Positions 1 through 64,000 of a stretch of 64,000 bases of DNA are shown one piece after another; the first letter of the stretch is position 1, and each line of letters starts with the position of its first letter. The stretch is from Nitrospirota bacterium. GTDB lineage: Bacteria > Nitrospirota > UBA9217. The notes beneath the pieces are model-generated. The model had not been told where the DNA came from. It saw only the letters and a list, made by a program, of their open reading frames with translations, and searched no databases. The DNA lies in contig CAVUCU010000004.1 in NCBI GenBank assembly GCA_963740085.1, positions 320,001 to 384,000 of the forward strand. Reading direction: 5' to 3'. The position numbers and the translations under genes were made by a program.

Positions 1-1
1 G

Positions 2-1708
2 CTGTATGCGATCACTATTCTTGCCTCGATCGTGTTTATCGAATTCTTTATAACTAATGCCGTGAGAAGCAGTCATATTCATGATCTACGGGATCACCTC
101 CTTTCTCAGGCAACGCTCATTTCCAATGACATCTCTTTTAAAGCCCAACCCCCTCTCGACAACATTTGCCGGCAGTTCAAGGAGCAAACCGGTTTCCGCG
201 TGACGATAATCGCTCTCGATGGACTGGTTCTCGGGGATTCAGACTCGGATTCATCCCGCATGGATAATCACGCGGGTCGTCCCGAAGTTCAACAGTCTTT
301 TCTGTATGGCACCGGCATGTCAGAACGACACAGCAAAACGCTGAATGAAGACTTGCTTTATGTCGCGAAAAAGGTCACGCGTGCCGGCCTGCCCATTGGT
401 ATTGTCCGGCTCAGCATGCAGCTTACACAAGTAAATGCCTCGATCAACTCCCTGAGATTCAAGATTATCGGCGTAGTCATTGCGATCCTGATTGCCACGG
501 GCTTGTTCTCGGTGGGACAGTTGGAGCGTATCAGGAGACTGACAAAGCAGATCGGAGACTTTTCGCGATCTCTCGCGGGCGGCGCAATCGGGAACAAGCT
601 GTATTTTGACCGCGCCGGAGAGTTTGACGAAATAGCCATAAGCCTGAATACAATGTCGGAGGAACTGCAAAACAGTATTGCTGCGAACGAAGAGGAAAGA
701 AAGAGACTGAACGTAATACTTCGGAGCATTCCCGATGTTCTTATGATACTCGAATCCAATGGTACTATCCAGCTTGCAAGCTCCGCTTCACGGCAGTATT
801 TCGGAGAAGTCCCCTTGAAGGGAAGACAGGTTTTCGAGGTGATTCGAAATCCATTATTCCTGTCACTTATGGAAGAGGCTCGCAAGAATCTTATGCCCAG
901 CGTCGGCGAATTGCGACTTGATAATCCGGAGGAAAGATATTTTTCCGCGATGGTTTCACCGCTTTCCTATAAGGAAGGGGAGTTATCCGGTTTTGTCGTC
1001 ATATTGCATGACATCACGCAGTTGAAAAAACTGGAGCAGACTCGAAAGGATTTTGTTGCGAACATATCTCACGAGATCAAGACGCCGATCACGGCCATCA
1101 AAGGTTTTGCCGATGCCCTGCTTGAAGGGGCGTTGCATGACGCAGACCATGCCGATAAATTTTTGAAGATCATCAGGTCGAACAGTGAACGGATCAACAG
1201 TCTTGTGGACGATCTTATGACGATCTCCAAAATAGAACTCGGTGTTGTCAGGATTGAGAAATCTCCGGTGGATGTCAAGGATGCTGTTGAACATGTCCTG
1301 GCTTTGCTGCGGTCAAAAGCAGCGGAAAAGAAGCTGTTCCTGAAAATGGATTTTCCCGCAGAACCTATAACTGTAATGGCTGACCGTGACAAGCTTATGC
1401 AAGTGTTTACGAACCTAGTGGACAATGCATTAAAATTCACCGAAACCGGCGGAGTGATGATCGGCGCACGGAGAGAAAACGATAAAACTTATCTGTACAT
1501 TGAAGACACAGGCATCGGAATTCCGGAGAAACACCTTTCGCGCATCGGAGAGAGATTTTACCGCGTGGACACCGCCAGATCGAGGAAGATGGGCGGCACC
1601 GGGCTGGGTCTTGCGATTGTCAAGCACCTGGTAAAGGCCCATGGCTGGGAGATGCAGATCGAGAGCAGGGAGGAAAAGGGCACAAAGGTGAAAGTGTATG
1701 TGGTTTAA
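2..1708 (+). CDS. phoR: Phosphate regulon sensor histidine kinase PhoR (5' end outside window)
   Basis: Frame is open to the left edge. TM-periplasmic-TM-HAMP-PAS-HisKA (FVANISHEIKTP)-HATPase (NALKF, DTGIG, FYRVDTARSR, GTGLGL). pst/phoU lie in the same region. Confidence 0.9.
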   Translation: MYAITILASIVFIEFFITNAVRSSHIHDLRDHLLSQATLISNDISFKAQPPLDNICRQFKEQTGFRVTIIALDGLVLGDSDSDSSRMDNHAGRPEVQQSFLYGTGMSERHSKTLNEDLLYVAKKVTRAGLPIGIVRLSMQLTQVNASINSLRFKIIGVVIAILIATGLFSVGQLERIRRLTKQIGDFSRSLAGGAIGNKLYFDRAGEFDEIAISLNTMSEELQNSIAANEEERKRLNVILRSIPDVLMILESNGTIQLASSASRQYFGEVPLKGRQVFEVIRNPLFLSLMEEARKNLMPSVGELRLDNPEERYFSAMVSPLSYKEGELSGFVVILHDITQLKKLEQTRKDFVANISHEIKTPITAIKGFADALLEGALHDADHADKFLKIIRSNSERINSLVDDLMTISKIELGVVRIEKSPVDVKDAVEHVLALLRSKAAEKKLFLKMDFPAEPITVMADRDKLMQVFTNLVDNALKFTETGGVMIGARRENDKTYLYIEDTGIGIPEKHLSRIGERFYRVDTARSRKMGGTGLGLAIVKHLVKAHGWEMQIESREEKGTKVKVYVV

Positions 1709-1795
1709 TGCCATTCACCGAGACACCGGCGCAATACCTTAGGGGCGTTCCGAGTTTTCTGGGAGTACTGAAATTTCTGCAAAAGGAAGGTAACA

Positions 1796-2512
1796 ATGAA
1801 AATCGGGGTACTCGGCGATGTTCACGGAAATATCGAAGCTCTTAAAGCCGCCTACAATTCGGCAGTTACCATGAAAGTCGACAAGCTTTATCATCTCGGT
1901 GATCTTGGCGGTTACGCGCCGTTCGTGAACGAAGTTGTGGATTTTATGATCGATCACGGCATCGAAGGTGTCCAGGGAAATTACGATGAGGCAGTGGCAA
2001 ATGACCGGGAGCACTGTGGTTGCAAGGCTGAGGAGCCTTTGCAGGAGGAGATGGCTCACCTGTCCTTTGTCTGGACAAAGGAGCACGTGTCTCCTGAGAG
2101 CAAGGCATACCTGAAGAACCTTCCTGCAGAAATAGAATTCACTGCTGAAGGCAAAAAGGTCTGGCTTTTTCATGCTACACCGAAAAAGAACAATCTCTAT
2201 TGGTTTGAAGACCGGCCGGAGAAGTTCTTCCGGGAAATGGCCGAAAAAGGTGAGGCTAGTATCATGATATACGGTCATATCCACAAACCATATCGGAAGG
2301 ACATCAATGGAAATATCTTCATCAACGCCGGCAGTGTGGGCAAGCCCAAGGACGGCGATCCGCGAGCCTGTGTAACGATCGTAGAGATAACGCCTGCGGC
2401 GGTGAGGACTGAGTTTATCCGTATACCCTATGATCTGGAAAAGGTTGCAGCCGCCATCAGTGCTAGCGGATTGCCTGAGTATTATGCAGAAAAGCTGAGG
2501 CGCGGTGCGTGA
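1796..2512 (+). CDS. Calcineurin-like metallophosphoesterase (YfcE-like)
   Basis: Motifs GDVHGN, LGDL, GNYD, GHIH, NAGSVG. Confidence 0.88.
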   Translation: MKIGVLGDVHGNIEALKAAYNSAVTMKVDKLYHLGDLGGYAPFVNEVVDFMIDHGIEGVQGNYDEAVANDREHCGCKAEEPLQEEMAHLSFVWTKEHVSPESKAYLKNLPAEIEFTAEGKKVWLFHATPKKNNLYWFEDRPEKFFREMAEKGEASIMIYGHIHKPYRKDINGNIFINAGSVGKPKDGDPRACVTIVEITPAAVRTEFIRIPYDLEKVAAAISASGLPEYYAEKLRRGA

Positions 2513-2558
2513 TGGGCTGAGCAAATGAAGTGGTGAGGAGCCAATAGGGGAGAAAAAT

Positions 2559-2987
2559 ATGGGAAAGGCAAAAGTGTTGTTTGTATGTGTTCACAACAGC
2601 GCCCGCAGTCAGATGGCAGAGACGTTTCTTAACTCTTTGGGCGGTGATAAATTCGTTGCAGAAAGTGCAGGATTGGCGCCGGGACCGTTGAACCCGGTTG
2701 TTGTTGAGGTCATGAAGGAGGTCGGGTTTGATATCTCAGGGAAGAAGACGCAAAGCGCCTTTGACTGCTTCAAGGCGGGCAAACGATATAACTACGTGAT
2801 AACGGTCTGTGATGAAACAAATGCCGAGCGATGCCCCATATTTCCTGGGCACGCGAAGAGGCTGCATTGGGGTTTTCCGGATCCCAGGGTGTTGGGAGGA
2901 AGCCATGAAGAAAAACTCAAGGGGATAAGAATAATCAGAGATCAAATAAGGGCCAAAATAGAGGGGTGGCTCTCGCAGGAACAATAA
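2559..2987 (+). CDS. arsC: Arsenate reductase, LMW-PTP/thioredoxin-coupled type
   Basis: P-loop [27 protein letters not shown]; acr3 remnant immediately downstream. Confidence 0.88.
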
Positions 2988-3006
2988 AAGAAACGAAGAG
3001 GGGGGG

Positions 3007-3200
3007 ATAACCATCGGTCTCATCCTCATGATGTACCCGCCACTTGCCAAGCTCAAGTATGAAGAACTCGGAGAGGTCTTTCGAAATAAAAAGTCCTTGC
3101 TCTGTCGCTCGTCCAGAACTGGATCATCGGTCCAATACTGAGGTTCGCTCTGGCGATCATATTCCTCCGGTCCTATCCCGAATACATGGTCGGCCTCATC
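3007..3200 (+). pseudogene. acr3: ACR3-family arsenite efflux transporter, internal remnant
   Basis: Hand translation [29 protein letters not shown] / frameshift / [36 protein letters not shown]; no start, truncated at both ends. Confidence 0.85.
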
Positions 3201-3202
3201 AA

Positions 3203-3257
3203 TTTCATACAAATTTAACCAGCTTGTAACAAGTATGTAATCCAGGCATGGTAGTAT
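3203..3257 (+). promoter_or_regulatory. Pho-box-like promoter 1 (psiE)
   Basis: TTTCAT/TTTAAC/TGTAAC/TGTAAT at 3203,3214,3225,3236; -10 TAGTAT 10 bp later. Confidence 0.8.
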
Positions 3258-3323
3258 CCTTTCACGCACGGTGGCCTCAGTAAATTGCGCATCGTCTCCT
3301 CAGGTCACGAAAGGACCTTACCC

Positions 3324-3749
3324 ATGAAATACTTAACGAAGATCGTCGACACTATGATCAAATTTATGATTCCGATGGTGATCATTGCCCTTTTGATGGG
3401 GATCGCTCGGGTCATTCTTGACCTTCGAGCAGTGTTTGGGAGCCAGACGCTGGCGTCCGCTTTTGACATGATCGTAACGAATATTCTTTCCATGTTCATC
3501 GTAATCGAACTGCTCAGGAGCCTCCTGGAATATTTCACTGTGCATCGTCTCAAGATTACGTTTATAACCGATGCGGCGCTGGTCTTTGTTCTGCGCGAGA
3601 TCATGATCGGGCTTTATGAGCATAAGATGGAATCCGGAATGATCATGGCGCTCGCATCCCTTATCCTGGTGCTCGGCGGCATCCGGACTCTCGCCGTGGT
3701 ATTTTCGCCAGAAAAATGCACTGATACCGATGAACTTAGCCATGCGTAA
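3324..3749 (+). CDS. Phosphate-starvation-inducible PsiE-family membrane protein
   Basis: Four TM helices, IVIELLRS..YF..HR and LVFVLREI motifs; AAGGA RBS before ATG 3324; Pho-box array upstream. Confidence 0.82.
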   Translation: MKYLTKIVDTMIKFMIPMVIIALLMGIARVILDLRAVFGSQTLASAFDMIVTNILSMFIVIELLRSLLEYFTVHRLKITFITDAALVFVLREIMIGLYEHKMESGMIMALASLILVLGGIRTLAVVFSPEKCTDTDELSHA

Positions 3750-3846
3750 CAATATGCAAAAGCGGTTTCCGGAAGGATTCGAGGATATCCTGATCTTCGC
3801 CGTTTCCATGGCAGGACTTGTATTCATGGTTTTCTATTGGAAGTGA
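3742..3846 (+). CDS. Putative 34-aa single-TM small protein
   Basis: MRNNMQKRFPEGFEDILIFAVSMAGLVFMVFYWK; overlaps the psiE stop and fills the gap to GH1; below the ORF-track cutoff. Confidence 0.45.
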   Translation: MRNNMQKRFPEGFEDILIFAVSMAGLVFMVFYWK

Positions 3847-3869
3847 CACGGGGCGACAAGAGCATCGAG

Positions 3870-5132
3870 ATGCAAGAGACAACGAAAAAATCGGCGTTCC
3901 CGGATGACTTTCAGTGGGGTGTCGCTACCTCCGCTTTTCAGCTTGAAGGTTCTCCGAATGCTGACTGGGCAACCTGGGACCCCGTGTTACGTGATATTCC
4001 ACAGATCACAAATCACTACGCCGTTTTCAGGGAGGACCTGAAACTTCTGAAGGAATTAGGCGTAAATTCCTATCGCTTCTCCATCGAATGGAGCAGAATC
4101 CAGCCTCGGCTGGACACGTGGGATGAAGAGGTCATCGCACATTATCAGGAAATCATCGATATTCTGCGAAGCTATAACATCGAGCCTATGGTCACTCTCC
4201 ATCATTTCACTCATCCGCGCTGGTTTATTGAACGATTTCCTTGGCATCGCAGCGAGTCGATCGAAAAATTCCTGCGCTATGCGGAGAAGATGGTCTCGAC
4301 GCTCAAGAACGTACGATACTGGATAACGTTCAATGAACCTTATGTCATCCTGATCGGCGGGTACCTCGACGGTTGCATGCCGCCGGGTCTGCGCGACGTA
4401 CCCCGTTCCCTCGTTGCCCTGAAGAACATTTTTACCTGCCACGGCAAGGCCTATGACATCATCCATCGATATGTCCCCGATGCGCAGGTCAGCGTCGCGC
4501 ATAATATGTCCGTGTTCGCTCCCTGGAAAAAATGGAATCCCTTCGACCGACTGCTGAAGAAGTCGGCGAATCACTTTTACAATCACTCGATCATTAACGC
4601 GTTCCGAACCGGCATTTTCGTCGTCAAATTCCCTTTTACCAGCGCAGTGGAAATCGAAGTCCCGATAAAGGACAAACTCGACTTCTTCGGCCTGAATTAC
4701 TACACGCGCATTCACCTCCGGTTCAATCCCTTCAAAAAGATGGGAGTTGAGATTCGTTATTCAGATATTGACGGCCATGGCCTTACCAATCTCGGATGGG
4801 AGGTGCACCCGCGAGGTCTGGCAAAGGTCCTTCGCTATGCTTCGCGGCTCGGCGTCCCTCTCATCATCACCGAGAATGGCATTGCTACACACGATTCCGA
4901 GGAAAAAGTAAAGTACATGAAGCGACACGTGGATGTCGTAGAACGATGCCTGAAAGACGGGCTCGATGTCCGCGGTTATTATTACTGGACCCTTATCGAC
5001 AACTACGAATGGTTGCAGGGCCTCGACGCCCGGTTCGGTCTCTACCGGGTAGATTTCAAAACGCTCAAGCGGGCCCCGACGAGCGCCGCGACCTACTATG
5101 CCTACCTGATCCAGAGCCGGTCACGAATTTAA
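3870..5132 (+). CDS. Glycoside hydrolase family 1 (beta-glucosidase-like)
   Basis: FPDDFQWGVATSAFQLEG, RFSIEWSRI, TFNEP acid/base, ITENG nucleophile, DNYEW. Confidence 0.93.
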   Translation: MQETTKKSAFPDDFQWGVATSAFQLEGSPNADWATWDPVLRDIPQITNHYAVFREDLKLLKELGVNSYRFSIEWSRIQPRLDTWDEEVIAHYQEIIDILRSYNIEPMVTLHHFTHPRWFIERFPWHRSESIEKFLRYAEKMVSTLKNVRYWITFNEPYVILIGGYLDGCMPPGLRDVPRSLVALKNIFTCHGKAYDIIHRYVPDAQVSVAHNMSVFAPWKKWNPFDRLLKKSANHFYNHSIINAFRTGIFVVKFPFTSAVEIEVPIKDKLDFFGLNYYTRIHLRFNPFKKMGVEIRYSDIDGHGLTNLGWEVHPRGLAKVLRYASRLGVPLIITENGIATHDSEEKVKYMKRHVDVVERCLKDGLDVRGYYYWTLIDNYEWLQGLDARFGLYRVDFKTLKRAPTSAATYYAYLIQSRSRI

Positions 5133-5182
5133 TATAAAATTCATTTTCTCTTCATATTCCTGTAATACTAATCCTGTACTAT
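5128..5182 (+). promoter_or_regulatory. Pho-box-like promoter 2
   Basis: TTTAAT/ATTCAT/CTTCAT/TGTAAT at 5128,5139,5150,5161; -10 TACTAT at 5177. Confidence 0.78.
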
Positions 5183-5257
5183 TGATCCATAACAGAGCAG
5201 TGACATTAAGAAGTAAGAAGAAAAATACCGGTTAAATACAATTAAGGAGGCATTCCC

Positions 5258-5488
5258 ATGCAAAATCAGACAGCAGCACTTAGTTTGCAACGGATATACG
5301 ACAAGGAAAACGAACCACACGTACGCGCTATTGATGGACTTGTGCACGAACTCGGGATTCCCGCAGAGGAAGTCAACAGGTCGTATCGGGAGGTCCTTGA
5401 GGAACTGAACAAGGAGATCAAGGTGAAAGCATTCCTTCCGATCCTTGTCAGCAGAGTCGTTAAAGACCGTTTATTGCAGCATCGGTAA
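5258..5488 (+). CDS. DUF3562-like small helical protein
   Basis: AI..L..ELG.P.EEV...Y...L..L....KVKAFLPILVSR.VK pattern; AAGGAGG RBS. Confidence 0.7.
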   Translation: MQNQTAALSLQRIYDKENEPHVRAIDGLVHELGIPAEEVNRSYREVLEELNKEIKVKAFLPILVSRVVKDRLLQHR

Positions 5489-5604
5489 TACATCCTGTTC
5501 AACGGCGTCTTCAGGGGTTGCACGACTCCGGAATATTGTAAAACTTTTTTTAAAATGGGTGACGTTGACGCTTTTGCCCGGAATAAGGTGTGAGGTGATT
5601 GAGC

Positions 5605-5703
5605 ATGAATGAGAGTGTCCTGAAAGTAATTAAATACGGTCTCACAACAGCCGGGCTGCTCATCGGGATGCTGTTTCTTGTCCTTATCATTCGCGGGACA
5701 TAA
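5605..5703 (+). CDS. Putative 32-aa single-TM small protein
   Basis: MNESVLKVIKYGLTTAGLLIGMLFLVLIIRGT preceded by GAGGTG RBS. Confidence 0.5.
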   Translation: MNESVLKVIKYGLTTAGLLIGMLFLVLIIRGT

Positions 5704-5835
5704 ATAAGTTATTTTGCAGCTGTTCCCGATGTTATTGCAATATTAGCATGTGGAGGGCTGATATCAAAAAATAACCGGCAACCCGTGACAAATACTGTAT
5801 TGGATCACATTTATCCGGTCCGGAGCCAGCCAAGA

Positions 5836-5890
5836 TTTAATGAAATCGTAAAATTCTCGTCATAATCTTGTAACACGACTCGTATATGAT
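5836..5890 (+). promoter_or_regulatory. Pho-box-like promoter 3
   Basis: TTTAAT/CGTAAA/CGTCAT/TGTAAC at 5836,5847,5858,5869; -10 TATGAT at 5885. Confidence 0.72.
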
Positions 5891-5941
5891 TTGTTCTAAT
5901 CAAGTATAAGCAGATTATTCCCGGATTGAAAGGAGGTACTT

Positions 5942-6160
5942 ATGAGATTAAGTGACGTTGCATCTGGGCGCAATACAGTATGCGCAGAAGCACCTATGGC
6001 GACGTGCCCCTATGAAACAAGCGAAACAGGCAGCAGCAATTATTGTTCCGCCTCCATTATGACAGTTGTAACCAATAGTTTTCAGAAGATAAATTACTGC
6101 TGGACGGACAATTACGATAGCTGTCCGTTGTTCCTGTCGAAGGTTATGCGAAAGAAATGA
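5942..6160 (+). CDS. Small Cys-rich hypothetical protein (possible metal binding)
   Basis: AGGAGG RBS; CPY..YC..YC..CP spacing. Confidence 0.65.
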   Translation: MRLSDVASGRNTVCAEAPMATCPYETSETGSSNYCSASIMTVVTNSFQKINYCWTDNYDSCPLFLSKVMRKK

Positions 6161-6281
6161 CAGGTGGATTTACGCGAAATATACGGCTTAGGTTTACGGA
6201 TAATATCGTCGGCAGTCAGTATCCCCGTGGAAAGGGGAAGCAGGAGTTCACGTCCACAATAAATAACGCCAGGAGGTCCAA

Positions 6282-6485
6282 ATGTCTGATCAGAATGTAA
6301 GTCATGCCGTGTTGCATCTCAGTGAAAGAGAATCCGCCCAGCTTGCTCGTGCAGTTCAAATACTCATCCAGGAGCTTGGGTTCGATCAGGAAGAGGTGGA
6401 TCGCTCCTACAATGAAAGCCTGGCATATTTTATGAAAAATGATCGTTATGATCAGCGTTTAAGCGGCGATGCATGTTCCATGTGA
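6282..6485 (+). CDS. Small hypothetical protein, divergent DUF3562-like paralogue
   Basis: AGGAGG RBS; RAVQILIQELGFDQEEVDRSY aligns with RAIDGLVHELGIPAEEVNRSY of 5258..5488. Confidence 0.6.
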   Translation: MSDQNVSHAVLHLSERESAQLARAVQILIQELGFDQEEVDRSYNESLAYFMKNDRYDQRLSGDACSM

Positions 6486-6786
6486 AGATGAGTATAACTG
6501 CATAATTTCGCGATGCATCACAAAGGGCACCTATTGCAAACGCTGAACGATGAGGTCCTTCATGCAAGATGACTTTAACTTCGTGGCACGTTGATATTGT
6601 TAAACCGTTATTGAGACTGTTTTGCGACCGCCCGCATTCCTCAATGTATGCCAGATCACGGGGCGGAAAACAATTAATTGGAATATCACTTCCTCTTTAT
6701 ACTCCTGTAATGCCAACCTGTATCATCTACCCAATACCCGTTCGATCATCAGATTACTCCCGATGCCGAGCTGACAGGTTAAAACA

Positions 6787-6841
6787 TTTAACAGAAATTT
6801 AACATTTCCGTAATACTGGTGACATATCCAGTATGTATAAT
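6787..6841 (+). promoter_or_regulatory. Pho-box-like promoter 4
   Basis: TTTAAC/TTTAAC/CGTAAT/TGACAT at 6787,6798,6809,6820; -10 TATAAT at 6836. Confidence 0.8.
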
Positions 6842-6873
6842 TATTGCATACTTAATAATGATGAGGTTAATAA

Positions 6874-7182
6874 ATGATGGATAAAACATGCAGTCTTAAG
6901 TGTCCCGCATGCGCCTCTGAAGCGGTATATAAATACGGCCACTTAAAAAATGGAAAGCAGCGCCTCAAGTGCATTTTGTGCGGAAGACAGTTTGTCATTG
7001 GTATTTCGAGGCATGAAATGAGCAATCGTCCAACCTGTCCCCGATGCGGCCTTAAGATGCACCTTTACATGCATGACAAAATGGCGTTGCGATTCAGATG
7101 TTCGGAATATCCTGATTGTAAATCATATATAAAAATCCCTTATCAAAAGGAGGTCACCTCATATGAAAAGCTATGTTCATAA
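6874..7182 (+). CDS. Double zinc-ribbon protein (InsA-like ribbon plus topoisomerase-type C4 finger)
   Basis: CPAC..YKYG..GKQRLKCILCGRQF and CPRCG..FRCSEYPDC; no transposase catalytic domain. Confidence 0.7.
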   Translation: MMDKTCSLKCPACASEAVYKYGHLKNGKQRLKCILCGRQFVIGISRHEMSNRPTCPRCGLKMHLYMHDKMALRFRCSEYPDCKSYIKIPYQKEVTSYEKLCS

Positions 7183-7534
7183 TGTACCGGGAAGACTGCG
7201 GATAAAGAATGCCCTGTTTAAAAATGTCTCAATCCACTATGAAGTTCGAAAGGCCCTTGTGGATATGGGCCACGGCATCGGAGCCGCTGATTTCAATACG
7301 ACGACGGGCAGCCTTCTGATCAACTACAACCCGACAGAGGTCCATCATCAGGACATCCTGAGCGCCCTCGCGAGGGGAGGTTTTTATCATCCCGACAAAA
7401 CAATAACCAACGATCAGGTGATTCATCAGGCAACGTCCAAGGCATTCAATGTGGTAGCCAGGGCGGTTTCGGGGGCCTTCATCGACACTGCCCTGCAGGG
7501 CACTGGCTTGTCATTTCTGGCAATATTGCTATAA
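7163..7534 (+). CDS. HMA2-domain protein
   Basis: HNVPGRLRI and N..TGSLLINY motifs; GGAGG RBS. Confidence 0.75.
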   Translation: MKSYVHNVPGRLRIKNALFKNVSIHYEVRKALVDMGHGIGAADFNTTTGSLLINYNPTEVHHQDILSALARGGFYHPDKTITNDQVIHQATSKAFNVVARAVSGAFIDTALQGTGLSFLAILL

Positions 7535-7601
7535 AAAAGGTTGTGCCCGGCTGTTTTTTATATTCTATTTCGGCATATTACGCCGGTATGCGGTACTTTC
7601 A

Positions 7602-8477
7602 TTGATGGCATCTCTATTCGAAAAAGTTGAAACGGCAAGCCGGGAGCATGACAATGCCAGATCAGGAGGTATGCCAGTGTCTCCGGAAATGTGCGACTCT
7701 GAATCGCATAGCTTCTCCCTGGCGATGCAAAGGAAGCTGGAGCGCTTTTATGACAGACTCAAGCCTTTTTGTGTAACAACCCTGGGAAGTACCGCCTGCC
7801 TTGAATTCCCCGTTGACTATCTTGAAACCCTAAACCGTCATAACGAAGCAACTATTCGCCGTAAGGAATGGGCTGAAATATATAAAAATCTCGGTGACGG
7901 AAAGCCGGAGTATGATCTTTGGCTGGACAAATATGAAAGCATTCTTCAAGATGCCGATGATTTGCCGATCATCGACCTTGGATGCGGCTATGGAAATGAC
8001 ACGCTCTATCTTCACGAAAGAGGATATAGGGTTGTTTCCTGTGATCTTTCGGCAGAGGCTCTCAAAAGGTTGACTTACTTCATCGCCGAGCCCGTGACAA
8101 AACAATTCGACATGCTGAACGGACTCCCTTTTGCAAAAGATTCGGCAAAGATTATCATCGCAGATCTCTCGCTGCACTATTTCTATTGGGAAGATACCAA
8201 AAGTGTCCTCAATGATATACGAAGGGTGCTCGTAAATGGCGGCCATCTTTTGTGCAGGGTTAATTCCATCAGGGATACGAGCCATGGGGCAGGACAGGGG
8301 CGACGCATAGAGAAAAACTATTTCGAGGTACAAGGTCGTCTAAAAAGGTTTTTTAACAGGGAATGCGTTGAAGATCTTTTCAAAGACTGGTCGATCGAGC
8401 ATATAAACGAGGCCCCCCTGTACAGATATGGGAAAGAGAAGATCCTCTGGGAAGTAGCCGTAAAAAAGGCGAGTTGA
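7602..8477 (+). CDS. Class I SAM-dependent methyltransferase with N-terminal extension
   Basis: IIDLGCGYG motif I, CDLS, LSLHYF, LVNGGHL. Confidence 0.8.
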   Translation: MMASLFEKVETASREHDNARSGGMPVSPEMCDSESHSFSLAMQRKLERFYDRLKPFCVTTLGSTACLEFPVDYLETLNRHNEATIRRKEWAEIYKNLGDGKPEYDLWLDKYESILQDADDLPIIDLGCGYGNDTLYLHERGYRVVSCDLSAEALKRLTYFIAEPVTKQFDMLNGLPFAKDSAKIIIADLSLHYFYWEDTKSVLNDIRRVLVNGGHLLCRVNSIRDTSHGAGQGRRIEKNYFEVQGRLKRFFNRECVEDLFKDWSIEHINEAPLYRYGKEKILWEVAVKKAS

Positions 8478-8588
8478 TGAGTGAGGCGCCGTTTTTTATT
8501 CTCTACGGGATCACGGAGAGTAATACTTAGGTAAGGGACGTTCCGACAAGAGAGATATCATGACGCTGCATATATCATCAGCCAGCGT

Positions 8589-8891
8589 CTATCTCGTATC
8601 AGAATGCGAATCCCTGTCTTTCTTTTGCCGTATGTAACAATCGAGCAATGAGTCTATATTTTTCCACACCGTCTGGCTCGGTATATACCAGTTAACACGT
8701 ACGACGCTGATAGCCATGGTCATTTTATACTCATCCCACCTTACGCGCAGTACTGCTCCGTGCAGGCGCGTGTCAATGTCCCATGGATTGAATCCCCTTA
8801 TGATAGCCCCGTGCGAGGCTGCTTCAGTAAGTATCTTATCGATACTCGTTTTACTTATATCTCTGTAGTCGCGTGTACTGAATCCCGTCAA
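8589..8891 (-). CDS. Hypothetical protein
   Basis: 100-aa ORF with AAGGAG RBS; last gene of the minus-strand cluster. Confidence 0.55.
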   Translation of the reverse strand: MTGFSTRDYRDISKTSIDKILTEAASHGAIIRGFNPWDIDTRLHGAVLRVRWDEYKMTMAISVVRVNWYIPSQTVWKNIDSLLDCYIRQKKDRDSHSDTR

Positions 8892-8965
8892 TGGCTGCTC
8901 CTTAGTGGACCTGCAACGTCCGATTTGATCGCATATGAAAGAATCGTAACGGGGAGTAAATCTTT

Positions 8966-9226
8966 TTACAACTCCCGCGAATGGCCCCGCCGGCCTTCTA
9001 CGTCCGCTGTCGGCGTATTGTCACGCACAATGTCTTTTACCCTCTTTGAGACGAGCGCAGAGAGAAAGTATTTGATTCGCGCGGTCCGCGAATAATGCCT
9101 GAATACCATCCCATAGAGAGTCGATACGCGCTCCGTTGGCCGGTTCAGGCTCTGTGCAAGGTTTTCGATCGCGACCTGGTGATGACGTGGTCCAGACTCA
9201 ATATCCTGCAGAATACGTTTGTTCAT
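8966..9226 (-). CDS. DUF3562-like protein
   Basis: AIENLAQSLNRPTERVSTLY..ARIKYFLSALVSKRVK; ATG 9226 overlaps the CDF stop (ATGA). Confidence 0.7.
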   Translation of the reverse strand: MNKRILQDIESGPRHHQVAIENLAQSLNRPTERVSTLYGMVFRHYSRTARIKYFLSALVSKRVKDIVRDNTPTADVEGRRGHSREL

Positions 9227-10194
9227 GTTTCGTTCCCCCTTTCTAATCCCAAGGGTTCTTGCCAACAGGACGCAGGCTGCAGAAGCATTTGATCCTGCTG
9301 AAAGCCCGGAGTGTGCGCGTCGTGCACCGTCGTTGGAATGTGCTGCTGTATTTCATAACCCTCTATATAAATATCATATAAGCCGAATTTACCCCGCAAT
9401 AATTTCTTCATCCGTCTCATCGTATCACGGCCATATCCAGAACCATTCGTCCTGATCCGTGCCACCAGGATGATCTTATCCGGTGAAAGACCCCAGATAT
9501 GTATGTCCTTGATATGATGTATTTCGGGGAAAGTCTGCTGCAGAAATCTGACGATATCATCTGCATCTATGTTTGCAGGACTCCCTTCCATGAGGATCTT
9601 GATGCTGTCCCTGACCAAAAAAAAGGTCGGATACGCTGCCAGGCATCCGATCAGGATGCCGGCAAGGGGGTCCACAAAATACAGATGGGTATACCGTATG
9701 ATGACGGCAGCACCGATGACGCCCACCGAACCCAGAGTATCGTTCAGGATAAGAAGCAGCGCCCCCTTGATGTTAACATCCTTTGAGTAGCGGTAGAGTT
9801 GCACAAGACCGAAGGCATTCGCCATGAGACCTACAACGGCAATCATGAGGACCTTGTCCGCTTCAATGGGCTGGGGGTGCAGGATTTTCTGGAAGGCTTC
9901 CGTAAAAACATAGAACAGGATGAAGCCGACCAATATCCCGTTAAACAGACCGGAAAGCACTTTAGCGCGTTCGTACCCGAAGGTGTTTACCTTGTCCGGC
10001 CGTCGGCGGACGATCCTGGTCACCCATAACGCGATGATCTGACCTGAGACATTGACGGCCATGAACGACGCGTCCGTCACGAGGGCGATGCTGTGATAAT
10101 AAAGCCCCCCGAACAATTCCACGAAGAAATAGGAGATTGTTACAACAAGAACGAGCGTCTGGCCTTTTACGTGCGTTTCTTCTGTCTCGTGCAT
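9223..10194 (-). CDS. Cation diffusion facilitator (CzcD/ZitB-like)
   Basis: SIALVTDA, TFGYERAKVL, DTLGSVGVI, DPL, DIHIW motifs. Confidence 0.88.
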   Translation of the reverse strand: MHETEETHVKGQTLVLVVTISYFFVELFGGLYYHSIALVTDASFMAVNVSGQIIALWVTRIVRRRPDKVNTFGYERAKVLSGLFNGILVGFILFYVFTEAFQKILHPQPIEADKVLMIAVVGLMANAFGLVQLYRYSKDVNIKGALLLILNDTLGSVGVIGAAVIIRYTHLYFVDPLAGILIGCLAAYPTFFLVRDSIKILMEGSPANIDADDIVRFLQQTFPEIHHIKDIHIWGLSPDKIILVARIRTNGSGYGRDTMRRMKKLLRGKFGLYDIYIEGYEIQQHIPTTVHDAHTPGFQQDQMLLQPASCWQEPLGLERGNET

Positions 10195-10221
10195 GGTCCA
10201 CTGACCTTCCGTATAACTTTG

Positions 10222-11421
10222 TTATTCTTTCAAGAGAGAGGCCTTGTCAGTTAATTCCCAGGGCAGTCCGATATCCATTCTTCCTACATGACCGTACGCC
10301 GCGAGTTTACGATAAAAACCACCCTTGATCTGAGAGGGGAGGTGTCGAAGGTTGAACTGGCGTATGATCCCTGCCGGCCTAAAGTCGAAATGCTTCTGAA
10401 TAAGATCGGCGATGTTTTGATCAGATATTTTACCGGTCCCAAAGGTCTCTGCCTGGATGCTCACCGGTCGCGAAAATCCGATGGAATAGCTGAGCTGCAC
10501 CTCGCAGGCGGCGGCAAGTCCGGCTGCGACAACATTCTTTGCGGCATATCGAGCTGCATAGGCGCCGGTCCTGTCGATCCTTGAAGGGTCTTTCCCGCTC
10601 AAGGCTGCCCCGCTGATACGGGAGTATTCACCGTAGGTATCGATCGCGTTCTTTCTCCCGGTCAACCCTGAGTGCATGGCAGGACCGCCGCCGATAAAGG
10701 GTCCGTCGGGATTGATGAAGATCCGGGTGTGCTTATCAGGCTTGATCTCCTCGTCCTGAAAAACAGGACTCAGCACCGTTTCCCGGATATCGTCCTGGAG
10801 CCGTTTGGCATCGGGCCCCCCTTTGGGGGCCGTCCGCTTTTGGCTTGCAATAATGGTAATGCTGTGAACACGCGACGGTCTGCCGTCACGATATTCAATG
10901 CCGACCTGGGTCTTGCCGTCGGGCGCAAGATAGTCGAGCGTCTTCTGAAGCCGCACGGCCACAAGCTTCCTGGCAAGACGATGGGCGAGCCAGATGGGAA
11001 GCGGCATGAAGGCCGCGGTCTGATTGCAGGCAAAGCCGAACACCGTTACCTGGTTACGTGCAAGGATGCGTTCGATAACTTCCTCGGTCAGGGTACGTTC
11101 ATCGACCGACAAACTGCCGCCCGTAGGCACCTCGGTGAGGCTTGTTATGACGCTGCAGGTCTTTGCATTAAAGGCCCGCTCGTCATAGTCGACCTGGCTT
11201 ATGACCTGCCGGGCGATATTGGCATAATCGATCTTGGCCGAGGTGGCAAACCGCGCTGCGATGAAGACAATGGCCGTGGAAACAGCGCACTCGGCAATGA
11301 TATTCGCATAAGGGTCCTGCTGCAGAACATGATCGACGATCGCATCACTGATGATATCACAGAGCTTGTCAGGGTGGCCTTCGGTAACTGATTCCGAGGT
11401 GAACATGAAGTCCGTTTTCAT
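10222..11421 (-). CDS. metK: Divergent methionine adenosyltransferase paralogue
   Basis: FTSESVTEGHPDK, PDGKTQV, GLTGRK, SGKDP, AAYGH retained; GAGDQG signature absent. Confidence 0.85.
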   Translation of the reverse strand: MKTDFMFTSESVTEGHPDKLCDIISDAIVDHVLQQDPYANIIAECAVSTAIVFIAARFATSAKIDYANIARQVISQVDYDERAFNAKTCSVITSLTEVPTGGSLSVDERTLTEEVIERILARNQVTVFGFACNQTAAFMPLPIWLAHRLARKLVAVRLQKTLDYLAPDGKTQVGIEYRDGRPSRVHSITIIASQKRTAPKGGPDAKRLQDDIRETVLSPVFQDEEIKPDKHTRIFINPDGPFIGGGPAMHSGLTGRKNAIDTYGEYSRISGAALSGKDPSRIDRTGAYAARYAAKNVVAAGLAAACEVQLSYSIGFSRPVSIQAETFGTGKISDQNIADLIQKHFDFRPAGIIRQFNLRHLPSQIKGGFYRKLAAYGHVGRMDIGLPWELTDKASLLKE

Positions 11422-11448
11422 TGGGCACTCTCCATGCGCGATGCCTGC

Positions 11449-14400
11449 TCAGGTAACTGCGAAAACTTGATTTCCGTGCAATAACGGAACCGGTGTCGTT
11501 GAACTGCCATTCAGCGCAAACGGCGGAGCAGCTTTCTTCTTTGTCGCTTCATTGATGAGCAGCGGAGCGACAGCGGTCCCGATCGAAATCGCCAGGTCAA
11601 AGGGATTCAGCGGGCCCATTCCCAGGAAGCTCCGGAGGCCTGGAACGAACAGGGTAAGCGACTGTACTCCCAGCGAGGCTGTCAGGGCGACGGTAAGATA
11701 GTTGTTCGGTGCGAGCCGGTCAGCCTCAAAGATGCTATGGGTCTCGGAACGGTGGCTGATCGCGTGCAACAGCCCTGCCGTTACGAAGTTTGTGAAGGCC
11801 ATGCTGCTGGCCTGGGGACCCTGCCCGTAACGAAGGACACCGTAGCCGTATGCAGCCAGCGTCCCCGCAGAGATGGTGGACGCCTCGAAGAGAAGCCGTT
11901 TGAAGTCAGACGAATTGATAAGCTGCTCCTCGGGACTTCGCGGAGGCCGCAGAAGCACGTCGGGTTCAGGGGGCTCTTGGGCAAGGGCTATGCCGGGGAA
12001 GATGTCAGAGATCATGTTGATCCAGAGAAGCTGCATGACATTGAACGGCTGTCCCATGCCCGCGGCAAGAGAGGTGAACATGATCATGATCTCGGCCGTG
12101 TTCTTTGAGATCATGTATCTCACGGATTTTCGGAGATTGTTGTAAATCGTCCGCCCTTGGCTGATGGCCACGACCATGGTCTCGAGATTATCATCCTCGA
12201 GAACCACGTCCGCCACCTCTCGCGCCACATCGGTTCCCGTGTGACCCAGGGCGATCCCGATATCGGCTGCCTTGAGCGCGGGTCCGTCGTTGATGCCGTC
12301 TCCGGTCATGCCGATGACCTTTCCCGCTGACTGGAGCGCCTGGACGATCTGAAGTTTGTTTGCCGGGCTCACTCGTGAAAAGACATGCACCCGCCCGGCC
12401 AGAGCCTTCATTACCTCTGGTTCAAGCTGTGCGAGGTGAGTGGAATCAAGGATCTCCAATTCCTCGTCATTGCTGAGATTAAGTTCTTTCCCGATGGCAT
12501 AGGCAGTGGGACCCTGGTCCCCGGTAATCATCACCGTGTCGATCCCCGCTCGGTGGAACGTACTGATCAGGTTCTTAACACCCTTTCGCACCGTATCCGC
12601 CATACCGACGAGGCCGACCCAGACAAGTCCCTGCTGGAGGATCTCTTCGCTTTTTCTTGTGCTTTCGTCGCTCACCGCGTAAGTGACGGCAAGAACCCGG
12701 AGCGCTTCGCCGGCCATACGTTCATTATTCGCTTCGAAGACCGCGCGGGCATTGTCGTCCATTTCCAGTTGCCGGCCGTCCTTGATGTACCATTTGCATA
12801 GTGACAATACATCGGAGGGACTCCCCTTGAGGGCCAGAAGCCGCTGCCGGTCATTCGAACGGTGTATGGTGCTCATATACTGCCGGTCTTCCGATCGGTA
12901 GTTCAACTTCACGATCGGGTGCTGGGCCCGAAGCGAGTTGACATCCACACCGGCGCTGAGCGCAAGGTTCACGAGGGCGTTTTCCGTCGAGGAGCCCTCG
13001 ACGACGTAATCTCCTTCCAATTCTGATACTATCGATTCATTACAAAGCACCGACAGATGGAGCAGACGGAGGACATCCTCGTTCGTATAGGGATTGATGT
13101 TTTTCCCTTCCGCCATGATCCTGCCGTCAACAACATCGAGACGGCGCATGCCGGCATGCAACTGGACCACAGACATCTTGTTCATGGTGATTGTGCCGGT
13201 TTTGTCAAGACAGATGGTCTCGACCGAACCGAGCGTTTCGACGGCGTCAAGGTGACGGACGAGCACGTTCAGTCCCCTCATGCGCTTGATGCCGAGCGCG
13301 AGGGTCGTCGTCGTAACGGTCGGTAGCCCCTCAGGCACTGCGGCCACGGCCAGGGCAATGGAGGTCTTGAGCATCTGGAGAAAACCGTAACCGCGCAGAA
13401 TGCCTACAATGAACACGATGCCGCATACGGCGCAGGTGATATACACCAACTGGACCCCCAGGTGGTCCATCTGCCGTTCCAAGGGCGTATCGGGCGGCCG
13501 CGCCTCTCCCACCATGGTCTGGATCTTTCCGACCTCGGTAAATCGCCCTGTAGCCACGGCGACGGCGAGGCCTTGTCCTCCCGTGACCAGTGTGCCCATA
13601 TAGACCATGTTGGTGCGGTCGGCAAGGGGGATGTCCGGCACATGCAGTTCTTCGGTGGTTTTCATTACCGGCATGCTCTCGCCCGTCAATGCGGACTCAT
13701 CAATGCTCAGGTATTTTGCCTGTATGAGACGGGCGTCGGCCGCAATATAGCTTCCCGGTCTCAGTACGAGCATCTCGCCGGGAACGACCTCCTTGGCATC
13801 AATGGTCGTGATGACTCCGCCGCGGAGCACTATTGACGAAGGCTGTACGAGGCTCTTTAACCCATGGATGATCTTTTCCGTTTGGTTCTCGGTGTAATAC
13901 CCGATGGAGGAATTAATAACGACCACCCCCATGATCACGACGGCATCCGCAAATCCGCCTGTAGCAACGGAAATGCCCGCGGCAACACCAAGGAGAGCTA
14001 CGGGAAGGGACTTGAACTGATCGAAGAACATGCTCCAGCCGGAGCGGGGAACGGATTCGGGCAGAATGTTGGGACCATATTGGATGAACAAAAGACGGGC
14101 TGCTTCTTCGGACAGGCCTTCTGACGCCGAGGTGCCCCATCGCTGCAGCACATCCTTCCCTTCCATGCAGTGCCATTGCTCTTCCTGCTGGTCTTCGGCA
14201 TTGGCAACCTGTTTGCGAACGGTCCGCAGGCTAGGCGTTTTCTTGCCAGCAGTGGTAAGGTCGGGAGAGACGTCGGCGCGCACGGGCCGGACAACAACTG
14301 TTTCTTTCTTCTGCGACACAGCAGGGAACGGGTTTTTCTTCCCCTTGACCGGCTTGCCATTTTTGCGTTCGACTACGGACTTCAGGAGGGAAGCTACTGC

Positions 14401-14595
14401 TGATGCATGGTTGCCGTTCTGTGAATCGAACAGCACGAGAACGCTGCCCGTGAGGGTATTGATCGAAACGCTCAGGATCCACTTGTGCTGTGTGAGATGC
14501 TGCTCGATCCGCTGTTTCAACTGCTCTGAGCGATAAAGACCCTCTACCTTATAACGGGCCCGCCCTTTTACCGACGTATGAACGGCTTGGACCAC
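11449..14595 (-). CDS. Type IIA (Ca2+-type) P-type ATPase with N-terminal HMA2 domain
   Basis: TGES, VAAVPEGLP, DKTGT, GDGIND, TM5 SKNTAE, TM6 QLLWINMISD; N-terminal HTSVKGRARYK..NTLTGSVLV. Confidence 0.92.
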   Translation of the reverse strand: MVQAVHTSVKGRARYKVEGLYRSEQLKQRIEQHLTQHKWILSVSINTLTGSVLVLFDSQNGNHASAVASLLKSVVERKNGKPVKGKKNPFPAVSQKKETVVVRPVRADVSPDLTTAGKKTPSLRTVRKQVANAEDQQEEQWHCMEGKDVLQRWGTSASEGLSEEAARLLFIQYGPNILPESVPRSGWSMFFDQFKSLPVALLGVAAGISVATGGFADAVVIMGVVVINSSIGYYTENQTEKIIHGLKSLVQPSSIVLRGGVITTIDAKEVVPGEMLVLRPGSYIAADARLIQAKYLSIDESALTGESMPVMKTTEELHVPDIPLADRTNMVYMGTLVTGGQGLAVAVATGRFTEVGKIQTMVGEARPPDTPLERQMDHLGVQLVYITCAVCGIVFIVGILRGYGFLQMLKTSIALAVAAVPEGLPTVTTTTLALGIKRMRGLNVLVRHLDAVETLGSVETICLDKTGTITMNKMSVVQLHAGMRRLDVVDGRIMAEGKNINPYTNEDVLRLLHLSVLCNESIVSELEGDYVVEGSSTENALVNLALSAGVDVNSLRAQHPIVKLNYRSEDRQYMSTIHRSNDRQRLLALKGSPSDVLSLCKWYIKDGRQLEMDDNARAVFEANNERMAGEALRVLAVTYAVSDESTRKSEEILQQGLVWVGLVGMADTVRKGVKNLISTFHRAGIDTVMITGDQGPTAYAIGKELNLSNDEELEILDSTHLAQLEPEVMKALAGRVHVFSRVSPANKLQIVQALQSAGKVIGMTGDGINDGPALKAADIGIALGHTGTDVAREVADVVLEDDNLETMVVAISQGRTIYNNLRKSVRYMISKNTAEIMIMFTSLAAGMGQPFNVMQLLWINMISDIFPGIALAQEPPEPDVLLRPPRSPEEQLINSSDFKRLLFEASTISAGTLAAYGYGVLRYGQGPQASSMAFTNFVTAGLLHAISHRSETHSIFEADRLAPNNYLTVALTASLGVQSLTLFVPGLRSFLGMGPLNPFDLAISIGTAVAPLLINEATKKKAAPPFALNGSSTTPVPLLHGNQVFAVT

Positions 14596-14650
14596 GTACG
14601 ATTCCTCCCCATCTGAAATGGAAGCCGGTCACAAGCCAGGCAAGAACTGA

Positions 14651-15379
14651 TTAAGCCCGTTGCGACTTCGGCAGGGCGGTGCCAGCGACTTCTTTCACGC
14701 CTTCTACAACGCCGACCAGCATGTCCTTGACCGCCTTGACGGCTGTGTTGCCGATCAAAGATGCCGCATCGATCGCGCCCGTGACAGCAACCTTTGCAAC
14801 CTCCTCTGCATTCCCACCGACTTCCTTCGTGGCTTCGATCACGCCGTCTACGGCCCGCCGGGCAACCATGGCTACATCCGCACCGACCTCGGCCGCACCC
14901 TTGACAGCTCCTCTGACGGTCTGGCCTGCAACGGAAATCACGTCGCCGCCAACATCGCTCACTCCCATGATCACCCCTTTTGCAACGCTCTTGGTGCTCA
15001 GGATGAGGCCGGTGCCGACCTCTTCAGTAGCCTGAATGGCGCCCTTGACCACATCTTTCGTGATGTCAATTGCTTCGCCGGCGACCATGCCGGTTGCCCG
15101 CAGCGAATTGGAAACGGTGTTCCTGACAAGGCTGACTATCTCTGCTTCGATCTCGTTGATCCCCTTGAGACTGCTCACGACGCCCTCTTTCACGGTAGAG
15201 CCTGCTTTGCCGATGTCCTGGGCTGAAAATACAACTTCCGTGGCCTCTGCGCTTGTCATGTCTGTTCCTCCTCTTGTAGTCTTCGTTGTTGAGACTAGAT
15301 CATCCGATTTTGATGACGTGCCGCGCGGACTACGTTTCACGGACTTCTTCGTCGGCGCTTTTTGTTTTTGGTCACTCAT
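14651..15379 (-). CDS. Ala/Gly/Val-rich protein with ~22-aa amphipathic helical repeats
   Basis: Repeats KGAIQATEEVG / KGVIMGVSDVG / RGAVKGAAEVG / DGVIEATKEVG / TGAIDAASLIG; strong RBS at both 15379 and 15259. Confidence 0.75.
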   Translation of the reverse strand: MSDQKQKAPTKKSVKRSPRGTSSKSDDLVSTTKTTRGGTDMTSAEATEVVFSAQDIGKAGSTVKEGVVSSLKGINEIEAEIVSLVRNTVSNSLRATGMVAGEAIDITKDVVKGAIQATEEVGTGLILSTKSVAKGVIMGVSDVGGDVISVAGQTVRGAVKGAAEVGADVAMVARRAVDGVIEATKEVGGNAEEVAKVAVTGAIDAASLIGNTAVKAVKDMLVGVVEGVKEVAGTALPKSQRA

Positions 15380-15556
15380 AGTGTTACTCCTCCCAAGGTT
15401 TTATAATAATCGCATTACATTTTGTAGCCGGGTAGTTTGATAATTCCGGGGAACGGACTTCTGGTAAATGCCGGATTGTATTGCTTCTTAATGCCTTCGG
15501 AGCTAACAAGGCGGACACAGATGGAAGGGTTCCCGTCTTTCTCAGTGCTGCCAACG

Positions 15557-16045
15557 TTATTTCTTTTCGCCTTCTTTCACTATCTTTGAGTGGAGATTAT
15601 AAGCGTACCAGTACGCCGAGGACCACGGGATGGCCCCTCCATTCCCCGTCAGAATCTGCGCACTACCCGCCACAATCAGGGCTGCAACTGCAAAACCGCG
15701 CAGATCCATATCGCCGTCCGTGAGGTTCTGTATCTGCCGATCAATGCGCTTGAACGTCTCGCCAAGGTTTCGGTTAAGTTCTGCAGGGCGTACCCTGGAA
15801 CTCTTTTGTTCCTCTAAGGAAAAAAGATCCCCCGACCTTGCATACTCCGCAATCTCACGCACTGTCGTTTGGTGAAGCAAGAGTATACTCCCCGTACCCG
15901 GGTTCACCTCGATGGAGAGAACACCCGGACAAGCGGCAAGCTGATCCCCGTATGACTTCAGTGCCGCTAGGTTGCCTTTTTGTGAGGGGACCCTGATCCG
16001 TAATCTCCCGGTTGAAGTATGGGCGATGACGGCAGCCGGGATCAT
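15557..16045 (-). CDS. HMA2-domain membrane protein (FezC-like architecture)
   Basis: HTSTGRLRIR, NPGTGSILL, C-terminal hydrophobic hairpin ending PWSSAYWYA. Confidence 0.78.
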   Translation of the reverse strand: MIPAAVIAHTSTGRLRIRVPSQKGNLAALKSYGDQLAACPGVLSIEVNPGTGSILLLHQTTVREIAEYARSGDLFSLEEQKSSRVRPAELNRNLGETFKRIDRQIQNLTDGDMDLRGFAVAALIVAGSAQILTGNGGAIPWSSAYWYAYNLHSKIVKEGEKK

Positions 16046-16392
16046 GACGTGGCTGGCCTGGGCCTGCGTTTGGAGATTGCAGCCGTTACTGCAACCGGTG
16101 CCGCAGCCGGTGCCGCAACCGTGTCATTCACCGCTTCTGCTGCAGCCGCAGTCGTCTCGGCCAGTTCCGCCTTAGCTTCAGCCACAATATCTTCCGTAAT
16201 TTCAGCGATCTCGGCAAAGGCTTCCTTGCCGCGTTCATACATCTGCATACCTCCTTTTATCGCGGCTTTTGCCAGCGGCTTTGCGATCGTGGCAAACAGA
16301 GGAATGACTACGGGCGCCAGTACTGCGGCGCCGATACCGATTGCCAAACCGGTAATAAGACTACCTTTCAATCCACTATCTAACAGTCCCAT
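16042..16392 (-). CDS. DUF5132-family protein
   Basis: GLAIGIGAAVLAPVVIP..KPLAKAAIKGG..YE..EDIVAEAKAE; ATGA overlap with the next gene. Confidence 0.78.
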   Translation of the reverse strand: MGLLDSGLKGSLITGLAIGIGAAVLAPVVIPLFATIAKPLAKAAIKGGMQMYERGKEAFAEIAEITEDIVAEAKAELAETTAAAAEAVNDTVAAPAAAPVAVTAAISKRRPRPATS

Positions 16393-16503
16393 AATAGCAT
16401 GATCTCCTTTCTATAAAATTAATTGTAGTACTACAATGATGCAAAGTCTATCTTCTCTTTCATTACTTACCTACTAGTACTTGAGCAGCCAGTTCATTGC
16501 GCA

Positions 16504-16899
16504 TTACGCTTCAACACGGTTTTTTTTTGGTGCTTTCATGCGTGCCCTGGAGCCAGTCTTTGAACGCTTTGCAATGCTCTTGCCCTCGAGTATCCCGATC
16601 TGCGCTTCAAGGTCCTTGATTCGGGCCATGATCTCTTTGACACCTGCATTGAGAGCAGGGTTTTTGGCTTTGGCACTGCTTATGAGAACATACGTCTTGG
16701 CGCCGAGGTCGGTAATCGCTTCGTGGATCCGTGTCTTGAGTGTCAATACCTTGTACTGACGTTTCTTTTCTTTCGTGAGTTCCCCGGCTTTCTTCTGCAT
16801 CTCGACGGCGCCTTGTTTCACTGCCGCCATGCTTTTTTCCAGCCCTTGTTGCACGTCTTTTTTTATCTTGTTCCAGTTGAAGCCTTCCAAATATCCCAT
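16504..16899 (-). CDS. Hypothetical coiled-coil protein
   Basis: 131-aa basic helical ORF with GGAGG RBS. Confidence 0.65.
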   Translation of the reverse strand: MGYLEGFNWNKIKKDVQQGLEKSMAAVKQGAVEMQKKAGELTKEKKRQYKVLTLKTRIHEAITDLGAKTYVLISSAKAKNPALNAGVKEIMARIKDLEAQIGILEGKSIAKRSKTGSRARMKAPKKNRVEA

Positions 16900-17272
16900 T
16901 CGGTAACCTCCTGTAGTATGGAATGCTCAATTCATAAGTTAGAAGTATAGCACGCAAGAGTGTTTCTGGTAGTGAGATCATTAATAAACTTAAGGATGAA
17001 GTAAAAAAATAGCAGTGAGTGTATAAAATAACAGACAACTTGAAATGTAAATCTGGGACAAGAGCAAAAAATCTTGGACACGGATAAAGATGGAGTTTGT
17101 TATGAAAAGGCTGGATTACGTTATTGATTCATCCGCTTTGGTCACGGCCTGTTATCTGATTTTCTCCGTCGTGCCAGCGCTTATGAGTGTGTGTGCGAGG
17201 CAGGGTGTGTCAAAGATCTATTTTTTTGTCTGCTGCTGAGGGCCGCACCATAATCTTGGTATAATAGTATTT

Positions 17273-17953
17273 ATGGCTGCCGAAACAAAGCGTGACAGGA
17301 CTGAATGGGTGATACTGCTGCACGGCCTGGGCCGCTTCAGGCAATCCATGCGCAGGCTCGAGCAGCATCTGAAAAGCCGCGGCTATTCGACCATAAACCT
17401 CGCCTATCCCTCGACAACCAAATCGATCGAGACGATCGCCGAAATGCATCTTGCAGGCGCTGTAGATGTTTGTCAAAAGCAGGGTGCGGGGAAAGTCCAT
17501 TTCGTCGGTCACTCCCTTGGTGGCATTATCGTCCGTCAGTACTTGCAGCAACATCCTGTGCCCGCAGGCAGCCGGCTCGTTATGCTCTCATCGCCCAACC
17601 AGGGCAGTGAGCTCGCCGATCTGCTCATGCATGTCCCTCTCTACCGATGGATTATCGGACCGGCCGGACAGGAGCTCGGCAGGGGACCGGAGTCGGTGGT
17701 CAATCGCTTGAAGCCGGTCGGGATCGACATCGGCGTGATCGCGGGTAACTTGAGCATCAATCTTGTGTCCTCCGTGTTTATGGACGGCCCTCATGATGGC
17801 ACAGTTTCGGTGAAGAGCACCATGCTTCCGGAGATGAGAGACTTCATCGTCGTCCACAACACGCACACGTTTATTATGAGAGACCCGCTGGTAATGAGGC
17901 AGGTCACACATTTTCTCAGGCACGGCAGGTTCGACCACAGTGGGGCGGGATGA
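17273..17953 (+). CDS. Alpha/beta-hydrolase (esterase/lipase-like)
   Basis: LLHGL oxyanion motif, GHSLGG nucleophile elbow, DGTV, HTFI. Confidence 0.85.
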   Translation: MAAETKRDRTEWVILLHGLGRFRQSMRRLEQHLKSRGYSTINLAYPSTTKSIETIAEMHLAGAVDVCQKQGAGKVHFVGHSLGGIIVRQYLQQHPVPAGSRLVMLSSPNQGSELADLLMHVPLYRWIIGPAGQELGRGPESVVNRLKPVGIDIGVIAGNLSINLVSSVFMDGPHDGTVSVKSTMLPEMRDFIVVHNTHTFIMRDPLVMRQVTHFLRHGRFDHSGAG

Positions 17954-18233
17954 ACTGAATAGTAGCATCATTTGACACACAGTAATTTATATGTTGAAAA
18001 TGCTCAGCGTGAGATCGTCATGAAGCCGACAATCAAATTGAAATTATATATCACAATTCCCTGTGACTTAAAAGTAGGGATTTAATGATTGCTGCACTAC
18101 TATTACGTGTGCTTATGATAAAATAGAAAGAAAGGTCTCCCGGCGATTTCTTGGGTAAAAGGGAGATAAAAATTAAGACCGTCGAAACGAAGGTCATAGC
18201 TTGCGGTACTATATTAAATTAAGGAGTCGAACA

Positions 18234-18794
18234 ATGACAAACTCATTAACAACGGTACTTGAAAAAGTTCAGAACGGCCTTGGACAGGGCGGGGTTTTAG
18301 ATCAGGTCGATAAAATATTTCGGAAGCAGCAAAGAATCAATTTATTTGAAAAGCTCGAAAAGATCGATAATAAAGAGGTAGATAATTTCCCCGTCTCTCT
18401 TTATAAGAGCATCACGCCAAATGGCAAAAAACAGCCTGCCTTATTGCGCTTTTACCTTCCGTCCTGGAAAGGTCACGACGAGATCTTTTGGCACTCGCTC
18501 GGCGATTATGTTATTCTCGCGCTTCACCGGGTGACCGACGTTGACTTCGACAGCTCCAGAGGCCGGATGAAGGTGGCATATTTCCCCAAGATAAAAGGCC
18601 GGACAAAACACCCGGACGACATCAGGGTCGTCATCCAAAAAATTGCCTATCTTGTGGATACCGAAGCTTTGCCGACAGACTTTACCCGCTTCCGGCGCAT
18701 GACGGAACGACGAGGCAGTTTGGGCGAGATGAGCAAGTTCGAGGCCGCGGTACTAGGAACAATAATAGCGGAAGTTCCTACGATCTTAAGGTAG
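18234..18794 (+). CDS. Hypothetical protein
   Basis: AAGGAG RBS before ATG 18234; no recognised motif. Confidence 0.6.
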   Translation: MTNSLTTVLEKVQNGLGQGGVLDQVDKIFRKQQRINLFEKLEKIDNKEVDNFPVSLYKSITPNGKKQPALLRFYLPSWKGHDEIFWHSLGDYVILALHRVTDVDFDSSRGRMKVAYFPKIKGRTKHPDDIRVVIQKIAYLVDTEALPTDFTRFRRMTERRGSLGEMSKFEAAVLGTIIAEVPTILR

Positions 18795-19036
18795 AATATG
18801 AAAAATCAGGATTATTAGCAATACGATCAAAGTGGCTTTATCTTTGCTAAGATTTCCCGATCATTGCAGCATACAGTGAGAGGCGGATCAGGCATTCATC
18901 ATGAGGATATTCAGGACATCAATTGGGCAATGACCGTGCGTTCATATTATTGATGAAAATCATTCTGCACTGCCTCGCAAAACCCTCGATGACTGCTGAA
19001 CCCGCAACGCAGACCTGATCCGAGACTGTCAATAAA

Positions 19037-19091
19037 ATTAATTGAAATTTCATACCCTCTTCATACTCCTGTAATACCTTTTCTGTATCAT
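19037..19091 (+). promoter_or_regulatory. Pho-box-like promoter 5 (distal, lipid operon)
   Basis: ATTAAT/TTTCAT/CTTCAT/TGTAAT at 19037,19048,19059,19070; -10 TATCAT at 19086. Confidence 0.78.
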
Positions 19092-19149
19092 TGACCAAAC
19101 CCTGATTCGCCCCCCAATATTCCTATTTGCGAAAGCACAAATTATTATT

Positions 19150-19204
19150 CTTAACACAAATTTAATGTTATCTTCATACTATTGTAACAACAAAAGTATA
19201 AGAT
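19150..19204 (+). promoter_or_regulatory. Pho-box-like promoter 6 (proximal, probably leaderless)
   Basis: CTTAAC/TTTAAT/CTTCAT/TGTAAC at 19150,19161,19172,19183; -10 TAAGAT at 19199, 7 bp before the ATG. Confidence 0.78.
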
Positions 19205-19211
19205 ATTTTCA

Positions 19212-19904
19212 ATGCTTCTGTGCGATTTTCATATTCACACTACCTTTTCGGACGGGTCGGTTGAGATAAGGAAAACGATCGATCTTTTCGGACAGGCAGG
19301 CTTTGATGCCATCGCCATTACGGACCATGTCGTGAACGGCGATAACGTGATGGGTAAGTTCGCGCGACAGTTCAACCTGTCAATTCGGGGCGATAATTTT
19401 GATGAATATCTTTCCGCAGTCAGGTCGGAGGCGGCGCGGGCATGGGACAAATACGGGATGCTCGTCATCCCGGGTGTCGAGATCAGCAAGAATTACATAT
19501 CGAAGGATCATTCAGCCCATCTCCTCATTCTCGATATCAAAGAATTCATCCCCGCCTGCATGGACTACGAGGAGATCTTTCTCGAAGCTAAGCGCCAGGA
19601 AACCCTGACCGTTGCGTGTCACCCTCACCATACCCCGGATATGGTAAACAAAGACACGCTCTATCTCTGGAACAACCGAGACAAGTATGCAAAATATATC
19701 GATGCCTGGGAGATCGCGAACCGGGATGACGTTTTCAACGTGATCAGTCTGAAAAAATATCCTTATATTGCCAACAGTGATTTCCACAAAGTGCGCCACC
19801 TCTACTCGTGGAAAACACTGCTGAACTGCGAAAAGAACATCGACTCGGTCAAAAACTGCATAAAGCACAATAAAGGAGTCGCAATCACGCTCTTCAGGAA
19901 TTGA
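19212..19904 (+). CDS. PHP-domain phosphoesterase
   Basis: DFHIHT..SDG, AITDH, PGVEI, HP, NSDFH. Confidence 0.88.
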   Translation: MLLCDFHIHTTFSDGSVEIRKTIDLFGQAGFDAIAITDHVVNGDNVMGKFARQFNLSIRGDNFDEYLSAVRSEAARAWDKYGMLVIPGVEISKNYISKDHSAHLLILDIKEFIPACMDYEEIFLEAKRQETLTVACHPHHTPDMVNKDTLYLWNNRDKYAKYIDAWEIANRDDVFNVISLKKYPYIANSDFHKVRHLYSWKTLLNCEKNIDSVKNCIKHNKGVAITLFRN

Positions 19905-19954
19905 ATGATGATGGATCAAACATCTCATAAGCGCCACACTCAGGGAGGAACCGC

Positions 19955-21193
19955 ATGACCATATTTACCATATGTGCTGCGATCTCAATTGTAGGGATCA
20001 TTCTCTACCTGCTTCAGATTGGAGCAACGTATTCACTCTTGAGAAAAAAGCCGAAACCGGACGCAGGAATAACGGCGAGCAAAAAGGATCATACCCCGTC
20101 GGTGTCGATCTTGAAACCCCTTAAGGGACTTGACGACAATCTATTTGACAACCTCGAAAGCTTTTGCACCCAGGATTATCCTGAGCACGAAGTTCTTTTT
20201 AGTCTTCAGGACCTCAATGATCCAGCCTATAAAGTAGCAAAAAAAGTACAAGACAAATACCCTGACCGGGACATATCTATCATAGTTGAAAAGTGCAATG
20301 CCGGTCTCAACCCGAAAGTAAACAACCTCATCCCGGCATATCGCAAAGCCCGTCATCCCTATATACTTATCAGCGACAGCAATGTTATGGTTGGCAACCG
20401 CTATCTTCGGGAGATTGCCCGATATACCCGGGACCCGTCGGTCGGGCTTGTCAGCAACCTCATCCAGGGCGTTGGCGGTCGCAGTTTCGGCGCAATTCTT
20501 GAGAACCTTCATCTCAATTCTTTCATTATGGGCAGCGTCACCTTTCTGGACAGGTTCCTTGGAATGCCCTGCGTTATTGGAAAGTCCATGCTCATGAAAA
20601 AAGTCGATCTGGAGGCGTTGGGAGGGCTGATTGCCTTCAAAGATATCCTGGCCGAGGACTTCATTATTGGCAGAGAGATGCAGAAGAGCGGGAAACAAGT
20701 GGTCCTGTCGAACTATTTGGTCAGCAATGTCAATGAGTACTGGGGCGTCAAGAGATTTCTGAATAGACATACGCGATGGGGCAAACTCAGGTGGAAGATC
20801 GGCGGAGCAAAATATTTGTCCGAACTGCTTGCCAATCCGGTAGTTATGGCGACATTGCCCATTCTGCTCAAGGGGCCGTCGCGCGAAACACTCTCATTTG
20901 CGGCCTTCATAGGACTTATCAAGGTCCTCGGCGATTTCATGCTCGGAAGAAAGATCGAATCAGCAGCACATGCGGATTTTCACAAACAATCACCACTCCT
21001 CTATTTCCTCTCTCCGATCAAGGATCTGTTCATCGGGGTACTGTGGTTCATCCCTCTTTTGAGTTCAACGGTAGTCTGGCGGGGAAATCGGTATGTGATC
21101 GGACGCGATTCCCGTTTGTCGCTCTGTCCGGAGACCGGCGTATGGTCCTGGGGCTATCGTATCACGGACAGTATTCGCGCCCGGATAGCATAA
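19955..21193 (+). CDS. Ceramide glucosyltransferase/HpnI-like glycosyltransferase (GT21/GT2 type)
   Basis: N-terminal TM, VSILKPLKG, GLNPKVNNL, ISDSN, LAEDF, RHTRW, VVWRG. Confidence 0.88.
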   Translation: MTIFTICAAISIVGIILYLLQIGATYSLLRKKPKPDAGITASKKDHTPSVSILKPLKGLDDNLFDNLESFCTQDYPEHEVLFSLQDLNDPAYKVAKKVQDKYPDRDISIIVEKCNAGLNPKVNNLIPAYRKARHPYILISDSNVMVGNRYLREIARYTRDPSVGLVSNLIQGVGGRSFGAILENLHLNSFIMGSVTFLDRFLGMPCVIGKSMLMKKVDLEALGGLIAFKDILAEDFIIGREMQKSGKQVVLSNYLVSNVNEYWGVKRFLNRHTRWGKLRWKIGGAKYLSELLANPVVMATLPILLKGPSRETLSFAAFIGLIKVLGDFMLGRKIESAAHADFHKQSPLLYFLSPIKDLFIGVLWFIPLLSSTVVWRGNRYVIGRDSRLSLCPETGVWSWGYRITDSIRARIA

Positions 21194-21230
21194 GCGCGTG
21201 ACGGATCGATCAGTCAAGGTAGGGGGAACT

Positions 21231-21647
21231 GTGCAGCGGAATAAACGAAAAGTCCTTTTGATGGAAGATGAAGAATTACTGAGGTCGGTTACGCAGAGCG
21301 CTCTCGAAAAAAAAGGATATTCAGTACAGGTGATGGGAAACGGTGAAGAAGCAATCGAGGGTTATCGAAAAGCAAAAGAGGCCGGTTGTCCCTATGATGC
21401 AGTAATTGTGGATCTGAACATCCCGCACGGCAAGGGGGGCAAGGAAACAATCAAAGGTCTGCTTGAACTGGACCCTGATGTTAAGGTCATTGTATCGAGC
21501 GGCGACATTCTCGATCCGGCGCTGACGAACTTCAGGGATTACGGCTTTATCGGGAAACTGACAAAACCCTTCACCCGCGAAGAGCTGTTCGGGGTACTTC
21601 ACCGGGCGCTCGATGCGAGGGAAGGGGCTGCGTCAAAAAGATTCTAA
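21231..21647 (+). CDS. Single-domain response regulator
   Basis: LLMEDEE, VDLNIP, SSG, KPF. Confidence 0.85.
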   Translation: MQRNKRKVLLMEDEELLRSVTQSALEKKGYSVQVMGNGEEAIEGYRKAKEAGCPYDAVIVDLNIPHGKGGKETIKGLLELDPDVKVIVSSGDILDPALTNFRDYGFIGKLTKPFTREELFGVLHRALDAREGAASKRF

Positions 21648-21711
21648 ATAATTGATCGGACGGAATGAGCTGTGGAACGAGGCATCATGCTGTTGGAGGG
21701 GGTAATGCAAA

Positions 21712-23559
21712 ATGATGAATCAAGTACAGACAACCCGGATCTTCAACCTCAACCTTGCTTTCAGAGGCCCGTTGCAGAACAGACTTCTTTCACTGGTTAA
21801 GGGGCCGATTGAACATGTCATTGGTTTGCAACGGTTGAACCTTTTTTACGATGACGTAAGCAGGATGCCTGACAAACGTCCGTTCCCGGACAAGGTCCTG
21901 GATCGCTTGGGCGTGCTCTACGATATTCCTGAAGAGGACCTCTCGCGGGTCATGATTCCCAAAGGTCCTGTGATCGTTGTGGCAAATCATCCCTTTGGGC
22001 TCATAGAAACCGTTATCCTTGCTTCGATCCTACGCTCGATGCGCTGCGATGTCAAGTTCATGGCAAACTCTCTGTTGAACGCGATACCGGAAATACGGGA
22101 CTTATTGATATCCGTGAATCCTTTTCCGGGAAAGACTTCGGTGCGAGACAACATCAGGCCGCTCAGAGAATCCATCCAATGGGTCAGGAACGGAGGCATG
22201 CTCGTGGTATTTCCCGCTGGCACGGTCTCTCACTTTGGTGCACGGAAAGGCGTCATCACCGATCCTGAATGGAGCCTGAGTATAGCGCGCATTATCAGGA
22301 AAACCGGGGCGCCGGTGCTTCCGGTGTTCTTTCAGGGGACGAACAGCGCGGCATTTCATATAGCGGGCATGGTACATCCTGTTCTTCGCACGGTCATGCT
22401 GCCGAATGAACTGTTTAACAAGAACAGCAGAAAGATTCAGGTGCGCGTCGGCGATCTTGTGCCAATTGGGAAGTTAGAGTCCTTTGATCAGGATGACGAT
22501 ATGACTGCGTACCTGCGGTTGCGAACTTATATACTGGAGTATCGCGGCCATAAAGAAGAAGTGCCCAGCATTGGGGCATTTATTCGAAAGGCAAAAACCG
22601 AGGCGTTTGGCGAGATCATGCCGCCCCAGAACCCGGAAGTCATGGCCGAGGAGATCCGCAGGCTGATGCCGAGCCAGACACTCGTTGAGAGCAACGAGCA
22701 TGTCGTGATCCAGGCGACGACCGACCAGATACCTCACCTCATGCTCGAGATCGGCAGGCTGCGGGAGGTCACCTTCCGTGTCGTGGGCGAGGGGACGGGA
22801 AAGGCTGTTGATATTGACCGGTTCGATAGCTCCTATACCCATCTCTTTATCTGGAATCGGGTAAAAAAAGAAGTGGTCGGCGCCTATCGCCTCGGCAGGA
22901 CCGATGAGATCATCAGACAAAAGGGAGTGAGCGGCCTTTACACGAGTTCCTTATTTCGTTATAAACCAGGATTTTTCGAACAGATGGGGCCTGCTCTGGA
23001 AATGGGACGGTCCTTTATCCGGCTGGAATACCAAAAATCCTTTGCACCTCTCCTGCTTCTCTGGAAAGGCATCGGCAGATTCGTTGTCGAAAACCCGCAA
23101 TATAAAACCCTCTTTGGTCCCGTAAGCATCAGTGATGAGTACCGGCAGCTGTCAAGGCAACTTCTGGTCAGTTACCTGAAAATGACCCGGTACCGCAGCG
23201 ATATGGCCGGCTTCGTCAAACCCAAAAATCCCTTACTTGCAAAACCGCTAAAAGGCTGGGACATCGATGCCGCGGTCCGGCTTCTGAAGGACGACGTGGA
23301 GAACATATCGGAGTTGATCTCCTGCGTGGAATCAGACCGCAAAGGCGTCCCGATCCTGCTGAAGCAATATCTCAAGCTGGGTGGCGAGATCGCGGGTTTC
23401 AATGTCGATACCGCATTCGGAAATGTCGTTGATGGTCTGATCATCGTCGATTTGACGAAAACTGAACCGCGAATACTGGATCGGTACCTTGGCAAGGACG
23501 GCGCCCGCATGTTTCTTGACCATCATGAAGCAATGAAACGGGATTGTCTTGTCGCCTGA
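21712..23559 (+). CDS. Bifunctional lysolipid O-acyltransferase / GNAT N-acyltransferase (OlsF-like aminolipid synthase)
   Basis: N-terminal PlsC-type NHPFG and FPAG; C-terminal OlsB-like IGRLREVTFR..GEGTG..D.DRFD, VGAYR, EMGRSF. Confidence 0.82.
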   Translation: MMNQVQTTRIFNLNLAFRGPLQNRLLSLVKGPIEHVIGLQRLNLFYDDVSRMPDKRPFPDKVLDRLGVLYDIPEEDLSRVMIPKGPVIVVANHPFGLIETVILASILRSMRCDVKFMANSLLNAIPEIRDLLISVNPFPGKTSVRDNIRPLRESIQWVRNGGMLVVFPAGTVSHFGARKGVITDPEWSLSIARIIRKTGAPVLPVFFQGTNSAAFHIAGMVHPVLRTVMLPNELFNKNSRKIQVRVGDLVPIGKLESFDQDDDMTAYLRLRTYILEYRGHKEEVPSIGAFIRKAKTEAFGEIMPPQNPEVMAEEIRRLMPSQTLVESNEHVVIQATTDQIPHLMLEIGRLREVTFRVVGEGTGKAVDIDRFDSSYTHLFIWNRVKKEVVGAYRLGRTDEIIRQKGVSGLYTSSLFRYKPGFFEQMGPALEMGRSFIRLEYQKSFAPLLLLWKGIGRFVVENPQYKTLFGPVSISDEYRQLSRQLLVSYLKMTRYRSDMAGFVKPKNPLLAKPLKGWDIDAAVRLLKDDVENISELISCVESDRKGVPILLKQYLKLGGEIAGFNVDTAFGNVVDGLIIVDLTKTEPRILDRYLGKDGARMFLDHHEAMKRDCLVA

Positions 23560-24691
23560 ACGCAACGCGACCATGGACACCGGCAATGATGCCGTGGAGC
23601 CGACGCTGTCGCGCCGGCCGTCATGGATAGGTCCGCTCTTCAGAAAAATGATATTTCTCATACCGCTCGGGGTTATTGGTAATGTGGTCTTTGTTCTGCT
23701 TGCGACCGACGGGTCTCTGTTCCGCTCCGTGCCCGGTTTTTCACCGGGATATATTATCATCGCCATGCTTCTGAGCATTACCCCCTGGTTCATGGGGTCG
23801 CTTCGGCTGCTGCTCTGGAGCAGGTTCCTTGGGAACAGATTTCGTTATCGTGATACGTTCAGGATAGCGCTCGGAGCGGAGCTCGGCGCGGCTATAAGCC
23901 CGCCCATGATCGGAGGAACCGCTGTAAAAACCTGCATGCTGATGCAGCAAGGCCTCTCCAGCGGCGCGGCTCTGTCTCTAACCGTGATCGAGAGCGTTGA
24001 GGAAAGTTTGTTCTTCCTCCTCATGGTACCGCTCGCCATCACGCTTTCGTCATCCTGGGACCTGCCGGTGATACAGGGTCTGCTGTCCGGCATCCGCCAT
24101 ACATCGCCCCGGATGTTCCTTGCGGGAAGCGGGGTTGCCTGTACTGCTGTCCTTGTGCTGGCACGACCGCGCTTTCGAACGCTAGTAATGCGGTTTCGGC
24201 CGTCGGCTCGCTTCATAACAATGATAGGGTCGGCATATCATAGGTTTATCCTGACATGGAGAACCATCATGTGCAGCGGAAAATCGGTCTTTGCTCTGAC
24301 CTTTGTGTTGACAGCTGCCCAGTGGATCTGCCGGTATGCCGTAATTTCCCTGCTGCTCATGAGCCTTGGGCTCCCGGCACAACCTGTTCTCTTCATGTCA
24401 CTGCAGGTCCTTGTGTTCGCACTCATGTCGTTCATACCGACGCCGGGAGGGGCAGGCGGCGCTGAAGCGGTATTCTATCTCTTTTACCGGCCCTTTCTCG
24501 CCGCGGATTCCATCGGCGCGGTGATCATGGGATGGCGATTTCTTACGTTTTACTTTCTCCTGCTTCTTGCCGCGGTCCTTTTCCTGATCATGAAAAGGCC
24601 GAAGCCGGAATCATTGTCTGTCATTCAGGACAGCGGATCGGAGCAAGCCGGGCCGACGGCGCATCGGGTTACTGGTCTTGCCGGAGAATAA
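23549..24691 (+). CDS. Lysylphosphatidylglycerol-synthase TM region (UPF0104/MprF flippase-like) protein
   Basis: Multi-TM; ISPPMIGG, IPTPGGAGGAE, WRFLTFY. Confidence 0.82.
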   Translation: MSPERNATMDTGNDAVEPTLSRRPSWIGPLFRKMIFLIPLGVIGNVVFVLLATDGSLFRSVPGFSPGYIIIAMLLSITPWFMGSLRLLLWSRFLGNRFRYRDTFRIALGAELGAAISPPMIGGTAVKTCMLMQQGLSSGAALSLTVIESVEESLFFLLMVPLAITLSSSWDLPVIQGLLSGIRHTSPRMFLAGSGVACTAVLVLARPRFRTLVMRFRPSARFITMIGSAYHRFILTWRTIMCSGKSVFALTFVLTAAQWICRYAVISLLLMSLGLPAQPVLFMSLQVLVFALMSFIPTPGGAGGAEAVFYLFYRPFLAADSIGAVIMGWRFLTFYFLLLLAAVLFLIMKRPKPESLSVIQDSGSEQAGPTAHRVTGLAGE

Positions 24692-24723
24692 CATAGCGCG
24701 CGTTATCGTAAAATTCCGCCGGA

Positions 24724-25575
24724 ATGATGCTACTGCCACGCAGGTTGATCACAAAGGAGATGATCATGAAGTCAGTTCAGGATGAGGTTGTAAGCGTTAA
24801 AATGCCATTACCGTGCATATCCGCCATCCCGCGATCACCGGGAAGATCCCTTCCTGCGGCCATGCATGATGATTCGCCCCTTCAAGGTATACAATCGCCT
24901 GTCATTGCCCAGGCTACCCGGGAAGCAGGGTCGACGCTGTATGAACTTCTGGGCATGGCCGAACTTCTCCGCGTGGCATACGAAAAAGGGGAACTGGAAA
25001 GCGCTCTAAACAGGCTTGAGATCATTTTGCTTCAGGCCGGGGTGCTCTCGTCAACACTCTCAATGATCACCGAATTTTCCCGAAAGGGGTTTAAGCCGTC
25101 CGAGACGACCAGTCAAGTCTTCGATATCGTTGCGCTTTTGAAGGAGGTTTCCCATGCCGCGCGAGCGCTGGTACAGGACAAACCAATAAAAGTGACGGAT
25201 GATGCCTGCACAACGCCCTTTTTCATCAATTCCGATCCCGCTAAGATCAGGAGGATCATGACTGGTCTTATGAGCAATGCGGCATCATTCACCGACCGGG
25301 GAAGGATCGCAATGATCCTGAACAGGGATAAAGATGAAGTCAGACTTACCATTGCCGATACCGGTAAAGGGATGGTGCAGGAACAGATCGATGCGATCTT
25401 GTCGTTATCTGATCATGAGCATGACATTGAAAAGAACGCCCCTTTGCCACGCTGTCCAGGGTTCCCGATCATCAATAAACTGATCAAGCAGCTGCGAGGC
25501 AGCCTTTCCATTGCAAGTAAAACAGGCGAGGGTACGATCGTTACCGTTTCTTTACCACTGAAGAGTTCTTCATAA
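24724..25575 (+). CDS. Degenerate histidine kinase (HATPase domain, no phospho-His)
   Basis: SNAASFT, DTGKG, GEGT present; H-box reads REAGSTL; G2 box degenerate. Confidence 0.7.
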   Translation: MMLLPRRLITKEMIMKSVQDEVVSVKMPLPCISAIPRSPGRSLPAAMHDDSPLQGIQSPVIAQATREAGSTLYELLGMAELLRVAYEKGELESALNRLEIILLQAGVLSSTLSMITEFSRKGFKPSETTSQVFDIVALLKEVSHAARALVQDKPIKVTDDACTTPFFINSDPAKIRRIMTGLMSNAASFTDRGRIAMILNRDKDEVRLTIADTGKGMVQEQIDAILSLSDHEHDIEKNAPLPRCPGFPIINKLIKQLRGSLSIASKTGEGTIVTVSLPLKSSS

Positions 25576-25652
25576 AAGAGTTTCGCATGTCACCTGCCCC
25601 GGCAGTCACGTGGACGCAGTCGTGAGCCCTGCCTTCCATACGCATATCTTCT

Positions 25653-25707
25653 TGTAACCAACATTTAACCCAGGCTTCATACTCCTGTAACAGAATCGGG
25701 GTATAGT
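25653..25707 (+). promoter_or_regulatory. Pho-box-like promoter 7
   Basis: TGTAAC/TTTAAC/CTTCAT/TGTAAC at 25653,25664,25675,25686; -10 TATAGT at 25702. Confidence 0.8.
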
Positions 25708-25753
25708 GAGACTGCTAATTTCAATTAAATGCAAAGATTGGGACCAGGGTTTT

Positions 25754-26929
25754 ATGAAAAAACAAATCCTTATTGTTGAAGATGAAAATGATTGTGCAGA
25801 GCTCCTTACGTATAACCTCCAAAAAGAGAACTATGAAGCGGTGATCGCGCGCAACGGGAAGGAAGCAATAGAAGCCGTGCAGCGGCAAATGCCGGATGTG
25901 GTCCTCCTGGATGTCATGATGCCCGAGCTTAACGGCTGGGAAGTTTGCCGTATTTTGCGCGAGAGTACAAACGGAAAATCGCTGCCGATCATCATGCTGA
26001 CCGCGCTGTCCGAAGAAGAGGAGCGCGTCAAGGGCCTCAGCCTTGGCGCCGATGATTACCTTTCCAAGCCATATTCCGTGAAAGAACTGCTGCTGAAGAT
26101 AAAGAAATACATTGACCGGCAGGAAACGATCAAAGAGCTCGTGGCCCGTGAGCAGGAACAGGACACAGCCCTGCAATGTTTAGTGCATGAATTAAAAGGT
26201 TCAATACATGTCATTGGCGGATTTTCATCACACGCTCTCAGACAGGATACTTCGAATAAACATCTTCAGACCATTAATACTGTCGCCACCCATGCAGAGC
26301 GCCTGCTTCGCGACGCACCGCTTCTGTCCCGGCTTGAAACGAGAGGAAAGAGCCTGCCGATCAAACATGTCGACGTCGATCAACTGATCAGTGAACCGGC
26401 TGATTTTATTCATGTTGTGCCAAATGTCAAGGTGGCGCATCAGCTGGTTAATGCAGCATCGCTCATTTCTGAAATTGCGGATACCGCCCGCATGCTCATC
26501 GGGAAAAAGCCGGTGACTGTGGAGGTCAAGACGCTTGCACTGTCCGTGATGATAAGCACGGACAGCGTCAGGCTCAGGCAGATCCTCATTAATCTTGTGA
26601 GCAACGCAGCGAAGTTTACCGAACAGGGTAAAATTGTAATCACCCTGTCTGTCATCGGAAGCTGGATGGAGATTGCGGTCAGCGATACGGGTGTCGGAAT
26701 AAAAGAAGAGGACCTGCATAAACTCTTCACCGCCTACGGCAGGATCGAGGACGCAAAAACCAAAGAACAGAGAGGGACGGGGCTTGGTCTGGCAATCAGC
26801 AAGAATCTCGCCGAGCTCCTCGGCGGTACGATATCAATTACGAGCTTCTATGGAAAAGGTTCAACCTTTGTCCTATCACTGCCGTTGCAACAGGCGGACG
26901 GCCAGAGAGGACTTTATAGTGCAGAATAA
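25754..26929 (+). CDS. Hybrid response regulator / histidine kinase (REC-HisKA-HATPase)
   Basis: PhoB-like receiver (LDVMMP, IIMLTA, GADDYLSKP), VHELKG, NAAKF, DTGVG, GTGLGL; ATG 25754 preferred because GTG 25706 overlaps the -10 box. Confidence 0.87.
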   Translation: MKKQILIVEDENDCAELLTYNLQKENYEAVIARNGKEAIEAVQRQMPDVVLLDVMMPELNGWEVCRILRESTNGKSLPIIMLTALSEEEERVKGLSLGADDYLSKPYSVKELLLKIKKYIDRQETIKELVAREQEQDTALQCLVHELKGSIHVIGGFSSHALRQDTSNKHLQTINTVATHAERLLRDAPLLSRLETRGKSLPIKHVDVDQLISEPADFIHVVPNVKVAHQLVNAASLISEIADTARMLIGKKPVTVEVKTLALSVMISTDSVRLRQILINLVSNAAKFTEQGKIVITLSVIGSWMEIAVSDTGVGIKEEDLHKLFTAYGRIEDAKTKEQRGTGLGLAISKNLAELLGGTISITSFYGKGSTFVLSLPLQQADGQRGLYSAE

Positions 26930-27036
26930 CAAAATTCTCCCCTTAGGATGCTTTTCGATGAAATATCCGATGCTGCATTTATGCTGGTCGTTTTAAGTAA
27001 CAGTAACGTAAGACAATGAGGTTAACACAAGAAATA

Positions 27037-27093
27037 TTTAACAAAATCTTAATAAACTTGTAACAATCATGTAACAATTGAATGGTATAAGAT
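27037..27093 (+). promoter_or_regulatory. Pho-box-like promoter 8 (pstS)
   Basis: TTTAAC/CTTAAT/TGTAAC/TGTAAC at 27037,27048,27059,27070; TATAAGAT at 27086. Confidence 0.88.
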
Positions 27094-27124
27094 AACAATT
27101 CAAAATAAAACAAGGAGGAACAAT

Positions 27125-28135
27125 ATGAAAAGAAGTTTAATGGTTGCATTGGTAGTAATAGGCCTGTTGTCTTTCAATCTGGCACAGGCGGAAGAGATGC
27201 TGAACGGCGCAGGGGCAACGTTTCCGTATCCAGTTTATTCTGCATGGGCCAATGAATACAACAAGGTAACCGGCGTGAAGCTGAACTACCAGTCCATCGG
27301 CTCTGGCGGCGGCATCAAACAGATCACCGAGCGGACAGTTGACTTCGGCGCATCGGATAAGCCGCTCAAGCCCGAAGAGCTTGCCAAGGACAACCTGCTC
27401 CAGTTCCCGGCAGTCATCGGCGGCGTTGTGCCGGTGGTGAATATCCCGGGAATCAAGGCCGGAGAATTACGGCTCGATTCAGAAACAGTTTGTAAAATCT
27501 ACCTTGGTGAAATCAAAAACTGGAACGACAAGGAGATCAAGGGACTGAACCCAAAGCTGAATCTCCCGGGCAATGAAATCACCGTTGTGCACCGCTCCGA
27601 TGGTTCGGGTACGACGGCCATCTTTACGGATTATTTGAGCGATGTTTGCCCAGCCTGGAAGGAAAAAGTCGGCACCGGCACGTCGGTGAGCTGGCCCACC
27701 GGCATCGGCGGCAAAGGGAACGAGGGGGTCGCCAATTATGTTCAGCAGCAGATGAACTCGATCGGGTATGTGGAATTCGCCTATGCCAAGCAGAACAACC
27801 TGACCCACACGGTCCTGAAGAACCACGCCGGCACCTTTGTGGAGCCGAGCTTCGAGAGTTTTGAGGACGCGGCGGCAACGGCCAGCTTCGACCCCAAGAA
27901 GGACTTCTATCTTTGGCTGAATGATGCCCCGGGGAAAAAATCCTGGCCGATCGCAGGCGCGACGTTCATTCTTCTTGCCAAGGAGAAAAAGGACTCAAAC
28001 ATGAAGGTGGTAAAATTCTATGACTGGGCGTTCAAGAACGGGGACGCAAAGGCGAAAGAGCTCATTTACGTGCCGCTTCCAAAATCGCTCAAAGACAAGA
28101 TAAAAGGCTACTGGAAGTCGAACGGTATTCAGTAA
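27125..28135 (+). CDS. pstS: Phosphate ABC transporter substrate-binding protein
   Basis: Signal peptide, GAGATFP, NYQSIGSGGG, DFGASD, RSDGSGTT, GKGNEGV. Confidence 0.96.
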   Translation: MKRSLMVALVVIGLLSFNLAQAEEMLNGAGATFPYPVYSAWANEYNKVTGVKLNYQSIGSGGGIKQITERTVDFGASDKPLKPEELAKDNLLQFPAVIGGVVPVVNIPGIKAGELRLDSETVCKIYLGEIKNWNDKEIKGLNPKLNLPGNEITVVHRSDGSGTTAIFTDYLSDVCPAWKEKVGTGTSVSWPTGIGGKGNEGVANYVQQQMNSIGYVEFAYAKQNNLTHTVLKNHAGTFVEPSFESFEDAAATASFDPKKDFYLWLNDAPGKKSWPIAGATFILLAKEKKDSNMKVVKFYDWAFKNGDAKAKELIYVPLPKSLKDKIKGYWKSNGIQ

Positions 28136-28170
28136 ACCCTTTGCAAAGCGATAATACCCTTTAACCAATA

Positions 28171-28209
28171 CGGGTCAGGTATATATACTGAAAATACCTG
28201 ACCCGTTTT
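28171..28209 (+). terminator. Stem-loop after pstS (terminator or mRNA stabiliser)
   Basis: CGGGTCAGGTAT...ATACCTGACCCG followed by TTTT. Confidence 0.7.
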
Positions 28210-28250
28210 CTTTCTTTATTTATCTTTCGGACAAGCGGAAAGGTCATGCA

Positions 28251-29192
28251 TTGGCCGCATTATCAAAAAAAAACATCCCCGAGCTGATTTTTCTCTCTCT
28301 TACCGCGATCGCGTCCCTCACCGTCATCATTTTTATCATCGGCATCATCGCAGTGCTGTTGAAGGAATCGTCGCTCGCAATAGGGAAGTTCGGGCTGATC
28401 GATTTTCTTACCTCTACGGCGTGGAATCCCGTGACAGGAATGTTCGGAGCGGCAACCACCATCTACGGCACGTTCCTCACGACCGCTCTCGCCCTGCTCT
28501 TTGCCATGCCGACCGCCATCGGCATTGCGATCTTCGTCACGGAAATCGCGCCGAATTTTCTGAAGGGTCCCATCGGCGTGGCGATCGAATTGCTGGCCGC
28601 CATCCCGAGCATCATCTACGGCATGTGGGGACTTTTCACTCTTGCACCCATCATGTCGAGGTATATCGAACCTGCGCTCCAGGGCACCATAGGAAAACTG
28701 CCTGTCGTCGGCATCCTGTTCGAGGGCACTCCCATGGGCATCGACCTGCTGACTGCAAGCGTCATACTCGCGATTATGATCATTCCATTCACGGCGAGCA
28801 TCGCGCGTGACTCCTTCAATCTGACGCCATCCGTGGTCAAGGAGTCGGCTTATGCGATCGGGGCGACTCAATGGGAAGTCGTCAAAAACGTGGTGCTCCC
28901 GTACTCTAAACTTGGCGTGTTCGGAGGAGTCGCACTATCCCTGGGTCGGGCTCTCGGCGAAACCATGGCGGTTGCCTTTGTGCTCGGGAACAATCACAAG
29001 ATCGCCACATCGCTTTTCGACGCTGCGTCCACCATAACGGTGAGCCTTGCGAACGAATTTACAGAAGCCGACAGCGACCTCTATCTCTCGTCCCTCTTTT
29101 ATCTCGCGCTCATACTGTTCGTGATGAGTTTCATTATCCTGGCAATAGCCAAGTTCTTTCTTCTGAAGGCGGAGAGAAAGTATTCACGATGA
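28251..29192 (+). CDS. pstC: Phosphate ABC transporter permease
   Basis: ELLAAIPSIIYGMWG, GRALGETMAV. Confidence 0.95.
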   Translation: MAALSKKNIPELIFLSLTAIASLTVIIFIIGIIAVLLKESSLAIGKFGLIDFLTSTAWNPVTGMFGAATTIYGTFLTTALALLFAMPTAIGIAIFVTEIAPNFLKGPIGVAIELLAAIPSIIYGMWGLFTLAPIMSRYIEPALQGTIGKLPVVGILFEGTPMGIDLLTASVILAIMIIPFTASIARDSFNLTPSVVKESAYAIGATQWEVVKNVVLPYSKLGVFGGVALSLGRALGETMAVAFVLGNNHKIATSLFDAASTITVSLANEFTEADSDLYLSSLFYLALILFVMSFIILAIAKFFLLKAERKYSR

Positions 29193-30030
29193 ACATCGAG
29201 AAAAGAAGAAAGGTAGAGAGTTTCGTCGCGCTGACACTGAGCGGTCTTGCGGCCGCAACAGGTCTTTTCTGGCTTGTGTATATCCTGGCCGACGTTCTCA
29301 TCCATGGCCTGGGCGCTTTGCACTTAAGTCTGTTCTTCAATGACCCCGCACCCGCGGGTGTTGAAGGCGGAGGTCTCAGAAATGCTTTCATCGGGCAACT
29401 GATGATCACCCTGGCCGCCACGTTGATCGGGGTCCCCGTGGGCGTTCTGGGCGGGACCTTTCTGGCCGAGTATGCCCGGGGAAAAAGATCGCTCGTATTA
29501 TCAGTGTTATTTCGGATATTATGGTCAGCATTCCTTCCATTGTGGTCGGCGCTTTTGTCTACGCGCTTCTCGTCAGGCCGCTCCATCATTTCAGCGGCTG
29601 GGCGGGGGCGTTTGCGCTTTCGATCATTATGATCCCGGTGGTGCTCAGGACGACGGAAGACATGCTGTCACTGGTGCCCTGGACGTTGCGGGAAGCGGCG
29701 TTCGCCCTTGGAGCGCCCTATTACAAGGTGATCATCCAGATCGTTTATCGCGGTGCGGCCACGGGCATTCTGACCGGTATTTTGCTGTCCATCGCCCGTG
29801 TCGCGGGTGAAACAGCGCCGCTCCTTTTTACCTCGTTCAACAACAACTTTTTTTCAACAGACATGAACCGGCCGATCGCGTCGTTGACGGTTACGATCTT
29901 CCAGTACGCCATGGGGCCCTATAAAAGCTGGCATTCCCAAGCCTGGGGTGCGGCACTGGTCATAACCCTTTTTATCCTCATGCTTACCATTGCCGGAAGA
30001 CTCATTTTAAAGTGGAGGTATAAGCAGTGA
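29189..30030 (+). CDS. pstA: Phosphate ABC transporter permease, split by a 1-bp frameshift (A-run 29482-29486)
   Basis: Adding one A joins ..AEYARGK to [20 protein letters not shown]..; [13 protein letters not shown] motif. Confidence 0.9.
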
Positions 30031-30791
30031 CCGCAATGAGAGAGATCGAGGTCAAAAACCTGGATTTTTATTATAATGGTGATATCCACGCTCTCCAGAA
30101 AATATCGCTGACAATCTATAAGGACAAGGTAACCGCCTTGATTGGTCCCTCCGGCTGCGGCAAGACCACCCTGCTCAGGTGCTTTAACCGGATGCACGAC
30201 CTCTACCCGAAGCACCGGTATGAAGGGGAGATTCACTTCAAGGATAAAAACATTCTGGCGCATGACATGGACCTCATCCATCTTCGCAGCCTTATCGGCA
30301 TGGTGTTCCAGAAGCCCACGCCGTTTCCGATGAGTATTGCTGAGAATATTGCCTACGGACTCAGATTAAAAGGCATCAGGAACAAATCAGAACTTGTCGG
30401 GCGCATCGAAGAGGCGCTTAAAAACGCAGCGCTCTGGGCGGAGGTCAGGGATAAATTGAATGAGAGCGCGTATGAACTGTCCGGAGGGCAGCAGCAGCGT
30501 CTTGTCATCGCGCGGGCACTGGCGGTGGAACCGAAAGTCCTTCTTTTTGATGAGCCCACGTCTGCGCTGGACCCCATTTCAACGGCCAAGATCGAGGAAC
30601 TTGTCGTGTCTTTGAAAAAGGTCGTCACGATCATAATCGTTACGCACAACATGCAGCAGGCGGCCCGCGTATCTGACATGACGGGACTACTGTATATGGG
30701 AGAGCTGATCGAGTACGGGACTACGGAGAAGATATTCACAAACCCGGACAATAAACAGACCGACGATTATATAACGGGCAGGTTCGGATAA
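30027..30791 (+). CDS. pstB: Phosphate ABC transporter ATP-binding protein
   Basis: [40 protein letters not shown]. Confidence 0.96.
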
Positions 30792-30833
30792 AAGAAGGGA
30801 ACAGGGTTCAGTCACCCTTATCCTGCATCCGCA

Positions 30834-30880
30834 ACACTGTACCCTGACACCGGGACCCTAAACCCTGAACCCTGAACCCT
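30834..30880. repeat. Heptamer tandem repeat (ACCCTGA-like)
   Basis: acactgt accctga caccggg accctaa accctga accctga accct between pstB and phoU. Confidence 0.7.
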
Positions 30881-30899
30881 ATTACTCAAGGAGTATTCC

Positions 30900-31577
30900 A
30901 TGGCCAGACAAAAAGAAGAGGATATTGAAGCTCTCAAGGAGCAGATTCTCAAAATGGGAGGCATTGTCGAAGAGTCCATCAGGCAGTCCGTCAAAGCGCT
31001 GGTTGAACGTGACAGGAATCTGGCAATCACGGTCATCGATGGCGACGCCATTGTCAATCATTACGATGTCCAGATCGAGGAAGAATGCATCAGGTTACTC
31101 GCCATCTGGCAGCCCACGGGCAGCACTCTCCGATTTCTTACAACCGCGATAAAGATCATCACCGATCTCGAACGCATGGGCGATCTGGCAGTCGACGTTT
31201 GCGAACGGGCCATCGAGCTGAACGAAGAACCGCCGCTCAAGCCATTTATCGATATGCCGCGTATGGCCGAAGCAGCTCAGACAATGCTCAAGGACAGCCT
31301 TGATTCTTTTGTGAGGGAGGATGCCGACCTCGCCATGAAGGTGTGCGCGTCTGATGATTATGTGGACAATTTGAATGTTCAGATCTTCAATGAATTGCTC
31401 GTGTATATGCTGCAAGACCCAAGGAACATCTCACGCGCTGTTCGCCTCACCTACATTACGAAGTATCTGGAGCGCATTGCCGATCATGCAACCAATATCG
31501 CGGAAATGGTCGTGTATATGGTCAAGGGGAAGGTCATTCGCCACACGGCATGTGACGAACGCGTCAAGGATGCGTAG
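30900..31577 (+). CDS. phoU: Phosphate signalling regulator PhoU
   Basis: DLERMGD and YLERIADHATNIAE repeats; last gene of the pst operon. Confidence 0.95.
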   Translation: MARQKEEDIEALKEQILKMGGIVEESIRQSVKALVERDRNLAITVIDGDAIVNHYDVQIEEECIRLLAIWQPTGSTLRFLTTAIKIITDLERMGDLAVDVCERAIELNEEPPLKPFIDMPRMAEAAQTMLKDSLDSFVREDADLAMKVCASDDYVDNLNVQIFNELLVYMLQDPRNISRAVRLTYITKYLERIADHATNIAEMVVYMVKGKVIRHTACDERVKDA

Positions 31578-31607
31578 AAGTCGAGTTCAGAGATAGTTTG
31601 GAAATTT

Positions 31608-31778
31608 TATAACCACGGTATTCAGTTCGGCAACACGATCACCTACCACTTGTCTTTCAGCGATCCGGTTGCCGGCGGGCCCTCCGGCGGGAGTAGCACC
31701 TTCTCTCACGGCCTTTTCGGAGGTGAAGACGGCACAAATCCGCTTCTGACCACCGACGGAACCCTGTACACGCTTAGT
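31608..31778 (+). pseudogene. Internal fragment resembling a PEP-CTERM-type exported protein
   Basis: Hand translation YNHGIQFGNTITYHLSFSDPVAGGPSGGSSTFSHGLFGGEDGTNPLLTTDGTLYTLS; no start codon; GC-rich patch between AT-rich flanks. Confidence 0.45.
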
Positions 31779-31792
31779 ATATAAAAAAATAC

Positions 31793-31823
31793 TCCGCTCA
31801 TCGGTTCACGACCGGTGAGCGGA
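31793..31823. terminator. Hairpin downstream of the pst operon
   Basis: TCCGCTCATCGGT-TCACG-ACCGGTGAGCGGA with an A-run on the left. Confidence 0.6.
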
Positions 31824-31884
31824 ACTTCTTGAGAAAAAAGGGACAAATTTACAAGCTATTTTAAATAAACAGCGCCAAAGATAA

Positions 31885-31939
31885 TTTAACGGCAAATTAA
31901 TGAATCCTTCATCATCTTGTAATGAAAATATGATTTAAT
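31885..31939 (+). promoter_or_regulatory. Pho-box-like promoter 9
   Basis: TTTAAC/ATTAAT/CTTCAT/TGTAAT at 31885,31896,31907,31918; -10 TTTAAT at 31934. Confidence 0.72.
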
Positions 31940-31967
31940 GCGCAAGAATTAGTAATCAGACGTGGGC

Positions 31968-32040
31968 CCTTTGCTGACCTTGTAAAGGAAACAGAAAACC
32001 CGGAAAACGAACCTGTTAAGGTTCTTCTCCGGGTTTTTTT
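31968..32040 (+). promoter_or_regulatory. Structured 5' leader: small hairpin plus intrinsic terminator (candidate attenuator)
   Basis: CCTTTGC-TGACCTT-GTAAAGG, then AAAACCCGGA...TCCGGGTTTTTTT, between promoter and RBS. Confidence 0.6.
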
Positions 32041-32066
32041 AATTTATGAATAAAAGGAGAAGTGCA

Positions 32067-32774
32067 ATGAAAAGGGTAATGGTAACAATGATGGCAGTTA
32101 TGTTCACGCTAATGCTGATGTCAGCGCCCCAGTCTGCACATGCGGATCTTGTCATCAGCCAGATCTACGGCGGAGGCGGCGCAACGAGTAGTAACCCGCT
32201 GTACAGCAACGATTGGGTCCAGTTGTACAATGACGGGACTACCGCGATTGACCTGACAGGTTACAGCCTCCAGTACGCAAGCGCCACCAATACAACGACG
32301 TTTGGGTCATCGAACACGCAGTACCTGTCAGGAACTATCGGAGCCAACAGTTATTTCCTTGTTCAGGAAGGGCGGGGCGCCGGCCTTGACGGCACGGCGC
32401 CTGACCCTTTATATGATCAGATTGCGGGAACGGGAACTTTCGCGGGTCTCAATCTGTCCGCTTCCGCGGGCAAACTGGCCCTTTTCAATACGACGGATAC
32501 GGGCGCCAGCACCGTTGCAACGTCCGCCAACCTCGTTGATCTCGTCGGCTACGGAACAACGGCAAACTTCAGCCTCTATCCCAAGATGACCGCCAATCTG
32601 AGCACCACCACGGCCGCTATTCGTACCACTGATGCCGGCGGCAATACCATCTTTATCGCCGGCACACCTGATCCAAACCCCGTTGCCACCCCGATTCCAG
32701 CCGCTGTCTGGTTGTTTGGTTCAGGTCTGATGGGACTGATGGGACTGATGGGACTGAGAAGAAAAGAGAGCTAA
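32067..32774 (+). CDS. Lamin-tail-domain exported protein with PEP-CTERM-like (VPLPA-type) sorting signal
   Basis: Signal peptide, LVISQIYGGGG..NDWVQLYN..SLQYAS, C-terminal TPIPAAVWLFGSGL..RRK. Confidence 0.82.
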   Translation: MKRVMVTMMAVMFTLMLMSAPQSAHADLVISQIYGGGGATSSNPLYSNDWVQLYNDGTTAIDLTGYSLQYASATNTTTFGSSNTQYLSGTIGANSYFLVQEGRGAGLDGTAPDPLYDQIAGTGTFAGLNLSASAGKLALFNTTDTGASTVATSANLVDLVGYGTTANFSLYPKMTANLSTTTAAIRTTDAGGNTIFIAGTPDPNPVATPIPAAVWLFGSGLMGLMGLMGLRRKES

Positions 32775-33007
32775 TCAGAGTTTCAGCAAATAGTCAATGC
32801 CCTCCAATAATATTAAGGCCATGTTGCCACTGGGGATCACGACTTCCGCTGAACACTGCCCGGACCGGGTTTTGACTCGGTCCGGGTCATATCGTAAGCG
32901 AATTCCGGGGTTCGATTTGACGATTGATGCCGGTCGCTGTGCTGACAACTTCATGAACTTGATCGTAATGAATCAAGGCATGCATCATAGGGAGGTTTTA
33001 AAAAAAC

Positions 33008-33190
33008 ATGAATGATCATCTTAACAGAATGCACAACCCGGACAGATCGCCCGCATGCGACGGTCAGCAGACGGTCCTCCTGGTCGATAACGACGATGTA
33101 CGCTTGAAGTACATGTCAGATGTACTGCGCAGGAAGGGCTACGGCGTCGCTGTCTTTTACGATGCAGCATCAGCGCACCATGATAAATAA
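33008..33190 (+). pseudogene. Truncated receiver-domain gene
   Basis: GGAGG RBS, TVLLVDNDD..L..MSDVLRRKGY.V; ends before the phospho-Asp, at the shift to AT-rich DNA. Confidence 0.6.
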
Positions 33191-33288
33191 TCAATACCAA
33201 TGCATTACTAGCTTGCAATATATGAGGAATTATATTGACTTACGATTAACTAATGTCAATAATGATTAAGTTTTTAATTGACTTAATA

Positions 33289-33308
33289 TATATCAAATGT
33301 GATATAAT
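33289..33308 (+). promoter_or_regulatory. Palindromic operator overlapping an extended -10 promoter
   Basis: TATATCA-AATG-TGATATA overlaps TGaTATAAT (33300-33308); TTGACT at 33278. Confidence 0.6.
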
Positions 33309-33320
33309 AAAGGATGAAAA

Positions 33321-33683
33321 GTGAAACTTCGCTTTGAACCTTTTGCTGAGCAAGCCATTCATGACATCATGCAAAATGACCAGAAATTGGGATTCAAAAT
33401 TCTGGCTAGGTTCAAAATGTTGGAAGTTTATCCATTTATTCATTATTTTGGCGAATATACTATTGACTCTGATACTATTGAATTTTTAAAAAAAGAAAAG
33501 TACGACATTAAGAGATTGCGATGTAGTGAATTTGATTTCATTAGAACATTTTACTTCGTGGATGACATAAATGAAGTCGTTATTGTATGCGAAATCATGC
33601 GAAGAGACGAAGATACATATAACCCAGATGCGCCCCATATTGAAAGAATTAAGAAAACCTACGCTAAATATTTTAAAAGATAG
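33321..33683 (+). CDS. Putative RelE/HigB-like toxin
   Basis: 120 aa; RelE-like pattern (IKRLR..IRTFYFVD..VVIVCEIMRR); first gene before an XRE-HTH gene. Confidence 0.55.
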   Translation: MKLRFEPFAEQAIHDIMQNDQKLGFKILARFKMLEVYPFIHYFGEYTIDSDTIEFLKKEKYDIKRLRCSEFDFIRTFYFVDDINEVVIVCEIMRRDEDTYNPDAPHIERIKKTYAKYFKR

Positions 33684-33697
33684 GACACATTAATAAT

Positions 33698-34279
33698 ATG
33701 ATTCTTGCAAAACATAAAAAACGCGAAAAGTCTCCCGTGCACATTCTAGCAGGCTTGCCATTTGTAAGCACACAAACAACGCAAAATTCAGCTATGCACG
33801 AAGTCAATCTCTTGATTCCCGGTTCACCTCTACGGGGTGTTTGTGAGGTTTCATCAGGGACTACTCAGGCTATTTTTTTGAAGAGAAGATTATGGCATCG
33901 AGAGCTTGAAGGATACATTGTACTTGTTCCCGATATAAAACAAATCCAAAGAAGTCAAAGGACAGAATACAACAAATTAACAACTATAGATGATTTAATT
34001 GCGAAATATACTTCGACTCCGGAAGGAAAGACCCTTTGGAATGAAGCTAATGATGAATTAAAGCAGGAGCTATATGCTGAGGTAGTAGCCGGAAAGCTTA
34101 ATAAGGTAAAGTATTATCGTCTTATTAATAATATGGATCAAATCACGCTTGCTAAGCTTACTGGCATTAAGCAGCCTAATATATCGAGAATTGAACAAAG
34201 GGGCTATGAAGCCGATTCAAGTACATATAAAAAGATTGCCAAAGTTTTTAGAATTGATTACAGGGAGTTATTGCCATGA
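33698..34279 (+). CDS. XRE-family HTH protein (HigA-like) with N-terminal extension
   Basis: C-terminal YYRLINNMDQITLAKLTGIKQPNISRIE. Confidence 0.8.
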   Translation: MILAKHKKREKSPVHILAGLPFVSTQTTQNSAMHEVNLLIPGSPLRGVCEVSSGTTQAIFLKRRLWHRELEGYIVLVPDIKQIQRSQRTEYNKLTTIDDLIAKYTSTPEGKTLWNEANDELKQELYAEVVAGKLNKVKYYRLINNMDQITLAKLTGIKQPNISRIEQRGYEADSSTYKKIAKVFRIDYRELLP

Positions 34280-34680
34280 CAAAAATTTCTGAAATTGCAT
34301 TCTGGTTAGCGTGTGATGATGTTCGTCAGGAAATTAACGGCAAAGTAACGTTTGTGGGTGTATATGGAGAAGACGTACTAGTTCCTGCTGTACCACTAAG
34401 AGTACCACAATTATGCGTTGTCGTATTTTTAAAGTTAGAAAATATTGCTTTTGATAAGCTTGGTTTTAAAATAGAAGATCCAAATGGAAAAAATATAGCT
34501 GCTCTGAACTTGGTACCCCAAAAAATTGATTTCAAACAAAATAGTGCTAGAGCAATTATTTATCTTTCGCCTTGGGAATGGAAAGAAGCAGGAAAATATA
34601 AGCTTTATGCACAAATTAATGATGCATCAGAACAAGCTTTTGGAGAGATTGAGGTTAAATTAGCTAAACAATCGAGATAA
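34276..34680 (+). CDS. DUF6941-like protein
   Basis: CDDVRQEINGKVTFVGVY..GKY motif; ATGA coupling to the HTH gene. Confidence 0.68.
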   Translation: MTKISEIAFWLACDDVRQEINGKVTFVGVYGEDVLVPAVPLRVPQLCVVVFLKLENIAFDKLGFKIEDPNGKNIAALNLVPQKIDFKQNSARAIIYLSPWEWKEAGKYKLYAQINDASEQAFGEIEVKLAKQSR

Positions 34681-34936
34681 TCTAATCGTTTGAAATCTGT
34701 CCGATTAGTCGTTTTTATGATACTACTCTTTTATAAGTCAAGCCCTGCTTGCTATTACTGATTGTTTCTATTCATCATATTATTCTCTTACCGTTATTTA
34801 GCGCAGATTATCTCAGAGGTTGTGAAAAACTGAAAAATAATTGTCATTAACACTGATGCCGAGCATGTAGTATTACTTCGATAGATTACGGATACTATTT
34901 TTAGTGTAGAAAATTAAAAAGAAGGGAGGTGAACCA

Positions 34937-36226
34937 ATGGCGAAACACAGAGGCATATACAAGCGTGGTGGCGTTTGGTGGTATCGGTATGCAGACGCAA
35001 GCGGGAAGATTGTTAAATATTCCTCTCGTTCTTCAAAGCAAGCCGATGCAGTGGAGCTACGAGCAAAAGCGACGCTATCCATAAGGGAAGGGAAAAAACC
35101 CGATGCGCCAAAGAAGATTAGGAACTATTCGTTCAATGACCTTGCCGATAAGTATGTCGCATGGATAGAAGATCGGCAAGCATCGGCAGAGATGAAGAGC
35201 TATATCATAGCCCGCTTGAAAGAACGGGAAATCCAGGTATCAGGCGACAATGGCGATATGCAGTCGGTCAAAATTGGCACCTTACCCTTGCGAAGATTCA
35301 ATACATATCTGATTGAACAACTACAGACAGACCTAAAACGTAAGGAACTGAGAGCGCCGAGGAAGAACAGTAAGAAGGTGAATGAACTAACCACTATCAA
35401 CGGCCTGAAGGATTCAAGCTGCAACAGGATATTGAGCACAATAAAGCACATGTTCTCAAAGGCCGTTGAATGGGATATGATAGAGGAAACCACGTTGAAA
35501 AAAATGCGCAAGGTCAAACTTGCCAAAGAGGTGGGCCGGTTGAGGTATCTATCAGCGAAAGAGGCACAAACCCTTGTAAGTGTATGCGAACCTCATTTAC
35601 AGCCGATTGTCATTACCGCTCTGCACACTGGCATGAGGAAAGGGGAAATACTCAACCTCAAATGGGACAACGTAGACATGCAGCATGGTTTTATCTTACT
35701 AGATAAGACTAAGAACGGAGAACGGCGCGAGATACCGATAAATAACACTCTGAGAGAAACGCTAAATAGACTTCCTCGCAATTTCACAGGAGAGAAGGAA
35801 AACCGGCAGCTTGTCCCGTATGTGTTCCATGACCCGAAGACGTACAAACCCTATGGAGGTGTGAAGCACAGTTTTAATTCAGCCGTGAAGCGTGCAGTGA
35901 TAGTTGACTTTCACTTTTACGATCTGAGACACACGTTTGCGAGTCTTGCCATGATGTCCAGTCAGATAGACATAACCACGCTCTCGAAAATCTTAGGTCA
36001 TAAGAGTCTTAAGATGACGATGAAGTACGCCCACCTTGCACCGGCACACTTACAGAAGGCAGTTTTTGTAATGGATGAAGTGTACCGCGTGTCAACTGAC
36101 ACAAAACTGGCACAGTCAAATGAAAAAGGGTTAGTCAATGATGACCAACCCCTTGAAAACTTGGTGGAGCTGAGGGGGATCGAACCCCTGACCCCAAGAC
36201 TGCCAGCCTTGTGCTCTCCCAGCTGA
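34937..36226 (+). CDS. Phage-type tyrosine integrase
   Basis: GIYKRG..WW arm domain, TGMRKGE, KTKNG, YDLRH, LGH, MKYAH; GGAGGTG RBS. Confidence 0.92.
   Translation: MAKHRGIYKRGGVWWYRYADASGKIVKYSSRSSKQADAVELRAKATLSIREGKKPDAPKKIRNYSFNDLADKYVAWIEDRQASAEMKSYIIARLKEREIQVSGDNGDMQSVKIGTLPLRRFNTYLIEQLQTDLKRKELRAPRKNSKKVNELTTINGLKDSSCNRILSTIKHMFSKAVEWDMIEETTLKKMRKVKLAKEVGRLRYLSAKEAQTLVSVCEPHLQPIVITALHTGMRKGEILNLKWDNVDMQHGFILLDKTKNGERREIPINNTLRETLNRLPRNFTGEKENRQLVPYVFHDPKTYKPYGGVKHSFNSAVKRAVIVDFHFYDLRHTFASLAMMSSQIDITTLSKILGHKSLKMTMKYAHLAPAHLQKAVFVMDEVYRVSTDTKLAQSNEKGLVNDDQPLENLVELRGIEPLTPRLPALCSPS
36122..36154 (-). terminator. Intrinsic terminator of tRNA-Ala (inside the integrase ORF)
   Basis: GGGTTAGTCA-ATGA-TGACCAACCC hairpin followed by a U-run on the minus strand. 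Confidence 0.7.
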
Positions 36227-36237
36227 GCTACAGCCCC
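36162..36237 (-). tRNA. tRNA-Ala(GGC)
   Basis: Reverse complement GGGGCTGTAGCTCAGCTGGGAGAGCACAAGGCTGGCAGTCTTGGGGTCAGGGGTTCGATCCCCCTCAGCTCCACCA; 76 nt, G3:U70, CCA encoded. Confidence 0.97.
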
Positions 36238-36261
36238 AAATACTACCGTTACGAGGTAATT

Positions 36262-36290
36262 AATCTAACATCACGAAGTTATGTTGTCAA
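36262..36290 (-). promoter_or_regulatory. Sigma70 promoter of tRNA-Ala
   Basis: TTGACA-17 bp-TAGATT on the minus strand. Confidence 0.75.
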
Positions 36291-36485
36291 GATAAAATGA
36301 CAGAATTCATCGTTCGTTGTCGCAGAGGATAACCACAGGTCACGGATTTTCGCGGAGTATTAAAGCAGAAGGCTCCTGCGTTGAGACACCTGGTTGGCGC
36401 CTTTAATCTGCGTCAAGCGTCCGCTTTGCAGATAAGAGAATTAGTGAAAAAATGAATAAAAAAAGTATATAATAGAGGCAATCGT

Positions 36486-38748
36486 ATGAGCGAACCGCAG
36501 GAGAAAAAAGATCCTCAGCCGCCATCCCCGCAGCGCGCCGAGCATGAAGTGCCGCTCGATATGCGGCTCTTGTCCGAAGCCATTATTGAGCTGAATATTT
36601 CCCGAAAGAATGTGGGCATCTACCCTCCAGGCCATATCCAGATCGCCAAAAGCATTGAACGCGCCTACCAGCTCCTCGAAAAAATGTTCGAGATACGGAA
36701 AGAAATGACCCTCGGAGTGGCCAAGGACACCCTGCTGATCGGCAAGGATTACCTTGATCAGAAGAACCCCGTATATCGGGATTTTGCTCTTTCAATGAGC
36801 CAGCAGGGGATCGCATCAGTTACCTTTATCGGCGGCCTGGAAAAGGATGAACTCGTGCGGTTTCACAGGATCCTCGTCACCAAGGCGGAAGATATCAGGG
36901 CTTCGGGTGGAATCGACAAGGTCATGTCCGGGGCGGTTATCCCCCATATCAGGATCCAGTCCATCGATTACAGCAGTTTCCACGTCACCGAGGAACAGGA
37001 GATTTTCAAGACTACCGCCAAGACCGGGGAAGACGAAGGGTCAGGCAGCCATGTGTGGCAGGATTTTGTGACGCACCTCTCAGCAGGCACCCTCGCTGCT
37101 CCGGGGCAGGGGGTGTCGCTGACGGACGCGGAGCATATAGACCCGGCCGAACTTGCACGGCTTCTCAATGAACGCAAGCTGGATACGAACGCCGCAGTAG
37201 AAAGCTATGACAAAATCATCTCAAGCTATGTGCGCGGAACAGCTGAAAAAAAACAAATATCCCAGGAGCAATCGAAGACACTTGCGAACATGAACGCTCT
37301 TTTGAAGCATCTTCACCCGGAGCTGAGAAAACAGTTCCTGTCCGTCGCGTTTAAGAACATTGCGACACGGGCAGGATCTCCGGTTGAGACCGAAGCGGTG
37401 ATCGGGGGATTCACTGACGATATGGTGATAGAGATGCTGGGAGCGGCAAGCGCCGAGGGGCGGGAAATATCTCCGACGCTCGCAGGTCTCGTGGACAAGC
37501 TTGCTCAGGCTCAGACCGAAGGACGGGAGGGACAGCCGGGAAACAGAAAGCAGCCGGCGAAGGGGTTCATTGCCCCCGCTTTTCAGATGGAACATATGCA
37601 GAAGCTGTTTGACCGTGAAAAGTACGAAGAGTATGTGTCTGACGATTATCAATTGATGCTTAAGACGTTGTCCGAGAGCTCTCCGGCAGTGGTTGAACCC
37701 TTCCCGCTGGCAGACCAGCTGCAATCGCTGGAGGACGAGCACCTCGATTTTCAGATCGGCCGGGCGCTTCTCGCTTTTTTGGAAGAGGATATCGATGAAG
37801 AGGACTATAAGGAGTTCGCTCAAAAAATCGTGGCCATTATGCCCCAATTCCTTGAGACCGGCAATTTCGAGATGCTCTGGGATATTTTAGAGACGCTTCG
37901 CAGGCATTCAACGGACAAACCGGTACAAGGCATACGGGAGATAGCATCGGAATCGAGGAAGTTCTTTTTCGATCCGGAATTTATTGCAAAGGCATTGAAC
38001 GCCTTCGACCGATGGATGCGGGAAAAAGGACAAGCGGCCTCCGGCCTGATACAGGCCCTCGGGCCGGATACGATCCCGGGCCTCATGGACATCTACTGCA
38101 ATGACGAAACAGTGGGCGGAAGGAGGATCCTTTTTAACCTGCTGTCCCTTTTCGGGGACCCGGCCGTGCACGAGGCGCAGAAGAGACTGCGTGACCCGCG
38201 GGCGCGACACTGTCCGGAATCTGCTTATTTTAATAGGTCGTGCGGGCAGCGCTGACTCGATCCCCCAGGTAAAATTGTTGCTACGGCACCGGGATCCGAT
38301 GGTGAGGCTCGAAGCGCTCAGCACGCTTCTGAAATTTAAAGACCCGGGAGCGGTAAATCTGCTTCGAAGTGCGATCAATGATAAGGATCCGGACTTTGCC
38401 TATCAAGCCGTCGTCCTGGCGGGACAATTTCGAATTGGGGACGTTACGGAGGATGTCCTGTCGAAGATCAAACGAGTCATACTCTTTGAGACGGATTATG
38501 CCGAGAATGAGGAGATCATCAGGGTACTCGGGAACATTGGAGACGCACGAGCGGTGCCTGAACTTGAAAAACTCGCAAGCGCGACATGGTCCCTCTATCC
38601 CGCCAGCCTCATGCATATGAAGGAAACGATCTATTCGTCGCTTGCGCGATATCCGGGGGAGAAGATCCGCGGTCTCCTCAGGATCGGCGAGAAGCTCAAC
38701 AGCGACACGATCCGCCGGACGTGCAGCCGGCTCGCGGAGAAGCAGTAG
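36486..38748 (+). CDS. HEAT-repeat protein, split by a 1-bp frameshift near 38204
   Basis: ..KRLRDPR joins DTVRNLLILIGR..HRDPMVRLEAL.. in the next frame; HEAT/PBS-like repeats. Confidence 0.78.
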
Positions 38749-38798
38749 CGACCCGGGGCAGTATGTACGACTCCGGCCTATTTCAGACAGGATGGGAC

Positions 38799-39968
38799 AT
38801 GGCCGACTATGACATTCATGAGGGGCTCTCTCGGGTGATCGCGCAGCTCACTGCCGCTGTCGTGAATACGAGCCTCTACTCGCAGAACCATCCCCAGGTA
38901 GCGCAGTATGTCGAAAAAGCGCATTTCGTTCTGGCGGAGATTCTCCAGAAAAAACCGGAAATAACGCTGCTCCTCATCGGCAACGACCTCATCGCCGATA
39001 ACCGGCAACTGGTGGCAACCGGGTCCGCATCGTATGTGACGAACTTCATCCGTATCCTCAAGAAACGGGCGATCGAGCGCATTACCTTTTCTGAGGGGCT
39101 TCCGAAAGAGGAGCTCCAGAGACTTATTCAGGGCCTTGCCTCTTCGGATACGCTCTCGATACGTTCCACCTCGTTCATCAAGCTCGGCAAGGTGGAACTC
39201 AGGATCAACAAACCTGGCGAACAGCAGTCATTGGCCGACGCAGTTGCCTTGTCGAATGCCGTCGATGTGCCCCAGGAGGTATTCCAGGAGTTGCTTGCAC
39301 TTACCGGGGAGGAGCTCGATCGCCTCAAGGATCTTTACCTTCGCGCCAAACTGCACAAGAAGATCGATGTCCGCAGTGTGGACGACATGGTCAAGGGTTT
39401 TATCCGGGGATTCCGACAGGAGATCAACCCCCTGAGCCTCCTCGCATCACTCAAGTCCGTGAACGAATATACGTTCACCCATGTCACGAATGTTTGTATC
39501 CTTACCATGAGCCTTGCTGAGAATCTTGGTTTTACGGGTGAACACCTGCATCAGATCGGCGTCGCATCGCTCTTGCACGACATCGGAAAGATATTCATCC
39601 CTGATGAGATCCTGAGCAAGCCGGGGATGCTCACACCGGAAGAACGGAGGACTATCGAGACCCATACAGTCAAAGGCGCGCGCTATCTCATGGGAATCGA
39701 GGGGATCCCGAAGTTGTCTGTCCTCGCGGCATTGGAGCACCATCAGAAGTTCGACGGGAACGGATATCCGTCGATCAAGGGCGGATGGACGCCGAATATT
39801 ACAAGCCAGCTGATCAGCGTTGCGGACGTCTTCGATGCCATGAGGAGCCGGCGCTCCTATCAGGAGCCAAAACCCCTGGAATTGATCGAATCCGTGCTGA
39901 CGAAAGGAAAGAGCACATCGTTTAATCCGATGGTCGTTGATCGTTTCCTTAACATGATAAAACGATGA
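38799..39968 (+). CDS. HD-GYP phosphodiesterase
   Basis: YTFTH, LHDIGK, EHHQKFDGNGYP, ADVFDAM; start 38799 inferred. Confidence 0.9.
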   Translation: MADYDIHEGLSRVIAQLTAAVVNTSLYSQNHPQVAQYVEKAHFVLAEILQKKPEITLLLIGNDLIADNRQLVATGSASYVTNFIRILKKRAIERITFSEGLPKEELQRLIQGLASSDTLSIRSTSFIKLGKVELRINKPGEQQSLADAVALSNAVDVPQEVFQELLALTGEELDRLKDLYLRAKLHKKIDVRSVDDMVKGFIRGFRQEINPLSLLASLKSVNEYTFTHVTNVCILTMSLAENLGFTGEHLHQIGVASLLHDIGKIFIPDEILSKPGMLTPEERRTIETHTVKGARYLMGIEGIPKLSVLAALEHHQKFDGNGYPSIKGGWTPNITSQLISVADVFDAMRSRRSYQEPKPLELIESVLTKGKSTSFNPMVVDRFLNMIKR

Positions 39969-39978
39969 GAGGTGCGAT

Positions 39979-40049
39979 AGTTCGGAGTTCGGGGTTTGGA
40001 GTTCGGAGTTAAATAATTAAGACCACCCTGAACCCTGAACCCTGAACCC
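39979..40049. repeat. Two heptamer arrays (GGAGTTC-like and ACCCTGA)
   Basis: agttcgg agttcgg ggtttgg agttcgg agtt, then (accctga)x3, between convergent genes. Confidence 0.75.
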
Positions 40050-40058
40050 CGTCTTTTT

Positions 40059-41454
40059 TTACCAGGAATATACAAGTTCTGCATCTACCTGGTCATTGTG
40101 TGCATACCTTCCGAAAATAGACTGCGGCGGTCCGTTCAGATCGATCGCAAAGATCCCTGCCTTCCATGAATCCGTGAACACATACCAGGCATTCGCTTTA
40201 ACCATGGTGGCCCCGTGCTCCGGGTTGTAAGCGATGCTCAGGTTCGTTTCCACCTTCTGGTTCATCCATCCGATCTTAAGATTAGCCCACAGGAGAGTTT
40301 CAGCTCTCCGCTCATAGAGCGTATCAGGCCGATGGATGATGATCGTCTGCTGGGCCTGCATGGTCAGGAGGCCGTCCTCAAAGGGCCGGTAGTCAACGCC
40401 GATCCCATAATCGAGTTCGTCGCTCTTGTGCTCGATAGGATTCAGGGGGGTTGCTCCCGGAGAGGGAATTGGCGGATATCCCCATAGTTCGCGCCTGATA
40501 TTGTAATAGCGGTTCATGATGTATGCGGCCTCTGCCCTGATGCTCCAGTCTCCCGTTACCGCTGCCGTGTCAAATCCTATTGAGGTGATCTTGTGAAAAT
40601 CAGGTGTATACCCGGGATCGATCAGTACCTCTCCCGGCCGGGGATCGATCACGAGCGCGGTGGTCCTGAATACCGGCTTCGGATCGTAGCCATGGAAAAA
40701 GTTGAGGGTCCACTCGACATTTCCCGAGCGCCGCATCGCGAAGGCCGATGCTGCTGTTCCCGATGGTTCGCGGCGGCAGATCCGGTTCAGCCGGGACGAT
40801 CTCGGCATTCGGGATCTGTGAAAGCGCGGCTGCGCTCGATATGCCCGACCATCGCTCATTCGGCAGGGGCAGGCGATAGGGAACGAAGACCGGGACCCAG
40901 ACCGTATCAAGGGTCCAGTCTCCTTTATTCATTGACGCCGAGACCGACGGCACGCCGATCTTCCGGTCTTCGAGCGGTTTTCTGAGGAACTGCGTATAGT
41001 CCCAGGGATTGAGAAGGTCGTTCGACGGGTACTCGTCGAGCCTGCCCCAGGCAAAGCGCTGGATGCCGGCTCGTACGTCAATGTCTCCCGCCGTGCGCGA
41101 GACATACAACTCCTTGAAATCGAGATAGGGCGTGTTGCTCTGGTATACTTCATCGTAGTTCTTGAAAAGTTGCCTGTCCCGTGCCGGACGAGCCACGGTC
41201 CCGTCCCATCCTCCTTCGAGCCAGGAGTGGAATCGCCACGCGGACCGAGAGGTGTCGACCTTGATCCGTCCCGTCAAACTCGGTTCTTCCTTTACGCTGT
41301 CGCTGTTCTGCGCCGCAACTCCCCGCAGGTCCAGACGGCCGGAGGTGGAGTAATATTCCTCGGCGAGAGAAGGGGAGGCGATAGAAAGAAGAAAATAGAG
41401 GATTAAAGCTGATTTATGCCAGGAAGCAAATAGCTGATTTGATTTAATCTTCAT
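40059..41454 (-). CDS. DUF1302-like outer-membrane beta-barrel, split by a 1-bp frameshift near 40737
   Basis: Signal peptide, GIQRFAWGRLD..DLLNP, C-terminal VYSW; IGLR-g-MRRSGN junction. Confidence 0.72.
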
Positions 41455-41582
41455 AATTTACTGATGATCTATTTTCCCATTGGTGGTTTCAACTGCACAT
41501 CCGCAATTTCCGTAACCGATTGAACAACGGATTAAAGCGACCTGAATCCGTCTCAACCCGTATTTGCCGGGCACCTGTATTC

Positions 41583-41995
41583 TCACAACCGCTTTTCACG
41601 TACCCACGCTATTATCCACCCTGCTACGTCCTCCCAGCCTTCTTCCAACATCATCCCATGCCCCCTGTTCGGGAAGATTATGGCCTGAGAGTTAAAGGCG
41701 CGCGCCGTGGCTTCGACCTGACCCGGTCATAAATACCTATCATTGGCTGCACCCATGACCAACATCGGTGTCGAGATGAGCTCCGGTTTCGGCAGATTCA
41801 AGAACAGCATATCAGGAAAGCCCCGAAACGATTCGTCCGACATGCGCGCCTGGTAGTCACGTACCTTCTCTTCTGACATACCGACCGAGAAGAACAGGTC
41901 GCGAGCCAGGCAGGCGTGCTGACAAGCGGATAGAGACTCAAGGTGATATTTGCCTTTCGAAATAGCAATGAATGCCGCCATAAAGTGCGTAACGC
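41583..41995 (-). pseudogene. Alpha/beta-hydrolase C-terminal remnant
   Basis: DESFR..TPMLVMGAAND / frameshift / QVEATARAF..FPNRGHGMMLEEGW; no N-terminus. Confidence 0.65.
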
Positions 41996-42051
41996 TATTT
42001 GCAATAAACCCTGGGGTGGTACAGAGGCGACAGCAAGACGGCAGTTGGCCC

Positions 42052-42220
42052 TGCAATCAGTGCCATATGGGGAAGCCCCATTACGAGATCAAGGGCTGCC
42101 TCACCTGTCATAAGAACCCCCATACGCCTTTGAATATATCTTTCACGGGTAAGATTACGGATGCATGTCTCACCTGCCATACGAAGGAGAACGATCAACT
42201 CAAGCAATACAAGAGCAAGC
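42052..42220 (+). pseudogene. Multiheme c-type cytochrome fragment
   Basis: Three CxxCH motifs (CNQCH, CLTCH, CLTCH); no signal peptide or credible start. Confidence 0.65.
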
Positions 42221-42285
42221 AAAACGCCGCTCAGGGGACGTGCGGCCGGGGAGTGAAAACATTTTGATCCTGCCTTGACCAGAAA

Positions 42286-43230
42286 TTACTTGCCTGCCCG
42301 TTCCAACGACCTCTGCGAGAAGAGAGCGTCTGGAAAATGCGTATGATATTGAATGCTCTCGATCGTGAGCTCGGTCCGGTGGCCCGTCTTCTTGTTCTCC
42401 ATATTCATCTTGAACGGTGTCGGGATCCCGTCAACGGTCCGGATATCCGTGAAAATTCCCGTGCGATAAATATCATTGTCCTGATAGTAATCTATCTTCA
42501 GATGGACCCAGAGGTCCTTCGCGACCCAGGCAATGTACTTTGTGTATTTCCGGTGGATCTTTGGCGTTACTTCGACAACGTAGCAAGGTTTGTTGTCGAT
42601 GGTTTCTTCTTTCAGAAGGCTGAATTTGTAGTCATCCAGGTTCGGCGGCCCGCCGAAGTCGTCGTATGAAAAATCAGACCCGAAGAAAGAATCATCCTGA
42701 GAGCTCGTGGCAATGCGCCGCACGCGTTTGTACTCCGGGAAGTAGGCCCAGAGGTCCCGGTCGGAGAATGTGTGCGCGTGGATCAGGAAACCCACGTTTT
42801 TCAGGTCAGGCGGAGACTTGAATACGATGAGGACCTTATATGCCTCGGGGTCAGACTTCTTGCTATACTCCGTGAGCGTTCGCGTGCGCTTGCCGCCGCC
42901 CCTGTCGAAGAGGACCATGGTCACTTCGGTCTTCCTGTCAAGCGACCGGGAGCGTTGCTCATGGACCTTTTCATACACTTCACGGCCGCTCATGGCGCTT
43001 GCGGTTGTAGTTTGCATCGTTCCATAGAGGATAATTGTTGCTAACAGAAACCGCAGTATCCAACCGGCATAGTTCGGAGTTGGGAGTTTGGAGTTCGGAG
43101 TTAAGAACGAAAAGGACATGTTCAATCTGTACTTTGTACCCTGTAGTCTGTATTGTTGATCCGTCTGACTTTCCGGTAGCCTAGTCATATTCTTCTCCCA
43201 ACTCCGAACTCCTGACTCCGAACTTATCAT
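42286..43230 (-). CDS. Outer-membrane lipoprotein-sorting (LolA-like) protein; true start probably near 43119
   Basis: FKSPPDLKNVGFL, W.Y.P..KRVRRI, FFGSDFSYDD; the annotated N-terminus is translated repeat DNA. Confidence 0.82.
   Translation of the reverse strand: MISSESGVRSWEKNMTRLPESQTDQQYRLQGTKYRLNMSFSFLTPNSKLPTPNYAGWILRFLLATIILYGTMQTTTASAMSGREVYEKVHEQRSRSLDRKTEVTMVLFDRGGGKRTRTLTEYSKKSDPEAYKVLIVFKSPPDLKNVGFLIHAHTFSDRDLWAYFPEYKRVRRIATSSQDDSFFGSDFSYDDFGGPPNLDDYKFSLLKEETIDNKPCYVVEVTPKIHRKYTKYIAWVAKDLWVHLKIDYYQDNDIYRTGIFTDIRTVDGIPTPFKMNMENKKTGHRTELTIESIQYHTHFPDALFSQRSLERAGK
43071..43224. repeat. Inverted pair of heptamer arrays
   Basis: (agttcgg)-like x4 at 43071-43102 and its complement (actccga)-like at ~43195-43224. 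Confidence 0.72.
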
Positions 43231-45819
43231 TCATACGAAAGCGCCTCCACGATATTGGTCTTTGCGGCGCGCCGGGCAGGATAAACTCCCGCCAAAGCGG
43301 CGAGCAGCGTTGCAAGTGCCAGTGCCCAGACAAGGGACGTAAAGTCGACGTGATACTGCATGCTCGCTCCGTAATCGCCTTTGAGAAAACCTTCAAGGCT
43401 CATCCAGCCGACGATGATGCCCGCCCCGGCGCCGAGCGTGCCGCCGATAATACCGAGGAGCATGGATTCGATGATGACCACCCGGGACACCTGGCCCCTG
43501 AGCATGCCGATGGAGCGCAGGATGCCGATCTCGCGCGTACGTTCGAGCACCGATGCGAGCAGGGTGACGATGATGCCGAAGCAGGCTATGGTCATCGTGA
43601 TGATGTTGATCGCACGGTTGACAGCGAAGCCCTGGTCAATGACCTTCCGGATCTCGTCCTTGAATTCCCTTGCCGGCAGGACGAAGAGCCGGCGGTCGTT
43701 TCCGAACCTTCGTGCGATCTCATTCCGGACGGTTTCAACTTCGCTCTTCCGCGTCACCCGGACCGAAAATGAGTCTGCCAGGAACTCCTTCCAGTACCGG
43801 TGGTAGGTGTTCATGTCCATGAGTATGGAGCCCGAATCCGAGCTGTAGTCCACGTTGACGACAGCGACCTTGAATTCGACAGGTCCTTCAGGCGTCGGAA
43901 GCACCATCACATCGCCGGGTTTGACGTGTTCCTGCGAGGCGATCGCTTCGTTCACGGCGATATAGTTCTGGTTCGGCAGCAGCCGCGCCAGGTCTTCGCG
44001 CTTCCCCTGGGCTATCTTAAAGGGGCTGTATGCGGTCCTTCGTTTGACGTCCAACGTGAGGAGCAGGACGCGTCTGCCGTGATAGTTGATATAAAGTTTG
44101 CGGAAGGGGTCAGCGGAGAGCACGCCGGGCACCCGCTCGATAGCTTTACCCATTTCGACGGGCATGGGGATGTTCTGAGATCCCGTGGTCGCGATGGGAT
44201 GTCCCGACGTTACGATGATGTCTCCCCGCACGTAGGAATCGATCCAGTCAAGTACGGACTGTTTGGTGCTGTAGATGAGACCCGCCGAGCTCACAAATAC
44301 AGAGATCCCGTAGAAGATGGCTGCAGCGGCCACGGCGTTCCGGGTGATGTTCTTCTGGAGGTTCAGTCCGGCGAGACGGCCTGCCGCTCCCGCACGCGGC
44401 GAGATGGTCTTGCGATAGATGGCAAGAAATCCCTGAAGGACCGAAGGTGTCGCGAGCGAAATACCGAGCAAAAAAAATATTGTTGCCAGGAACATGGTCG
44501 CGCTATTGTGGAAGAGCGCCGAAGCTGCAAAGACCTTGAACAGGAGCAGGAGAACAACAGCGAAAAGGACCAGGGAAATCGCCGCGATCTTCAGCCGCTT
44601 GCCGGAGAGAAAACCTTCTTCGGAATAGGGCGCCGAGCGAATTGCCGACACCGGCGTGATGCGCGTGCTCGCGAGGGCGGGAAACAGCGCCGCCGCAAGG
44701 CTCGCGGCAATGCCGGTGACGAAGCCAAGAGCGAGGTTCGGCAGGGAGATGGCGATCTCCGAGATAGAGGTCCTCTGATAGAGTTCGGAAACGGTCTGGC
44801 CAACGGCGCTGATCGCGGATTTGGCAAAGAGGATGCCGACAACGATTCCCAGCCCGGAGCCGACGATTGCCATGACAAAGGTCTCTCCCAGAAAGAGTGC
44901 AATGATCTCTCTCCGCGTGGAGCCGAGGGCGCGCAGGATGCCGATCTCTTTTCTGCGCTGGACCACCGAGATCGAGACCGCATTATAGATCAGGTACATG
45001 CCGACGAAGACGGCGATGAAACTGATGAGGTTGATGTTCTTCTGGAAGTGGGAGATGAGGACCTCGACCTGCCTGGTCCTGCCTTCAGGCGTTATGACAC
45101 TGTATCCGCCCGGGAGTGCCTTTATAATGCGTTCGCGGACAACATCCAGGTTCTCTCCCCGCAGGAGGCTCACATCGATCCGGTCGATCCTGCCTTCCTT
45201 GCCGAAGGCCATCTGCGCAGCCGGGTAATCCATGATCGCAATGCTTCCTGCCATGATCTTCGCCGGGCCTTCGGGATTCAGCAGTCCCCGCACCCGGAAG
45301 GTGCGGATGCCGCGCACGGTCTGGATCTGTATCTTCTGATCGAGCTTGATGCCTTCCCGTTCCGCGAGCTCGCGGGTGAGCAGTATGGAGTCGGGCCGGG
45401 CAAGGAACAGGAGCGGGTCGGGGATATCGGCGCTTTCATCGGAGAGGTTGTAATCGCGGATATTGCCGTCCTGGAGCACGTCCACGCCGAGGATCATGAG
45501 CGTTTGCTCCTTTGCCCCGACCAGGATGCCCTGCGCATCGATCACCGGCACGGCATATTCAACTCCGGGGACCTTCTGTACCCGGTCAATGAGGTCCTCG
45601 GGAAATCCCGACGCCGCTCCGGTGACCTGAAGCGCGGCGCGTCCCGTCACGACGGTTGATCGAGTCCTCAAAGGAGCGCATGACGCTCTTGTTCACGATA
45701 CCTATGGACACGATGGCGGCAACGCCGAGGCTGATGCCCGCCACGATCATCAACGTGTGGACCTTCTGGAGGCGGATACGTTTGATGCTGATGTGTTTGA
45801 GAAGGTTCAGGAGATTCAT
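43227..45819 (-). CDS. ABC transporter permease (duplicated MacB/FtsX type), 1-bp frameshift near 45651
   Basis: N-terminal GISLGVA frame joins VTGRAALQV; two RxxEIGILR.LG motifs. Confidence 0.85.
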
Positions 45820-45858
45820 TCTATACCAATCTGAATAAGTCGGAGCTGAAATTTTGGA

Positions 45859-46006
45859 ACCGCGAAGTCGCGAAGAGCGCAAAGGAAATATAAAAAAACT
45901 AATGAGAGACGAATGATTGGAAAACAAGTAAAATCAGCCGGACGATATACAGAAATTATTGTCAGCTTTATTGCAAATTACTTCGCGTCCTTCGCGTCTT
46001 CGCGGT
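45859..46006. repeat. 26-bp inverted repeats built of CGCGAAG units around an AT-rich spacer
   Basis: accgcgaagtcgcgaagagcgcaaag / cttcgcgtccttcgcgtcttcgcggt. Confidence 0.78.
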
Positions 46007-46040
46007 AAAAATTATTTATATGAGTTATATCGGAAAATCG

Positions 46041-46715
46041 CTATCTCGCGTTATCTTCGGCGATGCTGCCGTCCCTGAGCGTAATGACGCGTGTGCCGTA
46101 GGCAGCGGCCTTCTGGTCATGGGTCACCATGACGATGGTCTGGCCCTCCCGGTGGAGGCCGGCGAGCAGAAGGAGGATGTCCTCGCTGGTGCGCGAATCG
46201 AGGTTTCCCGTTGGTTCGTCGGCCAGGAGCACGGCAGGGCTTGCGATGAGCGCACGCGCAATGGCCACGCGCTGCATCTCGCCGCCCGAGAGCTGCTCGG
46301 GCCGGTGTTCTGTCCGTTCACTGAGTCCGACCTTCTGCAGAAGCGCTTCCGCTTTTGGTTTGATCTTTGAGAAAGGGATGCCCTCAAGCAGGAGGGGAAG
46401 GCTCACGTTCTCCGCCGCGGTCAGAATGGGCAGAAGGTTGAAGAACTGGAAGATGAAACCCACGTGCCGCCGCCTGATGAGCGTGAGCTCGTCATCGGAG
46501 ATGCCGTGGAGCGGGGTCCCGTCAATGAATATCTCTCCGGAACTTGGCTGGTCCAGGCCGCCGATGAGGTTCAGCAGTGTGCTCTTGCCCGATCCGGAGG
46601 GACCCATGACGGAAAGGAATTCGCCTGTCCGTATGCCGAGCGTGATATTGCTCAGTGCCTGGATATCTTTTGAGCCGTGCCGGTAGCTCCGCGTCACACC
46701 TTTCAGTTCGATCAT
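46041..46715 (-). CDS. ABC transporter ATP-binding protein (LolD-like)
   Basis: GPSGSGKST, FQFFNL, LSGGE.QR, ADEPTGNLD. Confidence 0.93.
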   Translation of the reverse strand: MIELKGVTRSYRHGSKDIQALSNITLGIRTGEFLSVMGPSGSGKSTLLNLIGGLDQPSSGEIFIDGTPLHGISDDELTLIRRRHVGFIFQFFNLLPILTAAENVSLPLLLEGIPFSKIKPKAEALLQKVGLSERTEHRPEQLSGGEMQRVAIARALIASPAVLLADEPTGNLDSRTSEDILLLLAGLHREGQTIVMVTHDQKAAAYGTRVITLRDGSIAEDNAR

Positions 46716-46889
46716 GCGTTACCTCATAGTTCCAATTTTAGCGGCTTGGTAACATGTTGTAAAGGTAATTCTGGATCGCCGAGGTCGTCCGTCCGGATAA
46801 AACTTTTTTTTACAAAACAGGCAAATTGTGTTATAAAGTGTGCGTTGACGCAGAACACGCTTAATTCATTTGAACAGAGGAGGTGCACT

Positions 46890-47465
46890 ATGAAGGTCAT
46901 TGCATTCAACGGCAGCGCGCGGAAGGATGGGAACACCGCTATTCTTATGAACCTTGTGCTCGATGAGCTCAAGGCAGAAGGCATCGAGACGGAGATCTAC
47001 TCACTTGCAGGAAAACCGATCCAGGGCTGCATTGCCTGCTTCAAGTGTTTCGAGAAAAAGAACCGGCGCTGTAATGTCGAGAAGGACGTCATGAACGAGT
47101 GCATCCGGAAGATGGATGAGGCTGACGGGATAGTGCTCGGCTCTCCCACTTATTTCGCCGATGTATCGGCCGGGATGAAGGCGCTGATAGAACGCTGCGG
47201 CATGGTGGGGCGGGCGAACCAGGACATGTACAAGCGCAAGGTGGGCGCGGCAGTTGTGGCGGTCAGACGCGCAGGAGCGATCCATGTTTTTAACTCGCTC
47301 AATTATTTTTTCACGATCAATGAGATGGTCATCCCCGGATCGAGCTACTGGAACATCGGCATTGGAAGACAGCCGGGTGAAGTCAACAATGATGCTGAGG
47401 GCGTGCAGACGATGAAGAACCTTGGCAAGAACATGGCGTGGTTGATGAAGAAGATAAAGAGCTGA
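46890..47465 (+). CDS. Iron-sulfur flavoprotein / flavodoxin family protein
   Basis: GSARKDGNT, CIACFKC..C, GSPTYF; GGAGG RBS before ATG 46890. Confidence 0.88.
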   Translation: MKVIAFNGSARKDGNTAILMNLVLDELKAEGIETEIYSLAGKPIQGCIACFKCFEKKNRRCNVEKDVMNECIRKMDEADGIVLGSPTYFADVSAGMKALIERCGMVGRANQDMYKRKVGAAVVAVRRAGAIHVFNSLNYFFTINEMVIPGSSYWNIGIGRQPGEVNNDAEGVQTMKNLGKNMAWLMKKIKS

Positions 47466-47673
47466 TATACTTAAAAAAGCGGAAAACAGGATGGCTTCTC
47501 AGCGAGGTTTAAAAAGACGATACTATTTCTGCTATACTAAAAGCGAAAACATTTCAATAAATGATCTGCATGTAAAACTAAGGTCCTAATATGCGAAATG
47601 TTTATATCTATTTAATTCATATTGAGTTAACATAGTTGACAAGGCGATACTAACAAGAGAGGAGGAACGATAT

Positions 47674-47919
47674 ATGAACATGGACAAGAATATGCGTGAT
47701 GAGATCGCGCGAGTGGCGTACGGATTGTTTGAAAAGCGCGGGTACACCCCCGGGAATGATTTCTCGGATTGGATTGAAGCGGAAAAAATCGTGAAGAAGA
47801 CATATTCTAAAGGAATGGCCAGCGACGTAAAACCCGTCAAGCCGGCTCAGCCTGTGAAGGCAACAGCATCGGCAAAATCAAAGTCGCGAGGGCTATCCCC
47901 GAGACCTTTGACGAGATAA
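47674..47919 (+). CDS. DUF2934-domain protein
   Basis: IARVAYGLFEKRG...DWIEAE. Confidence 0.8.
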   Translation: MNMDKNMRDEIARVAYGLFEKRGYTPGNDFSDWIEAEKIVKKTYSKGMASDVKPVKPAQPVKATASAKSKSRGLSPRPLTR

Positions 47920-47997
47920 TAGTATATTTTTGATTCAGCCAACGCTCGAATCGGATAGCGCGTCGTGAAGCACAAAAGTTTTGCGCTGATAAAAATC

Positions 47998-48026
47998 TTG
48001 ACATGCACAAGCAGTTGAGGTATTGT
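47998..48026 (+). promoter_or_regulatory. Sigma70 promoter of the pyr operon
   Basis: TTGACA-17 bp-TATTGT. Confidence 0.72.
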
Positions 48027-48041
48027 ATCTTCGTCAGCAGA

Positions 48042-48162
48042 AATCCTCTTTAAGTCTGGTCCCGTGAGGCCAGGAAGGGTCTGAGATGAAAAAGTTCAAC
48101 TTCATAATCATCACTCTACACACGCCAGGCTTCTCCCTATTTCAGGGGAGAAGTTTTTTTTT
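48042..48162 (+). ncRNA. PyrR-binding attenuator leader
   Basis: CTTTAA..GGTCCCGTGAGGCC..GAAGG binding loop and terminator CTTCTCCC..GGGAGAAG-T9 upstream of pyrR. Confidence 0.85.
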
Positions 48163-48257
48163 GCCTTTTTCCACGTTGCAAAGGCAAGCTGATAACGGCT
48201 CAGAAAAACCTCCGAACTCCGGGTCCTCGTACTTCGCAGCAAGGTGAGGTTTAATAA

Positions 48258-48800
48258 ATGAATTTAAAAGAAAAAGCACTTATCCTCGACAAGGCCGGCA
48301 TCGACCGGGCGCTCATACGGGTGGCCCATGAGATACTGGAAAAGAACAAAGGGGCCGGCGACCTTGTACTCGTCGGAATCCAGCGCGGCGGCGTGCATAT
48401 CGCCCGGCGACTGGCTGCACGGATTCACGAGATCGAGAAGGTCGAGGTCCCGGTGGGAAGTCTGGACATCACCATGTACCGCGATGACCTGTCGACGCGC
48501 AAATCCCAGCCCGTGCTCCAGGCCACTGACATTACTTTCGATATCAAGGAAAAGATCATGGTCCTTGTGGATGATGTGCTCTTTACGGGCAGGACCATCA
48601 GGGCGGCGCTCAACAGCATCATGGACTACGGCAGGCCGAGAAGCATCCAGCTCGCGGTCCTTGTGGATAGAGGGCACCGGGAACTTCCGATACGCGCCGA
48701 CTATGTGGGCAAGAACCTCCCGACCTCGGCAAAAGAAAAAGTTGAAGTGATGCTGGCAGAGGACGGGGTGGAAGAGAAGATAGTGATCATCGGTGAATAA
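48258..48800 (+). CDS. pyrR: Bifunctional pyr regulator / uracil phosphoribosyltransferase
   Basis: [36 protein letters not shown]. Confidence 0.96.
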
Positions 48801-48913
48801 GATAAATTCTGGACCCGGATGGTGAAATTCTCAATAAGTTCGAAATTCGAATTCTAAAAATTGGTTTTTGTCCAGGATTTCGCGCTTAGAATTCAGGAAT
48901 TGAGGATAAAGTG

Positions 48914-49843
48914 ATGGCTCTGGCCTCCAAAGACCTGCTTGGCATAAAAGGCATGACCGCGGATGAGATCAAGCTTATTCTTGACACGGCGGCGACCTTC
49001 AAAGACGTGTCCGAGAGGGACATCAAGAAGGTGCCCGCCCTCCGCGGCAAGACGGTGATCAACCTGTTCTACGAGGCGAGCACGAGGACGCGGACGTCTT
49101 TCGAGTTGGCAGCCAAGCGGATGTCCGCTGATGTGATCAATATCTCGATCTCGAGCAGCAGCGTGGTCAAAGGCGAGACGCTCCTCGATACGGCCCGGAA
49201 CATCGAAGCCATGAAGTGCGACATGATCATCGTCCGGCACTTCTGCTCAGGCGCTCCGGAGTATCTCTCCAAAAGGCTCAAAAGTTCGGTCATCAATGCG
49301 GGCGATGGCTTTCATGAGCACCCCACGCAGGCATTGCTCGACATGTTCACGACCCGGGAAAAACTCGGAAAGCTCGAAGGTCTCACCGTGGCCATCGTTG
49401 GGGACATCACCCATAGCCGCGTCGCCCGGTCGAATATTTACGGGTTTACCACCATGGGCGCGAGCGTCAGGGTCTGCGGTCCCCCGACCATGATACCGCC
49501 CGGCATTGAAGACCTCGGCGCGCGTGTCTATTACGACATGGACGAAGCAATCGAGGGCGCGGATGTGGTCATGATGCTCCGGCTTCAACTTGAGCGCCAG
49601 ACAGCGGGACTCTTCCCGGGCGTGCGTGAGTACACGGGATTCTATGGTTTGAACCAGTCTCGTGTTGCCCGGGCGGCGAAACAGGTGCTCGTCATGCACC
49701 CGGGACCTGTCAACCGGGGAGTCGAGATATCTTCCGAGGTGGCAGACGGCAAGTCGGTGATCCTCGACCAGGTGACGAACGGCGTGGCGGTGCGGATGGC
49801 GGTCATGTTCCTCCTGTCCGGCGGCGTAAAGACGGAGGCGTAA
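48914..49843 (+). CDS. pyrB: Aspartate carbamoyltransferase catalytic subunit
   Basis: [21 protein letters not shown]. Confidence 0.96.
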
Positions 49844-49852
49844 AAGGGCGTC

Positions 49853-49960
49853 TCTCGCAGAGCACGTAGAGGCGCAGAGTTTAGTTAAAATATTTAAGTA
49901 AGGGCTTTAAACCAGATGATATATCTAGTTTTTCTCTGCGAGCACTGCGCCTCTGCGAGA
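49853..49960. repeat. Inverted repeats of CGCAGAG units around an AT-rich spacer
   Basis: tctcgcagagcacgtagaggcgcagag / ctctgcgagcactgcgcctctgcgaga. Confidence 0.75.
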
Positions 49961-50016
49961 AAATTGCCTGCTGTTTTGAAAGAGTTACTGAGAATATTTT
50001 AAATCAGGTGTCCCAT

Positions 50017-51279
50017 ATGAATATCTTGATAAAAAACGGCCATGTGATCGATCCTGCGAACAAGGTTGACGGGAAGCTCGATATCCTTGTGTCAGACGGC
50101 AAGATCGCGAAGCTCGGCAAGCCGGGCTCTTTGTCAGCCGATGGCTCGCAGGTGAACGATGCTGCGGGCAAACTCGTCGTCCCCGGTCTCATCGACATGC
50201 ATGTGCACCTGCGGGAGCCGGGATTCGAGTATAAGGAAACGATTGCAACGGGAACGGCCGCGGCAAAGTCCGGCGGATTTACCTCGGTTTGCTGCATGCC
50301 GAACACGAACCCGGTGAATGACAGCCGCCCGGTCACTGAATTCATTCTGTCTCAGGCCCGGGATGCCCCGGCCCGGGTTTATCCCATCGGCGCGATCACC
50401 AAGGGTTCGAAGGGCGAGGAACTGGCCGAGATGGGCGAACTGCACCGGTCGGGTTGCGTTGCGGTATCGGACGACGGCAAGCCGTTGATGAACGCGGCAA
50501 TGATGCGCCGCGCCATGGAATATTCGAAGATCTTCGATATGCTTATCATATCCCACTGCGAGGACAGTACCTTGTCAGCCAAAGGGGTGATGAACGAAGG
50601 CAGGATCTCGACCGAACTCGGACTCCGCGGTATTCCCCGCGCGGCCGAGGACGTGATGACCGCTCGGGACATCTCTCTCGCCGGGTTGACGGGGTGCAGG
50701 TTGCACATAGCCCATGTGAGCACTGCCGGCGCGGTGGATCTGGTCCGGGACGCGAAGAAGCGGGGCGTAAAGGTCACGGCGGAGACGTGTCCTCATTACT
50801 TTTCTTTGATTGACGAAGCGGTGCGGGGTTACAATACCATGGCTAAAATGAATCCACCGCTTCGCACCGCGGAAGATGTGGCCGCTCTCAAGGAAGGCCT
50901 TAAGGACGGGACCATCGAGGTGATCGCCACGGACCATGCGCCGCATTCCATGGATGAGAAGTCAGGCGAGTTCGACTATGTACCGTTCGGGATCGTGGGG
51001 CTCGAGACCGCTCTCGGGTTGACGCTCAAACTGGTGGATGAGGGCGTATTGACGCTCTCGGAAGCACTGCGCAAGCTTACTCTCAATCCGGCGGCAGTGC
51101 TGAAAATAAACAAGGGAACGCTTTCGCCGGGTGCCGATGCGGACATTACGATCATCGATCAGAATATTACCTGGACCGTTGATTCTTCCCAGTTCAGATC
51201 AAAGTCAAGGAACACGCCGTTCAATGGATGGCAGCTCAAGGGCAGGGCAGTGCAGACGATCGTGGGAGGAAGGCTTTAA
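50017..51279 (+). CDS. pyrC: Dihydroorotase
   Basis: [28 protein letters not shown]. Confidence 0.95.
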
Positions 51280-52164
51280 TTGCGAACACCTTCCTGCAGA
51301 TTTCGAAATATAAGGCTTTCTGCGATAATTCTTTCGATCTTGATGCTGGCCGGAAATGCCGCTGCCGCCCAGGACCAGCAGATAGCCCAAAAGTTGGCCG
51401 CCCTTGAAAGGATTCAGGGCAGGTTCACGTTCATCGTCCTGGGTGACAACCGCTCCGGTGATGACATCTACAGGAAGATCGTTGCACTGGCAGTGGAACA
51501 GAAGCCTGATTTCGTGGTTAATACCGGGGACGTGATCGCAACACCTGGCAATAAGGGAGAATGGACCAGGTTCTGGGCAATGTCGAAGCCCATTACCGTT
51601 CCTTACTTTCTGGCCGTGGGTAATCACGATGCGAATCCCCTGTTGTGGTACAGCGAAAATACATTTAAAGAACAGGTTGACCTTCCGGGGAATGAGCTCT
51701 ATTACTCGTTCAATGCGGGAAATTCACTTTTTGTGGTGCTCGACTCATATCAGGACGACCATGAAAGGCGGATCAACGGCGAACAACTTACCTGGCTTGA
51801 GAGTATATTGCTGAATTCAGATAAGGTGCACAAATTCGTGTTCCTCCACCATCCGCTCTACACCGATCCGGGGAAGGGAAATCACGCCGGCGACTGCCTC
51901 GATGAATATCCGAAGGACAGGGACAGGCTGGAGGCGCTTTTCGTAAAGGCAAAAGTAGACGCCGTGTTCGCAGGACACGAACATATTTATCAGCGGAAAA
52001 CGATTGATGGTATCACCCATGTTATCACCGGAGGCGCCGGGGCTCCTCTCGCTTCCCAGGATGAAGAGGTTGGCTTTCATCACTTCGTGAAGGTCACCGT
52101 GGACGGGGGCAGGGTGATTGGAGAAGTGATTGATGTAAACGGAAGAATTCGAGATAAATTTTGA
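51280..52164 (+). CDS. Exported calcineurin-like metallophosphoesterase
   Basis: Signal peptide; GD, TGD, GNHD, HHP, GHEH. Confidence 0.85.
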   Translation: MRTPSCRFRNIRLSAIILSILMLAGNAAAAQDQQIAQKLAALERIQGRFTFIVLGDNRSGDDIYRKIVALAVEQKPDFVVNTGDVIATPGNKGEWTRFWAMSKPITVPYFLAVGNHDANPLLWYSENTFKEQVDLPGNELYYSFNAGNSLFVVLDSYQDDHERRINGEQLTWLESILLNSDKVHKFVFLHHPLYTDPGKGNHAGDCLDEYPKDRDRLEALFVKAKVDAVFAGHEHIYQRKTIDGITHVITGGAGAPLASQDEEVGFHHFVKVTVDGGRVIGEVIDVNGRIRDKF

Positions 52165-52311
52165 TTGCGGAGATAAAATTCTACAATCTAATATCTTGAT
52201 CCTGAATAATTTTAAATATCGAATGTCTAAAATGTCCGGATTTCTGTTATTTGATATTGTTTAGAGCTCAGTAATTCTGGTTTAGAATTTATCTCCCAAG
52301 GATAGTGAAGA

Positions 52312-53439
52312 ATGATAAAAGCGATCCTAGCACTGGCTGACGGCACGGTGTTCGAAGGACACTCCTTTGGCGCGGAAGGTGAGGCTTTCGGAGAGGTCGT
52401 GTTCAACACGAGCATGACCGGGTACCAGGAAATTTTGACCGATCCGTCGTACAAAGGCCAGATCGTTACCATGACCTACACGCAGATCGGCAACTACGGT
52501 GTGAACGACGAGGACGTGGAATCTGCACGGCCGTACGCCGAAGGCTTCATCGTGAAGGAGTATCTCGACTTCCCGAGCAACTGGCGGTCAAAGAAGTCCC
52601 TCCACGAGTATCTCAAGCAGAATGGCATCGTCGGCATCCAGGGCATCGATACGCGCGCGCTGACCCGCCACCTCCGCGATTTCGGCGCTCAACCGGGGAT
52701 CATCACGACGAAGGTCATGAAGCCCGAGAGGATAGTTGCCGGGGCACGGGCGCTCCCGAACATGAGCGGCCTTGATCTGGTGAAAGAGGTCACGTGTTCG
52801 ACAGCGTATACGTGGGATGAAGGTGACTGGGACCTCAAGACAGGTTATGGCGGGAAGGCATCTTCACGCTATCTCGTCGTGGCCTATGATTACGGCATTA
52901 AGAGAAATATCCTTCGGCTTCTCACGAGCGCGGGATGTGATGTGACCGTGGTTCCCGCGACCATGCCTGCGGAGGAAGTGCTTGCCATGAACCCCGATGG
53001 CGTCTTTCTGTCGAATGGGCCCGGGGATCCGGAGCCGGTCACCTATGCGATCGAAAACATAAAAAAGCTGCTCGGCAAAAAACCGGTCTTCGGCATTTGC
53101 CTGGGTCAGCAGCTTTTCGGCCTTGCCCTCGGCGGCAGGACATACAAGCTCAAGTTCGGTCATCATGGCGGCAACCAGCCGATCATGGACCTTGCCACCC
53201 GCAAGGTCGAGATAGCGGCGGAAAATCATGGTTTCGCGGTGGACATGGAAACGGTGAAGGACCAGGTTGTCATGACGCATGTGAATCTGAATGACAATAC
53301 CTGCGAGGGGTTTCATCACAAGACCCTGCCCGCGTTCTCGGTTCAGTACCATCCGGAGGCGTCGCCGGGCCCGCACGACAGCAGGTATCTGTTCAAACGG
53401 TTTATTGATATGATGGAGAAACATAAAGGAAAGGCTTAA
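52312..53439 (+). CDS. carA: Carbamoyl-phosphate synthase small subunit
   Basis: [24 protein letters not shown]. Confidence 0.96.
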
Positions 53440-53536
53440 CACCAAAGATGCCACGAAGACACGAAGGCGCGAAGTTGTCAAGAAGTCTCTTAGAGTCTGC
53501 GTGCCTTAGCGGCTGGACAGGTTCACTGCGGTTTCA

Positions 53537-54433
53537 ATGATTTCAGAAACAGAATTGCAAAAACGTATCGACGCGGCGTTCGACCTCCTCGAATCCTGCC
53601 GCGCCTGCCCCCGCGAATGCGGGGTGAACCGCCTGAAGGATGAAAAAGTCGGATTTTGCCGGTCGGGACTGAATCCGATCATCTCAAGCGTGAGCCCGCA
53701 TCACGGCGAGGAGCCGCCGCTCTCGGGCGCAAGGGGCTCGGGAACGATCTTTTTCGCCAACTGCAACCTGAAGTGCGTGTACTGTCAGAACTATCCGATC
53801 AGCCAGATGGGGAACGGCACAGAGCGGACGATCGGAGAGCTTGCCTGCCAGATGCTCTCTCTGCAGGAGCAAGGTTGTCACAACCTGAACCTGGTGACGC
53901 CGACGCATTTCATGCCGCAGATCCTGAAGGCGCTCGGGATTGCAAGGGAACGCGGCTTCAGACTGCCGATCGTCTATAATACGAGCGGATACGAATCCCT
54001 TGAAGCGCTCCGGTTGCTCGACGGCATTGTCGATATCTATCTTCCGGACATGCGGTACGCCGGCGATGCCGTTGCACTGAAGTATTCCAGCGCCCCGCGC
54101 TATCCGGAGATCAACCGGGCGGCGATCAGGGAAATGTTCAGGCAGGCCGGCAACCTTGTGATCGATGAGAACGGCGTTGCACAGCGGGGCCTGATCGTCC
54201 GTCATCTTGTCCTGCCGGGCGGAACCTCCGGGACCGAGGGCGTCATGAAGTTCCTTGCCGGGGAAGTATCAAAGGACGTTTGCCTCAGTCTCATGTCGCA
54301 ATACTTCCCCGCATACCGCGCCCGGGAGTTCAAGGAGATCGATCGCAGGATCACGCCCGGGGAGTATGAGGCCGCCTGGAAGATCATGCTGAAATACGGT
54401 TTGGAGAACGGTTGGATTCAAAACCTGGAGTAA
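53537..54433 (+). CDS. Radical SAM protein (PflX-like)
   Basis: CRACPREC, HHGEEP, CNLKCVYCQN, RHLVLPG. Confidence 0.88.
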   Translation: MISETELQKRIDAAFDLLESCRACPRECGVNRLKDEKVGFCRSGLNPIISSVSPHHGEEPPLSGARGSGTIFFANCNLKCVYCQNYPISQMGNGTERTIGELACQMLSLQEQGCHNLNLVTPTHFMPQILKALGIARERGFRLPIVYNTSGYESLEALRLLDGIVDIYLPDMRYAGDAVALKYSSAPRYPEINRAAIREMFRQAGNLVIDENGVAQRGLIVRHLVLPGGTSGTEGVMKFLAGEVSKDVCLSLMSQYFPAYRAREFKEIDRRITPGEYEAAWKIMLKYGLENGWIQNLE

Positions 54434-54434
54434 C

Positions 54435-54525
54435 AATGCAAAAGTCAAAATGCAAACTGTAAAATGCAAAAGTATTTGAAGTTAAAAATTTTAAATTTGC
54501 ATTTTGCAATTTGCATTATGCAATA
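54435..54525. repeat. Inverted heptamer arrays (AATGCAA / TTGCATT)
   Basis: aatgcaa aagtcaa aatgcaa actgtaa aatgcaa ... tttgcattttgcaatttgcatt. Confidence 0.72.
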
Positions 54526-54545
54526 AATTGATTTGAGAGGTTTTA

Positions 54546-57835
<3,290 letters not shown>

Positions 57836-57839
<4 letters not shown>

Positions 57840-58318
57840 CGCAAAAGATCCCCATGACCAAAGAGGGCTACGAAAAGCTCAAGCAGGAGCTCGATCATAT
57901 TATCAAGGTAGAGCGCCCCAAGAACATCAGGGACATCGAAGAAGCGCGATCGCACGGGGACATTTCGGAGAACGCCGAGTTCCACGCTGCCAAGGACCGG
58001 CAGGGCATGCTTGACGCGAAGAAGCGCGAACTGGAGCATAAGCTCGTGCATTCCCAGATCATCGATGTCTCGAAGCTTTCGAACGAGAAGGTGGTGTTCG
58101 GCGCGACGGTCACGCTCGCGGACACCGATTCCGGCGACACCAAAAAATACATGCTGGTGGGGCAGGAAGAGGCCGATTTTAAAAAAGGAAAGATATCGAT
58201 CCAGTCCCCTGTCGGCAAGGCGCTGATCGGGCATAAAGTGGGCGATGTGGTGACGATCAAGACCCCGGTCAAGACCGTTGAGTACGAGATACAGGAGATC
58301 GAGATCACCCTTGACTAA
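57836..58318 (+). CDS. greA: Transcription elongation factor GreA
   Basis: [22 protein letters not shown]. Confidence 0.95.
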
Positions 58319-59159
58319 GCTGCACAAGGCATTGATACGCTCGCACGCATCGGTCGGCAGGGGATATTACCGCATCGTGCTCAAGGCGCCGGAGGCAGCA
58401 GCGGCGGCTGTCCCCGGCCAATTTGTGATGCTCAGAGTAACAGAGAACCTGGACCCACTTCTTGCCCGTCCCTTCGGCATATCTTCCGTACTTTCAAAAA
58501 CGTCCATCGAGATACTGTACCGCGTCGCAGGCCGGGGGACAGCACTCCTTACCCGCGCCGAGGCCGGGCAGACGCTCTCACTGCTCGGGCCGTTGGGAAA
58601 AGGGTTCCCGATCCCGGACAGGTCCCTTACGCCCATTTTGATCACCGGAGGGAGCGGCTTTCCTCCACTGCATTATTTGTCCCTTCGCACTAACGGCCGG
58701 GCGCAGGTGTTTATCGGAGCACGGAACAAAGAGTGCCTGCCGCCGGTCTGCGTTCTGAAAAGCCTGCGGGAACATACACACAAGGTGACCATTGCGACCG
58801 AGGATGGGAGCGCGGGGCGACAGGGGATGTCCACGGACATCCTGAATGCGTTCCTGACGAAGGAGGAGCGGAAGACCCATTTTGTGCTCTATGCCTGCGG
58901 CCCTCATGCAATGCTGGCCGCAGTGAGCAGGATCGCCGCGGAACACTCGGTCACCTGTTATGTCTCGACGGAGGAGCGCATGGCCTGCGGATTCGGCGCG
59001 TGCATGGGCTGCTCGGTCCCGATGAAGGCGGGCGGTTACAAACGCGCCTGCAAAGAGGGGCCGGTGTTCGACTCGCGGGAGGTTGATTGGGGAGAGCAGG
59101 TCAGACTGATCAGTCCGATTAGGCCGATTAGGCCGATCAGTCGGATGAATGGTGAATAG
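58311..59159 (+). CDS. pyrK: Dihydroorotate dehydrogenase electron transfer subunit
   Basis: [31 protein letters not shown]. Confidence 0.92.
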
Positions 59160-60093
59160 TATGCCAGTCAAAAGCAAAACAAAGCTGGATCTCAGCGTCA
59201 ATTTTGCCGGGATCGAGCTCAAGAACCCGGTGCTCACCGCTTCGGGCACCTTCGGATACGGCGAGGAGTATGCGGAGTTCGTTGACCTGAACAGGCTCGG
59301 CGGCGTGATCGTCAAGGGCGTCTCGCTCAAGCCGATCAGCGGCAACCCATTGCCACGGATCTGGGAGACGCCATCGGGTATGTTGAACGCCATCGGGCTC
59401 GAGAACCCCGGCGTTGACGTGTTCATCGACCGGAAACTCCCGTATCTCAGGCAGTTCGACACCGCGGTGATCGTGAACATCTTCGGCTACAGTCTTGAAG
59501 AGTATGTCGGTGTCACGGAGCGGCTTGACGACGTTCCCGGCGTGTCCGGTCTGGAAGTGAACATCTCATGCCCGAACGTGAAGGCGGGCGGCATCATGTT
59601 CGGCACGAACGCCAAGGCGGCCTTCGAACTTCTTTCGGCGGTCCGGAGGGCCACGAGACTGCCGGTCATCGCAAAGCTTTCACCGAACGTGACCGATATA
59701 ACCGAATTCGCCCGGGTTGCCCGCGACGCGGGATGCGACGGTCTGTCGCTCATCAACACGCTTCTCGGCATGGCCATCGATGTGCGCTGCCGGAAGCCGC
59801 GTCTGGCGAACTGCACCGGCGGCCTGTCCGGTCCGGCCATCCGGCCGGTGGCCGTGCGCATGGTATGGCAAACGGCGAACGCGGTGCCGCTCCCGATCAT
59901 CGGCATGGGCGGCATCGTTACGGGAGAGGACGCGCTCGAATTCATCCTCGCCGGCGCCTCGGCGGTGGCCGTGGGAACGGCGAATTTCATCGATCCCCGG
60001 GCGACGGTCAACGTGATCGAAGGGATCGAGACGTTCATGCGCGAGCAGGGGATACATGATATCAAGGACCTTATCGGCGCGGCGAAAGTCTGA
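59149..60093 (+). CDS. pyrD: Dihydroorotate dehydrogenase (family 1B) catalytic subunit
   Basis: [29 protein letters not shown]. Confidence 0.95.
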
Positions 60094-60183
60094 CCTGGAA
60101 AGACCGTTTAGAAACGGAAACGTCGGATTTGAAATATGATAAAAGCGGTGAGTTTTGATAAACTTGCAACAAATCGTTTTTTA

Positions 60184-60258
60184 ACCGCTGAGACGCTGAG
60201 GCGCAGAGAAAAGTTTTTTAATTTATTTTCAATATGCACTTCTCCGTGTCTCTGCGGT
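60184..60258. repeat. Inverted repeats of CGCTGAG/CGCAGAG units
   Basis: accgctgagacgctgaggcgcagag / ctccgtgtctctgcggt. Confidence 0.68.
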
Positions 60259-60382
60259 AGATTATGACTTTTTTAAGCGATCATTAATATTCGCTAAAAT
60301 CCGGGTTTATCCGACTCTTATCCGCATGTATCCGTGGCAAAGGTTGTTTCTGCGATCAAACATTTAATGGTGACTGTTTGCC

Positions 60383-61264
60383 ATGGAAGAAACACTTCTC
60401 GCGAACTTTCTCAATTACCTGGCTGTGGAAAAGGGGCTTGCGCGGAACACGCTGGAGTCCTATGAGCGGGACCTGCGCAAGTATCTCTTCTTTATGAGAG
60501 CCAAAGACCCCGACAATATCACCCGGCCCGATGTGGTTTCGTTCATGGCCCATCTTTCATCGGAGGGCATCTCCACCCCATCCGCCGCCCGGTGCCTTGC
60601 CGCGGTCAGAGGCTTCCACAAGTATCTCATGACCGACGAACACGCGCGCGTCGATCCTACCGAGAACATCGAGACGCCGCGGGGTTGGAAACGCCTGCCC
60701 AAGACCCTCTCCACTGACGATGTTGACGCGCTTCTCGGACAACCCGATCCCGTCACACTTCTCGGGCTTCGCGACAAGGCCATGCTTGAATTGCTCTATG
60801 CCACCGGCCTTCGCGTGAGCGAGCTGGTGGGGCTCAAGCTGCGCGATATAAATCTAGAACGGGGCTATCTGGTCGTGATGGGGAAGGGATCGAAGGAGCG
60901 CGCCGTGCCCATGGGCGAGGTCGCCATGGCCGCGATCTCCCGGTATCTCACGGGCGGGCGCGCTGCACTGTTGAAAGGCAGGGATGCCGACCATTTATTC
61001 ATCAGTTCGAGGCGCAGGGGAATGTCCCGTCAGATGTTCTGGATCCGGATCAAACACTACGCGGTAAAGGCGGGCATCAGCGGAACGATCTCTCCACATA
61101 CGCTGCGCCACTCCTTTGCGACGCATATGCTTGATAACGGCGCAGACCTGCGGGCGGTGCAGGCCATGCTCGGCCATTCCGATATTTCCACGACGCAGAT
61201 CTATACGCACGTTTCCCGGGAACGGCTCAAGAAGGTGCACGAGAAGTATCATCCGAGAGGATGA
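60383..61264 (+). CDS. xerD: Site-specific tyrosine recombinase XerD
   Basis: EKGLARNT..Y, YATGLRVSEL, GKGSKER, HTLRHSFATH, LGH..TTQIYTHV, HPR. Confidence 0.93.
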   Translation: MEETLLANFLNYLAVEKGLARNTLESYERDLRKYLFFMRAKDPDNITRPDVVSFMAHLSSEGISTPSAARCLAAVRGFHKYLMTDEHARVDPTENIETPRGWKRLPKTLSTDDVDALLGQPDPVTLLGLRDKAMLELLYATGLRVSELVGLKLRDINLERGYLVVMGKGSKERAVPMGEVAMAAISRYLTGGRAALLKGRDADHLFISSRRRGMSRQMFWIRIKHYAVKAGISGTISPHTLRHSFATHMLDNGADLRAVQAMLGHSDISTTQIYTHVSRERLKKVHEKYHPRG

Positions 61265-63948
61265 ACGAGTCTATAGAGTCTAAAGAGTTCATAGAGTCTA
61301 AAGAGTCTGACGAGTTGCCGAAATCTATGGAAATCATAACCAGTCATACGAACGCTGATTTCGACGCCCTGGCCTCCATGGTCGCGGCAAAGAAGCTCTA
61401 TCCCGGGGCCCGGCTTGTCTTTCCCGGGTCCCAGGAAAAGAGCATGCGGGATTTTTTTCTCCAGTCGGCGTTGTACGCGCTCGAGGTCGACCGTCTCAGG
61501 AACATCGATGTGGACGGCATAACCGGGCTTATCATTGTTGATAACCGGAATCCCTCGCGTCTCGGAAAGCTCGCGGACGCACTGAAGCGCCCCGGTGTGA
61601 AGGTGTCAATTTACGATCATCACCCGCCGACGGCCGGCGATATCAGGGGAGAACTCGAGGTCGTGGACGAGATCGGGGCGACGACCACCATCATGGTGGA
61701 ACTGCTGAAACAGAAGAACATCCCGATCACGCCTCTCGAAGCGACCATCTTCGCCCTCGGCATTTATGAAGAGACCGGCTCGCTCACCTTCGTGTCCACC
61801 ACGGAGAGGGACGCGCTGGCAGTCGCTTACCTCATCTCGCAGGGGGCCCAGCTCAACATCGTCGCCGATTTCATCTCCCGCGAGCTGACCGTTGAACAGG
61901 TCGCGATCCTGAACAACCTGATCGAATACGCAAAAAGCTACGACATAAACGGCGTACAGGTGGTGATCACGACGCTGGCGGTCCCGCATTATATTCCCGA
62001 CCTCGCGGTACTCGCGCATAAGATCAGGGACATGGAGGGCCTCGATGTGCTCTTTCTCGTGGTCCAGATGGCCGACAAGACGCATGTGATCGCACGCAGC
62101 AGGGTCCCCCAGGTGAATGTCGGCGTGGTGGTCGGGGAACTGGGCGGCGGCGGACACGCCACCGCGGCATCGGCGGTGGTCAGGAACATGACGCTCGTCC
62201 AGACCACGGAGCGCCTGATCGAATTCCTCAAACAGCATATCAAGCCCGGACAGGTGGCGAGAGAGGTCATGTCCACTCCGGTCAAGACCGTCCCGTCAGG
62301 CAGTACGATCGCCGAGGCGGGCGAGGCCATGACGAGGTTCGGTGTGAACGTGCTGCCGATCATGGCCGATGGCAAGTTCCTCGGCATCATCACCCGCGAG
62401 GTCGTGCAGAAGGCGCTCTTCCACAACCTGGGGAAAAAGAAGGTCAAGGAATTCATGACCACCGGCGGTCCGATCGCGTCTCCCGACATGCCCATGGGAC
62501 TGCTGGAGAAGATCATGATCGAGGAGCACCAACGCTTTCTCCCGGTCCTCGACGAGAACAGCACGCTCGTCGGAGCGATCACGCGCACCGACCTCCTGCG
62601 GTCCCTCCACGAAGAGCGTCTGGACGAGGTGACCGGGAACGAAGCGATCATGCTCCGTTCCACCAGGAATGTTCAGGGTTTGATCGAGGAGCGCGTCCCT
62701 CCTGACGTACGAGAAGCGTTCAGACTGGTCGGCGAAGTAGCCGACGAGGCGGGCTTCCCGGTGTACCTCGTGGGCGGCATCGTGCGCGACCTGTTCCTGC
62801 GGGTCGCGAACCTGGATATCGATATTGTGGTCGAGGGCGACGGCATCGTCTTCGCGGGCATGCTCGTGAAGCGCGCCGGCGGGCACATGAAGACCCATCT
62901 CAAATTCGGAACCGCCGTCGTCGTGCTGCCGAACGGGCTGAAGCTTGACATTGCCACAGCCCGGCTCGAGTACTACGAATCACCCGCGGCCCTGCCCACC
63001 GTGGAGTTGTCCTCCATCAAAAAGGACCTCTACCGGCGCGACTTTACGATCAATACGCTCGCGGTGCGGCTGAACCGGAAACGAATGGGAGAGCTGATCG
63101 ACTTCTTCGGCGGCCTGCGCGACATCAAGGCGAAGACGATCCGCGTGCTGCACAGTCTCTCGTTCGTCGAAGATCCCACACGCGTGCTGCGTGCCCTCCG
63201 TTTCGAACAGCGGTTCGATCTCAAACTCGGCAAACATACCGAGAACCTGATCAAGAGCGCCGTGAACATGAAGCTCTTCGACCGGCTGACCGGCAAGCGG
63301 ATGCATGCGGAACTCGTCCTCCTGTTCTCCGAGGCCGAACCGCTGAAGCTCCTCAAACGCATGAAGCACTTCGATCTGTTGAAGTTCCTCCATCCCGAGC
63401 TGAAGGCCACGACTGAAACGGACCGTCTCTTTACCGGGATCGGCGAGACGTTCACCTGGTTCAGGCTTTTGTACCTGGACCTCGCGGTCGAGACATGGTT
63501 TGTGTACTTTCTGGGGCTGCTCGACCGGATGAAGGACAAGGCTGTGGATGAGATGCTCGAACGCTTATCGGTCCCGCTCAGGACACGGGAACGGGTGCGG
63601 CATTCACGGAAGCGGTACCGCGAGGTGCTCGCCGCGTTTTACAAGGAACCAAAGCTCGCACCCAGCCGCATCTATGACCTTCTCGCAGCCCTTGATATTG
63701 AGTCGCTTTTGTTGATGATGGCAAAGGCAAAACAGGAAAAGGCCAAGAAGTATATTTCTCTGTATCTTACGCGCCTTCGTACGATCAAGGTTGAGCTGAG
63801 CGGAGACGATCTTAAAAAGATGGGGATCCCGCCCGGACCGCGGTATAAAAAGATCCTCGCGGAGCTTCTGGACGCAAAGCTGGACGGACTGGTGCATAAC
63901 CGCGATGAGGAGATGGAGTTCGTGAGGAAGGGGAGCGGGGGGAAGTAA
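61261..63948 (+). CDS. DHH/DHHA1-CBS-nucleotidyltransferase (class II tRNA nucleotidyltransferase, A/CCA-adding)
   Basis: H.NADFD, DHH, GGGGH, CBS pair, VGGIVRD, DIDIV, RRDFTIN, EDPTR; alternative start 61327. Confidence 0.9.
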   Translation: MNESIESKEFIESKESDELPKSMEIITSHTNADFDALASMVAAKKLYPGARLVFPGSQEKSMRDFFLQSALYALEVDRLRNIDVDGITGLIIVDNRNPSRLGKLADALKRPGVKVSIYDHHPPTAGDIRGELEVVDEIGATTTIMVELLKQKNIPITPLEATIFALGIYEETGSLTFVSTTERDALAVAYLISQGAQLNIVADFISRELTVEQVAILNNLIEYAKSYDINGVQVVITTLAVPHYIPDLAVLAHKIRDMEGLDVLFLVVQMADKTHVIARSRVPQVNVGVVVGELGGGGHATAASAVVRNMTLVQTTERLIEFLKQHIKPGQVAREVMSTPVKTVPSGSTIAEAGEAMTRFGVNVLPIMADGKFLGIITREVVQKALFHNLGKKKVKEFMTTGGPIASPDMPMGLLEKIMIEEHQRFLPVLDENSTLVGAITRTDLLRSLHEERLDEVTGNEAIMLRSTRNVQGLIEERVPPDVREAFRLVGEVADEAGFPVYLVGGIVRDLFLRVANLDIDIVVEGDGIVFAGMLVKRAGGHMKTHLKFGTAVVVLPNGLKLDIATARLEYYESPAALPTVELSSIKKDLYRRDFTINTLAVRLNRKRMGELIDFFGGLRDIKAKTIRVLHSLSFVEDPTRVLRALRFEQRFDLKLGKHTENLIKSAVNMKLFDRLTGKRMHAELVLLFSEAEPLKLLKRMKHFDLLKFLHPELKATTETDRLFTGIGETFTWFRLLYLDLAVETWFVYFLGLLDRMKDKAVDEMLERLSVPLRTRERVRHSRKRYREVLAAFYKEPKLAPSRIYDLLAALDIESLLLMMAKAKQEKAKKYISLYLTRLRTIKVELSGDDLKKMGIPPGPRYKKILAELLDAKLDGLVHNRDEEMEFVRKGSGGK

Positions 63949-64000
63949 AGGAACGCGGAGTTAAGGCGGCGCCGAAGGCGTCCGCTTTAAACGAATTGTT

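Follow-up and report, generated by a model that had tools for sequence, protein, structure and literature searches.

What is a calcium-type pump doing among small membrane proteins that resemble the builders of organelles, next to a rebuilt copy of the methionine adenosyltransferase MetK? This combination, an undescribed gene set of sediment bacteria, lies in a window of 64,000 nucleotides (the whole stretch of DNA that was analysed) from a Nitrospirota bacterium, where an earlier sequence-only reading had taken it for a ferrosome-like cluster in a phosphate-starvation region. The run of genes that this reading described is real, every member lying on the minus strand at the coordinates in Table 1, and the tight junctions that it reported are there too, namely a 4-base overlap of the DUF5132 and HMA_2 genes and intergenic gaps of 27-55 bases, the exception being a spacer of 177 bases between the HMA_2 gene and the rep242 gene. 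At the distal end, an internal ATG (9224-9226) of the DUF3562-like gene would overlap the stop of the CDF gene in an ATGA. The list was incomplete, however, as two core genes on the opposite strand were missed, and its interval, while it holds the genes named, is not the conserved unit: cc131, the CDF gene, the DUF3562-like gene and hyp100 are accessory, and the pair at 6874-7534 belongs to the core.

Table 1. Genes and cis-elements of the cassette and its accessory genes, in positions of the window.
Feature	Positions	Strand	Remarks
cc131 (131 aa, basic; putative coiled coil)	16504-16899	-	no family match; lies before the operon promoter; accessory
Conserved cis-element TAGGYAAGTAATGAAAG	16457-16473	-	directly upstream of the -35-like TAGACT of the DUF5132 operon
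DUF5132 protein (116 aa)	16042-16392	-	PF17195, E 8e-13; first gene of the operon
CoBaHMA (HMA_2) membrane protein (162 aa)	15557-16045	-	PF19991, E 9e-14, profile positions 10-153 of 154
rep242 (242-aa repeat protein)	14651-15379	-	about 8 copies of a 22-residue repeat
CoBaHMA-capped P2A ATPase	11449-14595	-	HMA_2 at residues 4-63, then Cation_ATPase_N, E1-E2, Cation_ATPase_C
MetK2 (MetK paralogue)	10222-11421	-	TIGR01034, 376 bits
CDF transporter	9223-10194	-	accessory
DUF3562-like small basic protein	8966-9265	-	PF12085, 28.1 bits against a cut-off of 26.3; accessory
hyp100 (100-aa ORF)	8589-8891	-	accessory
Third CoBaHMA protein (123 aa)	7163-7534	+	HMA_2 28.6 bits, below the cut-off of 30; cassette core
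Znrib102	6874-7182	+	two zinc ribbons; cassette core, candidate regulator
Pho-box-like site TTTATACTCCTGTAATG	6696-6712	+	upstream of Znrib102

The cassette consists of a main operon, encoding in order the DUF5132 protein, the CoBaHMA membrane protein, rep242, the CoBaHMA-capped P2A ATPase and MetK2, together with the divergent pair of Znrib102 and a further CoBaHMA protein. Genome loci encoding rep242 number 199, the best 80 of which were examined, and among those with enough DNA all five genes of the operon stand in the same order in 45 of 50; the gene set is thus kept together in other genomes, as the earlier reading supposed. A DUF5132 gene lies upstream of rep242 in 58 of 64 loci with room for it, the 162-aa CoBaHMA protein is encoded in 64 of 72, an ATPase orthologue that starts at the CoBaHMA N-terminus follows rep242 in 67 of 75, and MetK2 is present in 53 of 60 with room. 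Large cassette loci usually carry Znrib102 (31/35) and the third CoBaHMA protein (30/35), with a CDF gene in 8/35; the DUF3562-like family occurs in 24 and cc131 in 12-14 of the best 80 loci. Most cassette loci belong to Nitrospirota, others to Geobacteraceae, Desulfobulbaceae, Binatia and Planctomycetota MAGs, and seven of 40 relatives carry the cassette. In the host genome, all three HMA_2 domains and the sole DUF5132 copy fall within it. The view that such a system had not been described also stands, no published account having been found in the literature on DUF5132, CoBaHMA, PF19991/IPR033456/PF17195 or the Pho regulon and P-type ATPases.

The assignment of the region to phosphate starvation was well founded, since the window also contains PsiE, a metallophosphoesterase, PHP with GT21, an OlsF-like acyltransferase and pstS-pstC/A-pstB-phoU. 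Around the best 80 of the 199 loci, the recurrent neighbours include PstS (25), PstC/A (21), PstB (20), PhoU (17), GT21 (12), OlsB-like (11), OlsA-like (11) and PsiE (8). Phosphoesterase genes (Metallophos, PHP, LMWPc) occur in the same island, and CorA and MntP genes near some cassette loci. The promoter of the DUF5132 operon comprises TAGACT, a 17-nt spacer and TACAAT, and in 52 of 61 loci TAGGYAAGTAATGAAAG stands no more than 260 nt upstream of DUF5132; 70 matches in 1.2 Mb of loci (1.8 in shuffles) include 55 upstream of DUF5132, and the only exact copy in the host genome is that of this operon. A second element, ATACTCCTGTAA, occurs exactly three times in the window, at 6699, at 19063 (before PHP230/GT21) and at 25679 (before the RR-HK gene that precedes pstS), and five times at no more than one mismatch against an expected 0.04, while a TGTAAC-N5-T[GT]TAAC repeat precedes Znrib102 in 17 of 41 loci and pstS in 19 of 24. 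Znrib102 has eight invariant cysteines in four pairs (C10, C13, C33, C36, C55, C58, C76, C82), and its AF2 model (pLDDT 75.5) has weak fold neighbours (E 0.04-0.15), all of them nucleic-acid-binding ribbons; its gene overlaps that of the third CoBaHMA protein by 20 bases in the window, the commonest spacing elsewhere being -19 (11 of 22 pairs). These motif statistics suggest a candidate Pho box and a candidate regulator, with the cassette appearing to be switched on by phosphate shortage: under phosphate limitation, a PhoB-type direct repeat would mediate activation of the Znrib102 operon, and a dedicated factor, probably Znrib102, would then drive the main operon via TAGGYAAGTAATGAAAG beside the -35.

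The small proteins of the cassette were identified largely as first proposed. DUF5132 matches PF17195 and has a single hydrophobic segment at its N-terminus, the glycine-rich LITGLAIGIGAAVLAPVVI, which contains the expected GxxxG within a Gly-zipper (G15-x3-G19-x-G21, with G19 and G21 invariant in the alignment) and is followed by a long acidic/basic helix. For the 162-aa protein, whose gene overlaps or abuts that of DUF5132 in 24 of 33 pairs, the HMA_2 domain is secure; the predicted transmembrane part is less so, its C-terminal hairpin region being hydrophobic but under the Kyte-Doolittle threshold. By its published description, the CoBaHMA family combines an HMA-like fold with a His conserved ahead of strand beta1 and with basic positions conserved in beta1/beta2; it lacks a CXXC metal site and is hypothesized to bind anionic lipids through its basic face. 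All three HMA_2 domains of the cassette, the third at 28.6 bits against a cut-off of 30, would belong here by their residues: H9, R14 and R16 are invariant in the 162-aa protein and H6, G10, R11 and R13 in the 123-aa protein, which has a hydrophobic C-terminal tail, with H6, R12, R14 and K16 at the key positions of the pump's domain. The resulting arginine-rich motifs read GRLRIR, GRLRIK and GRARYK, respectively, their Arg residues being invariant in the alignments.

The 22-residue period of rep242, also noted earlier, is evident from autocorrelation peaks at lags 22 (1.24) and 44 (1.12). The protein belongs to a new family, with 890 clusters at E<=1e-3, no match among Pfam and NCBIfam models and none in the PDB for its fold (best E 0.087), the AF2 model (pLDDT 76.9) showing five long helices and a variable N-terminal tail. 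Across phyla it retains 62-97% identity. Two fusions join it to its operon partners in one ORF, P0110 to the CoBaHMA-hairpin protein and P0105 to the ATPase N-terminus, while relatives occur as fusions with MucR or GGDEF domains and, weakly, with receiver domains, a pattern equally compatible with a coat and with a domain for signalling or interaction. A phasin-like Atlas match (0.93, with recognition below the mark) is a lead only.

Bacterial P2A pumps normally export Ca2+ across the cytoplasmic membrane, and the ATPase was correctly placed with this type (IIA) rather than P1B. Aligned to SPCA1, it has VPEGLP in TM4, ISKNTAEI in TM5, INMISD in TM6 and DKTGT as CLDKTGTIT; the best NCBIfam matches are PMR1- and SERCA-type, and the heavy-metal P1B model was rejected at 233 bits against a cut-off of 346. 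As it scores below the equivalog cut-offs (TIGR01522, TIGR01116; 610 bits against 798), the pump forms a separate subfamily, and in a quick tree the cassette pumps are a clade of their own relative to six paralogues (SH-aLRT 100). The closest solved relatives are human SPCA1 (500 bits), Listeria LMCA1 (463) and SERCA (405). With SPCA/PMR1 and LMCA1 it shares PEGLP in TM4, N and E in TM5, and N and D in TM6, as well as a non-acidic residue, here Gly, at the position of SERCA E908, as found in these single-site pumps; unlike them, it has an additional N-terminal CoBaHMA domain and a linker of ~80 residues. At the TM6 Gln that we take to be tied to Mn2+ selectivity in PMR1, it has Ile. Its TM4/5/6 ligands match those of SPCA/LMCA1-like single-site Ca2+(/Mn2+) pumps, so the pump, P2A by its sequence, is predicted to export a hard divalent cation from the cytoplasm.

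The HMA and CDF names might instead suggest a cluster for detoxification of transition metals (Zn/Co/Mn/Fe), with HMA-superfamily domains and a CDF both present and CorA and MntP genes near some loci. We consider this very improbable, since the HMA_2 domains have the His and basic residues of a family without the CXXC metal site, the pump lacks P1B motifs and has ligands of the Ca type, and neighbours and cis-elements indicate phosphate rather than metal control. The CDF, which was rightly reported in the cluster, is an accessory of few loci and a poor fit to the Zn type: aligned to ZnT7 and SLC30A4, its transport-site positions are F, N, L and D in place of H, D, H and D, so that neither H/D-x3-D (TM2) nor H-x3-D (TM5) is found and both His ligands are lost.

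MetK2 was described from the outset as remodelled, and it is so in a specific manner. PF00438, PF02772 and PF02773 all match, as does TIGR01034 (375.8 bits against a cut-off of 309.4; the host's housekeeping MetK scores 604), and all three domains and the Mg, K and triphosphate ligands are the same as in MetK, with H14, D16, K17, E42, D163, R244, K245, K265 and D271 kept in 55/55 orthologues and K165 in 53/55. In contrast, E55>R, D238>H and K269>R are substituted in 55/55 and D118>N in 47/55, the Q98 position is L/S/F/V, the GAGDQG motif is replaced by P/L-[VA]-[RK]-N-Q-V, and the gating loop is longer by a 10-residue insertion. From the literature on the E. coli and human enzymes, we take E55, Q98 and D238 (E. 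coli numbering) to bind the methionine moiety, and D118 and D238 presumably to be needed for SAM formation and less so for tripolyphosphatase activity. By its residues, MetK2 thus keeps the methionine-adenosyltransferase fold while the pocket for the second substrate is rebuilt, with basic residues at the methionine-binding positions, and it is not classed as a SAM synthetase. It would bind and cleave the triphosphate of ATP; with a basic pocket that would no longer take methionine, it probably transfers the adenosyl group to an anionic acceptor without an amino group or, alternatively, serves the system as a source or hydrolase of inorganic tri-/pyrophosphate.

Such an enzyme could also be imagined in phosphate-sparing membrane remodelling, where a phosphorus-free lipid or envelope head group would be made with a sulfonium or adenosyl donor resembling SAM, supplied by MetK2; lipids would be the targets of the CoBaHMA and DUF5132 proteins, and the ATPase would play an ancillary part. 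The recurrence of the cassette beside GT21/PHP, OlsB/OlsA-like or OlsF-like, LPG-synthase-TM and lipase-like genes is consistent with this, as is the possible lipid binding of CoBaHMA domains. We nevertheless regard it as improbable: the methionine ligands of MetK2 are lost, so its product would not be SAM, no transferase for that product is conserved in the cassette, and the pump, with ion ligands intact, is its largest and an invariant member.

Our tentative preference is for a module under Pho control in which the pump fills a membrane-bounded store with a Ca2+-like cation, following the logic of ferrosomes by analogy. The three CoBaHMA domains, the Gly-zipper DUF5132 and the helical rep242 would organise the membrane patch of the pump, and the cation would accumulate in an internal store together with an anion, whether phosphate-containing or not; starvation control would govern the building of this store as Fur governs that of ferrosomes. 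A store is favoured because the same kinds of domain occur in ferrosomes and in calcyanin-type carbonate inclusions; a phosphate-containing store built during phosphate starvation would be paradoxical unless it operated as ferrosomes do. Since the lumen of an organelle is topologically equivalent to the periplasm, sequence does not distinguish a store from export, and plain export of Ca2+/Mn2+ to the periplasm in phosphate starvation, somewhat doubtful in itself, is nearly as likely. Its purpose would be to keep cytoplasmic cations low or to supply metal to secreted Pho enzymes, the secretory pathway being metallated by PMR1/SPCA pumps in a similar way. The small proteins would then regulate the pump, with CoBaHMA domains sensing the loss of anionic phospholipid. 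SPCA1 and LMCA1 as nearest relatives, the Pho linkage with Metallophos, PHP and LMWPc phosphoesterases in the island and the published lipid-binding hypothesis all agree with export. So does the arginine-rich N-terminus of CtpC, a pump that metallates secreted proteins in mycobacteria (reference named in 10.1101/2020.01.10.902569; 10.64898/2026.06.16.732667), which makes the motif not specific to organelle pumps. Export gives no role, however, to MetK2 or to the strongly conserved rep242, and leaves unexplained why one exporter should need three CoBaHMA proteins and DUF5132 when the host's ordinary P2A paralogues have no CoBaHMA, DUF5132, rep242 or MetK2 companions.

The preferred store can be compared with three known systems. 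A Ca/Mn-phosphate or polyP content was suggested earlier, and its polyP version is weakened because neither PPK1 (PF02503) nor PPK2 (PF03976) turned up in the host genome (98.5% complete) or in 24 family relatives (0/24), with PPK1 in 1/41 and PPK2 in 3/41 genomes of the group. Acidocalcisomes (PMC4594416) combine a Ca2+-ATPase and a CDF-family transporter in one membrane with a link to phosphate metabolism, and the cassette likewise has both genes, with an H+-PPase gene elsewhere in the host genome. The CDF is accessory, however, and no polyP kinase or VTC was found; with PPK1 and PPK2 undetected in the host genome and in the family relatives, the store would not be one of canonical polyP, which also counts against an acidocalcisome-like polyP organelle.

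MetK2, rep242 and Znrib102 have no Fez counterpart to our knowledge. The ferrosome reports (Grant et al. preprint 10.1101/2020.01.10.902569; 10.64898/2026.06.16.732667) describe fez clusters with an R-rich pump N-terminus, an HMA+2TM protein and a small GxxxG membrane protein, an RxRxR/K motif in FezB and FezC, and constitutive ferrosomes in a fur mutant. Of the proposed ferrosome-like scaffolding, the arginine motif on all three HMA_2 proteins, including the pump N-terminus and a separate membrane protein, and the GxxxG of DUF5132 stand, a likeness at the level of motif and architecture against the preprint's description. Both systems also have a patchy accessory distribution in anaerobes and, for the cassette by prediction, control by a nutrient-starvation regulon. 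The pumps differ, FezB being P1B-6 (D[Y/F]SCA, HNxxT) and the cassette pump P2A (PEGLP, N..E, N..SD); fez clusters adjoin iron-homeostasis genes, whereas the cassette adjoins pst/phoU/PsiE/lipid-remodelling genes, with Feo, Fur and DtxR absent among the recurrent neighbours of the best 80 of 199 loci; and ferrosomes are iron-phosphate granules, whereas the store of the cassette is a predicted one.

A closer parallel, missed by the sequence-only reading, is the neighbourhood of calcyanin (ccyA) in iACC-forming Microcystis, where 10.1101/2024.07.07.602159 and PMC8890360 describe flanking genes, co-expressed with ccyA, for DUF5132 proteins, a CoBaHMA-hairpin protein and a Ca2+/H+ exchanger. There are differences: the cassette hosts are anaerobes that do not photosynthesize, the cassette neighbourhood has no conserved gene for a carbonic anhydrase or bicarbonate transporter (best 80 of 199 loci), and, compared by description, no cassette gene appears to have the three ~50-residue apolar GlyZip motifs of the calcyanin (GlyZip)3 domain, rep242 having charged 22-residue repeats with G-x3-G/A units. 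The Ca2+ transporter is an exchanger (cax) in the one and a pump in the other, but in both, genes for DUF5132, for a CoBaHMA protein with a helical hairpin and for Ca2+ transport are adjacent.

The co-oriented run of minus-strand genes from which the sequence-only reading had started is present, as ORF listing and family scans confirm, but its boundaries do not hold, and the conserved unit is redrawn here as a cassette that consists of a five-gene operon (DUF5132, a CoBaHMA (HMA_2) membrane protein, the repeat protein rep242, a CoBaHMA-capped P2A ATPase and the MetK paralogue MetK2) together with a divergent pair formed by a zinc-ribbon gene and a small CoBaHMA gene.

Features of the cassette and its surroundings (window positions)
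Feature	Position	Strand	Assignment
Phosphate-limitation island	1796-5132 and 19212-31577		Metallophosphoesterase, LMW phosphatase, PsiE, GH1, PHP+GT21, receiver protein, bifunctional OlsF-like acyltransferase/GNAT, LPG_synthase_TM, histidine kinases, pstS-pstC/A-pstB-phoU
Znrib102	6874-7182	+	Zinc-ribbon gene
Third HMA_2 protein, 123 aa	7163-7534	+	Beyond the interval first proposed
Methyltransferase	7602-8477	+	TehB/DVU_1556-like, SAM-dependent
100-aa ORF	8589-8891	-	
DUF3562-like gene	8966-9265	-	
CDF	9223-10194	-	
MetK2	10222-11421	-	MetK paralogue
ATPase (pump), 1048 aa	11449-14595	-	N-terminal HMA_2, then full P2-type domain set
rep242, 242 aa	14651-15379	-	No family; 22-residue period
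HMA_2 protein, 162 aa	15557-16045	-	PF19991, E 9e-14, nearly whole profile covered
DUF5132	16042-16392	-	PF17195, E 8e-13
Palindrome TTGTAGTACTACAA	16423-16436		Perfect, 14 bp
cc131	16504-16899	-	No family match
Degenerate promoter element TAGGGATTTAATGATTG	~18075		
hyp197	18234-18794	+	No family match
Possible integrated element	32046-38255		Lamin-tail-domain protein, HTH protein, phage-type integrase (34937-36226), 589-aa ORF without family

All three HMA_2 domains of the genome lie at the cassette, DUF5132 occurs as a single copy, and MetK is encoded twice, MetK2 reaching 376 bits and its counterpart elsewhere in the genome 604; an Rfam scan of positions 5000-20000 finds no RNA family at E<=1. 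The G+C content of 0.55-0.57 over the cassette (10000-16000), as opposed to 0.44-0.50 in both flanks, and its presence in only 7 of 40 relatives fit an acquired or mobile accessory unit. Further along the window, the region that may be an integrated element has a low G+C of 0.41 at 34-36 kb. The methyltransferase gene, which sits between the CoBaHMA pair and the operon, is not a core member: only the closest relative has it at full length, and two other loci show partial matches.

The genes proposed to belong together are indeed conserved together. A full-length orthologue of the CoBaHMA-capped pump occurs in six of the 40 relatives examined, a seventh relative, from another family, has it split across two contigs, and all seven carriers keep the order DUF5132, HMA_2 protein, rep242, ATPase, MetK2. 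In a wider survey, one genome per species was scanned with an alignment of rep242 homologues, yielding 199 encoding loci, the best 80 of which were examined. Within these best 80, the five genes stand in order in 45 of the 50 loci whose flanking DNA is long enough on either side, the exceptions being four orphan rep242 paralogues, whose genomes also hold a full cassette, and one partial case; taken singly, DUF5132 is present in 58 of 64 loci, the HMA_2 protein in 64 of 72, a pump beginning at its CoBaHMA N-terminus in 67 of 75 and MetK2 in 53 of 60. Identities across loci range from 62-97% for rep242, the best-conserved member, through 60-91% for MetK2 to 45-94% for the pump. Among the 35 cassette loci of this set with about 8-10 kb on each side, the zinc-ribbon gene is found in 31 and the small CoBaHMA gene beside it in 30, with the CDF in just eight; cc131 occurs in 12-14 and the DUF3562-like gene in 24 of the best 80. 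About 11 of the 80 are labelled as non-Nitrospirota (Geobacteraceae, Desulfobulbaceae, Deferrimicrobium, Binatia, Planctomycetota, Pseudomonadota and 'Deltaproteobacteria'), labels to be read with imperfect MAG binning in mind. No matter what it produces, the cassette is a genuine and widely conserved system. Orphan second copies of rep242 were noted at L036, L054, L057, L074, L043 and L044 in genomes that also hold the full cassette; the promoter element described below often precedes them, and at L054 an MntP-like gene lies upstream.

The pump is of the P2A type and not a heavy-metal P1B ATPase, as had been read from its motifs. Its highest NCBIfam score is to the PMR1-type model (610 bits), followed by the SERCA-type (532 bits); neither reaches its equivalog cut-off, and the P1B models score far lower. 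Among solved proteins it is closest to human SPCA1, Listeria LMCA1 and SERCA. In the alignment TM4 carries VPEGLP, TM5 has N and E, and TM6 has N, S and D, with Gly at the position of SERCA E908; this pattern, as far as aligned residues can indicate, is that of pumps with one Ca2+-type site. In a quick tree of 20 of the 59 cassette pumps, picked to span the loci, and six non-cassette paralogues, the cassette pumps all fall on one side of a long branch (SH-aLRT 100). In the window's CDF neither His ligand of the usual transport site remains, F, N, L and D standing in place of H, D, H and D, which may point to a hard cation or to a changed function. That a pump of this kind serves plain export or metallation in place of a compartment is an explanation we regard as only slightly less likely than a compartment.

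All three HMA_2 proteins keep the His and basic residues of the CoBaHMA signature, here H-x4-5-G-R-x-R-x-[RK], which are invariant in the alignments; in the published description, the His lies ahead of strand beta1 and the basic residues within it. The DUF5132 protein combines one hydrophobic segment of Gly-zipper type with a long, charged helix, and its gene overlaps or abuts that of the CoBaHMA membrane protein in 24 of 33 pairs. Complex prediction for these two proteins, both supplied as alignments, gave a score of 0.01, which carries no weight either way. The third component, rep242, has around eight copies of a clean repeat that is visible only in the protein, since Tandem Repeats Finder detects no tandem repeat in the gene, and its predicted structure consists of five long helices (pLDDT 76.9), for which a PDB search gives no significant match; a 'phasin family' cluster in the ESM Atlas scores 0.93, with recognition below the mark, and is a lead only. 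Its family comprises 890 clusters at 50% identity with E<=1e-3, of which 95 reach E<=1e-30. A basic N-terminal tail was rejected as a general trait, net charge being positive in just 28 of 74 orthologues. Gene fusions tie rep242 physically to membrane partners, one ORF (P0110) joining a CoBaHMA-hairpin to a rep242-type repeat domain and another (P0105), to be treated with care as its contig is truncated, joining the repeat domain to the pump N-terminus. The repeat domain is also employed in signalling proteins, as further fusions show: to GGDEF, to the zinc finger of MucR and, weakly, to a receiver domain.

The regulation of the cassette appears to be organized in two tiers. Comparison of the 150 bases upstream of DUF5132 across 61 loci (from the best 80 of 199) reveals the element TAGGYAAGTAATGAAAG, placed immediately before a -35-like T(A/G)GACA, with a -10-like hexamer 17-18 nt on, a position which places the start of the operon at DUF5132 and leaves cc131 outside it. 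The strict pattern has 70 matches in 1.2 Mb of loci against 1.8 in shuffles, of which 55 lie within 260 nt upstream of DUF5132, covering 52 of the 61 loci, and most of the remainder precede orphan rep242 genes, hyp197 homologues or a CDF. The only exact copy in the window's own genome is at the DUF5132 operon; two copies with one mismatch elsewhere in it are within control expectation, and one inspected in locus L101 was judged chance. The palindrome TTGTAGTACTACAA, which overlaps the -10 of the same promoter, was also considered and set aside, its one window copy being within chance expectation and conserved only in the closest relatives. The gene hyp197 is 58-95% conserved near cassettes in seven loci and follows the promoter element in some genomes, while in the window it is preceded by the degenerate copy at about 18075; its ESM Atlas scores are below 0.9 and are leads only.

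A second signal, a direct repeat with 11-bp phasing (TGTAAC-N5-T[GT]TAAC, with a variant TCATAC-N3-TGTAAC), is shared by the Pho-type genes of the window, where eight matches compare with 0.98 in shuffles; each of the eight precedes psiE, PHP230/GT21, pstS or the RR-HK gene ahead of pstS, so that several genes of the phosphate-limitation island carry a putative Pho box. Across loci it precedes pstS in 19 of 24 cases, frequently doubled at a distance of 22 bp, and in 17 of 41 it stands before the zinc-ribbon gene; upstream of DUF5132 (0/33), MetK2 (0/57) and the pump (0/75) it was not found. Its architecture and its position before pstS suggest that it serves these bacteria as their PhoB box. 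The window contains exactly three copies of the 12-mer ATACTCCTGTAA, before the zinc-ribbon gene, PHP230 and the RR-HK gene, and five matches when up to one mismatch is allowed, where 0.04 are expected. The zinc-ribbon protein has four invariant Cys pairs and a predicted fold of two ribbons, its only fold neighbours in the PDB being weak and non-significant nucleic-acid-binding ribbons, and we hypothesize that it could be the factor acting on the promoter element.

The phosphate-starvation setting is borne out by the pst/phoU/PsiE island in the window and by the recurrence of the same families beside other cassettes. When all ORFs of the best 80 of the 199 loci were clustered without prior labels, PstS recurred in 25, PstC/A in 21, PstB in 20 and PhoU in 17, followed by GT21 (12), OlsB-like and OlsA-like acyltransferases (11 each), an OmpR-type regulator, CorA and GH1 (nine each), PsiE (eight), and PhoH, LMWPc and Metallophos (five each), counts that are not independent because the loci come mostly from related Nitrospirota. 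The relative order and orientation of these neighbours vary between loci, and carbonic anhydrase, bicarbonate transporter, polyP kinase and iron genes are not recurrent in the 80. Lipid remodelling, for which the GT21 and Ols-like neighbours would be the relevant genes, and metal detoxification are the remaining explanations, together rated below a compartment. One suggested content of such a compartment, polyP, is weakened in its canonical form: PPK1 and PPK2 have no match in the window's own genome (model search, 98.5% complete), which holds an H+-PPase and a Ppx/GppA protein, nor in 24 relatives of its family, and across 41 genomes of the group PPK1 occurs in one and PPK2 in three, all outside that family. 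This absence makes a canonical polyP store unlikely here. A correlation between the cassette and the lack of PPK was rejected, as PPK is not found in the family with or without a cassette.

MetK2 was aligned to the solved E. coli MetK, and 55 orthologues from cassettes were compared with the housekeeping copy of the window's genome (E. coli mature numbering). The Mg, K and triphosphate ligands H14, D16, K17, E42, D163, R244, K245, K265 and D271 are kept in all 55 and K165 in 53. Equally uniform are the changes of E55 to Arg, D238 to His and K269 to Arg; D118 is Asn in 47 and Asp in eight, Q98 is L, S, F or V, the GAGDQG motif is replaced by P/L-[VA]-[RK]-N-Q-V, and the gating loop has a conserved 10-residue insertion. 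We take E55, Q98 and D238 to hold the methionine moiety in the E. coli and human enzymes, and D118 and D238 to be required for SAM formation far more than for tripolyphosphate hydrolysis. To judge from this pattern of kept and changed residues, the family is under strong selection, almost certainly still handles the triphosphate of ATP, and has traded an acidic amino-binding pocket for a basic one; we do not class it as a SAM synthetase.

Of the organelle first proposed, the gene observation stands and the organelle itself is plausible but unproven. That the cassette produces a sequestering compartment is the explanation we tentatively favour, at somewhat less than even odds. A far more ambitious reading, which we consider improbable, joins all components: the cassette would be the blueprint of a new Pho-regulon organelle, a membrane-bounded Ca2+ (or Mn2+/Sr2+) store built from a CoBaHMA and small Gly-zipper toolkit common to ferrosomes and calcyanin inclusions, with MetK2 as a new SAM-synthetase-derived enzyme directing ATP C5' chemistry at an anionic acceptor. 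In its boldest form the acceptor would be orthophosphate, giving AMP and inorganic triphosphate, and condensed phosphate would be supplied in a lineage where neither PPK was found; the toolkit would then serve generally for cation-mineral organelles, with the pump as the exchangeable part. Directly testable are a SAM-synthetase paralogue with its methionine pocket rebuilt and its triphosphate site intact, a large uncharacterised helical-repeat family, and a two-level regulation in which the regulator operon has a Pho-box-like site and the structural operon an element of its own. The cassette is carried by Thermodesulfovibrionia-type Nitrospirota, Geobacteraceae and other MAGs, and should cation-phosphate be what it stores, it would matter for the cycling of phosphorus and calcium in their habitats.

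We found no published account of the cassette, though Gaschignard et al. 2024, on CoBaHMA, may list CoBaHMA-P-type ATPase architectures; the papers found on the Pho regulon together with P-type ATPases all concern eukaryotes. The system is undescribed, its regulatory signature is clear, and its MetK derivative is remarkable. It resembles the ferrosome (fez) system in its components: the pump is capped by an R-rich/CoBaHMA domain, a CoBaHMA membrane protein and a GxxxG protein accompany it, and control appears to lie with a starvation regulon. The R-rich RxR/RxRxR motif described for FezB, FezC and related pumps such as CtpC in the ferrosome preprint (10.1101/2020.01.10.902569) coincides with the signature of the cassette HMA_2 proteins, but the cassette lacks the defining feature of fez, a P1B-6 pump in an iron context. 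With acidocalcisomes it shares a Ca2+-ATPase and sometimes a CDF, without polyP enzymes (PMC4594416). With the calcyanin neighbourhood of Microcystis (10.1101/2024.07.07.602159 and PMC8890360) it has in common DUF5132, a family for which a single paper was found and which has the same architecture there, a CoBaHMA-hairpin and a Ca2+ transporter, but no calcyanin. In two bacterial mineral organelles, ferrosomes and calcyanin-type carbonate inclusions, a cation transporter is combined with membrane proteins of the CoBaHMA and small Gly-zipper types, and the cassette would be a third such combination, with another pump class and another regulon, which would suggest a modular toolkit and would offer a neighbourhood route to further systems of this kind.

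Follow-up and report, generated by a model that had tools for sequence, protein, structure and literature searches.

A conserved MetK-like protein with a replaced methionine pocket, encoded behind a CoBaHMA-fused P2-type ATPase, probably has a new function

MetK is treated as a housekeeping enzyme with a single function. In methionine adenosyltransferases (MATs), H14 is the catalytic acid for C5'-O cleavage, and these enzymes also have an intrinsic tripolyphosphatase (PPPase) activity, a step that is normally switched on by the positive charge of S-adenosylmethionine (SAM). In work reportedly published by Taylor and Markham in J Biol Chem in 2000, the E. coli substitutions D118N and D238N cut SAM synthesis about a thousand-fold while PPPi hydrolysis was spared. 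The accessible part of PMC3853416 describes how methionine is held: E55 contributes to binding of the amino group, Q98 and K269 hold the carboxylate, and D238, in bacterial as in archaeal MATs, binds the amino group of methionine together with a hydroxyl of the ribose. The same roles in methionine binding are given to Q98, D238 and E55 in the accessible part of PMC1282579.

A second described system is the neighbourhood of ccyA (calcyanin) in cyanobacteria with intracellular amorphous calcium carbonate. The Pfam family HMA_2 is the CoBaHMA domain, and CoBaHMA and DUF5132 proteins flank ccyA in Microcystis, as stated in the accessible text of bioRxiv 10.1101/2024.07.07.602159. The word "adenosylmethionine" does not occur, and a MetK-like gene is not mentioned, in the accessible portions of that preprint and of PMC8890360. 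Literature searches on MetK paralogues with P-type ATPases or tripolyphosphatase, and on DUF5132, DUF3562 and HMA_2, with most subscription journals outside their range, found no paper on the MetK-like family described here.

Fold and active site of the MetK-like protein

The window, by which we mean the whole stretch of 64,000 nucleotides analysed, encodes a MetK-like protein of 399 residues (10222-11421, minus strand) of the MAT fold, with its Mg-triphosphate site intact. It matches all three Pfam domains, S-AdoMet_synt_N, _M and _C (E values 1e-32 to 4e-55), and its AF2 model (pLDDT 93.2, pTM 0.92) superimposes in Foldseek on solved MATs with TM values of 0.87-0.96. An ESM Atlas query returned generic MAT clusters only, without a structure entry. 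The protein shares with bacterial MetK (EC 2.5.1.6; TIGR01034; PDB 1RG9, 1P7L, 7R3B) the three-domain fold, 41-42% identity, identical Mg-triphosphate ligands and identical GHPDK, GRK and SGKD motifs, but differs from it in a gating loop that is 11 residues longer and in a 7-residue insert near the C-terminus. On TIGR01034 it scores 375.8 bits against a cut-off of 309.4 and is therefore a MetK by NCBI's equivalog rule. Members of its clade, here called the H238/R269 clade, are named MetK or methionine adenosyltransferase in all databases consulted, NCBIfam among them; one clade member scores 307.1 bits, under the same cut-off.

To describe the active site we use the numbering of mature E. coli MetK, with E. 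coli K-12 MetK (locus L003) as the reference in a 262-row MAFFT alignment; HMMER pairwise alignments to PDB chains agree with the resulting residue picture. Kept in the MetK-like protein (window numbers in brackets) are H14 (H16), D16 (D18), K17 (K19), E42 (E44), D163/K165 (D168/K170), F230 (F242), R244/K245 (R256/K257), K265 (K277) and D271 (D283), and the Mg2+/triphosphate ligands H14, D16, K17, K165, R244, K245, K265 and D271 are all among them. The four side chains that bind methionine, E55, Q98, D238 and K269, are all replaced: E55 is R57 (GGEI to AARF), the QSPD of the Q98 loop is missing and a longer, rebuilt loop stands in its place, D238 is H250 (AMHSG) and K269 is R281. In addition, GAGDQG has become LARNQV (G117 to R122, D118 to N123, G120 deleted), C239 has changed to S and G258 to S270. 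The original prediction had listed, against E. coli MetK, the same kept residues with the exception of F230, and as changed E55, the Q98 loop, GAGDQG, D238 and K269; our alignment reproduced both lists in full.

We infer from these replacements that the MetK-like protein has probably lost SAM synthesis. The natural family carries N118 and H238, at the two positions altered in the E. coli variants; however, those are laboratory point mutants, whereas in the MetK-like family the whole pocket has been rebuilt and kept by selection. It should be noted that D238 also binds ribose, so that nucleotide binding in the MetK-like protein may be altered as well.

A second SAM synthetase isozyme, providing a local supply of SAM, for example for a neighbouring methyltransferase, would be in line with the score above the TIGR01034 cut-off and with a class I methyltransferase gene 1.7 kb away. 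Yet this explanation has to accommodate the replacement of all four methionine-binding side chains, including the Asp that is common even to archaeal MATs, and a score approximately 230 bits under that of the genome's own canonical MetK (604 bits on TIGR01034), whose gene lies on another contig; a separate canonical metK was one of the points that the original prediction had named for confirmation. Among 12 paralogue-bearing genomes checked, canonical metK was present in full in 10 and as a contig-end fragment in one; none was found in one further genome (G015, a MAG that is 89% complete), which speaks for the isozyme. On balance we consider a SAM-producing isozyme highly improbable.

Conservation and selection in the H238/R269 clade

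The replacements are a property of the family. All 120 close homologues carry R55, H238, R269 and S258, and 118 of the 120 carry N118; the Mg/triphosphate ligands are present in at least 119. Loci from the first scan share the replacements in 20 of 20 cases, except for V55 in two. Across 53 diverse clade members H238 and R269 occur in 98%, compared with none of 80 canonical MetKs; conservation of G13, H14, P15, D16, K17, R244, K245, K265 and D271 is 95% or higher in the clade and in canonical MetK alike. Because the pattern is fixed across the family, chance is ruled out as its origin, as judged from these alignments. In a tree of 117 rows, the 26 H238/R269 rows fall on one side of a branch (SH-aLRT 95-96), apart from all canonical MetKs.

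The reading frames are intact in all loci, and dN/dS values of 0.05-0.14 (6 pairs) indicate that the MetK-like gene is under purifying selection. A decaying, functionless duplicate would explain the loss of hallmark family residues, but it is hardly credible for a gene with these dN/dS values, intact frames, a confident fold prediction and replacement residues that do not vary across more than 70 species in at least nine phyla. The original prediction had named variable substitutions among ATPase-linked homologues as the sign of simple decay; they are conserved there, and decay is refuted by the conservation data. The broader claim that the protein is something other than the housekeeping SAM synthetase is likewise well supported by the comparison, namely by the separate canonical metK, the conserved substitutions, the purifying selection and the separate clade.

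Within the ATPase-linked core clade, the adenine-stacking F230 and one ribose Asp, D163, are kept. A more distant H238/R269 branch has not kept K165 and F230. A third contig scan aimed at the most distant members (P0131-P0153) found no close relatives of them, the best match having 50% identity, and gained only two new loci (L128 and L136).

These residues bear on an alternative in which the protein is an adenosyltransferase with a new nucleophile. Such an enzyme would break the C5'-O bond of ATP and hand the adenosyl moiety on to an acceptor that is small or anionic (for example an inorganic anion, thio-acid or phosphate) and bound by the new basic residues, yielding a new 5'-substituted adenosine and PPPi. 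The core clade has kept H14, F230, D163 and all triphosphate ligands, and the change from three acidic pocket residues to R, N and H, together with G117 to R/K, is a charge reversal and not a random loss. However, D238, a ribose-hydroxyl binder according to the accessible part of PMC3853416, is lost; no gene for the synthesis or use of a special metabolite stands among the recurrent neighbour families; and the absence of K165 and F230 from the distant branch means that adenosine binding is not a family-wide constraint. We find a new nucleophile unlikely. Nevertheless, as a point against the triphosphate reading proposed below, adenosyl transfer to some other nucleophile would account for the retention of H14, F230 and D163 just as well as a PPPase would.

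The ATPase partner and the gene neighbourhood

Directly upstream of the MetK-like gene lies a P2-type cation ATPase of 1048 residues (11449-14595, minus strand) with an N-terminal CoBaHMA (HMA_2) domain and a basic linker. The ATPase stop codon begins at 11449 and the MetK-like ATG is at 11421; reading the spacer from these open reading frames (11422-11448, minus strand) bears out the 27-bp distance given in the original prediction. The spacer contains a Shine-Dalgarno-like GGAGAG, a ribosome-binding site that makes co-transcription of the two genes likely. The ATPase is directly upstream of the MetK-like gene in 71 of 71 related loci with upstream DNA, with short spacers in nearly all of them. 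None of 40 canonical metK loci has an adjacent P2-type ATPase, and three of the 40 have unrelated P-type ATPase matches about 5 kb or more away. Adjacency to the ATPase, to which the original prediction gave too little weight, is thus the defining feature of the MetK-like family. What sets the family apart from bacterial MetK is its separate clade, its constant place after a P-type ATPase and its coexistence with a true metK.

The 71 linked loci span at least nine phyla, with carriers in Nitrospirota, Desulfobacterota-type lineages, Alpha- and Gammaproteobacteria, Cyanobacteria, Planctomycetota, Acidobacteriota, Myxococcota and Binatia. Cultured carriers include Chlorogloeopsis fritschii PCC 6912, Methylocystis sp. 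L43, Rivularia sp., Crocosphaera sp. and Vacuolonema.

The best matches of the partner pump are P2-type, and a Ca2+/Mn2+-like ion is suggested by homology. Its closest solved relatives are human SPCA1 and Listeria LMCA1, to which residues 181-1020 align with 499 and 463 bits, and the PEGLP, DKTGT, TGES and GDGxND motifs and the M6 Asn/Asp of P2A/SPCA-type ATPases (SPCA1, LMCA1, SERCA) are visible; in contrast to these, it has the extra CoBaHMA domain and a basic linker of approximately 140 residues. It scores 610.5 against a cut-off of 798.3 for TIGR01522 (PMR1 type) and 531.6 against 703.4 for TIGR01116 (SERCA type), and lies under every NCBIfam equivalog cut-off, so that no equivalog call is made. 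Residues 4-63 match HMA_2 (PF19991) with 39.4 bits, above the gathering score of 30. The CoBaHMA domain is found on nearly all full-length ATPases of the family, L128 apparently being without it, and all 37 aligned N-termini share its basic signature G11/R12/R14.

The constant adjacency and short spacers, and the co-variation of the two proteins in their identities to the window's copies (Spearman 0.88, n=63), are what one would expect if the MetK-like protein were a non- or barely catalytic subunit that senses nucleotide or polyphosphate and binds and gates the CoBaHMA-ATPase. Against this stand catalytic and Mg-binding residues that are at least 95% conserved across the clade, more than simple binding would call for; a sensing subunit is in our opinion rather doubtful. 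A complex prediction of the MetK-like protein with ATPase residues 1-185, run without controls, gave a score of 0.00 against a mark of 0.32 and speaks neither for nor against contact.

Neighbour families were counted in 71 sources, the 70 related loci and the window; frequent among them are small CoBaHMA proteins, DUF5132, the 11-residue-repeat protein, divalent-cation carriers and phosphate-regulon genes. The original prediction had not noticed the CoBaHMA, DUF5132 and phosphate-regulon surroundings. On the minus strand of the window these are a 242-residue protein (14651-15379; 29 of 71 sources) with about 17 turns of an 11-residue repeat of the V.G.I....EV type and no Pfam match, a 162-residue CoBaHMA protein with a C-terminal Gly-rich hydrophobic hairpin (15557-16045; 45 of 71; HMA_2 52.2 bits, cut-off 30) and a 116-residue DUF5132 protein with an N-terminal hydrophobic segment (16042-16392; 41 of 71). 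Downstream on the same strand, a CDF (ZitB-like) divalent-cation transporter (9223-10194) directly follows the MetK-like gene and occurs in only 8 of 71 sources, and is hence lineage-specific; a 99-residue DUF3562 protein (8966-9265) occurs in 19 of 71. A divergent small operon on the plus strand (6874-7534) encodes a zinc-ribbon protein (6874-7182) and a 123-residue CoBaHMA protein (7163-7534) whose HMA_2 score of 28.6 bits is just under the cut-off of 30. After it comes the class I methyltransferase (7602-8477), shared by the window and L009; as it is found in only 2 of 71 sources, we reject a local supply of SAM for this enzyme. DNA runs containing 9200-16400 of the window number 20, with small shares (≤0.34), and come from soil, sediment, wetland and peat metagenomes; no RNA sequencing run containing this segment is listed.

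Several observations associate the cluster with the phosphate regulon. In the window, pstSCAB-phoU lies 11 kb from the cluster, and 6 of the 70 related loci, compared with 0 of 40 canonical metK loci, have Pst/PhoU genes no more than 8 kb away. PhoR/PhoB-like pairs stand beside 11 loci; in the three that were checked, the best models were PnpS/PhoR/PhoB with scores below the curated cut-offs. Upstream of the zinc-ribbon/CoBaHMA operon is a Pho-box-like array of three TTAACA-like hexamers spaced by 11 bp (6788-6815, plus strand), similar to a TTAACA-type array upstream of pstS (27038-27076). Matches to TTAACA-N5-TTAACA across the 70 loci do not cluster upstream of the DUF5132/CoBaHMA start of the main operon, and none with up to 2 mismatches occurs upstream of 16899 or 16392 in the window. 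As it appears from these sequences, the phosphate link is an association only.

The ccyA neighbourhood has the CoBaHMA and DUF5132 families in common with this cluster, and C. fritschii PCC 6912, a ccyA-bearing strain (PMC8890360), has two copies of the ATPase/MetK-like module. However, most carriers of the module are anaerobes or methanotrophs without reported carbonate inclusions, and the 242-residue protein has its 11-residue repeat and not the glycine zipper (triple GlyZip) described for calcyanin. The shared neighbours amount to a resemblance only.

Proposed function and significance

The loss of the residues that hold methionine, together with the fixed place behind the pump, suggests that the MetK-like protein probably has a new job. 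The repurposed ATP/tripolyphosphate enzyme, or enzyme with another acceptor, put forward in the original prediction would fit a Mg-triphosphate site that is intact and a former pocket for methionine that has turned basic. We propose, with confidence that is evenly balanced, that this member of the MAT fold has been neofunctionalised: it would have given up SAM synthesis and, as the pump's fixed partner, would act on a triphosphate chain, be it ATP, PPPi or short polyphosphate.

In this protein the machinery for binding and cleaving the Mg-triphosphate chain (H14, D16, K17, E42, K165, R244, K245, K265, D271) is kept, while the holders of the methionine amino and carboxyl groups have become basic or neutral (E55R, G117R/K, D118N, D238H, K269R) alongside the rebuilt gating loop. 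The most likely activity would be one that cleaves or binds a triphosphate chain with no methionine involved, with hydrolysis of tripolyphosphate or short polyphosphate, or conversion of ATP to adenosine and PPPi or PPi+Pi, as candidate reactions. The new basic side chains may hold an anion, or may replace the positive charge of SAM that triggers the PPPase step. As the product of the same operon as the CoBaHMA-fused P2-type (Ca2+/Mn2+-like) ATPase, the enzyme would act as the partner of this pump. We place it provisionally in divalent-cation/(poly)phosphate homeostasis because of the pump partner, the module neighbours and the frequent proximity of the phosphate regulon. The sequences themselves show the fold, the conserved residue pattern, the separate clade, the linkage to the pump and the gene context; loss of SAM synthesis, the substrate and the physiological role are inferred.

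We further speculate that the CoBaHMA-fused P2 ATPase, the MetK-like enzyme, the CoBaHMA hairpin proteins, DUF5132 and the 11-mer-repeat, coat-like protein form an unrecognised, horizontally spread module, controlled by the phosphate regulon, that builds or mobilises a store of divalent cations and (poly)phosphate inside the cell. Within it, the MetK-like protein would be dedicated to tripolyphosphate or to polyphosphate ends, or else would make a new adenosyl compound, and polyphosphate, not lipid, would be the ligand of the basic patches on CoBaHMA. We regard this extended picture as possible but not probable.

Since cultured carriers exist, the question is directly testable. If the proposal is true, this deep clade, kept by selection after giving up its hold on methionine, would provide the first case of the MAT fold changing its function in nature, and hundreds of MetK annotations would be corrected. 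The pump-linked clade would also offer a handle on what CoBaHMA domains bind, and on how the transport of divalent cations in bacteria is tied to phosphate economy or to intracellular mineral and polyphosphate inclusions.

Residues and fold of the MetK-like protein

The MetK-like ORF at 10222-11421(-) encodes 399 residues, matches all three S-adenosylmethionine synthetase domains of Pfam and scores 375.8 bits with the NCBIfam metK equivalog TIGR01034 (cut-off 309.4). An AlphaFold2 model built from 53 diverse members of its clade (mean pLDDT 93.2, pTM 0.92) superimposes on the E. coli and L. plantarum MATs with TM 0.87-0.96. Residues were mapped through HMMER alignments to solved MATs and a 262-row MAFFT alignment including E. 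coli K-12 MetK (annotated locus), and the two agree. H14, D16, K17, E42, D163, K165, F230, R244, K245, K265 and D271 (mature E. coli numbering) are retained; E55 is Arg, D238 is His, K269 is Arg, GAGDQG reads LARNQV, and the QSPD start of the gating loop is absent from a loop ~11 residues longer. The kept and changed residues of the original prediction are thus all reproduced, and C239S and G258S are additional. Fold and HMM score class the protein as a MetK, and the methionine-ligand test does not.

According to the accessible part of PMC3853416, the ribose hydroxyls are bound in MAT by D163 and D238; D238 also binds the methionine amino group, as the sole methionine ligand common to archaeal MATs, E55 supplements this contact, and Q98 and K269 hold the carboxylate. 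The accessible part of PMC1282579 agrees for Q98, D238 and E55. Since all methionine ligands are replaced and the pocket's charge is reversed by the exchanges E to R, D to H, D to N and G to R/K, methionine binding is, judging from sequence, very unlikely; the triphosphate-binding and hydrolysing site is unaltered. The D118N and D238N variants of E. coli MetK reportedly make SAM about a thousand-fold less and keep most PPPase activity. Together, these points favour a methionine-independent triphosphate-chain enzyme, predicted to hydrolyse PPPi or short polyP, or to convert ATP to adenosine and phosphates. With the triphosphate site kept and the methionine pocket reversed in charge, there is some chance, though a small one, that the protein would instead transfer adenosyl to a new anionic acceptor. 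A sensing subunit with little catalysis is slightly less probable still. A second SAM synthetase would suit the equivalog score, but given the lost methionine ligands we regard it as very improbable.

A selected family beside canonical MetK

With a word-indexed search, at least 120 clusters proved 74-97% identical to the MetK-like protein, all called MetK by NCBI and JGI where any name is given. R55, H238, R269 and S258 are invariant in 120/120 of these rows, N118 occurs in 118 and R/K117 in 117, and the triphosphate/Mg ligands are present in at least 119. Pairwise dN/dS between the window's gene and six relatives is 0.05-0.14. Simple decay, which variable substitutions among homologues would have indicated, is not supported and has a negligible probability; on these comparisons the MetK-like proteins are a selected family rather than a decaying copy.

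An exhaustive representative search with alignment extended H238/R269 sequences well past the close family. A maximum-likelihood tree of 117 rows (quick IQ-TREE mode, midpoint-drawn, only rows of 360-430 residues) places 26 H238/R269 rows on one side of a branch with SH-aLRT 95-96, apart from canonical MetK; the ATPase-linked core has a branch support of 98, and the canonical MetK of the window's genome places among the D238/K269 rows. Across 53 clade members and 80 canonical MetKs, the sharpest discriminators are D238H and K269R (98% versus 0%), and conservation reaches 95% or more in each group at G13, H14, P15, D16, K17, R244, K245, K265 and D271.

The separate canonical metK that the original prediction expected was found on contig 1 of the same genome (604 bits). 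A full canonical copy is present in 10 of 12 paralogue-bearing genomes checked (464-605 bits); another of the 12 (G039) has only a contig-end fragment, and a search of G015, a MAG 89% complete, yielded none. Distribution of the paralogue is patchy: it was detected at ≥75% identity in 7/40 relatives (same genus 2/8, same family 6/24, other families of the phylum 1/16). Carriers belong to Nitrospirota, Thermodesulfobacteriota and other former Deltaproteobacteria, Planctomycetota, Acidobacteriota, Myxococcota, Binatia, Alphaproteobacteria (Rhodoplanes, Methylocystis, Geminicoccaceae, Rhodospirillales), Gammaproteobacteria (Chromatiaceae, Methylococcaceae) and seven genera or families of Cyanobacteria.

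Linkage to a P-type ATPase

The predicted position 27 bp behind the P-type ATPase gene (11449-14595(-)) was re-measured at exactly that distance, with GGAGAG eight bases 5' of the ATG. Three scans of one-genome-per-species contigs and one fetch gave 73 distinct H238/R269-type loci, two of which begin within the MetK-like gene. In all 71 others an ATPase homologue immediately precedes the MetK-like gene in the same orientation, visible only as a C-terminal piece in six because the contig ends there, and the estimated spacer is below ~80 nt in all but four. The arrangement is absent from all 40 canonical metK loci that these scans gave; three contain unrelated P-type ATPase matches (32-36% identity) ~5 kb or more away. 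The upstream pump is the defining feature of the family. Across 63 loci, the identity of each protein to its counterpart in the window co-varies with that of the other (Spearman 0.88), as would be expected from co-inheritance and equally from plain shared ancestry.

The ATPase, of 1048 residues in the window, is P2-type and most resembles human SPCA1 (499 bits) and Listeria LMCA1 (463 bits); it has PEGLP, DKTGT, TGES and the M6 Asn/Asp, and scores under every NCBIfam equivalog cut-off. Its residues 1-63 match Pfam HMA_2, the CoBaHMA domain in the accessible part of bioRxiv 10.1101/2024.07.07.602159; G11, R12 and R14 are invariant in 37/37 aligned N-termini. The most divergent linked pair, from a Geminicoccaceae MAG (L128), has a MetK-like protein 41% identical, with G117 and H118, and an ATPase that aligns from residue 141 only, apparently without the CoBaHMA domain. 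Chlorogloeopsis fritschii PCC 6912 carries two pairs (L188, at G001:C1:1580000-1597000, and L018); the second has a spacer of ~600 nt and Asp at position 118.

It is highly probable that the protein has a function tied to the ATPase and other than SAM synthesis. The whole reading, in which a methionine-independent triphosphate-chain enzyme would be the pump's fixed partner within a cation/(poly)phosphate module, we hold to be about evenly balanced.

The wider module and phosphate genes

ORFs were clustered from 70 loci and the window (71 sources; antisense shadows ignored). Neighbours include a CoBaHMA protein with a hydrophobic hairpin (45/71), a DUF5132 protein (41), an 11-residue-repeat protein without Pfam match (29), DUF3562 and a zinc-ribbon protein (19 each), a second CoBaHMA type just downstream, mostly in cyanobacteria (9), CDF (8), and MgtE and phosphatidylserine decarboxylase (4 each). 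The window's repeat protein (14651-15379(-), 242 aa) has a clean 11-residue periodicity (VKGAIQATEEV, VDGVIEATKEV) of a kind known from amphipathic surface-binding helices. Just upstream of DUF5132, a 131-aa Lys/Glu-rich, probably coiled-coil ORF without Pfam match (16504-16899(-)) is a candidate member of the main operon. Behind the window's small CoBaHMA gene lies a gene for a class I SAM-dependent methyltransferase (7602-8477(+)) with weak TehB/UbiE-like matches, which among related loci recurs only in L009. G+C is 0.55-0.57 in the cluster genes at 10-16 kb versus 0.44-0.50 in the flanks; it falls to 0.41-0.45 at 32001-36226, which includes a phage-type integrase gene (34937-36226) and may be an island edge.

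The ccyA (calcyanin) locus of Microcystis is also flanked by CoBaHMA and DUF5132 genes (bioRxiv 10.1101/2024.07.07.602159, accessible part), and C. fritschii PCC 6912 carries ccyA and has been studied for inclusions of carbonate and Ca-polyphosphate (PMC8890360); the accessible parts of both sources do not mention a MetK-like gene.

Of 70 related loci, six have Pst/PhoU genes at a distance of up to 8 kb, versus 0/40 canonical loci; looser blastp clustering places PstS in eight. One of the loci, from a Syntrophus MAG (L039), has pstS, pstC, pstA, pstB, phoU and a PhoR-like kinase gene downstream of the MetK-like gene in the same orientation. PhoR/PhoB-like pairs adjoin 11 loci, and three checked have PnpS, PhoR and PhoB as best models, all somewhat below cut-off. 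The window's pstS-pstC-pstA-pstB-phoU genes span 27125-31577; pstA (29134-30030(+)) appears frameshifted (N-terminal part in the frame 28910-29632, C-terminal part in 29365-30030), through a real break or a fault in the assembly. Between cluster and pst operon is a run of lipid-remodelling genes (19212-24691(+)). Besides a PHP-domain protein it encodes enzymes for phosphorus-free or modified lipids: a GT21 glycosyltransferase like HpnI (247 bits against a cut-off of 310), a bifunctional acyltransferase like OlsF (397 against 620) and an LPG-synthase-TM type membrane protein.

TTAACA-N5-TTAACA with up to two mismatches occurs 13 times in the window versus 2.06 expected, a count reached in 0/100 shuffles. 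Arrays of such hexamers at 11-bp spacing precede pstS (27038-27076(+)), the zinc-ribbon/CoBaHMA operon (6788-6815(+)) and the PHP-domain/GT21 genes (19151-19167(+)). Two related loci (L044, L050) have triple arrays in front of the small CoBaHMA gene, and three (L016, L042, L050) in front of pstS; a pattern search of the window and related loci found none before the main operon. By comparison with PhoP/PhoB-type sites, these arrays are a lead to possible Pho boxes.

No NCBIfam or Pfam model sets the H238/R269 clade apart from MetK, and a full-text literature search of main texts found no paper on it. The family is real, conserved and widely spread, and is directly testable in cultured carriers.
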